A DNA stretch of 64,000 nucleotides from NCBI RefSeq assembly GCF_002113885.1, contig NW_018408922.1, positions 382,462-446,461 of the forward strand, read 5' to 3'. Numbering within the stretch: position 1 is the first letter of the stretch; each line of letters opens with the position of its first letter. Positions 1 through 64,000 of the stretch are shown in pieces. Made by a program: the position numbers and the translations under genes. Source of the DNA: Mizuhopecten yessoensis. Lineage: Eukaryota. A model generated the notes under the pieces. The model did no database searches. It saw only the letters and a program-made list of their open reading frames with translations, and was not told where the DNA came from.

Positions 1-647
1 TCAACAATACGAAAGGTTTCTTGACAGAAAATTAATGTCAACATATGTTTTATATTGGAATACTAAATAGCTAAACTTCGAACCGTATTTCCATTTTGAT
101 GCAATTATTTTTAAGAAAAACAAATGTGATCCCAGCCTCCTCGTCGTTTCCAGACAACAATCAGCATGCACCACTAATTGCCCATATTAAATGCTCTGAT
201 ATGTCATTTGCTGATTTCCAGCTCTAATTGGTGGAGAAACGTCAGATAACGAGAAATCTGTTTCAGATCGTTTCTTAAAATAGGTTAAAGTAGTTCCTGT
301 TTAGAGATAATTATTTATCGACTTTATCTAAGAAATACCAACTTCGACCTTTAACATCGATGAATATTGTTCAGATCAGTCCGAAAATCTTAGATAGACC
401 TCATTTGGGGCTCATTATGTATGCAAAATTGAATATATATACATGCATGATTTTCAGTCGGACATTGATAATTGACTAAAATGTTGGTTCTTCCTTCGGC
501 TAATTCAATGGAGATATCAACAGAATGATGAACAATATACATGTAAAATGGTTTTATCTGGAAACGACTTCACCATTATAATCCCATTCATCATTCAGAA
601 AATGAAAATTGTCGTCTTTTAAACATGTTCCAGATCAACGCATTCGG

Positions 648-676
648 CTATGGTGTGGTCAACAGCTTCACGAACT
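648..676 (-). CDS. Calmodulin-like gene A, coding exon 5 (EFVKLLTTP*)
   Basis: Poly-T tract plus TCAG acceptor; phase 1 matches exon 4; TAG stop at 648-650. Confidence 0.85.
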
Positions 677-3600
677 CTGATAAAAAAAAAATGAAAATAG
701 TTCGATATTTCAAACATATTTACTTAAAAATATAATTAAATTATCTTGGAGAATGTGTTGTCATATGTATCGCTGAACATGCATCATGTATTTAATCAAG
801 GAATTAGTTCGTGTTAAATATTAAATAATCGGAGCTTATATCAATAAACCTCTACTTAATTTGGTCTACATAAAAAAATCATTCAATTCGTATCCTTCCT
901 TTTGCACTATCATAACTGTCCAGAGAGAAATTCCTATATCGGCAGTGTTTTAGTCTGAGAGCTAAAGCACTCCTGCAGACTAACACCCTATGCAGCTACC
1001 GATGCAGAGTATCTCTCATGGCAACATTCGTCCTCTCTTTCATGTTAATGACCTACATGTAGCCAATCAGGTGAGAGATGGGAGGAGCTTGTATTGACCT
1101 CACAACACCTTTTTTCAACGATCCTGAGACAACAGTGCAGACAACGTTGAGAGAGAAAATATGGCTTCCGAAAAGGTACAGTTAGAGTTATTTTAAAAAT
1201 GTCTGTGCGTTTGATATCGGTTAAACTTAATAGGGAAAGTATGGCAGTTTAGAAAATAGCAAGTTTTCAGAAAAACATAATTGTACTGTAATCCTCCAGG
1301 TTATGTTTTAACTGTTTAATAGCATCGGTTGGACGATATGATGGCCATGGACACAATACGTTCAGCAATACAACAAAATACGGTCTGCCGTCACAATAAA
1401 CACTAAAGCATTATTGGGATACTTACCATCATAATCCAAATGACCATCCTCATTGACGTCACCTTCTTTGATAAGCTCGTTCACTTCTTCGTCCGTGAAC
1501 GAATTTTTCCCTAAATCTTGCAAGATGTGTTTGAGTTCTTTTAGAGTCAAGTAGCCTTTATCATCTTTATCAAACAGTTTGAAACAATCTCTGAGCTCCT
1601 GTTCACGGGTTTCGGTCGTTTCTGTAGTTTTCTTTATCGTCGCTAAAAACTCATCAAAATCAATTGTACCGTCCTCTGTAAAAAAAAAAAAAAAACACAT
1701 TGAGTACATGTATTTAGTATTATACTTCGATAGACTACTTTTTTATGATCTGCAATGGTAAATAATGATATCGTACTTACGTTATCGTAATACTGCCATA
1801 CAAAACAGAAAGAAGATAATACAAAGTGTAGACAAAACCGCAATTCAATCTCAAAATCTTTGAATACAAAACAAACTATGATAATAAATAAATATAAACT
1901 TTTTATTTATTTTACAACAATTATGAAACAAGTTATTTAAAACTATATGTATCACCCTTATTGGCCCGAATAAAAGCGCAAGGGGTCTTTATGGGGGGAA
2001 AAGCGCGAGAACCCAGAGAAAACCCACGTTGTCGGGCATACCTCTGGCCGCCTAGGTCAACATCGAGTGCGTTAACCACTAGGCCACTCGACCACGAAAA
2101 ACAAATGTGATCATAGAAAAGTTTTACTTGGAGACCATTGCAAAAAAGGAAGAAGAGAAAGACTTAAAAACGTCGTCAGATTCATTGATTGAACCCGTCA
2201 TGTTAATCTAGATCAAATGAAAGTAATATCAGGTTCTCAAAAAGAGAGACGGGGTAGTAACAGTTTAACCTTAAGACAAATAAACGAGCAAAATCGTTGA
2301 TATTTATATCGGGCAATGAAATGAAATATTCGTGATAGCGACCATAGAACTAACTCAAAATGTTCAAAAATTCGCACACACTTAGATATTACGAGCACTT
2401 TATGTTTGCATTATTTGAATAGAGACAGAAAGGGTATCAATGTTACAAAGCAAAATCATATTCTCCCGAATGTTTGAAATATCGACGCAAAAATTGAGGT
2501 TTTTTGTGTACCCTATTTTAACATTTATTCAGCTGGTTAAAAAGCTTACAGCATTGATCTATTTAAAACTGGTGGAGATGAAATGGGAAACTTTACCTGA
2601 TAAAGTTAATTTGAAACATATTCCGAAGTCAATCGTGTCCTACATGAGTCCAATTTTGCGATGAACATTGTTTCTTCAGGTATCCCAGAACATGTAATTA
2701 CGTTCGAACTACGCACAGAAATATTTCCGTTGAGAGTCGACTTCAACAAGCTCTAATCTTGCAACTTTACACGCCGTATTTTTTCTGTGTGTCGGTTAAT
2801 ATGTTTCATAGTTTTCATTTACACTTTATTTCAGCAGGATAGTTGTTCACGGTCATTAAGGTGGCGTTTCTGCTGTAACGGACACTGAGGTAACCGATCT
2901 AGTGTCAATACCGATGGAATATCTAAGCTAACACTGCTTCATGTTTGCATGGTGTACAGGTACACATCAGACAAATAATAGAACCAGGATTTGTTTTAAG
3001 GCCATGAGTGGGCAGCCGCCACATGGATAGGTCCTTTATCACTGGACACGCACGTCTTAGGCCCTGCTCCTTTTTTAAGAAGCCACACTTCTTTCACTTC
3101 CTGAAATACAAGTTGAAGTACACGTTATATCAATTCATAGAGCAGTTTCTTACTGTTGGTGTCCATGGCGTGAAGTTCTGCCGTTAGTTTCTCCTCCGAC
3201 GGAGAGTTGTCCAGCTCGAGTTCTCTCATCACAGTCACCATTTCCTCTATCGTGATGTTCCCGCTGCCATCCTTATCAAACATGTTGAACGCTTCTCGGA
3301 ATTCTGTACAGATCAATACATTACAAAATTGATAAAGGCTGTGGGCAAACGAACACAATCATGATCTTTCTTGGAGGTATATATTTCTTCAATTTGTATT
3401 ACTATTTTCTAACTTATTTAAGGAAAGTTGATAACTGTTCCAATGTAACAAAATAAGAAATGTCAGTTTTATCCTGCTGATAAGAACAAAGAACGGAGGT
3501 TAGCGGCACGGTTCCTTTAAACATAGATACAAACCGCACTCAAGCTCGCAACTCCGAAAGATGCATAAATATGGCTCCAATTGAATGATATTACTTTCAA

Positions 3601-6004
3601 GAAGGTTCATATATCGATTGACGAAATTATTTTCAAATACAAACTTATCGAGGGTATTCCGTCTTTGCGTATTGCAGAGTTATCTTTTCTTGAGAACAGG
3701 TATTGATTGTTACGTCATATGTTTGTGAGAGTAAGGTCATCAATTTTTGAGAAAACGACATATTTTTCTCACACAAACCAATGATGTAACAATAAATACC
3801 TGCTCTCAAGAGAAGATAACTCTACGATACGCAAAGACGGAAAAGGTGTCGATGAATGAAACTCATTTTGAAATGTAACCATCATTGTGATAAAAAAGAT
3901 ATTATTAAAAATACTTTTGATAAGAACGTATGATTCTGGTAGAAGTAAATTACACTTACCAGCTAGCTGCTCTTTGGTGAAGTCGTCTGCCTACAAAATT
4001 GATTTAAGAATGTTGTTTAGATTGGTGTAATATTAAAAATAAGCCCATTATGGAAATGCGTTCTCTCCGTGTAACCATGTTTTGAATATGTGTTCCTCTA
4101 ATGTTGATAAATGTATGTAGTACCTATCATACAAGTCAATGAATATTTTTATCCTGACCGTTCTAAAATAATTCTTTTGTTATATAAAATCCACCAAGTA
4201 GTGAGGTAGACATCGGAAATGTTTGCAAAAGATCGTTATGAATCGATAAAGACAATGCAAAGTATAAAAAAAAAAAAAAAATGTATATACAAGGGATTAC
4301 GGGACAAACTACCAAAACAAAAGCAGGAGAATACGAGGTGTGAACAAAACCATAATACGAACTCATAAACCGTTGGAAGTACGGCAGGAAATAAATGTAG
4401 ACACGATATTAATATGGAGATACTTTAAAACGTACAGGGGGGAGTGGGAACATGTTTTCCAGAAGAGAAAGCGTGTTCTGAATCGTCGACGTCGCCCGTC
4501 AGGTAAATATATGTCCTCAAACTGAGAACCGAGGTAATGACAGCAAAATAAACTTTCATATTAAGAGGTGATAAACAAGTATAATCTAAGAAGGAAAACA
4601 AACTTTTCATAGTGAGAACATACTGGCGACCAAAAAACAAAACTTTCACCTGGTTTATTGTGTTATAAATTGGTACGTCGGCAGTCAACATGTAATACAG
4701 GAATCCTGACAGTTTAAAAAATCCTATCCGATATACAGATATCCGAAGAGATTCTAAACGGGGGTAAAACACCAAGCTTTCCTAATGCTCACTCCTACTT
4801 TAAGTCATCAAGCATACAAGAAACTATCATGTTCTCTTCCATTTCTCAAAATGCCATAATGCACATATGTATCGTAGATTTTGTTTTCATGCCAATTATC
4901 ATTCTAAATAATCTTTTATTGTTTATCTCTAACGTATATGTTTACCTCGTTATATAGCGCTTAACAGGGAAAAACGCGAATGATTTTGTTTTGATTAAAC
5001 AATTTATCCATACAAAGTATGAAATTGAAGTAAGTATAAGTGAATTAGAAAACAAGGTTTGCCTTTATTAGAAAAAACACACAGTATCAACATGTACCCT
5101 TTCACTCAATCCCCTTTTCAGGAAAGATGCCTTTATTATATATGCTACCTCAAACATTACCCTTAAGGGTATATTCTACCTTATATATTATAACTTGTTA
5201 GAATTGTCTCCCTTAAGGTTATTCATTGCACCTTACATATTACATCAGCGATTAGTGCAAGTGCCATATACCTTAAGGGTATATGCTCCCTCACATATTA
5301 TGCCAGTGAGTTTTGTTATTTTGTTATTTCCTTATATAAAAAAAATCTTATCATTCAATAACTCAAAAGAACATGTATAAAATTATATATTTTTGATATA
5401 TTTTTATCATTTTCATTTGAAAGCATATTCACAGGAACGAAAGACATTTTGCAGCCTTCTTAGAAAGGAAGTTACTAGCTTAGAAACGTAGCGTGAATCT
5501 ATGAAACTTAATAACAATGCATTCATATAGTAATGACGTGTGGATTTATCCATTCCATGAAACGTGGAACGGATATTTCCTGGATTTCAATCAATATATT
5601 TAGTGACAATAACATGAAGTCCCTTCAGGAGAACGCCCAGCCCTGTTCTTCCGATCACTGCATAGTTGACTACCTTTACCCATTTGCTGGCCTATTAATA
5701 ATAGGTCATTCAACGAGAGGAAGTTTATCCAAATATTGCATTATATATTTCACCATTCTACAACAATTATCTATAACTAAGTGAAACTCTTTGTTATAGA
5801 TGGTTCTACATCTTATGGTAATTTTCTTATTGTAATTTTTAATGAAGAATTGATAAAATAAACACCGAACCATGACCCATACAAACCAATACTTAAAAAC
5901 GATATGGCCATACTGAGAAAATAGCAATGTTGAAAGAACCTTAGCTTTAAGTCTCAGATGAGGAGATTGTTTTAGGGTAACTAAACCTAAGCAATACGTA
6001 CCAT
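648..6004 (-). CDS. Divergent calmodulin-like protein, 153 aa; join complement(6002..6004,3960..3990,3154..3303,1427..1675,648..676)
   Basis: GT-AG introns with consistent phases and the classic calmodulin exon pattern (ATG-only exon, then a 31-nt exon). Four EF-hand loops: DKDGSGNITIEE, DTNKDGTIDFDE, DKDDKGYLTLKE, DVNEDGHLDYDE. Ends EFVKLLTTP*. Confidence 0.88.
1427..1675 (-). CDS. Calmodulin-like gene A, coding exon 4 (EF2 end, EF3, EF4)
   Basis: Lies within ORF 1362..1709; poly-T TACAG acceptor and G|GTAAG donor. Confidence 0.92.
1953..2095 (-). mobile_element. Degenerate tRNA-derived SINE fragment (V-SINE-like)
   Basis: Minus strand: GTGGTCGAGTGGCCTAGTGGTTAACGC head and GTGGGTTTTCTCTGGGTTCTC body. 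Confidence 0.45.
3154..3303 (-). CDS. Calmodulin-like gene A, coding exon 3 (EF1 to EF2 start)
   Basis: FREAFNMFDKDGSGNITIEE; CAG acceptor and GTAAG donor; 150 nt versus the canonical 144. Confidence 0.92.
3657..3842. mobile_element. MITE
   Basis: About 60-bp imperfect TIRs TTCCGTCTTTGCGTAT... / ...ATACGCAAAGACGGAA. Confidence 0.8.
3960..3990 (-). CDS. Calmodulin-like gene A, coding exon 2 (ADDFTKEQLA)
   Basis: 31-nt exon, same size as canonical calmodulin exon 2; TAG acceptor and GTAAG donor. Confidence 0.88.
6002..6004 (-). CDS. Calmodulin-like gene A, ATG-only first coding exon
   Basis: acagaaATG|GTACGT; an A-rich leader and an ATG-only exon are typical of calmodulin genes. Confidence 0.7.
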
Positions 6005-6623
6005 TTCTGTGTTTGTTGTTATCCGATAAGATGTCGCTGTTGTGTAATTGTGTAAGCAGTCCTCTGCTCTGTCTTTCTGATATGTACTGACGTTTTCACT
6101 ACCGGTAATGCTTCACTAGTCACATCAATAAAACATCAATTGTATGTCGGCACCATCGGCGCTATGACACTATATATGTGATGGAGGTTCGTGGCGGTGA
6201 GAATCGGATAGATGACAACGAGACAACAGAATCTAACGATTATCATCTGGTCACGCTATGAACGTCGTGCCTGATCGGAAACTCTTTCACCAGCACGGAT
6301 ATGATAACCCTAATATACACCGAATAGCACTATAACGGTATTGACTACCATTACTAATACATTACAGCATCATTATAACATGTCTCCTTACCTATCAAAC
6401 GAACATCGCATGAATATGTTATACTAAATATATTGTTCCCAGCTACCCACAGGCTAGTACTTGTATACAATTGATTTTGCGATATGAACCATTTTAAAAT
6501 TGTGTGAAAGTTTTGCGTTTAAGAAAATTATTTGTTATGGACATACTTTCCCATAATTCTTAGGACATTGTTAATTTTCTTTTGTTTTTTGTTTTTTTCG
6601 GGGGGAGGGGGGGGGGGGGCCTT

Positions 6624-6647
6624 NNNNNNNNNNNNNNNNNNNNNNNN
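6624..6647. other. Assembly gap in a G-run
   Basis: N run. Confidence 0.99.
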
Positions 6648-7904
6648 GGGGGGGGGGTCCTTAGGGGTGTTGTTATAGGATATTACTTTTCTCTCTTCTG
6701 GTGTAGTGTATCGTTGTTTTTCTTGCATTACTATCAATTCGATCCCAAATTGTGTTGTTCAGATGCTTTGCTATTTTTTTCATGTCACAGTCGACCACCT
6801 ATAATTTGCAACGTTTTCTTCATCTTATATTAATCAGTTTTATTTAAACAGAATATATTAGAATCCCAAAGAATAGACGAAAGCAAATTCTTCTGGCACA
6901 GTAATCGTAAAAGAAACAGAAATAAGGTTGCAGTTTTATACAAACAAACAAAAACACACAAAAAAAACACGTAGAAATGGCATCAAACACAATGAATAAA
7001 ACGTCAGCTTGATCATGTATTGAGCAAGTTTTAAGATCTGCATGGTTGTTACTCTTGAAATGGGGTCGGAAAAAAACATCCTACTGGGACAACCGCCACC
7101 TGTTCCAATAGCTTTGCTTATAACACACAGTTTGTGTACACTACATGGACCTTAATGATGACAGGAGTAGACATCGATTGAAAGAATAATAAACCAAGTC
7201 TAAACAGAAAACTACCAGAATCGATATCTCTTATCATAATATACAGATTTCTATATTAGATACTAATTGAATTTCCAATTCAATTTCGCACAGTATGTTC
7301 ATTCGAGAAAGCGATTTGTTTTCCCAGACGTGTTTTGACAACAACTAACGGTACATATCTCTATGTAGTACATACGTATTCCGTTGTCGAGTTAAGTGCT
7401 ACGTTGACGCTAATATTGAGATCTTCATGTGTACATTGGCATAGTGATAAAGCAAACATCTGTTCAGAAATGTTGGCATGTTGCCGTAGCCTACGATTTT
7501 ATCGAAACAATTTGTACGGGCAACATAAATAAAAAAAAATAAAAAAAACTTTAATAGCAAATAAGTATTGCACGCGAAAGCGTTCTGTTGTACGGTAGCC
7601 AAACTTTCGGATGAAGTCAGCCTTACTAGGAACACCTCTACTGTTTATTCAGTAATTTCACCAGTTCAAACGAACATAAATTATTTATCAATTACAACTC
7701 AACATTGTAATATAGGAAATAGCTGTCTGGCTGCAACAGCTCGAGTGTACACCTTGTATATGATTTTTAAAGTCTTAACAAGGGAAAGTATTTTCCCATC
7801 TGCCAGCTTGAATGTCTTACGTTTTATATAAATACTTTCTTGCTTGACACTTGAATTCGAGACCGACTTACAACAAGTATTTTCGCAAAAACATAATATG
7901 AAAT

Positions 7905-8295
7905 CATAGCGGGATGAGGCAGGGTGTCTGCCGGTGACCATTTAGCTTAAGGGATAAAGATGTTAGAGTTCCCGTCTAAAGTTTGTAAGTCTCGGTTTCG
8001 AATCATGATCTGGGCCAGTAGCATTTTCCCTTTCATTTTACATTGGTGCATGTGACATAACCTTGTCTCAAGTTTTGTGTGTACGCCTGACAAGGGTATA
8101 TCCGAAGGAAGTTTCTAAACAATGTTGTTTTCGGAGGCGAAGACTTTGGAAAAGGAGGAAGATATGTAGCGGGTCTGGTTCCGATGACTGCCAGATATCA
8201 AGTAGCTTAATTGGTCAGAGAGTCCGTCAAAATGTTCGTAGATTCCGGGCTCGAATCCCAGCCTGTCCACTTGGCATTTCCTCTCTCCTGCTACA
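7905..8295 (+). mobile_element. TRIM-like miniature LTR element with tRNA-like LTRs
   Basis: Degenerate direct repeats 7905-8042 and 8165-8295 (TGTAG...TACA); PBS-like TGGTGC at 8044; PPT 8148-8162; A/B-box-like TAGCTTAA and TCGAATC in each LTR. Confidence 0.65.
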
Positions 8296-9105
8296 CAGAA
8301 TATTCTACAGGGTATAAATAAATGTGTCATGGTGTGCATGTGTGTATAAGTGTTTGTCATTCAACATTCCAGAAAACAATATCTTTTATTTTAACAAAAT
8401 TTAATAAATACGAAATATACCGCCTAGATTCAGTTAACTTAGCAATTGCTTTTAATTGTTCCGCATCTGTAAGAATTGTTTAAATCTTGAGAGTTACAAT
8501 ATCTTCATTTACTTACTTGCTATTGCTCCATACCACTTCGACCCTCAAATGTGCTATGGAAATACTTTAATGTTATCAGTGAGTAAAATATTGTCTTATA
8601 TTGTAAAATAATGCCATTTTGTCATGATGTAATAATTATCATTCAGCCACACAATGTGAACAATATGCCACCCGTAATGTGTCATGAAGTATTACCATGT
8701 TAGCATCCGTCACGTCCTTTGGTTAAACACCAACAAGACCCTTGATGTGTTATCGGGTATTTCGATGTTGTCGTTCGTACATTTCCACGTCTGTTTTCTT
8801 TTTATAATAACTTTCGTTGTTATCAACACAGGCAATCGAGTTTAACCGATCGTTCTTTACCTAGTGTTCTATTTACAATGGATTTATGTTTAAGGCGAAA
8901 CGCAAGTGCCTGTGTTATATGAAATGTTGTTGCATTAATGATCCTTTTTTTTTTTATTAAAAACTGAACATCACATCAAGTTTAATATCATATTTATAAG
9001 AAACAGAAGATGTCGTTGAAATAAAAATCATGAATAAAATGTACAGTGTATTTGGAAATAATTAAGTAAATGAAATGTCCATTTTTGTCGGATAACAGAT
9101 GGCCA

Positions 9106-9137
9106 TCATTTCTTCTGTGTCATCATTGTGACGAATT
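9106..9137 (-). CDS. CaM: Calmodulin gene B, coding exon 5 ([10 protein letters not shown])
   Basis: TTTCAG acceptor; TGA at 9106-9108; AATAAA on minus strand at about 8953-8958. Confidence 0.9.
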
Positions 9138-12100
9138 CTGAAATGGTGAAAGTATCACATATAGAAAAGTACACTTATCATACAAAGACACTTAAATAGA
9201 ACTTATATATGCTGTTACATAAAACTGAATTTTGCAAACTATACATTCCAAATAAACAAAAATCTGCAAATCGAACTCAAAAGGCAGGAAACTACTGCAG
9301 AATACGAACAAAGGAAATGTTTTCATGTAGAACATTGAACAAGTACATGGCCAATAATCAAGAGGTCCGGGGATCGAGTCCCTATGGCAAAGGTATTTTA
9401 AATGAAAAAAAATGTAAATTATAATACAGATATATATTTCGTATATAGATATGTGCTATAATAAATCTGCACTAGCAGATCCAGGTCAGATAAATTGCTG
9501 ACAAGTGGAACTCTTCTTCATTGGAGATACAAGACAGAGCGGTAAAACCCCATAACTTGATAAAAACTGACAGGGCGAAAATATTACGGTTGGCGGAAGT
9601 TACGTACATTTTTCAAAACACCCTGTAGCTTTTCCGAATTTGCTACCAACCTTCGTAATTAACCTGTCCGTCTCCATCTATGTCGGCTTCTCGGATCATG
9701 TCGTCTACTTCCGTATCTGTAAGCTTTTCGCCCAGGCTAGTCATCACATGACGCAGTTCCACCGCGCTGATGCAACCATTTCCGTCCTTGTCGAATACCC
9801 GGAACGCCTCTCGAATCTCTTCGTTAGATTCGGTATTTTTCATCTTCCGTGCCATCATTACGAGGAATTCTGGGAAATCTATTGTGCCGTTTTCTTGAAA
9901 GTGAAATTGACTTATTAACATAATCGTCTTATATTTGTTTAACACAATTACTTTGACGACACGTTTTCTGGTTTATATACTCACTGAATTACATGTTTAT
10001 ATATGTCTCTTTGCATAAACAGATGAAATCTGTTCCATACCCGCATTTTTATGTTTCGTCTCTTAAAATTGTATGTTTATAATGCACACTTTACCTAATA
10101 TTTAATTTGAAATTAAATAGTACTTCTATAAACTTTGAAAATGAAGGGTTTATACGGATAATATGATATTAAATACGTACCATCTTCGTCCACCTCGTTG
10201 ATCATGTCCTGTACCTCAGCTTCTGTCGGGTTCTGCCCTAGTGACCTCATCACTGTCCCCAACTCTTTGGTTGTGATGATTCCGTCAGAGTCCTTGTCAA
10301 ACAGACTGAATGCCTCTTTGAACTCTAACAAATATAAACATAATATATTTACAAAAGTGTATACTATGTATAAGGTTATTCTTTTATATAATATTCATAT
10401 CTCTTAAGCACATTAACGATATACCTCGTTAGACAGAACACTATCGTTTTCTTACAAATATCCCTAAATATGGACTGTCTGGATTAGGCAATGCTATTTG
10501 AGTTATTTGCAGTCGATTTCCAGTGTCGGGGGGGGGGGGGGGGGGGAATAACAGAAATGATATGATATAATTGTGAGTTTGGGATGTGTAAAAATTACTT
10601 AAAGGTAAACGATACCAGCAAATTAAACTACATTAATACCTTTGTTACTGTCGTGAAATATTTATTTAAATCCTTTTTAAAATAAATATTCCATAAAAAT
10701 TGCGTTTTTTGCCATGCATTTTACAGAATGGCATTTTTTTCTTATTTAAACGCTTAAAAATAGGAATAATAAAGGAAAAAAAGTCTCGAACTTTAGATCT
10801 TTACCATGCAAAGCCTACAGTAAAGTGTAGCCTTAAAGGGGTTATAGAAATAGAGATTCGAAATGAGGGTCCAATGTATCGTATAGGACGCACGGTATAA
10901 GAAAACCTTGACTGAGGAAGTTACTTTCGGCGAAAACAAACTCCTCTTGGTTGCCTCATCTTCTATATACAAGGGAGAATACTCCAAGTCAAAACAAATC
11001 ATAACAACTCCTCCTCCCGATTATAACGGATGCATTGGTTTATTATCTCCTACCAGGAATTATTCAACATAATCGAAAAACAATAACAAATACAAGCAAC
11101 AAATCATAATAAACTCATATTTCACCCGACAAAAGCAGTCGGGTGACGCAATAATGGCAGAATTAGTAACTGTTTAAGGGATGGATTGGAATAAAAAGAA
11201 CATTTCAGACAAAGGTTGGTTTTGAATTTCATTTGAACGACTGAATTCCCACGTGTAACTTATATTTGAATTATGAATGCATCTGTGAATGTCACAAATA
11301 CAAACTTGGTCAGGTCTCTATATTTGGATCCCATATCCTTCCATCATCTTATAAATGAGTCATATGTGGATGTGTTTGCCGACTCGTGAAATCCCATAGG
11401 TCGAACAGGTAGTGTTTGTGTTCAATGAGCGTATGTGTCCATATAAGTAAAGGAGGAAAATACACTTATATATGCATATTATCTATTTCACGAAAATAAC
11501 AAATAGTCCACGAACTGTCGTTTATACCAAATCAACAGGTGTGTAAGGAGCATTTCTATATCATGGGAATTCTTGTTGAATATATATTTACCTGCAATTT
11601 GCTCCTCTGTCAATTGATCAGACTGTAAAAAAGGAAAACGTAATTAGCTTTGAGGAGCTTAGTAATATTGAATGCAAATTAAATCTTTTTTTTTGACAAG
11701 CCACGTTATAATGCCCCTCTGTGAATGTGCCATCTTGTTTGCTGTCAGTACGTTTCACGATCCTGTTTTACTGTTCCTTTATTAGTTAATTTAATTAGTT
11801 TAAAAAGTGAGTTGGTGGAGCGGAGCCATTTCAAACGTGACCTCGATGTAGTAGCATGCGACAAATGAACAAAACGATATCAACCAAAACTATTAGTATA
11901 TGATATCTAAGGTGTAACAAAAACATCTTGAAACAGCCTCAAAGTGTTCATTATAGTAATACTGTATGACTTTAAAACCGCAGTCATAACAACATTATAC
12001 AATAGGACGTATACCTTATGTTTTCATTAATCATCACTACATGTATCATAACGATATTTTATTAATTTATTGTATCATTACCGGAATAATATCATATACA

Positions 12101-15100
12101 TGTACATGCCAAAGTTCGCACTCGTTAAGTAAGGTATGGGTACAATGCTAATGTACATGCATGGACTAGGTGCACGTAATAGGAATGTTACAAACTTTAC
12201 ATGACTTTTAAACACACCTTTTTAGAACTGACAAGAGATAAATTGGCCCAAGTCATAATTTAGCCAGAAGACATCGTTAAACGGTATATATTCCCAATGC
12301 ATTTTACTTGTGGCAATTATATAATGGTTAAAGATATTTCAAAAGAAAGCATTGAACATAGTTTAACATGCTTCTTAAAATAGATTTCAACACTGTGGAT
12401 GTAAAGGGGAAAAGAGTCATGGCGGGTTGCTATGCCTATTTCCCCAACGCTAGTGCGCGCATTCAACCGTGCACTGTTATGAAGCGTTCTCGGGTATTTA
12501 ATTGTATACAGGTAGCTCTATCCGTTGGAACCTCGTGTCTAAGAATAGATTATTGTAAACAGACGAATTTAAGGCCATTGCTATTAATACATGCGTTTCA
12601 CGATAAAGACTCGACAAAATGAAACACAAGATCGTACAACCATTACCAACGAGTTTAAAAGGATTTGATTTTCATAACTACTGCCTACGTCATGCCGTTA
12701 TCGGTTTTTCTTAAAAAGTGCACATCTTGATTTTGTTCTTCCTGCACCTTGGAATGGCAAAATAACATATAGTTTTCGAATAGCATGTCTTACACGTGTA
12801 TTGCGCTCCTTACTTTGTGCTGTAGTCTTCCTGCATTTAAAACACATGATACTGTCCTCGACGATGAATTTTCCCGCATGTTCGGTAATATCTTTGCGAT
12901 AAAACAGTTCATTTTTTGTGCTTTGTCTTTTTTTATTCTGTCACATCAATCTCATATATTGTTTACCTCGGCATCATTTGTTTGTGTTAAAATAATAATT
13001 AGAAATACTAGTGCCAATTGGAGGGTTAAACAATTCATAAATATTTAAAATGATGTCGTATCTACAAAGCGTAGCTGTACTGTACACGCGTACAGGAATT
13101 TGTTGACATGATTCAATAGAAGAAAAATCAATATGTATGTTATTAAAATATCAATAAAATGTTTCATTGATTTGAAAAATATCTATCACTTAATTAAGGA
13201 AAATGATCGCATGCCTAAATTTAAAAAAAAAAAAGTACATCTGAAAGTGGATTCGACCCTACATCGGTCACTTCTTCTGGTCACAAGCTAACTGTGGGGT
13301 TTTTTCTTGAGAATGTATCAAGCATTTATTGGTCCAGTCATAGGACCCGGGCTTTGGGGCCCCCGAAGTTCCTCACAATGCATATAACTGTATTTTCAAT
13401 CAATAAAAAATTATCACAGATAGTACATGCGTTTAAAATATAGATTTATCACTTGACTCAGTTGTTTTAAGTAATATCAGAACAATTAACACTATATAAA
13501 ATCAATTAAAAAGAACAATACAAGCACACATTTACTCCAAAATCTAAAACACAATTTGAACATCACCATCTCTCAACAAAATAACGTCATTGTTCTTAGT
13601 GAAATATTTGGCAAGCTAACTGTGTTACACATTAGGCTACATCGGACATAGACGAATATGGAACATCTGTCGCAGTTTTGAGAAACTTGATCAACCCTGT
13701 TTTTCAATATTTTGAGCACTTTTCCACATGATTTGTTTTTGCATATTACATCACGGAATCAAAAAGTTCATTCAAAAGTTGGTCCTCGGATTGGAAAGTA
13801 TTGAAAGTATTTTTTTAAGTCTGGGAAACCCCGTCATTTTCATAGATATAATGAATATGCCTATATTTGCAGTATTATATTAACAATACCGATTATCTCA
13901 ACAGTTCAAAAATTCATACCCAATTGGTTTTATATCTATTCCATGCATTTTTGCTATTAAAAATTATTTACTCATCAACATTTTTTTCAGTTTTCAAAAA
14001 TGCCGACTTAGGGAAATACGGGCAGTTTTCCGCCATAGCTCTTTGAACAGTTTATGCAAAGCAACGATTTTAGATGTCTGAATGTATTACATGATGAATA
14101 CAATGCTTGACACATAGTCACTGACTGTGGCCATGAAAAATAAAAAATATCGAGATATAAGATTTCATAAAAAGATTATTTGTGATAATCTCCTTAGTTG
14201 AAAAATATTAACAATATGTACAAATGATATTAACTTATTATCGGTATCCAAATTCGTCAAGCCATATGCTTATGATATGACCCCTTTACAGGTATGTCTC
14301 ACATGTATTATCAAGTTATGTAAATGAAAAAGATTTTTTTTTATGAAAACACCATGATTTATTGCTTTTTAGGAGGAATTCGTGTTTTGTGAATATATAA
14401 TATATGGCTCATACTGCATGGGACAGATATTTTTTTAGGTGACGTATTCTAAATAAAAAATGGCAGATTTATTCCTAGGTGAAAATTATAGCGCTCTCTC
14501 ATTACAGTAATAAATAGTACCGTGGGCCATTAAGCAATTCAAGTTGATACAAAAACCTAGAGCGGACTTTGGTCAGAGAAGATGATTTATCTTGTAAACA
14601 TCTACGTATTTACTTAATGACATGGCATAAGTGGATTTATTTATTTGCGGTTTTGCATTCCTATTGACGGTCACGATTATAAGTTTCGTTTGAACTTGAA
14701 ATCCAGTTTAACATTTACACTTATACGCTATTCCAATGTATCCATTGAAATTATGACAATAATAAATACTCATAAAAGTTATATGAATTTATGACTACAT
14801 CTCTTGAAAAACGATCTCTAATAACTGAGTATATATTTTAAATTATCCCACATGACCATAGTACTGCTTTAAACTAGCATTAGGTCAATACATTTTTAAT
14901 CTGAGTAAGTCCTCCATTTATGAATATAAAATTATTTTACACAATATAAGCAAACGTTATTGCAGGTTTTTTCTTCTCCTTACTGACAGCTTACTGTAGA
15001 GAGGATGAAAAGTTATTATTTTACGGATACTGTTATCGAGACAAATTGATTCTTAAGTTCAAATGGAATATATCAATAGTTCGTTGGAGTGTGAAATATG

Positions 15101-15406
15101 ATTTTACATTGTAGTAGCCATATATTGTGATAATATTGTGTAAGATAACGAAATAACGCCTAGCATTAAGCAAGTCATTAGTTAAAAACGATGCTAATCA
15201 CAACATGTCAGCTGGTTTGGGTTTATCTTTAAAATCCTTATGTACGTCAGTCTCTCTATGCATCGTGTGAATGTAAGATGACTGGTATATCAAAAGAGAA
15301 CTTAATTCATTATCGATATCAGTTTTCGCTACAATGTAAACATTTCATTTAATCAATATAAAGTTATTAAATCCATAAAATAATTACTTTGTCATTTACT
15401 TACCAT
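9106..15406 (-). CDS. CaM: Calmodulin (near-canonical paralogue), 150 aa; join complement(15404..15406,11592..11622,10181..10324,9651..9893,9106..9137)
   Basis: [69 protein letters not shown]...[21 protein letters not shown]. About 17 differences from vertebrate CaM by eye. Exon sizes 3/31/144/243/32. Confidence 0.92.
9651..9893 (-). CDS. CaM: Calmodulin gene B, coding exon 4
   Basis: [18 protein letters not shown]...DGDGQVNYE; AAG acceptor and G|GTTGGT donor. Confidence 0.93.
10181..10324 (-). CDS. CaM: Calmodulin gene B, coding exon 3
   Basis: 144 nt, [11 protein letters not shown]...INEVDED; TAG acceptor and GTACGT donor. Confidence 0.93.
11592..11622 (-). CDS. CaM: Calmodulin gene B, coding exon 2 ([10 protein letters not shown])
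   Basis: 31-nt exon; TTTTACAG acceptor and GTAAAT donor. Confidence 0.92.
15404..15406 (-). CDS. CaM: Calmodulin gene B, ATG-only first coding exon
   Basis: caacaacaATG|GTAAGT with a consensus donor. Confidence 0.75.
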
Positions 15407-18400
15407 TGTTGTTGAGAATGCGTATGTTCCAAGCTGTTTTTTCTAGTCGGAATAACGCGTTATATTAACGTTCGAATGTTTGTAGGAAAGAATTAATAAT
15501 TCAGAACGTATGATTGGAAAACGCCTTGACCATGACGTGTTTGGTATCTTGTTTTACCTGTCAGCCACTGCGAATGAGATTCAGTGGCAGAATACGACGA
15601 TGACTATCAGCGATTCTGTTAGACTACCAAAACTGCAATGCGATTAATATTACATGTAACAGATGGAGACAACGCTATTATAGCTATATATCCCTTTTTA
15701 ACTCTTAATACTATTATACATCATGCACACGAAACAAAAGCAAAAACGTCATAATCAACCACACAGATAATATACATATCTAATTTCGTTGCAAACATGA
15801 TATTTCAGAAACATTTAATGAATATTTACATTCCTGGTAAAAGTAATACATGTACATTATATAACGACTACCCATGAGAAGATCGGATGTTGTATTGGAC
15901 ACTTTATATATGACATCCACAATATGTCATCTATCTAAGTGTCGCATTGCGACAAAATTCCAATAACAACCAATATTGTTACACTTCCTCTCTTGGTAGT
16001 AAGAATACAGGTGTTATTTTGAACAACTCGCCTTGCTTTAATCGCCATGCACTCTTTCCGCTCGCTTTTCTCACTTAAAGAACGTAAACTTATATCGTTC
16101 CCTGAAGTAATTATGTACCTGTATAGCTATAACAGGGGGACATCTATGGACCACGTGCGTTTCTTCAGCTTCTTCAGTTTACACACATATTAGGATCCCC
16201 TTCTCGCTTTCATCCGCGCTACAAAAATATTAATTTATTAATAAAAGATTCTAATTCATATGTTTGTTAACATATTTTTATCAAATATCTAAAGAGGGAA
16301 GTAGAGTATTCTAGCTAGGGTTAAAAATTAAGGCTTTCGGGCTATCACTTGTGTCATATTTCATTCTAATTCAAACTCTCCGTTTCCTTTTTTGGGATAA
16401 TGATATACAACTAGATGCATTGTGCTTTGTCGCAATGCGCTATCCAACGGACACGTGTCAAATCCTATTATATATTACACAGTGGTGAATTACTGCTCTG
16501 GTCCTACGCAGCATGCAAACAGATCACATAAATTTATATCCAAATCACGGAACATCATATAAAGAGCCGTGATCTAATACATGTGAAAAACATGGTGAAG
16601 GCTTGCGGTTCTGGTGTTTTATGTAAGACCTAGTCGGTATTATTTTACAATACAACTAAATGTTAATGGGCAAAAATTCACACACGCCGACTTGTATATT
16701 GATACATTGTGTTTAAAGATATCATCGAAGGTAACTACGTGTTTGTCTGAAGAAGATTTTCACATAATATGTAAATTCGCAACCTTTCCCCTCGCGATTT
16801 AACGTAAACAAAAAAGATCTCTCGTCAAAATAAAAATATTTACAGTAAAATGACAGGATGCGTTACAAGTTTTTTTTATACAATTAGTTGTGTAGTTCAA
16901 GCAAGCGTAGCATCATATGCATCATTTGTAAACATGAAACATATATTCTATTTAATACATGCACTGTTGTATAAAACACAAGGGACTGCGTTTCAACGTA
17001 ACAGGATTTATCAGTAATCTGAAAGTATGCATCTTCATAAACATCTGTACAGTTGATGAAATGTATTCACACGCCGACAAATATCTTCAATAAGATTCGT
17101 CCGATTGGAAATATATAAAATCGAAATTTTACTTTATACACAAATTATATACGTTTTAAACGTGTCGCAACGTTTCGTGACCGGTCATCCCTACATTGTT
17201 TGTGTATTACGTAAAACTTTGATATTACGTTGATAAATAGTTCTGTATTCAGTTGTTACGGCCATGACGTCAAAACAGTGTGACGTCGAATTGCAACACG
17301 TCTCTTATGTGAAAATCTGTTTAAAGGTAATACGCGCATGAATTCTTGGTAATGTGAAAATACTTTAAGGACCCTGAATTCGTTTCTTTTCTGTATTGGA
17401 CTTACGAGACTCATCACAAAGGCTGCTGTTCAGCTTTGCAAAGTCAGTCTAAATAAGAAACTTCCAGACTCGTTTAAACAATATCATATAAGAAACTCAT
17501 ACAAACTCCTAAATACAAAAAAAATATTTAGGCATCACAAATGGAAATTGATATCTACACATGACGTGTAACAAAACACACAGAGTTTAGAAAATTTGCA
17601 GTAAAAGCATGGTCATTTAATTGGCTTACGCCAAACGCTTATATGAATATAAAAAAAACATACACTCAAATACAATTTAGAACAACATCCTTTCGAAACA
17701 AATATTTTTATTTTAACTGCAGAAGCCTTGGATAAAATTATGAATACGATGTTTGTGTTCCCATCATCCCGTGTAATACCATTATTCCAATCGCCGTGTA
17801 TCTATGCGTTTCGCTGTACATCTATTCCTCTCGCTGTGTTTCTATTCCATTCGTCCTGTACTCTTTTCGTTGTGTACAATTGGGGAAAATATACATAGGA
17901 CGGGAAAGTTTTGGCGATAGCATGGGCAATGTCGAACCCTGTTTTCACGAAGCCGACTATAGAGAATATTCTGTTTATTTACGTCTACGACAAAACCACG
18001 TCTTACTACATTTACACGAGTTTCATATGATGCCAAATTTGCGCAAAGGATAATAACATGTCGCATGATGTTAGAACAATTGATATGACGTCACAAATTC
18101 AAAGATGGCAGTGCACCATCTATCTATACATGAACATAGTTATATTGTGTGCCTTCTAATCAGCCAGAAAAGCCCCGGAACAATATATTGGCAATATATT
18201 ATCATAAACTACCAGTAGAGTGATCTTAATCTTATTTCCCTTTCACGTGAAAGAATTAAGATTTTTACACTTGTTTTCTAACTGTGATATGAAACGAAAT
18301 CTGTTTAAAAATACATATCAATTAATATCGACTTATATGGCGATATATAGAACCAGTGCAATGTTTCATTACATTGGACCCATTTAAAAAACGTCATTTG

Positions 18401-18485
18401 AACGAGTAAACATCTTCCCCGGCGTATTCCTTGTTTCTGATTATAAGAGTTCCCATGATTCCACAATTAAACCACTGGATGAATG

Positions 18486-19442
18486 TTACAACTTTATAGA
18501 TAGGAAATAACAATCATTTAACCTCTCGTTGTCAACGTTGTTGCCTCCAAATAAAAACATTCCGTCTCGGCCATTCCAATTACAGGGCGAAACATTCATC
18601 CAACCTCTTGCTTCCGGTGTTTCGCTTGCGCATGTCATCAACTCCCATCCGGTTTTGCTAACAGTGTTCATTACATAACCGTCTTTAGAAAACCCTCCGG
18701 CTCCTGAATGTCCCAAGTCGGAGGGATCTACCTCCCCGAACCAAACAAGGATAAAAGTAGATATTGAGGTGATTCCAAATACAGACCTTGGAGGAAGTTC
18801 TTTGTCGGTCATCAGTCTAGACCATGTCTTGTTAACGGTGTCGTACCTATGGACGTCGTTCATCTCTCGGCCTGCAAAACCTCCGACGACAAACACATCA
18901 TTCCCAACAGCAATCAGACCTGCCCCACCTCGTCCTTCAATGTCGTCATTGGTTGGTTGTTTCTCCCATGTGTTGGTGGCTATATCATACGAATGGAAGT
19001 CGTTCATGCGGCCTTCTACTCCACAACCACCAAACACGTAAAGACGACCTGCATTTGCTGTCATGGCATGGAAGCTTCTAGCTGCAGGTACGTCACCAGA
19101 GGTTTTCAAAAGAGACCACACGTTGTTGCTGGTGTCAAAGGCATACAGGTCATTGAGACTACCCTCCCCCATAGTGATTCCGGTTCTTCCTCCAAACACG
19201 TACATCACGTGACCCACTGCGGCGGCGCTGTGGGCGTTAAGCGGTATTGGGACATCGCCTGACGTGGTCAGTTCTGACCACGTCTTCGTGTCCATGTTCA
19301 GGCAGTGGACAATGTTACTGATCGGTACCCTTGGAGTGTTTTCACCGCCAAATACAAACGCCTTTCTCCCGATCACCACGGTTGAATGACTGCTTCTACC
19401 AAGGGGCACTTCCCCCTTAGCTTCTATTTTGATCCATTCGCA
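18486..19442 (-). CDS. Kelch/nitrile-specifier-like gene, main coding exon
   Basis: Uninterrupted 957-nt exon inside ORF 18486..19451. Confidence 0.92.
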   Translation of the reverse strand, partial: CEWIKIEAKGEVPLGRSSHSTVVIGRKAFVFGGENTPRVPISNIVHCLNMDTKTWSELTTSGDVPIPLNAHSAAAVGHVMYVFGGRTGITMGEGSLNDLYAFDTSNNVWSLLKTSGDVPAARSFHAMTANAGRLYVFGGCGVEGRMNDFHSYDIATNTWEKQPTNDDIEGRGGAGLIAVGNDVFVVGGFAGREMNDVHRYDTVNKTWSRLMTDKELPPRSVFGITSISTFILVWFGEVDPSDLGHSGAGGFSKDGYVMNTVSKTGWELMTCASETPEARGWMNVSPCNWNGRDGMFLFGGNNVDNERLNDCYFLSIKL

Positions 19443-21038
19443 CTGAAACACAAATCAGGTAGATGTTTATGCATTTATCAAGTTCTATAACAATAAATAA
19501 TTATATTTAAAGCAATGAAAATGGAGAGGGAACATATATATGATATCAATACAGTTAGAGATTCCTGCAATGCCTCAATTATCAAAAGGCACAACAACAT
19601 CAATTAACAAGTAATGGAGAACAAGTTCAATCAACGATATGCCAGCGGACACAGACCTTACAGATCTATGCTCTACCGCTAATCTATAGAGAAATCCATA
19701 CAAGCCAAACATGGGGAACGTTAACACTCGAAACGAAGCGCGTCTCTAACCAATAACAGAATCCATTATTGCTTCTGTAAATTGACAAAGCAACATTGAT
19801 TGAGAACATTATCAAAATAATATCTTAAAACATATTAATAGATTGCTGTTCATTCAAGGTAGATATATTCCCTAGGTCAATACAGAGATTACTTTTATTA
19901 GTCTTTGAAATGACACTAGGTTCTGTTTTTCTGAAATTTAAATTACATAGTGCACGTTCGTCGGGACGGTATCACAAATTGCCATCATATTGACGAAATG
20001 TAATCCCAACAACAAACAGATTATACATACAGATCAAGATTCAATGTAATGTTTGTAGTTTTTGGGTATTGACGGGCAAAATCAATTCCTAAAAAGGAAG
20101 AGTAGCTAAGATAAAGAAATGAAAAGATGGTGGTTCATTGTTTCCATTCTACAGTAGGCTGGAAACGTCTGAACACAACATACTTCCTGATATGATGGGC
20201 CAATGGCCTAAAGTTCGAATAAGACTTGATATACGTTACACACGTCAGTGCTATGCCGGATAATGGAAGGGTGGGTGTGTTTTCAGTTTAAAGCATGAGT
20301 AATCACCAGTATTTCCTCAGGATAATATTTTCGTACTATTTCGCGATCTATAAGAAACGATCACAAACTCAAATATATCTTGAAATCATTTATTCCGTCA
20401 CAATTAAGGGGAAAATACATCATGATTTGTCGTTCCTTTTGCTTTTTTAAATCCATGAAAAATAAATGTTTCGAAGAGAACAAGCATCCAAAGTGTATGC
20501 TCGCGAAAAGTACTTGATTTGCAGTATATTAGTGTCTTGGGGTTATTATATAATATCACTGCAGTAGCGATTTACGACAACTTTTACTATGTATAAGCGC
20601 GTAGCGTTTACTACATGATAAGCTCGTATAGGCGCGTTTTGGCTTATCCACTGTTCCATAGAAATCGTTCTACACAGTGTACACATGAATTTAACCGACA
20701 ATATCTTATCGTAGTTTCGCATTTTTTTATGTGTACCTGATGCTGATGTTAGCTGCCCCCATGTGTGATGACTGACTCATAAATATACCTATTCTGAAAC
20801 AACAATCCCTAGATACTGCACGTGCAATGCGGAAGGTGCACGTTGATCATGCTATCGTCACACTGAAAAAAATGTTAACTTACCACAAAAGTTCATGGCA
20901 TATCGTATAGTTTAAAATCCGGAATTGCTACCTGACAAGTTAGCTTATAGGTGAAAATAATAAGCCTTACTTTACACGGTAGTACTTTAAAAAACACAAT
21001 TGACTCTTGTTACAGAATATATTATTAATTACCTCCAT
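18486..21038 (-). CDS. Kelch-repeat beta-propeller, nitrile-specifier-protein-like, 320 aa; join complement(21033..21038,18486..19442)
   Basis: Kelch blades with GG motifs (RSSH..FGGE, FGGR, RSFH..FGG, GRGG..VGGF, RSVF..GEVDPSDLGH, RGW..FGGN..NERLND) match the plant specifier-protein family. ATGGAG|GTAATT splices in phase 0 to TTTCAG|TGC. Confidence 0.88.
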
Positions 21039-22607
21039 GACTGCGAGCTGACGACAACAGCGTTCGTGGATGTCAAGGTCGTTGATACTTATCAGCAACG
21101 ACAGGGTACAAGTACGGTGACCAAGATATGACAGATGTTATCCGACTCGCTAGCTTGCCTCGTGTTTTGTTGATGTACATTGTATCTAAACATTTCCTTC
21201 CATTTTAATGAACAAAATCCAGTTACTTTCAGTGGTCTGTCCGACATACTTTTTTAATATATTTTTAAGACTTCTTATGTCCATGTTTTGCATCAAACTT
21301 TAGTATTTAGTCTTGCGTGACAATGATTTAAAGATATTCGTGACACAAAGAGTCGTTATCAGATGATAACAAGTATATGTATTCCAACGTATATATACAT
21401 ACACGGCCATAAACTGAACGATAAACAGCAGGAGTGTTCGTCATGTGTGACTTATACTTGTACCCGGATCTAGATCTGAATACAGTTTATGAATTAAATT
21501 GAGGAGAGGAGGAACGTTCGCCCCTCCAGAATACCGAAGGGAAATCGCATTGAAAACCCCCCAAAAAACTATAACTAAATGTCAACAAAGGGCAGATTTA
21601 CACGGAAATCAATAAAAAAAAATACAAATTCTGGAATTGCGAGCGTTATTCGTCGGGTCAAATCAAAGTGATGCAACAGCGGTGAGAACTGGGGGCCTTG
21701 ACAGTAAAACCCACGAAACACAATAATGATTGTTTTAATATATTCCTAATACCTGTATATATACCGATATCGACCATAAAACTAGTCCGATATAACTAGC
21801 TCCTTTAAAAAAGAAGATGGGGTATCTCCGACCATCGAAATTTAAAAGGATATTGTTATTTCGGACCATCATAAAACTTGCGCAACCGCGATCCTAATCA
21901 ACCGGAACCTGCAAGATTGTCCGTCAGCATTCTACTGCTGTCATGGAAATCGTAGTATTTCGGGCAAACCCTTTAATATCGAATCAACTGAGAAATGTAA
22001 TATCGTCGGGCTATTATAACCAAGAAATGGTAAGCTCACGATAAGAAAATGAAATCGTCACGTATTTCATGTTTTAAAGAAAATCTGAAGGTAATTTAAG
22101 CGGCTGATGTGAATGGGTATGTAGTATCCTGCATTTCAAGTGCACCAGGGTAAATGCGATCAAAACGGTCGATGAAGCTCTTGTTATTGAAAGAATACAC
22201 ATCGTCGTAACACCACAAATGAAAGTCAAAGACCGTGCCATCGAAATCCAACAAAAAATTGTCATTTATTAGGAATTCAATCTTTCGAGAACAAAATTTA
22301 TAACGCCGTTTACATTTTTTTTAAAAGAACGCTCCATATTGAGACAAAAAAAAAAGCGTTCCATTCACTTTTATATGAGGTATGGTAGTGTTCAGTGAAC
22401 ACCAAATATTAATATTTTATGTAAGGATATTCAAGATTGTCCATATTTTTTCATTTTTTTTCCAAAAATCTTCGTTCGATTAATTCCACTTCTGTAGTGA
22501 TTTAATGATAATAAGAATAGTAGCCAGAAGTCTGTATATTGGTTTTGTTGAGTAACTAGAAGAGCTAGCGATAAGCGTTGTTTATAAGAATTCTTGTGAA
22601 GATATGA

Positions 22608-23678
22608 AAACAAGAGGCCCAGAGGGCCTGGGCCTCTTTCACTCACCTCGATATTTAAGCAGTCAAAGCAAATTATTCTCATTGAATATATACTGTACTA
22701 CAAATATTTCAATCGCAAACATTGTCAGCTCAATCCGTTGAAGCTACAAGCCAAATATTATTATGATTCTATGCTTTTCAGTTCTTCAGAAGAGGTTGTT
22801 TGAAGTGTTTGAAGTAGCTCGAAGTCATTTTCCTTCTCAAACTTTATTGGCTCTATCCCAAGCAGCTACCAGCCAAATCTTATTAATCCATGCGTTTTAG
22901 TTCTTCAGAAAAAGTCGTTTGAAGTGTTGTTGACCTCGGTGTTGACATTTAAAGTAGGTTGAGGTTAATTTCATTCGCATACTTTGATGAGCTCTATCCC
23001 AAGAAGCCACCTGCAAAATCAGAAGAAGTCCTTTGTTGTTTTTGACATATTTGACCCCTGTGACCTTGAAAGTAGGTCGGCGTCATTTTCATTCACAAAC
23101 TTCATCGACCTCAATCCAAAAAAGATACCAGCCAGATATTAAGATTCTATACCTTTTATTTCTTCAGAAAAAGTCGTTTGAAGTGTTTCACATATTTGAC
23201 CAAGTGACCTTGATAGAAAGTCAAGGTAATTTTCACTCGCTGACTTTGTCGGGCTCTTACGAATGCAGCTTTAAACCAAATATCATGAATCTAGGCCTGT
23301 CCATTATTCGGAAGAAGTTGTTTGATGTGTTTGACATATTTGACCCATATGACCTTGAAAGTACGTCAAGGTTATTTTCGTTCTGAAACTCTATTGGGCT
23401 CGACCAAAAGAAGCTACCAGTCAAATATTAAGACTCCAGAACTTTCAGTTCTTCAGGAGAAGTCGTTTAAAGTGTTTTACATATTTGACCCCTGTGACCT
23501 TGAAAGTAGGTCAAGGTAATTTTTGTTCTCAAACTGTTTGGCTCTTACCAACGAAGCTTTCAGCCAAATATCATGATTCTAGGCCTGTCCATTCTTCAGA
23601 AGAAGTCTTTTCAAGGAAAGGTTGATAGAGGACGGACGGACGGACGGAGGACAGACGCCGGACAGGCAAGCTAAAAAA
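22608..23678 (+). mobile_element. Helentron-associated non-autonomous element (HINE-like) with internal ~145-bp tandem repeats
   Basis: AACAAGAGGCCC..CTCACCT start, TGACCTTGAAAGTAGGTCAAGG repeats, (GACG)n microsatellite, AGCTAAAAA end. Confidence 0.75.
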
Positions 23679-23699
23679 TTGTAATATAGAAGCATTTCT

Positions 23700-23900
23700 T
23701 CTTTTGAAAAGTATTGCATCTTTGGTTATCAAGCAAGTCTGGTTATTTGGGCAAAAAGTATACAAAATAGCGGATGCCCTGTCTGCCGACACAACCACAT
23801 ACTTATCATGCATATCGTTGACTGTGGTTTGGACATTGGAGTCAGGAAATACAGACATGTATACTGGGATCCTGGGTATATTGCATTATAGACGAAATCG
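23700..23900 (-). mobile_element. Penelope-like retroelement fragment
   Basis: MHDKYVVVSADRAS resembles the N-terminal ADK(A/G) motif of Penelope-type RTs. Confidence 0.45.
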
Positions 23901-26900
23901 GACAAGTAAAACCTGTTGACACTCCTTCTCGAGTTGACATCAACATGCAGAAATGTTCACGTGAAACCTATTTTTGTATGCGTGTGTTGAAGCAGGGAAT
24001 TATATTCTGTGGTTTAAGTAAGATTTTCTTCTGAGCGGTACGTAACCATGACAGAGTTGACGCTCCTTTTACAGTCCTTTCTATCACGGGGTGTGTTAAT
24101 GTAAAGCGTTGTCTGGGTGGATAGGTGGACGGCTTGGTGACCGAAGAATTAGGATTCAAATTCCAGAGCATAACTTCCTTCTTGATATTTCACCTACATC
24201 CACAGAGAAAGTTATCTCTGTCACAGAGTAAACATCACCATATGAATCAAATCCAACACAACATCACAAGACAGTACAATTTACATATTTGACAGTAGGT
24301 AAATTTATTCATCTTTTAAATATTGAAGAAATTTATACAAAAATAACATAGAGTGACATGCATTAGTGATGCAACAGGAGAGTCGGGTAATGATAAATAG
24401 TTTGATATGAGAAGCACTACACACACGTAGGACAATACGGCTATCACAATGGCCGCCGCTCCTCAAGAGGGGGAACCAGAGGCAAAAAAATATGTACAAG
24501 TCAACTCGATAATCGTTTAACAAAGTCAATATTTAAAGTAATAAAATTTTATATCTATTGGTGAACCACATGGGGGGAGATTGATGAAAAACAAACAATT
24601 TTAAACACAGGGAAGGGTCATGGATGATAATATACAACGTCGACTCAAATAGATCTTGCCTACAAGTAGACAATATCAAACAGATTTATACAGTCTCAAC
24701 ATTATCAATACTGAAAATAATTCTGTTTAAGCAAAATTAATTACACATTTTTTAACTTCCACATGCATAACACTCTTTTCACTTCCACATACATAACACT
24801 CATCAACTCTCATGCACAGTGTAACTATCTCAAGCGACTACAGAACTCTATGTAAAGCAAACTTCCTTCTGTACCCCAGGGGTACAGGTATACACATCTG
24901 ATACAACACGTACTTAAAATTTTGCAATGTGAATCCATATCTGTTCCAAACAAACGAATCATCATAGCAGTGCTTGCATGGCCTAGACAATTCTCACATG
25001 TGTATAATATGATCAAGATAACTGATTACAGAACAGGATACAGCAATCATCCCTATGGAAACTCCCCATTTAATTTAACTATTTGAAAGTGCGTTAGATG
25101 GTCCACCTGGGAAATTTGTCAGCAAACACTGAGTGAAATAAAGATTCACCTTCATGCCAATAATAGAATATAAGCATAGGGCAAAACCTTGGATGAAATA
25201 ACATCGCTATAGGGAAAAGTGTAAAGTCCAGACACTTTCCCATAAAAGGAAATTGATTTCCAAATCTGACTATGTTTATAATAAAAAACATCTTTTTGAA
25301 AAATAATGATTTTCCAAGAAAAATGTACCCTGTGAATTACAATTTTCTTGAGTTCTGATTAAAATATTAAGCAATATGGTAGCACACTAACCAGAGAAAG
25401 CTTTCACCAGCTGCGAGCACAGGCTTGTCACTGTCAACCTATGCAAAGCCATCAACTACATGAATATCTCTCATATTTTTTACAAAAATAGATGGACAAG
25501 TATCTTAAATATAAAGTCAAAATCAGCTAAAATGAGGAACATTTTCAAATTGACCATATAAATAGAATTACCTAACCTTGATTTCACTGTACCTAATACC
25601 ATTTCTCATAGAAATTATTTTACAAATTTCTACAGTATAAAAATTTTAACAACTAAGGTATCACAAAATGATCAAATATATGTACTTTACTATGAAAAGC
25701 TATGAAAATATTTCTCTCCAAGCTACGGTACAGCATCATTAATCCAGCCTCCAGCTCAATCCACTGATCTGATTGTCCCACAACAGTATACAGTGATATT
25801 GAATGTTGTATTTGTAATCGTCATGTATGAACCCGACAAGCATACAGAAAACAAATGTGTATGCAAACCATATATATAACATCTGTGCTCATAAAACTGT
25901 TCAAATATATCTTCCAATCAATATTCATTTTTTTACATTGAGCTAACAGTCATTTATTCTCTAAACAATCTTAGTCACTTGTGAGATTGTTTCAAAGCTA
26001 CTCAATGATATTTGACACAGACAGCTTAATTGCACTCATTGTGCCATGAACAAAATGTCAATCTGACCGGTACAAAAAGTGATAAAACAAAGAAAATAGA
26101 GATATTATTATCAAACCGTTATTGTGAGGGACATGTTTCTCATTTTTTTTTTCATATTTTTTAAAAAATAATTCAGCCTTTTTATTATATGTTGCAATTT
26201 TAACTAGGAACACATACAGCTGAAATTTCCATTGGTAACATAGGTATCAGGATTTTCTACTCGGTATACTATATAAGTGGATTATTGAAGCTTGAATGTC
26301 TACAACAAGTTGCTTAACACATCATCAACTGTGTAAATTACTGATGCCAAAAAAAATACAAATAACAAAATGATTGCAATCTTTTGATGATGCAAGTATA
26401 ACAAATTTCAAAACATACATAAATAACGCAACTATTTAACACATTAACTGTCATTATATATTTTTTCCCCCGAAAATACTCTTTTATAAAAATTATTTAT
26501 TCTTCCTGTAAATATGAACTCAAAACATGGATATAACACAAACAATGTCATGGATAATTATATATGTAATGTATCACCCCACCAAGGTACTCGCACCACA
26601 ATCGGTGATTGCAGAGAACTGTCGAAGAAATCTAGTTGTATCGTTTACAACAATAAATAAATGTCATCTATATCAGTGGTTGTGCATGTTGTTACTTACT
26701 AAATACACATACTAAAACAGGTTTTCAATGAAACCTCAGAAAAAAAAGGGGAAAAAAAAGGGTCCCTTTTGACGTAATTTGCTACAGCTAAATGTTTGTG
26801 TAGAAAATATTAACCGAGGATACAATATAACTTTGTTGTAATTTGAATTTGATATGAACAGGCTCATTTAGGTATATCCAAGTTGTCTCTTCAATCAATT

Positions 26901-28322
26901 TTAACTGGGCATCTCTCAATACAGATGGCCGAGAAGATTTCTTTGTCAATATCTAAATGTATACTGTAGAAAGCCAATATTATCCAAACCCAACGAATAC
27001 ACAGTAATAGCTTTTACATGAAAATTTTGGATAACCTGTTTCATAGTATTGAACCAAACTAATTATTGGTGGACTTGACTGAACGTTCTGATATTGGAAA
27101 GTTTGGATAATCAGGGTTCTGATCACTGGCATATACTGCTGTGATTCTTACTTATTTTAAGAAAGTCAAAATAAGTACATGTAGTATATAGCCTTGAACG
27201 ATATTGATGTACAGTGAACTGTGTACAATCATATTTTTAAGTCCCCTTTTCCGTTTTCTGAACAATCTCTTCATACTTTTTCCTTAATATGTCACCAAAC
27301 TCCGTTAAATGATAAAACTCCTTTAAAATGCAAAACTTTCTTGAACCAATGGTGGCAGAATGATGAAGTCTCACTATAGTGTTGTGCTGTGATGCATCAT
27401 ATCTATTAGGAAAATTATCTTATTACTTGCATCACTGTCTACAATAAATTCATCATCATGAAAATGCTAATAAGTATTCTTATAAAAGCTTCAAATAGCA
27501 TTCCAATTGCAAACTTCAAACTATAGCTACTAGACCGATTTCAAATTATAAACTAAGAACTACTTGGAAAAAAACCGTGAAAGAACAATTATCATTATTT
27601 CTGGATTGTGTAGACTATGAGATCCTTTCACACCAGGGGTGGGAAAAACTACCATTAACACACAGAACTCAATAAATGCTTCAAGTTGTCCTACAGTAAG
27701 TCTCCAGGCCCTAAATAACACTTCTCTTCAGGTATATCAAGGAAAAGCAGTAATATATGAACATGGTAAACACAGTAATGTTTGTTTACTGTTAAAAATA
27801 CCCAGGAACCCTTCCTGTAAATAGTAACAAAACATTCATTGTGTACATACACTTTCTAAACTTTACTGGACCTGTAAATTCAAAACTGAATCCATTTGCT
27901 TTATCGAATGAACAATGAAATTTTTAATTGAACTTACTTAATAATTAAAAAAAAGTTTGTTTGACTTGATATAATGTACATATATACCCAGTACATTGCT
28001 ATTTTGGTTTTTATTATATTTAAACTTAATGTAGATTGTAGATATATAAATTTATAATTGACTTGAACAAAAAATAGAGGTGAACATTTATTTGTTATAC
28101 TGAAGTGAAGAAGGGACATTTACCAAACAAACTATCCCATATATAGAGTTTTCAATCTGTAAAAAAAAAAATGCCAAATACATAGATTTCAGACAAAACA
28201 CAGGAAAATTAAAATTAAGTACAAACAACCATCACAAGCTGATGAGCAGCTTTATCACACATGTAGACAAAAATATGATAAATTTTGTATTCATACAAAA
28301 AACCTGCAATTATAATGATAAA

Positions 28323-28642
28323 AATAATAATTTGAGGTTGTTATATACCGCTTTATCACAATCTAGTTTGTAGGTCGTCTCAAAGCGGTTCACAAATTAT
28401 TATCTATGGTTATAGGGCCTTTGCAACCAGCCAACATCTTTCTCAACTCCCTGGGGAGCATACAGCTGGTGCTGCCATTTTGGCGCTAACAGCTATAGCA
28501 TTCTACATTTCTAGCACTGCCCAACCATGTACTCATTTACAGCTGAGTAGACTGGAACAAGCGGAATGAAGCATCTTGCTCAAAGAACCCGCAACCCTTC
28601 AGTCACAAGCCCGGCGTCCTACCACTAGACTTCCATGCCTCC
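28323..28642 (-). mobile_element. tRNA-derived CORE-type SINE
   Basis: Reverse complement of the copy at 61853-62205, with an internal deletion. Confidence 0.85.
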
Positions 28643-31012
28643 CCACCTGTACAGCTCTAGATCTAATCGTAATAATAACTAAACAATCCATCAATAGACT
28701 CGCACTGTACAGTCTACATGTAATCACAGGTATGTGCCATTTTATCAGTACAAATGTATATTTAATGATTATAAGTACATGAACATCGTCAATGTTGAAA
28801 AAATCAAATTTCCAAGTAGTCAAATAGTTATGATCGAAATATATGTACTGATATAAACTTACTTTTCTCACTTTTTGTTTTTGTTCAGTATTAAGAATCT
28901 AAACTTGATGTACTTTTCTTAGATGTTGTAAACCTCTTTTCATATTTCCTCAGTAAATTCTGTATTTTCAAAATTTCAATATTTGGCTGAAATTAACTTT
29001 GGTGCCAACTAGGGAAAGCTGCTGAGAAAAATTTACTAAGAAATTAAAGCATTTGATATTCAATCTAGCATTTATGTACCTGCCTAGCAACTGCTATTCA
29101 AAAATAGACTTCCTTATAAGCTGATGATACCGGATACATTTAAGTTCTTGGATATACGTGTATGTATAATTTTGTATATATATATATATATAATAGAAAC
29201 CATTGATCAACAAACAGATAATAAAAATGTTTTCTTTACCTGACATGAAATGTTGAACACAAAACAGTAGATCATAATATATTAATAATATTTAAATAAC
29301 AACACAATGTAGAATTAAAATAATAATAATAAATTAATATTTGGTCACAACACATGTCCTTGATCAGCTTTTCAATATGGCACAAATATCACCAACTTTC
29401 TAACCATGACAATAACACACAATAATAACCACCCGCGTAATGTCAGTCGTTTAACTCCAACAGTAACAAATTAGTATTAGACTCAAATTTTATGAATGAA
29501 AAAAATTTTTTAAAAAAAAATACATTCCAAGTTAGCTCTGTGAACAGGTTGTGTTTTGAATCTCTTTTCATATCTATGCATCAGAATCAACATCAGTGCT
29601 CTTGTGAGGTTTTTATCACATACTGTACTGTGTTATCCAGTGAATATACACATGTCATAATTTTTGGCGTATTAACCCATGTAATATGACCTATCAGCCC
29701 TGTGATTGGTTGTAAGTTTCAATTGTTTCAATTGTGACGTAACGCCTAGGACAAGTACATGACGTCACAGACTTACGCACTGGAGTCTAAATTGCAGCTT
29801 TTTACATTTCAAGGTTGCATGAAAATTGTTGTTTCACACAAATAAATGCCACAAATCTTGATTATGTGATAAAAATGATCTTACACTCGTTTTCATTTCA
29901 TAAGAAATTTATGAAACTCATCACAAATTTTTCATTTTAGCTCGCCAGAGGCTCGCTGAATTGATTTTTTTTTTAAACTCGTTTCATAAATCTCATATGA
30001 AATGGAAACTCATGTAAGATCCTACATGTAGATATATAACTTAACATACAGATTTTGTTGTTTTCAAAATACCCATGATATAAAATAGGTATTTAATTGT
30101 TATTTAGCTTCCCAAAGACATTTTCATTCTTTTAGACATATCTGTTCAGTCTAGCTGGGGTGGTATCAGGTCAAAAGTTTGCAACATTATACATCACATT
30201 TTATACATTTTTTTTGACATGCTTTTGATACAGATATGCCATTTATTGTCCAATTTTTTGGGAGAATTACACATTTCTGTATTAGATATCTAAATGCAAT
30301 TTACCTCTACATTCAGTCTTAAACTGTGATCCATACCTAGTCTAAAAGTGCTGGCTTCCAAAGAAATTCTAAACTAATTTAAATTAAATTTGTTGATGTT
30401 TTCAATTTGTATGAAAGAAATAGACAAACTAAAAGATAAAGGTACAAAGAAAAATAACAACAAAAAAATCGATCATCAAATTAAAAAAAAAAAAAAAGAA
30501 AAATCACAAACACCTTAACTCAATCAGCTAATTTGTGAAACAAGAACTTTGTATGTATGCGTTTAAAACCTCAAAAAAGCACCTTCAGAGTAACCTTTTT
30601 TTCGTATTATTTTAGCTAGTAAATGAATACCTGGTATACATGTCCTTACCAAAGAAAGTACATTTCAAGAAAGGAAGGCAATTTCACACTCATGTTGTCA
30701 TCGCTTTGAGTTTAATAAAAATAACTTGCCTGCAAATGGTGAGAAAATATACACTCAATTTTGTTGATTAACTACCCTGCTCGGTAATTAACACAGAGAT
30801 ATATTGACCGCCTTCTATTAGCATCATCTGTTACGTGTCAACCCTAACACAGATACAATCACCTGTCACACTTGTACAACTTTATACCTAGACGTGAAAT
30901 TAACAGCCAAGGGTAATAAGTACCGCTATCTTCTTTAATCTACTGTCTACAAACAATAGCCATATATTCTCAACTTAAAAAAACAAATCTTCACAATCAG
31001 TTTCCAATGTTA

Positions 31013-31233
31013 TTAGATATACATGGTACCCTTACGACAGTTTCCGCCCCTGACGTGATCAAAAATACTAGAAACCATAGTAACCGTTTTCATTTTCCGG
31101 TTTTGTCAAATGTATAAGGAACCATGGTAACTGCATCTGTTGCTGATGTGATCAAATATAAGGAACCATATGGCGACCGTTTCTGTCGTAAATGTGATCA
31201 AATATACATGGTGCCATGGTGACTGTTACCATC
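31013..31233 (-). repeat. Degenerate 46-nt tandem repeat of the BTBD7 C-terminal codons and stop
   Basis: Stops at 31198, 31152, 31106, 31059 and 31013, each preceded by TAY-ATY or TAT-TTT. Confidence 0.8.
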
Positions 31234-31350
31234 ACCAATGTCCAGCTCAAACTCTTCCTGAACGCGGACCTGTCCCATGGAGGAGGTTGCCATAGCAATG
31301 TCGGGCATAACGTCACTTAAGGCACTGTCACTACAAGGACTGGTGTTGGA
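31198..31350 (-). CDS. BTBD7: BTBD7 last coding exon
   Basis: TTTTCCAG acceptor; SNTSPCSDSALSDVMPDIAMAT...HHGTMYI*. Confidence 0.82.
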   Translation of the reverse strand, partial: SNTSPCSDSALSDVMPDIAMATSSMGQVRVQEEFELDIGDGNSHHGTMYI

Positions 31351-34300
31351 CTGGAAAACAAATCGTAACATTTTAATTCTCAAATATGAATACCGTTGAA
31401 CCTCATAAGCCGATACATTTTTAAGTCCTAAAAATACTGAAATAACAAATAACAATTTCCAGGATTATTAAAAAAAAAACGATAAGATTGAAAAAGGTAA
31501 AAAATATATCTCCAGATTTTCCTAGCCAATATTTACACGTTTCCATCATCGTTGGGCTTGGTCGTGTGGTCAAACAACTTGTTTTGGTTTTGATTATTAC
31601 TGGTAAATAGAGGTTTCCCAACGATTAACTGTTGGTTATCATGTTTATCTCACTCGAGTTAGTTAATTTTCAAACTGTATAAAGACATGGTTTTTGAGAG
31701 TCATGATAATCAACCATTACAACCTTTGTGACGTTTTTCTTCCACAACATTCAGATATTATCATCTAGAAAACTGCATGATTCTCTTGAGAATGCATTAC
31801 TCCTGTTTTCTGGACTTTATCATGTACTTTTTGAATTTCCAATGATTATGCTATCATTTATGTAAACATAAGTTCTTTGGATGCTAAGTTTAATAGACAA
31901 TGACAGATGTGTCTTATAATAAGCTATACCTCTTTTGACCTGCTGGGCTGGGTGCGGCTGGAAGTAACAGACACTACAGGCTTGGTAGGGCTTCCCATCT
32001 TGCTGCTGTGGCGGCTCAGCGGTGGACTGTTTTTCCGCCGAACTGGGGAGGAGTGATAACGCCGACCTTGTCTTAGCTGCAGTGATGCCGGCACAGACTC
32101 ACTATTAGAGTAATACCTTTGACTGTTCTGTAATATTTCAATGGTGATGTCTGGTAGACCAAACTCCCGTACTGTCCTGAGTTGAAGCTGGCAGTTGATG
32201 GCACGTCTGTCGCTGTAAGCCAGACTGGTTGCACGCTGACATAACTTGCTGCTCTGGAGCTCCTGTTCTCTCTGAAGCATCAGCTTTAAGGTGTTGGAGT
32301 CTGGTACTGAAAAAAAATTGTTTCTTGATGAAAATGCAATCCCAGGATGTGTACAATATAATCGCTAAATCTACCACGATCACTGATCTGACAGTTCTAC
32401 TAAATAGCCAGTGTTTCGGGGACAAATTTCCCTTTTCTATTCAAATGTGTTCCAGTAACACAGCTGTTCCATAATGAAATCCAATCACTAAATAGGGAAC
32501 AATGGGGATTTGATATGCTAGTCCCAACTCAACTGTCCAGGCTTCTATTTAAGTAATTTTATATTTAGACTTAAACTGTCCAATAATGTCTCTATAAAAT
32601 AAATTATAACATCTGTTTTCATTTCTTTCATAAAATATATCTCAAGCAAACCACTTTTAAGAGTGCAAAATAAACTAGGGTAAGGCTACTGAGTAATATG
32701 TTCTGGTGATCCCTTAAGTCACCAAGGAAAGATAACTGGCATAGTCTTCTAAAGGGTGACGGGAACTGGTTATACTAATTATAAAATAACTTTTGCTCTT
32801 TGAAAATTTCTATCAGAAAAGACTTGTACTAAAACCTTGTCACAGCAGTCCAAGGGAGATAACTGCACACAAAAAGTTGAAAATAGGAAAGGAATTTATA
32901 TTTTGCGCGGTTGACTACAAGGAATTAGCGCGAAATTGTTTTCTCTAATGGTACCCCGATAGGTGGCGACACCTGTAGGGCATGTGTAGCACGTGCAGCA
33001 AGTGTTGCTGGGACCTCAGTTCAGGTCAACGCACGGGTCAGGACGGAGGTATAGAAAATTTTATTTTTCTGAAAAAATAGTGGTAAATGTCTAGGAGATA
33101 CATTGTAGATGTGTAGGATAAAATATACATGACAAATTGTTGTAAAATGTTGTTTGAAATTATTATTAATAATTAAACAGTCACTGGTGCAGGCCGGTGC
33201 GTTGTGAACAGCCTATGGGTGTTTGTTGTTGCCACCTGGGGGGGGGGGTAATTAGAGAAGGGTCATTTCCCTCTGTCTCAAAAAAAGTGCAATATTGAAA
33301 ACAAAATAATGCAATGCCCAAAACCCAATTTTTCACCAATTAATTAATACTCATTATATTTTATACGGTTTATTTTTCAACCATTAATCATACCTACATA
33401 TTTAAAGGATGTTTTGTGACAAAATTATTGATATTTTAACAATGGAGTGTTTAATATTAAAACTCTGCAATTTCGACACAAAATATTCACATCTGAATTT
33501 TTTGAAGCGTAAAACGTCTTGAAATTGTCTTCCCTAAATTTTCTTCTTACAGTATTGTATTGAGGAAAGTTTTATGAGTCTGGATTTCTCTTGCACCAAA
33601 AAGTGTTTCTCAACATAAGCATTAAGATGTAAAACAAAGCCCCTATAAGTAAACATTTGCTAACTTTAACACTTAATTAACAGATGCCAAAGTTGTCTCC
33701 CATACGATTTTTACCTGTTATATATAGGATCATGTAGGGTGTGGGATATTATTTCTAATCTCCTTGGTTGTGATAAAGTTGAAATTATAGCATTTTGTAA
33801 TCCAATAATATCTAATTATTGGTATGAAAGTATTTTTTTTCACCCAAATATTATTCTTTCATAACACTATAAGACAAGGTAGTGAAAGTAAAGACTCAAA
33901 TGAAGGTATGTTTGAGATATAAATTTTTCATATCCTTCCCATTGATATATTATAGGGCCAATACTCCTACCTGGAATGGTGCCTGCGATTATGTCAACCG
34001 TTGAACTACTGGTCAAGCCCTGGTAACCAGAGGCCTGAGGATAGTGTGTTTCGTCCACCATGTACAGTGTGTCGGGGATGGCTGACATCTGGATTGTCCG
34101 TACTCGTCCAGTGTCCGAGTCCTGGCCCTGCGACAGAAACTCATCCCGCATGGACTGTGGAACAAAATTCAAAACAACATTATTTTCATCTATGTTTCAA
34201 ATAATCAGATAATATTAAATCAATTCCTTATAACATTCCTTACATTTCTCAAGTTTAAAAAAAAAGTTTTGTTAGCGATAACTATTTTACTTTTAAGACT

Positions 34301-37300
34301 CTTTTCATCAATATTTTATGAAAAGTAAATAACTGAAAATCCAATATTCAATAGCAAATAAAAAAAATTATGTTACAAAAGTAAGATTGTCCTACATATA
34401 AATTTAACAATTTAGTCTGGGCTATAAGACAACTGGAGTCTGAACTTGAAGCAAATAAAGTTGGAGTCTGAACTTGAAGCAAATTCAGTCTGAGCTATGA
34501 GATAAATGAAATCTGAATTAAAGGGTGTTTTTTCGAGAAATCAAGAGCAACTTGAATTTTTTAGTACCTTAGCTTCTTCAAAGTAGGGTGTGAAGATGCG
34601 CGGTCTCATAAACATGCCATTGTGTTTACTTCTGATCCAGGCACAAACTCTCTGTCCCCCCGTCGCCTCGTCTCCCAACATGTGGGAGGGAGGCGTGCTC
34701 ACCAAACCCCGCTTTATTGCACTATTAAGTACTTCACAATTATAAGGAATGATATGGTCGACACGAATCAGGGGAAGTAACTCTGCCAAGATGTCCCTCA
34801 GTTCTATGTCATTTAAATCTCTCTTCTTGACACCTTTCTTGCTTATACTGTGAGTGGTGTGACTCAGTAAGTTGGGTTCTGGAAAGAAATGTACATACAA
34901 TCTGTCATACATTAGATACATCAATGACATATATACAATGTACATTACAGTGTTTGTAATGGTTTTACCAGACAAAAATTAAAGTAAGTTTGCATTGTGC
35001 AGGTTTTTTTAGGCACATTACAGTAATGACATGACTCACACCTACAAAGTACAAAATGCAATTAACTAAAAGATCAATTTCTTTAAGGGCATGTATAGGA
35101 GGTTCTGGTTATTTTGGTTGCATTCACCAACAACTACAGCAAAAAACTAATATTTGTTATCAAAGTCAATGACACCAGATGATGGATCAACTCTCTATGT
35201 TATTTGGAGAATGCAATACAAACAGTGTCCTATGTACAGATGTTATACAGGCCGATACCTGTACAGTACATCTGAACTAAGTAACTGGACGCTGTACCTC
35301 TCTCCTCTATACGGCGAATCAGCTGATGTTCTCCCCACTTCAGGACGGCTGTTAGGACATCCAATTCTCCTGCCTAAAACACAGATGTCAACATTTAAAC
35401 TAATTCTTCTGCCTTAAACACCTGTTTTGCTGTTGAATCCACAAGTAATTGGGATTGTCATTTTAAAATTGAAAAATAAAAAATAAATCTTGTGACATTT
35501 TTTGACAACTGAGTCATTTGTTTGTATAATTGAACACTATGTGTCCTCCACAACAGGCTATTTAGGCAAAATGTCTGTAAAATATGCTTCAAAGGAAAAA
35601 CTTTAACATTTAATATGGAAGATTTACCTGTATGAAGTCTGAACTGAATGTCTCTATCAGGTACTCAACACTGAAGATTTACCTGTAGGAACTCTGAACT
35701 GAGTGATTTACCTGTAGGAAGTCTGAACTGAATGTCTCTATCAGGTACTCAACACTGCAGATTTACCTGTAGGAAGTCTGAACTGAATGTCTCTATCAGG
35801 TACCCAACACTGAAGATTTCCCTGTAGGAAGTCTGAACTGAGTGCCTCTATCAGGTAATCAACACTGAAGATTTACCTGTAGGAAGTCTGAACTGGATGT
35901 CTCTATCAGGTACTCAACACTGAAGATTAACCTGTAGGAAGTCTGAACTGAGTGCCTCTATCAGGTACTCAACGCTGAAGTTTTACCTGTAGGAAGTCTG
36001 ATCTGAATGATTTACCTGTATGAAGTCTGAACTGAATGTCTCTATCAGGAACTCAACACTGAAGATTTACCTGGAGGAAGTCTAAACCGAGTGCCTCTAT
36101 CAGGTACTCAACGCTGAAGTTTTACCTGTAGGAAGTCTGAACCGAGTGATTTTCCTGTAGGAAGTCTGAACTGGATGTCTCTATCAGGTACTCAACACTG
36201 AATATTTACCTGTAGGAAGTCTGAACCGAGGGATTTACCTGTAGGAAGTCTGAACTGAGTGCCTCCATCTGGTACTAAACACTGAAGATTTACCTGTATG
36301 AAGTCTGAACTGAATGTCTATCAGGTCCTCCACACTGAAGTTTTACCTGTAGGAAGTCTGATCTGAATGATTTACCTGTATGAAGTCTGAACTGAATGTC
36401 TCTATCAGATACTCAACACTGAAGATTTACCTGTAGTAAGTCTGAACTGAGTGCCTCTTTCTGGTACTAAACACTGAAGATTTACCTGTAGAAAGTGAGT
36501 GATTTACCTGTAGGAGGTCTGAACTGAGTGATTTACCTGTAGGAGGTCTGAACTGAGTGATTTACCTGTAGGAAGACTGAACTGAATGTCTATCAGGTAC
36601 TCAACGCTGAAGTTTTACCTGTAGGAAGTCTGATCTGAATGATTTACCTGTATGAAGTCTGAACTGAATGTCTATCAGGTCCTCCACACTGAAGTTTTAC
36701 CTGTAGGAAGTCTGATCTGAATGATTTACCTGTATGAAGTCTGAACTGAATGTCTATCAGGTACTCCTCACTGAAGTTTTACCTGTAGGAAGTCTGATCT
36801 GAATGATTTACCTGTATGAAGTCTGAACTGAATGTCTATCAGGTCCTCCACACTGAAGTTTTACCTGTAGGAAGTCTGATCTGAATGATTTACCTGTATG
36901 AAGTCTGAACTGAATGTCTCTATCAGATACTCAACACTGAAGATTTCCCTGTAGGAAGTCTGAACTGAGTGATTTACCTGTAGGAAGTCTGAACTGAGTG
37001 CCATTATATATATATAATTATCAGGTACTCAACACTGAAGATTTACCTGGAGGAAGTCTGAACCGAGTGATTTACCTGTAGGAAGTCTGAACTCAGTGCC
37101 TCTATTAGGTACTCTTTACTGAGATCCAGAAGAACAGGTGAGTGAATGACTTGTAGGAACTCCTCCCTCAGGTAGTGCAGTGCCTGGCGGTGGACCCACT
37201 GGGAACCGTGGGGCTCAGAACTCCAGTTGAGGATGTTGATCAGATTGTCTATGCCAATATTTTCCACTATGATGTCTTCACAACCTGTTCATTAAAACAT

Positions 37301-39015
37301 TACACTTTATTTTTTTGGGAAACTGGGGAACATGGCTTTCTCTGGATCAAAGTTAGGTAAAATGAACTCTACCTGTTTTTCTTACTTTTCTAAAGAATAC
37401 ATGATTTTTTCCGAGTCCTCATAGTTACAAAATCGCTATGCAAAATCTTAGGAAAATGTAATAGTGTTTTGCCCTTTTTTTTATTTATTTTTTAGTTTTA
37501 TCTTTCAAATTAAGAACAAAATTTCAATGTTATTAGGAAATATACATTTAGGAATCACCAAGACTTTACATTAATTATATAATTATAGTACAATGCATTT
37601 TCAGTTGTTTAAAATGGCACCACTTTTTATAATTTTACTAGCTGCGGGAACCGAAGTTTCTAGGCCCGATCCGATCCTTTTTTGGGGTTTTTTAAAGATT
37701 GGGCCTAGAAGCTACGGTTCCGCAGCTACAATTTTACAAGCAGACAGGACTTATGAGATATACTTTCTTAGTCAGTAGTACATATATGTAACAAAATTTT
37801 ACTGGGTTCAACATTATATTTCATTATTAGATAAAGATAAAAAGATGGCCTTATTTTCTACTTACCCTGTGACAAGATTGGGAAGTCAAGGAACTGCCCT
37901 ATTTGGTACACCTCCATGGCCTCATCTACTATGGTCATCTGTCCCTTGCCTGCCACGATTGCTTGAGCCTCGCTCAGACTACACATACTTGCACTTCCCC
38001 GTAGTATTAACGACAAATCTACCGTGTCCTGATATATTGCATTCAATAACACTCTCGCATAACGCCTAGGAATGACCGATTCGTCCAACACAATTCTAGT
38101 AGGTGTATGTAAAGTACGGTCAGTGATTTCCTCCCCTGACCGAGCTCTCCTCAGTAGAAGGTTCCTAAAGGATGGTGACCGAGCAGCCAGTATAGCTTTA
38201 TGGCAGTAGAGTTCATGCTGGGTCGTTTTGCAAGGAAAGTCATTGCTAGTGTATGACTCAGTCATCGATACAGACATTGGATCAGGCATGTCTGCCACTA
38301 AGTCGCAGGAAAATACTAGCACAGCATCCCTATAGTCACCAGTGTCTAACAGATTCCGTAAGTCCTGTTCTAGAGGATTCGGCATTCCAAACTCCTCTAC
38401 CAGCTTTATTAGCACTTTTTTGTGTTCGTGTTTTAAATCCTCTGTCTTTATGGAGTCAGTATACAGGTAACGTAGAAGCGACGCGAACAAGGTCACATCG
38501 ACTCCTGCTGTTCTGAAGTTGATGGGAACCTGCATATTAAAGTCTGGATACCTACTCAACAGGTTTCTGAAGTACGGACTCCTCATGGACAAGAGCGCCC
38601 GGTGGGCCGGAAAACATGCCCCTCGATACACAAGGTCGACATCTGAAGAGAACTTTTTATCGAACAAGTTTGTCAAATCCTGACGGAAGGAACTGGCTGG
38701 AGGTCTAGCAAGATTGGCTGCCAGAGCCACCTCCTTCAGAGAAGCCAACGCTTCGTACTCCTGTATCAGAGCCTTGACTTCAGCCAGGGACCAGGATGAA
38801 GTGAGGTCACGCAATGCCTTTCCGTAATCCAGAGATCGGCTGTGTCGCCGAGCTCTCGTTAGTTTCTTCCGTAATGTTGCAAACTTTGAGGCTTTTTTCT
38901 TCTTTTCGCGAACATTTATATCTGTATCAGATACTGTATAGGCATGAGCAAGTCTAGAGAAGGCGGCTCGAGCCACCTGCTGGGAACTCTCCGGAAAGGA
39001 GGAGTTGACTCCCAT
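31198..39015 (-). CDS. BTBD7: BTB/POZ domain-containing protein 7, 819 aa; join complement(37866..39015,37076..37284,35298..35373,34568..34878,33971..34154,31930..32306,31198..31350)
   Basis: MGVNSS myristoylation-type N-terminus; REKKKKASKFATLRKKL; two BTB domains (FPAHRALLSMRSPYF, LYCHKAILAARSPSF); BACK region (GCEDII..WVHRQALHYLREEF..SDFLQ, KWGEHQL, EPNLLSHTTHSISKKGVKKRDL). All intron phases are consistent. Confidence 0.93.
31930..32306 (-). CDS. BTBD7: BTBD7 coding exon 6
   Basis: VPDSNTLKLMLQREQEL...QLQLRTVREFGLPD...SRSKE. Confidence 0.87.
33971..34154 (-). CDS. BTBD7: BTBD7 coding exon 5
   Basis: SMRDEF...MSAIPDTLYMV...GTIP; CAG acceptor and GTAGGA donor. Confidence 0.88.
34568..34878 (-). 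CDS. BTBD7: BTBD7 coding exon 4
   Basis: EPNLLSHTTHS...PRIFTPYFEEAK. Confidence 0.92.
35298..35373 (-). CDS. BTBD7: BTBD7 coding exon 3 (76 nt)
   Basis: AGELDVLTAVLKWGEHQLIRRIEER; TTTTAG acceptor and GTACAG donor. Confidence 0.92.
35620..37075 (-). repeat. Tandem array of 55-nt and 29-nt units copied from the BTBD7 exon end and 5' splice site
   Basis: Plus-strand unit gatttacctgtaggaagtctgaactgaatgtctctatcaggtactcaacactgaa matches the exon end at 37076-37125 plus the donor; about 33 units. Confidence 0.95.
37076..37284 (-). CDS. BTBD7: BTBD7 coding exon 2 (209 nt)
   Basis: GCEDIIVENIGIDNLINILNWS...LSSDFLQ; CAG acceptor and CAG|GTAAAT donor. Confidence 0.93.
37639..37728. mobile_element. 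Small hairpin MITE in a BTBD7 intron
   Basis: TAGCTGCGGGAACCG..TAGGCCC / GGGCCTAG..CGGTTCCGCAGCTA; TA at both ends. Confidence 0.65.
37866..39015 (-). CDS. BTBD7: BTBD7 coding exon 1 (two BTB domains)
   Basis: ORF 37858..39015; Kozak-like CACCATGG; G|GTAAG donor. Confidence 0.95.
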
Positions 39016-41069
39016 GGTGAAGCCGAATGGTGCACAACCACTGATATCACCGATGTCAGTTAAAGGTCATTCTTGCAGGTCACTCAGCATTCTCAATCAT
39101 ACCTAACACAAAATGTGACGGGTCAGTTTTCATCTTTGTCACTCATATCTAAAAGGAAGAAAATGTAGAATAAGATAACAACAAAGATTTTAACAAAATT
39201 AAACCATCATAATACCACATCAACTTATGCATACATAGCAACAGACATCTTGTAACAGATCATACATATAATAGAAAAAGAAACAATCTCCACAACAAGT
39301 CTTTAGTACTTTCTTGTCATTAAGGATATTCTCAGTGGGACAGAGAAGTGGTGGATGAAATGTGGGACAACCACTTTAGTGATTGTTCGATAATCGGATA
39401 ACCATGTATAGAAGTAGGTGGATTAAAGAAGCTGGATAGTGGGACAAAAATACTAGTGGTAGCTGGATAGCTTTAGTGGGACAAGCAGATTACGGGTTGC
39501 TGGATAACTGAGGATGGAAAATATGACAACCAGATTAGCTGTAGATCAGAGATAGTGGGACAACTAGATTAGTGTAGGCTGGATAAATGAGGCTTATATG
39601 CATTTGAACGATCAGTTTAGTGATGGCTGTGACCATGACCATGGACTTAAAATGCTTGATAACACGAAGATATATATATTTCCCTGTAAGGAACCACATG
39701 GTCTTAATTAATATTAAATTCACTGTGAAGTCATCAGCCATATACACTGATGTTTACTATTTTATAAATAGACAAGGAAGACATCTGATACAGATGATGC
39801 TTCATATATGTGTGTACATTATATTGGATACATTAATGGGCGTATGTTACACTACCATTTGCTATTTCCTATATGAACCTGTCATAATAACAGATGTTGT
39901 GTTTTAATTCTAATTAAACTGTAAGTCTACATATGTAACGGTGAATGACTCACTCACAGTACACAGTACACTTGATATATCTATACAAGAACACCTACGT
40001 GTATAATTATATGAGAGAAAAAAAACAAGATTTTAACACAAATTGGAACATTTAAGGTCTGCAGGTACGTTTACATTAACACGCTGTACAATTAAAGTAA
40101 AATACACCTAGATGTACAGTGGTAACATATAAAGCGTTTATCTTTAATAAAGGCACCTTACATATGTACATGTCTATCAATATTGGTTTCACCTTTAATC
40201 ACAGGTATACCTACACTGTACACCAGAGTAATGAATGTAAAAACAGCCCCACACAATATACCTTGATAAACAGATCTATTTTTGGTCTTGTATAATGGTA
40301 CACACTAATATTTCCTGGGTTGACGAAACAAACATATTTTTCTTTTATTTTCTATATTGTATTTCATGCATCCTAATAATCGATAACCTTTTCCAGTAGC
40401 CAGTCTATATTTGCACATAAAGCCAGGGTGCATATATCAATATTAGCCAAACTTATGTACCTTAATAAATAATCGAATCAACATTTGTATATTACGTATT
40501 TACATTCATATGTTTGACAAACAATGCATCGTGATCGATGAACTGTCAGAGAAATATTAAAGTATATGTAGCCCCTAGCGCTGTATACAGTCCCACAAAT
40601 ACACAATAAACACATTCATATAGTGCAAAGTACAGTAATTAAATACACAGGTAAGAAGTGTGGTTGCGGAGACGTCTGCTTAAATTATCTATGCAACGTC
40701 TGTAAGATAGAATTTCACTTAATTTTTAAGAATTTTTAAATCAATCTTAAAAATCGAGATCACCAACAATATCCAAATGGAAAGATACAAGATAAATACA
40801 GTAAAATAGTTTATTACTACAATCATGTTTCAGCATTTTTTTAGCATTATTATGAGGGTTGGCGATACATAGAACAGTATGTTTAAGACAAGATAAAACA
40901 CAGACTTTCACATACATGTTTGCTGGTGGAAACGGCATAACTTACCTCACACTCTTTATCACAACAGAAATCATCAAGTAACAACAGCAGAGATTAAAGA
41001 CAAGTCCCATCGTGTATCACTTTTTACAACAACAAGCCTCTAAACACTTCTGTTTCACCTAGCTTTTTA

Positions 41070-44000
41070 ACACCTGTTTGTGTATCACACTGTATACCTA
41101 CATGTACACCTGTCTGTGTATTGCACTGTATACCTACACCTTTCTGTGTATCACTCTGTATACCTACACCTGTTTGTGTATCACACCTTGTATACCTACA
41201 CTTGTCTGTGTATTACACCTTGTATACCTACACCTGTCTGTGTATTGCACTGTAACCTTACACCTGTCTGTGTATCACACCTTGTATACCTACACCTGTC
41301 TGTGTATTACACCTTGTATACCTACACATGTCTGTGTATCAAACCTTGTATACCTACACCTGTCTGTGTATCACACCTTGTATACCTACACATGTCCGTG
41401 TATCAAACCTTGTATACCTACACCTGTCTGTGTATCACACCTTGTATACCTTCACCTGTCTTTGTATCACACCTTGTATACCTACACCTGTCTGTGTATC
41501 ACACCTTGTATACCTATACCTGTCTGTGTATCACACCTTGTATACCTTCACCTGTCTGTGTATCACACCTTGTATACCTACACCTGTCTGTGTATCACAC
41601 CTTGTATACCTACACCTGTCTGTGTATCACTCTGTATACCCACATTTGTCTGCAGTGTATCACAACTTGTATACCTACACCTGTCTGTGTATCACTCTGT
41701 ATACCCACATTTGTCTGCAGTGTATCACAACTTGTATACCTACACCTGTCTGTGTATCACTCTGTATACCCACATTTGTCTGCAGTGTATCACAACTTGT
41801 ATACCTACACCTGTCTGTGTATCACTCTGTATACCCACATTTGTCTGCAGTGTATCACAACTTGTATACCTACACCTGTCTGTGTATCACAACTTGTATA
41901 CCTACACCTGTCTGTGTATCACTCTGTATACCCACATTTGTCTGCTGTGTATCACAACTTGTATACCTACACCTGTCTGTGTATCACTCTGTATACCCAC
42001 ATTTGTCTGCAGTGTATCACAACTTGTATACCTACACCTGTCTGTGTATCACTCTGTATACCCACATTTGTCTGCAGTGTATCACAACTTGTATACCTAC
42101 ACCTGTCTGTGTATCACTCTGTATACCCACATTTGTCTGCAGTGTATCACAACTTGTATACCTACACCTGTCTGTGTATCACTCTGTATACCCACATTTG
42201 TCTGCAGTGTATCACAACTTGTATACCTACACCTGTCTGTGTATCACTCTGTATACCCACATTTGTCTGCAGTGTATCACAACTTGTATACCTACACCTG
42301 TCTGTGTATCACTCTGTATACCCACATTTGTCTGCAGTGTATCACAACTTGTATACCTACACCTGTCTGTGTATCACTCTGTATACCCACATTTGTCTGC
42401 AGTGTATCACAACTTGTATACCTACACCTGTCTGTGTATCACTCTGTATACCCACATTTGTCTGCAGTGTATCACAACTTGTATACCTACACCTGTCTGT
42501 GTATCACTCTGTATACCCACATTTGTCTGCAGTGTATCACAACTTGTATACCTACACCTGTCTGTGTATCACTCTGTATACCCACATTTGTCTGCAGTGT
42601 ATCACAACTTGTATACCTACACCTGTCTGTGTATCACTCTGTATACCCACATTTGTCTGCAGTGTATCACAACTTGTATACCTACACCTGTCTGTGTATC
42701 ACTCTGTATACCCACATTTGTCTGCAGTGTATCACAACTTGTATACCTACACCTGTCTGTGTATCACTCTGTATACCCACATTTGTCTGCAGTGTATCAC
42801 AACTTGTATACCTACACCTGTCTGTGTATCACTCTGTATACCCACATTTGTCTGCAGTGTATCACAACTTGTATACCTACACCTGTCTGTGTATCACAAC
42901 TTGTATACCTACACCTGTCTGTGTATCACTCTGTATACCCACATTTGTCTGCAGTGTATCACAACTTGTATACCTACACCTGTCTGTGTATCACAACTTG
43001 TATACCTACACCTGTCTGTGTATCACTCTGTATACCCACATTTGTCTGCAGTGTATCACAACTTGTATACCTACACCTGTCTGTGTATCACTCTGTATAC
43101 CTACACCTGTCTGTGTATCACACCTTGTATACCTACACCTGTCTGTGTATCAATCTGTAACCCTACACCTGTCTGTGTATCACACCTTGTATACCTACAC
43201 CTGTCTGTGTATCACACCTTGTATACCTACACCTGTCTGTGTATCACACCTTGTATACCTACACCTGTCTGTGTATCAATCTGTATACCTACACCTGTCT
43301 GTGTATCACACCTTGTATACCTACACCTGTTTGTGTATCAATCTGTATACCCACACCTGTCTGTGTATCACAACTTGTATACCTACACCTGTCTGTGTAT
43401 CACTCTGTATACCTACACCACACCTGTCTGTGTATCACACCTTGTATACCTACACCTGTCTGTGTATCACACCTTGTATACCTACTTCTGTCTGTGTATC
43501 ACACCTTGTAAACCTACACCTGTCTGTGTATTGCACTGTATACTTACACCTGTCTGTGTATCACATTGTATACCTACAATTGTCTGTGTATCACTCTGTA
43601 TACCCACACCTGTCTGTGTATCACACCTTGTATACCTACAACTGTCCAAGCTGTTTACCTACACCTGTCTGTGTATCACACCATGTATACCTACACTGGT
43701 ATACCTGTCTGTGTATCACACCATGTATACCTACACCTGTCTGTGTATCATACTGTATACCTACACTTGTCTGTGTATCACACCTTGTATACCTACACCT
43801 ATCTGTGTATCACACTGCATACATACACTTGTCTGTGTATCACACCTTGCATACCTATACTTGTGTGTGTATCACACCTTGTATACCAACACCTGTCCCT
43901 GTATTGCACTGTATACTTATTACACCTGTCTGTGTATCACTCTGTATACCTACACCTGTCTGTGTATCACTCTGTATACCCACACCTGTCTGTGTATCAC

Positions 44001-44600
44001 ACCTTGTATACCTACACCTGTCTGTGTATTGCACTGTATACCTACACCTGTCTGTGTATTGCACTGTATGCCTACACCTGTCTGTGTATCACTCTGTATA
44101 CCCACATTTGTCTGCAGTGTATCACACCTTGTATGCCTACACCTGTCTGTGTATCACTCTGTATACCCACACCTGTCTGTGTATCACACCTTGTATACCT
44201 ACACCTGTCTGTGTATTGCACTGTATACCTACACCTGTCTGTGTATTGCACTGTATGCCTACACCTGTCTGTGTATCACTCTGTATACCCACATTTGTCT
44301 GCAGTGTATCACACCTTGTATGCCTACACCTGTCTGTGTATCACTCTGTATACCCACACCTGTCTGTGTATCACACCTTGTATACCTACACCTGTCTGTG
44401 TATTGCACTGTATACCTACACCTGTCTGTGTATTGCACTGTATGCCTACACCTGTCTGTGTATCACTCTGTATACCCACATTTGTCTGCAGTGTATCACA
44501 ACTTGTATACCTACACCTGTCTGTGTATCACTCTGTATATATACATACACCTGTCTGTATATCACACCTTGTATACCTACACATGTTTCACCTTCTATAC
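41070..44600. repeat. Minisatellite (30/32/35-nt monomers; 65-nt higher-order dimer in the core)
   Basis: Variants of tatacctacacctgtctgtgtatcacaccttg; near-perfect 65-nt period at about 41610-43060. Confidence 0.97.
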
Positions 44601-47600
44601 TTATCTAGGTAATAGTGACACAGCACAAAATAACTAGGTATATGTATATTAACTTTTTAAGAACAACATATTTCTATCTTTGTAGATCTTTAGCAATTAT
44701 AGGACATCTTCAAGCACAAATGTATAAGATTTTGTTTACAATACTTGCATATGTCAAGAAAATAGAAACTCAAAAGCCTTTCATAAGAATGTCTGATAAT
44801 TACTGAAATCTTACCACTTGACTGCATAAGCTAAATAGAAACCCAGTCGTAGAAACACTATATATATTCTCTATATAGATTAAATATAACCATCAATCAT
44901 CATGTGTACAATACTTACACTCCAGTCAAGTACATGTGTCAATATGTAGTGTAGAGACTAATTTTGATTAGTGATCTAACTTTGTAATAGCTTTTGGCAG
45001 TGCTGTATGCATGGCCCCTACGTACACATAGCTGCAGTTTTAAACTCCGGCTTTCGTGGCATTTTAATCTCCATGAAGCAAGATTTTTTTTGCATGTGTG
45101 TGAACACTAAGATTTGTTTACAATACAGTCTAAAAGCTATGTTTAGGATGTGTTTAATTATGGAACATCTGCCCTACAACAAAACATGTTCTGTATTCTG
45201 TATATATGTAAATCTGTGTCATGCACAAAGTATATACCTATAACTTTTACGTTGTAGGAGTTGAAATGTCTGATATTCATTAGAACCTTACCCTGGCTTT
45301 CGTTGCCAGCCCGACTTCAAAGTAGCAGCAGAGATCTCCCTGATTTATCAGTTAAGGGCTCCACCCCTCCCACAGATATATAGGGCGGAGACTCCCTTTC
45401 ACTTTAGCTAACTAGAACTAAAACATGACCCCCATTGCAACTGCTGCAGTCTCATATTTCTTCATTTTATCAAGCCAGTATGTCCAGATTAAACTGGCTC
45501 CTGTAAATGATGTGATGGGCAAATTGTAAACAACTTCAAAAACTGTTGATAGCGGGATTCCTCTAAACAGCAGAGATTCCATCAAAGCTATCTGGGGATG
45601 TTTTAGACCAAGCATATGGCACTAAACAGACAATAGAGACAAAGATTTCAGTTTAAGGCCAAGGAAAAAAATGCTGTTGCTAGGTATAAGCATACGTCTT
45701 AATTATCAAAGCTTGTAAACAAATCCAGAATGTTGGTGTCTTTATTCTATTTTTTGCTAATTTTTGGGAACAAAATTGTTTAAGATTCCTGTTTTAATTT
45801 ACAGAATTTAATATTACTGATTTACTGTGGAAAAAAAGGTAAGAATTTTCACAAAACATTTTAAGGAAGAGAACATGCAGACTGCACACAACAATTGAAC
45901 ACTTTTGTCAATGCCTCCATTACAAAGTTTACCTATCAGTATATATATATATTCACTGTGAAATAGAAAATACATTATTCATGACACTTTTGATTTCCTT
46001 TAAAAAAATAAAGATATTCATTTTGGGAAATTTCGAAATAGTTTACCATTAATATAATTCAACATCGAATAATGGCTAAATGTTTACCCAAATGATACCC
46101 ACCCCCCCACCCCCCCAGTGATGTAAGAACAGAAATATCACACACACATCATTACATGTATGTATACACTTCTTTTTAAGATAACCAAGAAAGTATACCT
46201 CACTTTTAATCAATCACTGATTGTGCATGTGTTTCATATGATAATTCCAAGTGAAACATGTTTTTATCGACTTGGCCTTTGGCATACTGTTTGGTGTACT
46301 GCTAGTATATTTATCAAACAAGTTAAACAGCCTTGGAATATCTAATGCAGTCTGTAAATCGGTCGCATGAACAGAACAACACTGATACAATACTGACCTA
46401 TATAGGGTTTAGAACTTATCTTTTTAATAAAAAATTGCTGTGTTCATTATCTGAAAAAATATCATGATGTCGGTCAACTAAGATGTTCTGTCATTATCCA
46501 TGATATCTGTAACTGTATGATACTGGAACATGCGTTCCCGAAATCGCTGTTGCCTAAAAACAAGTTTCAGTTACCAGGTACTATTTTTATAGGACTTTGA
46601 CCCATAATTTGGGCTTTTCATATGTATATTATCTTTTAAGAATGTGGACCTGGATATTTTTTTTAACTAAGATAGTGCGAAATGTAGTACAGTACATTTA
46701 CATTACAGGTAGATGTTATATCTTAGAATGCAGTTTTTAAAATTTATCAATATTTACACTATAAAATGTTTGTAAAATATCGGTCAAATGAATATGGTAT
46801 TGGGATTAATTTCTGGTTCCATTGACTGACTGAGACTGACATGGTCCATCAAGTCTTGAAAGTATGAACAAATTCAAACTGAATGTAACACTGCTTTCAC
46901 GATCAGTTCTTGAGATAAATTATATGAACATCTGAGAGAATGGTACCGGTACATTAAATTGAAGATTGATTTATGGTAAATAATTAAAAAAAAATGTAAC
47001 AGCAAAGTTTAAGGAAACACAAATGTTGTGGAAATCTAATCTTGCTTTTAAAATTATTCATTAAACATACAGGAGATACATTTCAATCAAAAGAGCAGTT
47101 TTCTTCAGAAAATTTTGGAACTCAGTTATGCTTTAATTTCCCTGTGGGATTCACCGCCCATTTTGAGAACCCATTATATCTCTTAGTAATGGAAATCATC
47201 AAAATCTTGTTAAAGATGTTCAGGTCTCACCTGAAAGTCTACAAAAATCACTGACGTTTGGTCACAACCTTTCGTTAGTGGGTGTCATGCACACCATTTT
47301 AAATTACAAAATGCCAAAACTATTATTTGGCGGTCCTGTTAAAAGTTAAACTTCCAATGTAAACATGTATGTTATATATGTGAATGTTGATTTAACACAC
47401 TGCTATTCTCCTATGGGACTCAATACATAAATACTATTCAGTGAATTCTACAAATTCAATGTGCAGTTCTTTAATCAAGGACTGTTGCCAGAAGAATCAA
47501 CAGTTTCTTGTATCTATGTTGTAACGTCTCAGTGGGATAACACTATAAAAGAGTCATGATTCTAAATGCTTCAAACTCAAAGTGAAAATTATAACTCTCA

Positions 47601-48640
47601 ATTTAAACTGTCTCAATTGCATAACACCTATTTACAAAATTTACAAAATTGTATATAGTATAAATTGTATTTGCTGTCTCAATCTCCTAATATAACCTCA
47701 TAAATTCCACAGGACCAATCTCTCGTACTCACTATCAGACACTGTAGTAGTATAGCTGTTAATATTTAAATCTCAAAGAACAGATCTCTAGTCCATGACT
47801 CTCAATCGATGCATGGTACTGATCTAACGCTCCTTAGGCCATGAGCAAGGAATAAATGTACGACTATCAACATAGACTAAAATAATTGTTTTCTCAAATA
47901 CTGCCGTTTGCCCCTTTCCTTGTTGATTATGATAGTCCACAAGTATTTTAAAGCAAAATCAAATGAAATTGTATGTTATATCAATAACATCTCTTAAAAA
48001 AAAAAAAAATCACCTCGCGCACACCTACATAAAATTCTTCCTACTGCAAAATTGAGGGTGAAACACGAAGAAAAGTTTTTAATCAATAGAAACATTTAAA
48101 ACAATATTTATAACACAAAAATATATTTTTATATTAGGGCAAAACAAACTTTCACATTAGGGTGAAATGACCTGTTGTGCAAACAGGATTTGGGGTGAAA
48201 CGACCCAGATCCGTACTACTCTGAAAAAAGATACATATTGAAAGGGTGTCAGGTCATTGTCAAGTCCTGTTCACCCTTGGTTGTTTCGCACTAAGTTGTT
48301 TCGCCCTTAAATATTTCTAGAGTGAAATAGTTTAGTCCTGTTTAGTTGTGTATGGTAAAGACAGTCTAATCTCAAGCTTTTCTATATATATCTCTTTTAG
48401 CCTTTTTTGTCATTAGACTCGTTAGATTTGTATGTGGTTGAACGGATCTGCACATACAATTGTAGCTACACCTGCATTCTTCCGACAACACAATTGTTTG
48501 TGATACAAAAAATAAAACGCTTTTTAATTAATTTTAAACATTTCAACAGATATTTATCACTTAAAAATATACATATATATATATTAGGGCAAAACAACCT
48601 TGGACGAACTGGATTTAGGGGGAAACAACCCGGATCCATT

Positions 48641-48754
48641 GAAAGTGCATGTCCAGACTGGGAGTCAGGCCTGAGACCTTCTGAACTCAAGAAAGATGCA
48701 CTACCAATTGAGCTATCTGGTTGCTGACGAATGACCCAGTCCAGTTCCTCTACA
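48641..48754 (-). mobile_element. Solo LTR-like fragment of the tRNA-LTR TRIM family
   Basis: Minus strand begins TGTAGAGGAACTGGACTGGGT and contains TAGCTCAATTGGTAG; similar to 56430-56560. Confidence 0.5.
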
Positions 48755-49279
48755 AATTGATTGCAAACCTCTATTAATAGTATTATAAATAAAGTGAATA
48801 AAAATACGTTTCGCTTCATGAGATTTCACCCTCACCTGCAATTTACATTTTTCTTATAGCCATAACGTCACATCAATATATTCAGCACAGGTGCACATCA
48901 TATAAGTATGACCAGCACCTGTATTATTCCGTTCATCTGTCATCTGGATACCAAATGCCCAATGGGTGACATTTTGAAATGGGAATACATCTATTAACGA
49001 AATTAGGACGAACAGGAAAGGGTGAAAGATCCCGGGAGATAATACGTCTCAGTGCAAATGAAAAGGGATTCCCATTTGGTTGAAAGTGTCTCCCTGGACC
49101 GGCCCCTACTTCGTACACGAATCGATGTAAGACTTATCATGACACCAGTGTGTAATGTACAATATACACAGTCAACACTGTGTTGTTTACTGCTCAGAGT
49201 TATGAAGACAACGGCACATAAGATACGATTCAGCCTTTTAGATTATTTTAGACATCATATCTGTTCTTTCCTAACTTAC

Positions 49280-49370
49280 CATGTCTGTTCTCCCGACTAA
49301 TGAAAAGAATAGTTCGCTCTTTAAAACGATAGCATTCCCTTCACCTTTTCCTTGACGTTCACATTCACTA
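49280..49370 (-). other. BTBD7: Probable non-coding first exon of BTBD7
   Basis: Strong donor gacATG|GTAAGT at 49280/49279 on the minus strand, about 300 bp from the COX8 start. The 5' end is a guess. Confidence 0.5.
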
Positions 49371-49595
49371 CAATTTTCTCATGACGTTAATTCCGCAGCA
49401 AATAAAATTAAAAAAATATATAAATGCATTTATTCTTTCCGTTATAAATTCAAATTTATTCTTATGTTTTAACCCTAGACGAAAATAAATATCAAAGATA
49501 TTTAGAAAAATATTTGTATTCTTTTGATTATAACATTTTCTGCGGACTAGTAAATCCGCCATTATACAATCTTTCATTCACGATCAGCTCTCACG
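49370..49595. promoter_or_regulatory. Putative bidirectional promoter between BTBD7 and COX8
   Basis: Short AT-rich interval between divergent first exons; YY1-like CCGCCATT at 49556-49563. Confidence 0.45.
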
Positions 49596-49718
49596 ATGGC
49601 GGGTGTAATGAGAGGTGTTGTGGGCGTTGCGTCCAGAATGTCCAGAGTATCGCCTGTAAAAACTCAAGTGAGGACCCTGCTGAACCCAAGTTTACCAGTG
49701 ACCCCACTGACCAAAGCA
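49596..49718 (+). CDS. COX8: COX8-like exon 1 (targeting peptide)
   Basis: cacgATGG start; GCA|GTAAGT donor. Confidence 0.85.
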
Positions 49719-52700
49719 GTAAGTAAATCGAACGTGGATAAAATGAATGGCAACATGAAGGGCAAAAGGGCATGTGCAAATTAATCCCAATACATCACGT
49801 AGCGTTCTATATCATATGGTGAATAAATAATATGACTCAGGCATGGCCTGGAGAGAGCGCAGCTCGTACATTTGTTTCGATAGTATACTATAATTTTTGA
49901 ATCATAACACTACCCATTTTAATACATACAAAATTTACCTGTTAATTGTTTTTTCCTAGTTGAATCTGTTGCTGGGCAAATCATTCATTTTGAAAACAGG
50001 CATTGCCTGAAACACAGGGCCACGTTACAATCACACATATGCTATACTGATACGGGTCACAACACATGTATATGTGTGTTGTGACCCGTATCAGTATAGC
50101 ATATGTGTGATTGTAACGTGGCCCTGTGCCTGAAACGAGAGACGCGTCTTAATTGCTGTTTTTTTTTCAATTTTATTTTCTAAATAACATTGTTTAAAAT
50201 ATTATCTATTTATTCGTTTTATAGCGATAAATGTAAAATTAATAATAAGTATAGAAAAGCATTCGAAGGAATTATGCAGTTCAAGAGAAAACACAAATGT
50301 ATTTACATGTAGTACTGTTGCATTTAATTGCCCAGTCTATGGCCTCAGCGTAATGTTGCGGAAAGAGTGAGGCCTAGAAGAGGGACTTCATATTTGAAGA
50401 TGTATTGTTTATCAAAATGTAACGGTTATTATCTGTTATTATAAAAGTTAAGTATATTGGTGATTAAATTCCAATTTTATTTTCCAACATAATATACTTT
50501 GCCTGATCCCTCTAAATCGTGTAAAAAGAGAATCACAATAGCCCAAACATAACCGGATTTCCGTCTGGTTTGGTAGTTACTATATACTTCCGGTTTGGGT
50601 GGAGAGAAGTAAAGACTGAAAATTTGAAAGAAGCTTCACTTTCTATAATTTAAATTTTTAATGTCACGAATTTACATAACCACAGAAACAAATTATCAAA
50701 TAAAGAGATATTTTTGAGAATGTGTAGCAAAGCTAAACAGCATCGTAAAAAAAAGTAACGCGGTAACTCTATACTAGCTACTTCCATGACGAAGGATTTT
50801 GGAACCATAGTATTTCGACGTTACCATGACTTCAATTGTTCGTACACATGTTACCGGAAAAGAGCTTCGCTTCTTGCGCCTCCTTCCGCGCAAAAAGAGC
50901 TGTGCTCTTCTTATTGTTTGCGATAACTTGTTTCATGTACTGTCGATCTACAATCATCTGTCGTTGTCGCATTCTGCCATGGTAAGTGTGATTTATCACA
51001 GAAGCCTGAAGTTCTGTCAAAAATGAATAATAACGGTAACACTATTTTTAGCTCACCTGGCACGAAGTTATGCCGTGGCGCGGCGTCGTCCGTCCGTCCG
51101 GCGTCAATATTTTAAGTTAAACGACTTCTTCTTTAAACCAAAAGGCCTATGGTGTCGATATTTGGCCAAAAGCTTGGGTGAAGGGCTGCCAAGTTTGTTC
51201 AAATGAATGACCTTCAATTATATTCAAGGTTACAGGGGTCAAATATGTGAAAAACATTGAACAACTTCCTCTCAATAACCAAAATGCCCAGGGTGATGAT
51301 ATTTAGTCAGTAGCATACTAGAATCAAGTGCTACCAAGTTTGTTTAAATGTATGACCTTGAATCATATTCAAGGTCACAAGAAGCAAATATGTTCAAAAT
51401 AAAAAAATAAAAACTTGTTCTGAATAACCACACTGCTCAGGATGGTGATATTTAGTCAGTAGCATGCTGGGATCAAGGACTACTATGTTTGTTAAAGTGA
51501 ATGACTTTGACTTATATTCAAGGTCACAGGGGTCAAATTTGTTCAAAATCTTTAAACGACCTCTTCTGAATAACCATGGGTCCCAGGATGTTGATACTTT
51601 GCAAGTTGCATTCTGAGATGAAAGGCTATAAAGTTTGTTCAACATAATGACTTTGTTCGACTTTCAATCACAGGTGTGAAATGTTTCAAAAAAAAAAACA
51701 GGTTCTTTTGAATAAATTTTCATCATAAATCACTCCTGTGCAGTTACCCATTTCAGTATTAATAATTTTATTACTGAAATGGGTAATAAAGTGAAATAAA
51801 TATGCACAAAGTTCTTTTACACATTATGAACAAAAAAGGGCGTCGTTCTTTCAACATAATCAAATAAAAAATACAATGAGGTACAATTGTGTACAAAAAT
51901 ATGTAAATTCATTTGTCTAAATTTATGTGAAAATGACAAATTGCATCACCTCCATTGCTTAATTATAGTATGTTGTAGAGTAGCTCTAAATAGCACACAT
52001 AAAAAACCATGCTCACCTGTCACATTTGCACTGGATAGTCCCATTGATTAAACGCTGAAGTCAATGGAGAACATTTAGTCTGTGATATGGTTTGTCCTTT
52101 TCACATCAGAATTGATAAATATTTGTGCACAAATGTACTTCATTGTGTTGTTTATTTGATTGACGCCCCTTTTTGCTCCAAGTGTTTAAAAGAACTTTGT
52201 GTGTTTTTATTTCACTTTATTCCCCATTTCAGTAATAAAATTATTACTCAAATGGGTAACTGTTACCCAGATGTAGGATTATTACACATATATGCGCCGT
52301 TGTGACCAACCTGTTACCTAGCTACATGCTAAAGCTAGTCCATACACCAGTAACTGTTGTGATGAATCACTGCAGTACCATAGCTACTTGTCTCGTCTGT
52401 TAATACACCAAATACAATTTATATTATGGGTGTATTGACAAACGATGCTAGTACCTATGGCAGTATAGTAAGTATACAACTGTAATGACTTGTCCATTTT
52501 GGCATTTATCATTTATAGCTGTGTATGAGTAACAGGAAAGATAATAGTGTGCTTCCACCGGAGATCGAACCCACGATCTCTAGGTTCCTAGTCGGACGCT
52601 CTACCACTGAGCTAAAGGGAAATTCCCTCTAGCTTGAAGCTAGAACTTAGTATAGAAGGCGACCGTAAATTAATTCAGGGGCCGCTATGGTTAGAAAAAA

Positions 52701-54951
52701 TGCCACTCAGATGAATATAACTGTGTGTGCTTATCCAAACCGAAACCAGGTAACTGTGTTTTCTTGTGCAATGAAATCGTTATAAATTAATCACATATTA
52801 TCACTAGCCTCCCGATAGGGTAATTTTCGTAGTTTCACTTCACTATTGTGAGCTGTCATTATGTCAATGCTGTGCACACGTATTTCAGTGCATCACTCTG
52901 GTCGGAACACTGACAATAGCTGCCGGTGAATTATGACTAAAGTTTCAACAGAATATCAGTCGATATTATGTTTACATTCAAAGTTTATTGTTACCATGTC
53001 TATGTTTGTACTGATCACAAGTGTTTTCAAGGTCTGTCAATCAGCAGTCAGGAGAGACATTTCTGCCCGGAATTCAATAAATACTAGCCTACATTTTAGG
53101 ACAGTTTCCGGGTATGTGAATTTGCTAACCAGATAGTACTCATACCCAAATTAAACCACAACCGGTATACGGTTACCCATTCCCCCCCTACGTAATTTTA
53201 TGCACACGTAAAATCTTCCACAGTTGTATTGAGATTAAAAAAAAAAAGCAAAATCGCATAAAACTACAGGTTTTATGGTTATGTTGACTATGAAAGCATA
53301 TACATTGGTGGTCGAGTGATGCAGTGGATAACACACTTGTCTTTCACCAAGGGCCCAGGGTTCGCTTCCACGATTAGGCATGAAGAGGTATTGGGTCTGT
53401 CACCTACCTGCACGTAGGTTTTCTATCGCTAACATCCAGGCCAACTAGAGTGATCAATATAAGTTGAAATAACTTGTTTCATAATTTTTGTTGAATAAAG
53501 TTCAAAAACACAACTCTATGTTGTTGTTTTCTTGTTAAAAAATATTGCGTGAAAACACTTGAAAGTGCCAATTTCTGATAGGTTAATGTAGCTATTATAG
53601 GTCTTACAGTTATATAGCTAGATCAGCACAGTGTACTGGATCTGTATTTCTCTTACCCTGGACAGGTGCACATGTATCCACACTTTTACTGGTGTGAGAT
53701 TTCGTTGTCTCGCCCTTGGGTCGAGACGGGGGGGGGGGGGGGGGGGGGGNNNNNNNNNNNNNNNNNNNNNNNNNNNNNNNNNNNNNNNNNNNNNNNNNNN
53801 NNNNNNNNNNNNNNNNNNNNNNNNNNNNNNNNNNNNNNNNNNNNNNNNNNNNNNNNNNNNNNNNNNNNNNNNNNNNNNNNNCCCCCCCCCCCCCCCCCCC
53901 CCCTTGTGGGTAAGATAGGGGAATCTCAACCCCCGTGCAAAGCCTCGTATTTGGCAACTTAAGAATCTTTCCATGAGGGTTGAGATTCTTCTATCTTACC
54001 CATAGAAATCAAGTAACTAGCGTAAGATTAATAGAATCTCTCACACCCTTGGGGGTGAGATTCTCCTATCTCACCCCCAAGGGTGTGAGAGATTCAATTA
54101 ATCTTACGCTAGTTACTTGAATAAAACCATAGTTGCTGGACACACTTATATGATGTGTATACATGTACATAATTAGTCCGAATTATTCTGACGTTTTATT
54201 GCCTTTTTTCATATCAGGTGTGTCGTCGATTAACGTCAGAACTCGGCCCTTTATAATATGCGACCCGTGCCCGGAGCGCACTTCAAACTGATATTTTAGA
54301 AACAAATCGTCCCTTTCACACACATGTCGCACGATATGCCTATTCCATATCACACCCAGTATCAACCCGAGACTCCAATATCATTTGAGGGTTGACGATA
54401 TAGAAAAAGGCATGTTTTCTTCTGACTATTACATGCTTCCTCTGCCGCCACATCGCCAATCATACCAATGACAGCAGACAGTTCTGGCACAATGGGTTGA
54501 TTGTTCTCCTGCTCAATAAAATATTCTAACTCAAGAATCCTATTGGCAACAGCTAGCAGAATCCAATGTTAGCTCCCCCAATTCGTAACCGTTTTTCAGC
54601 ATCAGCCACAGTTGAACTGTTGGTAAACAAGGGTTCCAAATGACGTTGTTGGTGGTAGATGGGAAAAATAAGAAGGGTTCCAAAAGGGGTGTGATAAATG
54701 TATCTGTAAGACTTTTTCCGCCTTAGGATGCATACTGCCCATGCATGAGGGCTCTTTTGTTACTTGTATCATTTCTAGCTATAGATCAGGTTTAAAGATT
54801 CTGATTAATCCCATTTTATCATTTTGCTTTATTTCAGGAGGTCTATGTAGGAGGAGTGATTGTCCAGCTTGGCATTTTCGGCCCGCCTTTCTATTTTATG
54901 TCGCAGATCTCCACGTACAGCAAACATCATCTACGAGGAGACAGACTTTAG
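49596..54951 (+). CDS. COX8: Cytochrome c oxidase subunit 8-like, mitochondrial precursor, 78 aa; join(49596..49718,54838..54951)
   Basis: MAGVMRGVVGVASRMSRVSPVKTQVRTLLNPSLPVTPLTKA|EVYVGGVIVQLGIFGPPFYFMSQISTYSKHHLRGDRL*. Arg/Ser-rich presequence with no acidic residues, one TM helix, COX8 pattern P-x3-L-x3-E-x3-G...P...Y. Phase-0 intron before the Glu, as in vertebrate COX8. AATAAA at 55198-55203. Confidence 0.82.
50013..50128. repeat. Perfect fold-back palindrome (54-bp stem) with 7-bp flanking direct repeat
   Basis: Arms 50013-50066 and 50075-50128; CCTGAAA at 50006-50012 and 50129-50135. Confidence 0.9.
51045..51700 (-). mobile_element. HINE-like element, opposite orientation
   Basis: TTTTTAGCTCACCTG terminus, (CGTC)n, and about 137-bp repeats containing TGACCTT..TCAAGGTCACAGGGGTCAAA. 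Confidence 0.75.
51741..52262. mobile_element. MITE with long imperfect TIRs
   Basis: CAGTTACCCATTTCAGTA... / ...TACTCAAATGGGTAACTG; more than 100 bp of inverted similarity. Confidence 0.8.
52529..52633 (-). pseudogene. tRNA-like sequence (repeat head or tRNA pseudogene)
   Basis: Perfect D-arm TAGCTCAGTGGTAGAGC and GGGTTCGATC, but the anticodon and T stems do not pair. Confidence 0.55.
53307..53500 (+). mobile_element. Degenerate tRNA-derived SINE fragment
   Basis: GGTGGTCGAGTGATGCAGTGGATAAC..GGGTTCGCTTCC head. Confidence 0.45.
53750..53881. other. Assembly gap between poly-G and poly-C runs
   Basis: N run. Confidence 0.99.
54009..54120. repeat. Near-perfect fold-back palindrome (53-bp stem, 1 mismatch)
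   Basis: Arms 54009-54061 and 54068-54120. Confidence 0.9.
54838..54951 (+). CDS. COX8: COX8-like exon 2 (TM helix)
   Basis: Polypyrimidine tract plus TTTCAG acceptor; TAG at 54949-54951. Confidence 0.85.
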   Translation, partial: EVYVGGVIVQLGIFGPPFYFMSQISTYSKHHLRGDRL

Positions 54952-55513
54952 AATAGAAACATGTCAAGTGGTGTGTTCGTTTACTGATGGGTAGAAAGAC
55001 GTCAGAAAGCTGAAAAAGTCCAAAGCCATTAACTGATCAGGAGAACATAACTCTACATCAAAGACAAAATTTTGAGGCTTAAGGACTGTTACACATTCTG
55101 TAAAGAGATTGAAGAGACTTGAGTTAGGGAAGAAATTGGACATTCGGTAAAAAAATTGTCATGAAGTTCTGTAGTTTTCTATCCATCCTTTGATGTTAAT
55201 AAAATTGTATTTGAATTAAAAATCTGGTTAAAAATTGAAATAGACTGGTTTCCATGTTTTTATGACTGTTGGGCAACAGTTACATGAAAGTTGAATAATT
55301 ACTAGATATTTTATGTCGGAAGCATCTGTATGACCAATAACAGTCTTGTATATCAAAATAATTGAGTTTTGCATAATTCACATGTTTATATCACTAGGAG
55401 CTAGAAAACCTACTTCGAAATCGTCAGAGTTATGGACGTTCTGTCAGTGCTTGAATACGTTACGCAATGTAGTGTCCGATAACGGATTCACATTGTCCGG
55501 AAAGGTGTAATTA

Positions 55514-55846
55514 TAATAATAATATTAATTTGAGGTTTTTATATACTACTTTATCACAACCTAGGTCCTAGGGTTCTCAAATTATTATCCATGGTTATAG
55601 GGCCTTTGCAACCAGCCATAATCTTTCTCAACTCCGAGCATACAGCCGGTGCTGCCATTTCGGCGCTCACAGCTAGCATTCAACAATTCTATTTCTGCCC
55701 AACCACATACTCATTTACAGCTGAGTAGACTGGAACAAGAGGAGTAAAGTATCTTGCTCAAAGACACAACACCGTGCTGCCGTGACTCGAACCCGCAACC
55801 CTTGGGTAACGAGCCCAGCGTCCTACCACTAGACTATTGTGCCTCC
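55514..55846 (-). mobile_element. tRNA-derived CORE-type SINE
   Basis: Same family as 61853-62205; (TTA)n tail. Confidence 0.85.
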
Positions 55847-56424
55847 TCTTCTAGCATTAGTGTAGCTTTGATAATCTATTTCAGGAAAAGAAAACCATAC
55901 CCTGCATGACTTTAATGAACAAAGATGAATGTAAAATAAGCGAAATATAATCAACAAAGTGTCCTGAAATAACTTAAATGGGGCTTTAGATTGTTATCCT
56001 ATAGCTATCACTCGAACCAACTGAGATAGACCAGGTCAACGGAGATGTCCTCTCACAGCTTCGCTACAGTTATGTCTAAACAGAATTGTTCTTCTTTCGC
56101 TTTGTTCTGACCCAAGTGTGCTACAGTTATATAAATAAAACGAAATTAAGGGGAGGTAGCTGTGTTTATACAAACACACTGTGTTGTGGGACAGGAGTTT
56201 TGAAGTTTATTTTCATTTTATCCAAATAACAAAGAATACATGTATTTTTACCCTCAAATAAAATTATTGGTGTACATTCATTGTTCATAAAGAATAGTGT
56301 TGTGCATTTAAGCTTGGCGGTAATACATTGTACCTACACACCACAAATCTTGTGCATGTATTAGTGAATATCTTTCAAGTTAAGTTTAAAGTCCTATATG
56401 GTTTTCATCCAGATTTGGTACATA

Positions 56425-56722
56425 TATAATGGGAGAGAGAAAATGTAAGACCTGTCAAGGATTCGAACTCGGAACCCTCCAAACTCTAGAAGGACACTGA
56501 CCAAATGAACTACATTTTGTACCTGTTGCCCGGTGATCAACCCAGTCCAACTTCACTACATTCCTCCCTCCTTTATCTAAGTCATCGCACACGAAAACAA
56601 CTCTATTTACAACCCAGGTTCGGGTATATCCTTGCCAGGTATTAGCACTGTATTCAAAACAAGTTTTGGTCAAAGGCACCACTGAAACAGGCAAGAAAAA
56701 AACAAGCCAGACTGGAATTCAA
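56425..56722 (-). mobile_element. Second copy of the TRIM-like element (5' LTR truncated)
   Basis: Minus strand: ..CA, GTGGTGCC, internal region similar to 8043-8147, AAAGGAGGGAGGAA PPT, then TGTAG...GTTCGAATC LTR. Confidence 0.65.
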
Positions 56723-57460
56723 ATACATGTGCAACGTCAATTGACTCAGTCAAGCTCTGCTATACACATACACACAATGGGTCAAATGATTATGTGAATG
56801 TGAAAATTGATTCAGCCATGATCCAAAGCAGTACGTAATAGTCCTGAAAGTGCTCTATCAATTTACAGCTGTTCAACATTGCGTGCAGAAACCAGTAGAC
56901 CTACATATCCAAACTGATTTCTTTTAGACTATATACATATTGTATGTGTAACAGAAAAGGGAAATGATATAACCAGCCTGGGATTGGAACCTTGGACCTT
57001 CAAACTTCAGACATGCACTCTAACCACTGGTATACCTGGTCACCAGCGCCAATGCTTTTACATGTGCTAGTACATATAAACTCTTTTTTCTGTATTTTTT
57101 TGCTAATACTTTGGCTACCAAAAACCTGGTTTTAACAATAAAAAGTGATACATCTATTTGTGATTGTATGCTCTAGTTTACTAAATCCACTGTCGAAGGG
57201 GAGATAACCCTTTGTCAATTTTGGAAAAACATGTTAATCATTAGACTTACTGTACTGATTTGTCAATTCATTTCGGTGATGGTCTACCGCAAAGGTATCT
57301 CCAAGCTACAGAATGATAAATAAATCTACTTGCATCCATTCAGATTTTAACATAGAGTTAACGGAAATTCCCCCATGCAATCTTCAGGACGTGTCCTCTG
57401 ATTTGCTTTGTAGGAGTAATATTCGTGAGGGGATATATTTTCACAGAAATACAAAAATCA

Positions 57461-57660
57461 CCGTCCGTCAGTCACTGTCTACACACCGGCCGTCAGTCAC
57501 TGTTTACAAATCGGCCGTCAGTCACGGTCTACACATGTACATCGTCCGTCAGTCACTGTCTACACATCGTCCGTCGGTCACCGTTTACACTTGTACATCG
57601 TCCGTCAGTCATTGTCTACACATCGTCCGTCAGTCACAGTTTACATAATATTCACCGTCA
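57461..57660. repeat. Short tandem repeat, about 26-31 nt (catcgtccgtcagtcactgtctaca)
   Basis: About 7 imperfect copies. Confidence 0.85.
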
Positions 57661-58462
57661 TATTTGTATGTCTGTAGAAGAACAAATAATAAACCCTAAT
57701 TTCATTGATCGTGAAATACTTGATTTGTAAGATTCTGATAATTATACTGTTGCGGTTCTTACATAGGTCAACGAAGGTGTAGTCAAGGCAACAGTCCAGT
57801 TAACAGTTTATTTATAATTTGTGGAATAAAAACATAATCTGTTGATATAACGTAAGGTTCCGAGACTATGCTGATCATGGAAAAACACTTGAAAAGATAA
57901 ATCAGTTGTTGACTACAGCATTGTCACTTCAATTATGTTTTATATTCTCTGTTTAGTTCATGTGGTGGAGTTTAATCCAGATGTGCTTCAGTAAATGTAA
58001 TAGTTTAACACGTTCTAAAAGGTGTAAGGATAAAAAGTGTGCATTTGTAGAAAGTATTTATACTGATATTGTAAATGAACTTGTCATTTGTTTTTGTTTT
58101 TTAAATCAGTAACGTCGTTTGTGACAAACTTTGTAGTTTATTAAAAAATCTGTGCAATCGATACTTTCGGTGTTCCATGTACGTGTCTGACGATACATGC
58201 AAGGGAGATCGTTCAAGAACCGTTTTGAAAGCCGACATGTTACCAGCAGGTAAACGTGAATGACTCCATAAGTACATTGTAGGTAAGGATATTGGTTTGG
58301 ATGTTTCGTATAATTACATAGAGGATTTAAACAGAGCTGTAAGTTTGGTAAAGTGAATTGGGAGACAGAGGAAGTCGTGAGAGTATTGAAGAATAATATT
58401 GATGACTTGCTAGACAGTTGCGATGTTGGCGAGCTTAGTCACTCCTCGACACTCACGGGTTA

Positions 58463-58775
58463 CGCTCACTTTCGCTCCCTGCGCCCCTAGAATATGTCAC
58501 AGCAAAATTGAAGGCTCAGTGTACACCACCTTGTGGACGAGACAACCCGACTATTTCGATCCTTTGATGTTCATCAAAAGAATCTCGCGGTTACGTAACG
58601 GTAACAATCGACAGGCTTTGAAGTCAGGCGTCTCTCCATTGAAATCTTCAAGTGCAGGTATCAGCCTGGCGATTGGTCCGGTTGTTTTTTTTACCTGAGA
58701 CCAATCAAACAGCTATCTTCGTGTCTTCAATTTTGCTATGACATATTCTAGGGGCGCAGAGAGCGAAATTGAGCG
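58463..58775. mobile_element. MITE with about 50-bp TIRs
   Basis: CGCTCACTTTCGCTCCCTGCGCCCCTAGAATATGTCA.. / ..TGACATATTCTAGGGGCGCAGAGAGCGAAATTGAGCG. Confidence 0.85.
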
Positions 58776-59029
58776 TTTCTCTACGATACACTCCAATACA
58801 TTTAAGTATTGGAGTAGCGGAATTACAAGTCTAATTTTACTTAGACCAGAACAAGCTTAAGGTACAAATACTTCTCTCAAATAATTAATTTCAACTTATG
58901 ATTCTACATTTTATATAACTTAAAATTGAATGTTTGGTTTGGTTTAGTATTGTTTAACGTCCTATCAACAGCCATGATCATTCAATTGTATTTTTTCACA
59001 TGCTGTTTGTCAGTGTGTGTTGAGCCACG

Positions 59030-60180
59030 GAAACAGGCCTCAGCCATTATCAATGCAGTGGTGACCACAAATGTGTAGAAGGTCGAGGAGAGACAGTAGA
59101 CAGACTTGAAACGGAGGCAACGTAAAGAAATACCATTCACTGATTTCTCAGTCTAGGCAATAAGGTGTTGGTATACAATGCTAAGAATGTATCAACCATA
59201 AAATTAAGAGAACTTGCAGCAAAGATATATGAATACCCTGCTATGTACAATCTGTATTCCTTCGAAGGAAAGGCTGCCACTTTAGAAAACGGGCCAGGTC
59301 ATGTGTTGAAGAAAAAGGCAAATATTGAACGTTTAAAATTAGTCAAGGCCAGCAAAACAAATACGACTAATTATAAGTCAAGCCCTGTGTAACGTGTTGG
59401 CAATGCTTTGGATGAGGCCCAGGCGACAACAAAATAGCCACACATCGCCACAGCTTTTCTGGTTGAAACTTTCATTGCAGAGAAAGTTTCCATGTATCGA
59501 AGTGACATCAGTGCCGATAAAAACCGGATTTCTCTTGTCAGCAACCTGCAACTGACCAAGACAGCACTGTATGATATGGGATATCACGTCCAGGGCCCGT
59601 ATTCATGAAACCGTTCTCATGCTCAAGCATGGATTTTGTGTTTATGCCAACATTCTTGTAACACACTTAAAAATCATGTCAAACGATCAAAACGTTTAAG
59701 TCTCTTCAAAGTTTTTCCAGTTCTTTTTAAAAGAATAACAAAAAATAGTATCAAGTTATAACCAGAACAAGAAAGTAGGCTTGAGCACAAATTCCATGCT
59801 TGAGCATGGGAACGATTTCATGAATACGGGCCCAAGTCTTCCATTCCAGGGTTTCATAAGAAAAGTCCATAACCTAGGGGGAACAATGAGAATACCAAGA
59901 AATGGAGTGTTTCGGGACACAGTTGACATAAGACATTTGAACACAAACAAAACAACTATTGCTATGTCAGCCGTGTGCGTCAAGGCAGCACAACCGGTTT
60001 AACCTGTATTGGCGTTAGCAGAGACGGTAAAGAAGAAGCCATGGCATTTGCAAGACGTTGCCAAGGAGCAGTCGTCACTAGGTGAAACAGACAGACTTAC
60101 GGTTGGTGGGGAGACCCTGGAGTTCGTTGATTTATGCACACTGGATGACAGAAAATGGTTTAATGATAAGGTACAAATAA
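59030..60180 (+). mobile_element. Ginger/Gypsy-type integrase C-terminus plus Ulp1-like remnant
   Basis: NV*KVEERQ*..FSV(G)NKVLVYNAK..GHVLKKKANIERLK, followed downstream by LEFVDLCTLDDRKWFNDK. Confidence 0.45.
59593..59833. mobile_element. MITE (PIF/Harbinger-like) inserted in the Ginger-like remnant
   Basis: About 48-bp TIRs GGGCCCGTATTCATGAAA.. / ..TTTCATGAATACGGGCCC. Confidence 0.85.
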
Positions 60181-60336
60181 TTACCAATATGTACGAAAGC
60201 CATTGGCAAGCAGAGATATTTAAAGTGGCTAAGATGTCCCTTTTTCCTTCTGCCTACCAATGGACTAAATGTTAGATAAAGATGCAGAAATCGTTACGGG
60301 CAGTTATTGAATTATAATGTCATTCTTTAAAGATCG

Positions 60337-60840
60337 GGTTGGATTAGTATTGTTTTACGTCCTATTAACAGCTATGGTCATTTAAGGACGGCCTCTCCTG
60401 TGTGCAAGATACATGTATGCGTGTGTCTTTTGGGAGGCTGCGATATGCTAGTGTTTCTATCCTTGTGATAGCGCGGAACTGATGCCGACTTTATAGTGCT
60501 ACCTCACTGAAACATACTGCCAAAGACACCCAGCAGGACACCCCACCCGGTCACAGTATACTGACAAAGGGCGAACCAGTCGTGCTGAGCGTTAAGCAGG
60601 AGTAGAAACTACGATTTTTACAGTCTCTGGTATGTCTCGGCCAGGGTACAGAACCCAAAGCCTTCCTCATAGGGGCGAACGCTCAACTAAGGGCCAAAAG
60701 TTAGGCATTGTCAAGGGAGACATTAGGAAGAAGAAAGCTGTTTAGAAAGAAGAGAAAAGATAAGATCCCAAATTTAGTCGCCTTTTACGACCATGCAATG
60801 GGGGCAGCAAGTAAAATTCTTACGCCCTACCTGCAGGGAC
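60337..60840 (-). mobile_element. Meta/RUDI-type SINE with an extra 5' module
   Basis: TTTATAGTGCTACCTCACTGAAACA..CCACCCGGTCACAGTATACTGAC..ACCAGTC body as in bivalve Meta-SINEs (recalled, not searched); tail fragment repeated at 58933-58982. Confidence 0.65.
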
Positions 60841-61852
60841 CATTCCTTAAAGACGGAATACTACTACAGTACAGTAGTGCAAAACACTCTAAGGCAACAG
60901 GTTTTATAAACATCGTTTTTATTACATTCAATTGTTCATCTCCGTACAAGTTACAAGCAGTTATACTAACAACACCATCAATTGACTCCCCTACCGACAA
61001 CTTTACAAAACGATGCCTTGATTTTAGTCCGCCGTACTCGTATTCCTTACTATAACGTTACTATTCGTCCGACTAACAAACATTGGTTTGACTCAGCATT
61101 ACGTTAGCATTGTCGTACTCGAAATAGAATCAGAAAGAACTATCAAAAACTAGGACTGAAATCAACCATATGATACAAACAACCCTTTTTTCTGGAAAAT
61201 ACTTAAAAGGTTTATGACTTGTCCGCCAAAGTTACTTTCCCCTCTTGCAATATTTGATGTAGAAATAACTGAAGTACTTAATGACCACCTTTATATCATA
61301 TCTATAGTAACGATAATTCTAATGCAAATTTACCCGACTTCTTGATGAAATGCGCCAATTCTCTAAACGATATCGTTATAAGTGAGAATGACATATTTTA
61401 TATAACGTCAGTCCTTGATGTTGGAAAAGCAGTCGGACCAGACAAATTCAGCCACCGCATGCTTAAAGCTACGGCAACAAGAACTCTTTCTTTTCCTCAC
61501 GCAATCCTATTTTTTCGTTCAACACGCGAGTATTCCTTTCACCTGGAATGGAACAAAAAAAACCCCACACATTTTACCTTTATTTAAGAAGGGTGATCGT
61601 AACTTTCCGGTGAACCGCCGACCTACTTAACTCTTAAGCTTAACTTTCTAAGGTAACGGAAAGACGTATGGTCAAATTTATATTCAATTTTGCAGGAGAC
61701 AATGATATTTTTACATTTATATCCATCTGTTAACAGCTAATTAAGATTCATGTGTTGTGTTTTGTGACCTTTCCAATGCATTTGATTAAGTCTACAATAA
61801 AGGAATGTTGTTCAAACTTCGCCTACACATGGTTTTATGGTAATTTACTTTA

Positions 61853-62205
61853 GGAGGCACGGTAGTCCAGTTGTAGGACGCCGGGCTCGTGACCGAATGG
61901 TTGTGGGTTCGAGTCTCCGCACGGCACTGTGTTGTATCTTTGAGCAAGATACTTTACTCCGCTTGTTCCTTGTCTTCTCAGCTGTAAATGAGTACGTGGT
62001 TGGGCAGTGCTAGAATTGTTGAATGCTACATGTAGCTGTGAGCGCCGAAATGGCAGCACCGGCTGTATGCTCCCCAGGGAGTTGAAAAGATGTTGGCTGG
62101 TTGCAAAGGCCCTATAACCACGGATAATAATTTGTGAACCGCTTTGAGACGACCTACGATTTATGTTGTGATAAAGCGGTATATAAGAACCTCGAATTAT
62201 TATTA
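61853..62205 (+). mobile_element. tRNA-derived CORE-type SINE nested in a LINE
   Basis: A box, B box GGTTCGAGTC, CORE-like TTGAGCAAGATACTTTAC..CAGCTGTAAATG, LINE-like tail CGCTTTGAGAC..GATAAAGCGGTATATAA and (TTA)n. Confidence 0.88.
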
Positions 62206-62318
62206 AAGTTATCTGACTAATCGTCAGCAGTCGGTTCTGTATGGCGCCTCGTAAATATGTTACTACAGGCGTATCGCAGGGATCTAATTTTGGTCTTCTA
62301 TTATTTTTATTTTACATT

Positions 62319-62532
62319 GGGCCGTTTTCGTTTAAACGGTCAAACCGATCGGACCACTGTTGTTCGTTTATTAAATAAAGTCGGACTTAGTAATCTGATG
62401 CAGCTTTCCGGCGAGCCTTGAGAAAGCCTTTCAAGGCCTGCATACACATTTGCAGGTCCGCCAGGATTTATACCCGAAATTGTTACATTTATAAACGGTC
62501 AAACCGGTTGTTCCACATAAACGAACAGGCCC
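62319..62532. mobile_element. MITE inserted between RT motifs of the LINE
   Basis: GGGCCGTTTTCGTTTA / TAAACGAACAGGCCC imperfect TIRs. Confidence 0.6.
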
Positions 62533-64000
62533 CTGTTGTCGCTCCGATGGAAAACTTTCATCAGACTCGTTGCTGATGATTCGTCTTCTCAATAGTCTGA
62601 TGTGGACTGGAATGTAACAACAACAACAACAAAACTCAATCATGATATTGATATTCAACGTATGCAGGATTTGTCTGATCAATGCAGGCTTATGAAGTTT
62701 AATCCCGCAAAGACGAAAGTATAGTCCTTTCCTCTTCTGGACAACTTGACATCAAACCAACCTAACCTGTAACAATAACCTCTTTCTTTCGCTGATTCTC
62801 AGTGTCGCTTTGAAGTATTTCTCATTAGCAACTGCAAATGGCATTATACAGTTCACCAAATTGTCAAATCAACCTAATCTAAAGTAACGACCTGAAATCA
62901 ATTGTAATTTCAGTATGGAATAAAACATGGATTTTATATATACGTTCTTCATTAGACCAGAGACGTATAATATACGTATCTGATTAGACTAACTCTTGAA
63001 CATGCATCCTATGTTTTGGATGGTTATTCTGACAAACTGTTAAATGCCTCGGAAATGGTGCAGCTAGAATCCGGCCAATGGTATGTCTGGTCTTCCCACT
63101 GTAGCCTTTTTCGAGTCTCGTTACCTCGAAACTGTACGGGAACCCTTCCAATCTAGGAGAGAAAAGTATAAACTTCCAATCTGTAGATTAAATCATTGAT
63201 AGCGTATGCCGGGAATAGACTAATTCTGTAAAATGATAATTCCATCTACACACACATTTAACATGAAGGTGATACCTGATTCTTAACTCTCAAGATTCAA
63301 GGTAGCCACCCGTCGACAAACTTGGTAGTACTGATCAGTCCCAAAATTTGAGCTGCATTACTAGGGACATTGCAATGTGGAGCCTTCGTGTGAAATTTTA
63401 GAACAAATCCCTGTAGCCTGTAGGAAACTCAAAGTACATTCTGGAAAATACAGTAGCGCCAAAAAGAATTGTTTCAGGACGGACGGACGACGGATCAAGG
63501 ACGACTTGAATAGCCAATTATTTAATAACGATGATGCATGGGTTAAACAAATGCCACACCACCCAAAGTTGGATGATAGATTCCGGAAATATAAACCGGA
63601 GTATGGGTCGAAATTTCCAAAGCAGTATTTACTTCCGGGTAGCTTCAACGTGAAGATTAAGGAGACTGACGTTATAGGTACGTATGATTCTTGTTTATTA
63701 ATGAATGTAAACTATGAAAATTGGAAAGCACATAACAGTTTGGATGTTTACCGAATCATTTGTACGTGTTATTGCTGCAAAATGTCTTGACAGTCCAATT
63801 TAAACAGACACCGTTAAAACTACACATGCGTTTGCCATCACAATTGCATTGACGTACAATAAATGTATCTCCACCCCAATATCGATCTCCACCAGGGAGC
63901 TAGGAACGTTAACTAATTATAACATACTAAATGGACGTTAGTTTTGAAGCATGTGTTTAAGTGAACTAAGCATAGCGTTGTCATACTGATCAGCTTTTAC

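What the first reader, a model, noticed from the sequence alone, without database searches (positions are those of the whole stretch)
49280..49718. BTBD7 and COX8 are head-to-head; possible bilaterian-old microsynteny
Seen: a minus-strand donor at 49280 (likely BTBD7 exon 1) and the plus-strand COX8 ATG at 49596 are 316 bp apart, with a YY1-like CCGCCATT between them. Established (from memory, needs verifying): human COX8C lies just upstream of BTBD7 on the opposite strand at 14q32, within UNC79. Inference: the divergent BTBD7-COX8 pair predates the protostome/deuterostome split. COX8C would then sit at the ancestral COX8 locus, and a shared promoter could couple a morphogenesis regulator to a respiratory subunit.
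Basis: partly seen in the sequence, partly recalled or inferred. Interest (0 to 1): 0.7.

Follow-up and report, generated by a model that had tools for sequence, protein, structure and literature searches.

The report
Hidden scallop COX8 gene facing BTBD7
A scallop genome carries a heavily transcribed two-exon gene for a 78-residue protein, likely the respiratory subunit COX8 that an earlier bivalve survey could not find, sitting back-to-back with the likely first exon of BTBD7, a pairing that may be as old as bilaterian animals but could not be checked in the lineages in between.

Summary
The layout is real; the evolutionary claim is plausible but untested. BTBD7 lies on the minus strand (start codon 39015). 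The plus-strand gene starts near 49571, and exon 1 splices to 54838 in 1,497-2,721 reads per run (3 raw-read runs), giving a 78-residue protein with a mitochondrial-type presequence and one hydrophobic helix. Its single phase-0 intron matches the human COX8A intron. No tool confirmed COX8: Pfam, PDB and 1.84 billion representatives gave no true hit, so identity rests on anatomy and recall (about 0.8). COX8 was reported missing from 31 bivalve transcriptomes. The 49280 exon is unique, faintly covered and ends a CpG-poor gene body, but no read links it to BTBD7 (about 0.65). Depth differs about 1,000-fold between the two sides, so tight co-regulation is unlikely. UNC79 is on another scaffold. 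No intermediate lineage could be tested; an unchecked note from this scan puts a sea-urchin COX8-like gene next to other genes. The scan found a similar hidden COX8 in that urchin, but not this pair. Ancient linkage: about 0.5.

The parts
49571..49718 (+). Exon 1 of the small gene: 25-base 5' UTR, ATG at 49596, 41 codons (presequence-like: 6 Arg/Lys, 0 Asp/Glu)
   Evidence: (molecules begin at 49571-49572 in 3 of 3 raw-read runs; depth 1,270-2,300)
49719..54837 (+). Single phase-0 GT-AG intron of the small gene (5,119 bases, contains repeats and an N gap)
   Evidence: loose ends at 49719 match 54839-54868 letter for letter
54838..54951 (+). Exon 2 coding part: 37 codons and stop; hydrophobic stretch (best 19-residue mean 1.43) then polar tail; AATAAA at 55198
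   Evidence: single copy in the genome
49280..49350 (-). Likely non-coding first exon of BTBD7; upstream end approximate
   Evidence: donor ranks 3 of 929 minus-strand GT sites in 39150-49560; depth 0.9, 1.5 and 0 in bin 49280-49355 and 0 in both flanking bins in the raw-read runs; unique sequence; junction not shown
49351..49570 (.). Putative shared promoter, about 220 bases, AT-rich core, CpG not depleted
   Evidence: CpG observed/expected 1.14 over 49280-49718 against 0.35-0.56 over the stretches towards BTBD7; no raw-read depth in 49356-49507
49556..49563 (+). CCGCCATT, YY1-like word (label recalled), 8-15 bases before the small gene's start site; a reverse copy overlaps the ATG at 49596-49602
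   Evidence: binding not tested
37864..39148 (-). First coding exon of BTBD7: acceptor before 39148, short upstream ORFs, ATG at 39015, two BTB domains
   Evidence: (PF00651, E 2e-22)
31201..37285 (-). Remaining six BTBD7 coding exons (BACK domain and C-terminal part)
   Evidence: tblastn of P0124; PF07707
48900..49126 (+). Rare upstream exon spliced to 49588, overlapping the likely BTBD7 first intron in antisense; left end not mapped
   Evidence: GT..AG joint 49126-49588 in 5 reads from 2 runs of one study, 0 in the other 2 runs

Best explanation
The plus-strand gene is a strongly transcribed, spliced two-exon gene whose 78-residue product is likely the scallop's COX8, predicted to be imported into mitochondria by its basic presequence and to sit in cytochrome c oxidase as one membrane helix, and it likely shares a roughly 220-base housekeeping promoter with the non-coding first exon of BTBD7. 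The promoter fires overwhelmingly towards the small gene. The tight spacing would hinder breaks between the two genes, which would explain why a COX8 paralogue still lies just upstream of BTBD7 in mammals. The pair would then be an old neighbourhood kept by promoter sharing, not a circuit that couples morphogenesis to respiration. Shown: transcription, splice, start site, BTBD7 identity, spacing. Inferred: COX8 identity (0.8), BTBD7 exon 1 (0.65), ancestry of the pair (0.5).
For: Splice 49718-54838 in 1,818, 2,721 and 1,497 reads (3 of 3 raw-read runs, 2 studies) and in a contig of a third study. Presequence-like exon 1 and single hydrophobic stretch. Phase-0 intron after codon 41; the human COX8A acceptor mutation c.115-1G>C places its intron in phase 0 after codon 38 (PMC7700678). 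By recall, not by a call, exon 2 carries the COX8 pattern in the register fixed by the intron (E at 1, G at 5, P at 16, aromatic at 19, Y at 27). Single copy. COX8 is expected in all bilaterians (PMC9346487) yet was not found in 31 bivalve transcriptomes (PMC8136519). CpG depletion runs from the BTBD7 exons up to about 49,000 and ends at the promoter. Human BTBD7, UNC79 and COX8C share one chromosome 14 interval (PMC6834745). Old pairs are mostly 5'-5' (54.8% against 26.7%) and a limpet and amphioxus keep 448-492 of them (PMC3514665), against about 1-6 chance pairs in a rough model.
Against: No homology hit for the small protein: Pfam, PF02285 over the genome, PDB sequences, word search at 26-84 residues, 1.84 billion representatives (2 hits, both long repeat proteins). 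These used single exons only, and the COX7C control also found nothing confident in this genome. No read joins the 49280 exon to BTBD7; two donors at 40945 and 48835 score higher; 1 of 3 raw-read runs had no depth there. The exact human order and distance are recalled, not shown. An unchecked note places a sea-urchin COX8-like gene between BROX and a palmitoyltransferase (e1-9087306). UNC79 and otubain are on other scaffolds.
Confidence: 0.5

Rival explanations
1. The gene is COX8 and faces BTBD7, but the match with mammalian COX8C is coincidence: both genes stayed on one ancestral linkage group and met twice.
For: Housekeeping genes often pair head-to-head; the rough model expects 1-6 such chance pairs per genome comparison, more if nested or near neighbours count; the urchin note (e1-9087306); in mammals the direct partner is UNC79 (recalled); only two end points are known.
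Against: Orientation matches too (recalled for human); genuine old pairs outnumber chance pairs; single-lineage losses of old pairs are common.
Confidence: 0.22
2. The small protein is a different single-helix mitochondrial subunit (COX7B, NDUFC1, NDUFA3, QCR10 and others also missed in bivalves) or a lineage-specific microprotein; the synteny story then falls.
For: All homology searches blank; seven small subunits were missed in the same survey; the hydrophobic stretch is modest.
Against: Two exons with a phase-0 intron at the COX8A position; recalled residue pattern fits COX8 without gaps; the searches are insensitive for 37 residues (control).
Confidence: 0.18
3. The 49280 exon is a weak divergent non-coding transcript of the strong small-gene promoter, and BTBD7 starts nearer its coding exon; the genes are neighbours 10 kb apart without a shared promoter.
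For: Depth about 1 at 49280-49355, no junction listed, unstranded libraries; stronger donor at 40945; a local CpG rise at 40350-40750 (0.92, 9 CpG).
Against: Coverage stops at the donor in the raw-read runs; no other extended CpG-rich stretch between 39150 and 48750; no pyrimidine-rich acceptor was listed within 320 bases of the 40945 donor. This rival leaves COX8 identity and adjacency intact.
Confidence: 0.1

Closest known systems
COX8 family (Pfam PF02285; mammalian COX8A, COX8B, COX8C; Drosophila COX8)
   Same: Size, basic presequence, one helix, two exons with a phase-0 intron near codon 40, very high expression; residue pattern by recall.
   Different: Too divergent for PF02285 or phmmer to score exon 2; C-terminal tail about 9 residues longer than recalled mammalian forms; intron 5.1 kb.
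Conserved ancestral microsyntenic pairs with 5'-5' orientation (Irimia et al. 2012, PMC3514665; example HSPE1-HSPD1)
   Same: Unrelated genes, divergent, under 1 kb apart.
   Different: Seen in one genome only; no co-expression shown; about 1,000-fold asymmetry; BTBD7 and COX8 do not occur in that paper's main text and its supplementary pair list could not be read.
Human 14q32 BTBD7 / UNC79 / COX8C locus
   Same: A COX8 gene upstream of BTBD7 on the opposite strand (recalled; same interval, COX8C near chr14:93.34 Mb).
   Different: COX8C is testis-enriched and, by recall, lies over 10 kb away inside UNC79, which is the direct divergent partner; the scallop has no UNC79 match on this scaffold.

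Membership tests
COX8 (PF02285) | Scores above the Pfam cut-off (24 bits) | tested here: not met
   No hit for either exon alone or in the genome scan; the model spans the intron and the joined protein was not scanned; the COX7C control was blank too
COX8 (PF02285) | N-terminal mitochondrial presequence | tested here: met
   6 basic, 0 acidic residues in 41; hydrophobic moment up to 0.58; composition only, import not tested
COX8 (PF02285) | One membrane helix near the C-terminus, 60-80 residues in all | tested here: inconclusive
   78 residues, one stretch with mean hydropathy 1.43; single-sequence model poor (pLDDT 60)
COX8 (PF02285) | Single phase-0 coding intron before the helix | tested here: met
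   After codon 41; human COX8A after codon 38
COX8 (PF02285) | Part of purified complex IV | not testable with these tools
   Needs proteomics
BTBD7 | Two BTB domains, BACK domain, conserved MG-x-N start, best hits BTBD7 | tested here: met
   (100% over 384 residues to the named Mizuhopecten yessoensis protein P0124, 98% to Pecten maximus)
Bidirectional promoter | Two divergent start sites under 1 kb apart | tested here: inconclusive
   Plus-strand start mapped; minus-strand exon faint, unstranded, junction not shown
Conserved ancestral microsyntenic pair | Same neighbours in several distant lineages | tested here: inconclusive
   19 metagenome BTBD7 loci, 11 scanned upstream (1.1-6.1 kb each), none showed a COX8-like exon, and none had a mapped start site; no animal genomes on hand

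The most novel reading that the evidence does not exclude
This is the missing bivalve COX8, and the BTBD7-COX8 head-to-head pair dates from the bilaterian ancestor, where COX8 itself first appears. The upstream side of BTBD7 would then be a map address for finding COX8 in animals where searches miss it, and testis-specific COX8C would be the copy left at the original site, later enclosed by UNC79.
Probability: 0.45. Interest if true: 0.58.

Novelty: new member of a known kind. Interest (0 to 1): 0.42.

Why it matters
Bivalve mitonuclear studies have had to leave COX8 out (PMC8136519). An expressed candidate with its exons mapped makes it testable and gives a seed for other molluscs. If the pair is ancient, it dates the COX8 locus and tells which vertebrate paralogue stayed put. 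It would still be one more of several hundred known old gene pairs, with no sign yet of functional coupling.

Tried and rejected
Complex prediction of exon 2 with a close scallop COX1 (P0153, 94% identical to this genome's COX1): no verdict, score 0.00, alignment not used; no evidence either way. Single-sequence fold of exon 2 was poor and Foldseek gave 0 matches. The protein atlas could not read the sequence. Exact look-ups of four single-exon or read-through forms: 0 of 4 in the collection; the spliced 78-residue form was not looked up. Synteny by neighbouring accession numbers: BTBD7 accessions were obtained for 10 clusters, but no COX8 entry could be fetched, so the test was not run. BTBD7 loci in prokaryote and viral collections: none. 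UNC79 or otubain as neighbours: other scaffolds; 60 kb downstream showed a Ras-family exon and no other useful Pfam hit among 6 ORFs scanned. A second plus-strand ATG|GT at 50979 as a further first exon: rejected, depth about 1 and the CpG-rich stretch before it is a repeat with at least 40 copies. The 49280 ATG as BTBD7 start: rejected. Reads were laid only on 48900-51150, so BTBD7's acceptor and coding exons were not examined in RNA. Papers that added nothing: 10.1101/2021.01.29.428898, PMC7339035, PMC12814845, PMC8369930.

Full report
Setting. The window is from a scallop. Its minus-strand BTB gene is BTBD7: PF00651 and PF07707 hit, the best named relatives are BTBD7 of molluscs, nemerteans, a brachiopod, amphioxus, hemichordates, a starfish and arthropods, and the named Mizuhopecten yessoensis protein P0124 maps on seven exons at 31201-39015, 100% identical over the first 384 residues. 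The conserved start is at 39015, so any exon further up is non-coding.

The small gene is real. Reads from 4 runs of 3 studies were laid on 48900-51150. In all 3 raw-read runs molecules begin at 49571-49572, depth over exon 1 is about 1,270-2,300, and 1,818, 2,721 and 1,497 reads leave the DNA at 49719 with letters that match 54839-54868. The spliced frame gives 78 residues. Exon 1 has 6 basic and no acidic residues and an amphipathic start; exon 2 has one hydrophobic stretch and a polar tail. The gene is single-copy.

Is it COX8? No tool says so. Pfam gave nothing for either exon, PF02285 missed it in the genome, phmmer against PDB gave 0, the word search found no candidate of 26-84 residues, and the search of 1.84 billion representatives returned 2 long repeat proteins. 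All of these saw one exon at a time, and the same genome scan found no confident COX7C either (best E 0.48), so the blanks are weak. For COX8: the size, the presequence, the single helix, the expression level, and a phase-0 intron after codon 41, where human COX8A has one after codon 38 (c.115-1G>C; PMC7700678, table passage). From recall only, exon 2 lines up with COX8 without gaps in the register that the intron fixes. COX8 is placed at the origin of bilaterians and found in the fly enzyme (PMC9346487, passages), yet it was one of seven subunits not found in any of 31 bivalve transcriptomes (PMC8136519, passages). I put the identity at 0.8.

Is 49280 the first exon of BTBD7? The donor exists and ranks 3 of 929 minus-strand GT sites between 39150 and 49560 under recalled weights. 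The sequence is unique. The bin 49280-49355 has depth 0.9, 1.5 and 0 in the raw-read runs with 0 in both flanking bins, and 77 against 11.8 and 0 in the contig run. No junction was listed (43 loose-end rows were not shown), the libraries are unstranded, and the BTBD7 acceptor was outside the stretch laid. CpG observed/expected is 0.46 over the coding span, 0.35-0.56 in the stretches up to 49279 outside the tandem array, and 1.14 at the promoter; this is what a methylated gene body ending at 49.3 kb would give (established for invertebrate housekeeping genes; methylation not measured). I put this at 0.65. A direct join would add short upstream ORFs to the BTBD7 leader.

The promoter. If both ends are right, the start sites are about 220 bases apart. 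CCGCCATT lies 8-15 bases before the plus-strand start and a reverse copy overlaps the ATG; the YY1 label is recalled and untested. Output is about 1,000-fold biased to the small gene, with the caveat that 5' ends of long mRNAs are under-sampled. Five reads show a rare upstream exon spliced to 49588.

Is the pair ancient? The human end is verified only coarsely: BTBD7, UNC79 and COX8C share a chromosome 14 interval (PMC6834745, passage), a COX8C-annotated variant lies at 14:93344034 (PMC11048214, supplement), BTBD7 and UNC79 fall in one 0.23 Mb cattle window (PMC9392250, passage) and share a testis eQTL (PMC11713753, abstract). Order, strand and distance are recalled. COX8C is a two-target, testis-enriched gene (PMC10877148, PMC13476344, PMC5448071; passages). 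In the scallop UNC79 and otubain match other scaffolds, although the assembly is fragmented. No intermediate lineage could be tested: 19 metagenome loci held BTBD7, 11 were scanned upstream, none showed a COX8-like exon, and their flanks were too short to mean anything. Unchecked notes of this scan put a sea-urchin COX8-like gene between BROX and a palmitoyltransferase, and a shark COX8 next to PSMD13, which by recall is the COX8B site. Prior odds favour ancestry: a limpet and amphioxus keep 448-492 old pairs and most human ones are 5'-5' (PMC3514665, passages), while a rough model with assumed gene numbers gives 1-6 chance pairs. Multiplying identity (0.8), human layout (0.9) and ancestry given both (0.7) gives about 0.5.

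Print. No paper linking COX8 and BTBD7 by synteny appeared in searches of the held library; subscription journals are not covered, and the supplementary pair list of PMC3514665 could not be read and may bear on this.

Verdict. The firm result is an expressed, apparently unrecorded two-exon gene that is probably the missing bivalve COX8, head-to-head with BTBD7. The ancient-pair reading is a fair hypothesis at even odds. The functional-coupling reading has no support. New member of a known kind; interest 0.42.

Noticed in passing
window 50013-50128: Perfect 54-base inverted repeat with an 8-base loop in the small gene's intron; reads with other letters pile on it, so probably a fold-back repeat element.
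   Followed up: partly
window 50540-50910: CpG-rich interspersed repeat with at least 40 copies at 88-93% identity; mimics a promoter.
   Followed up: yes
window 41070-44586: 3.5 kb tandem array (65-base unit, about 55 copies) with almost no CpG, in the likely first intron of BTBD7.
   Followed up: no
window 36003-37114: Tandem repeats in a BTBD7 intron whose unit resembles the end of the neighbouring exon and its donor (minus-strand CTTCCTACAGGTAAA); recalls the exon-boundary copies noted for urchin BTBD7 in e1-9972786.
   Followed up: no
window 49126-49588: Rare plus-strand splice from an upstream exon that overlaps the likely BTBD7 first exon in antisense (5 reads).
   Followed up: partly
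window 49353-49387: Two TGACGT words (CRE-like half sites, label recalled) near the likely BTBD7 start; the small gene starts in a TCTTTC pyrimidine run.
   Followed up: no
window 18489-19454: Single-exon kelch-repeat ORF of 322 codons on the minus strand.
   Followed up: no
window 3128-3358 and 9646-9972: Calmodulin-like EF-hand exons on the minus strand, with ATG|GT first-exon candidates at 15406 and 1429.
   Followed up: no
L015:4709-5143: Ras-family (Rho-like) GTPase exon about 55 kb beyond the window's right end.
   Followed up: no
window 49589-49590: Two-base variant in the small gene's 5' UTR in 51 reads of one run only, probably an allele.
   Followed up: no
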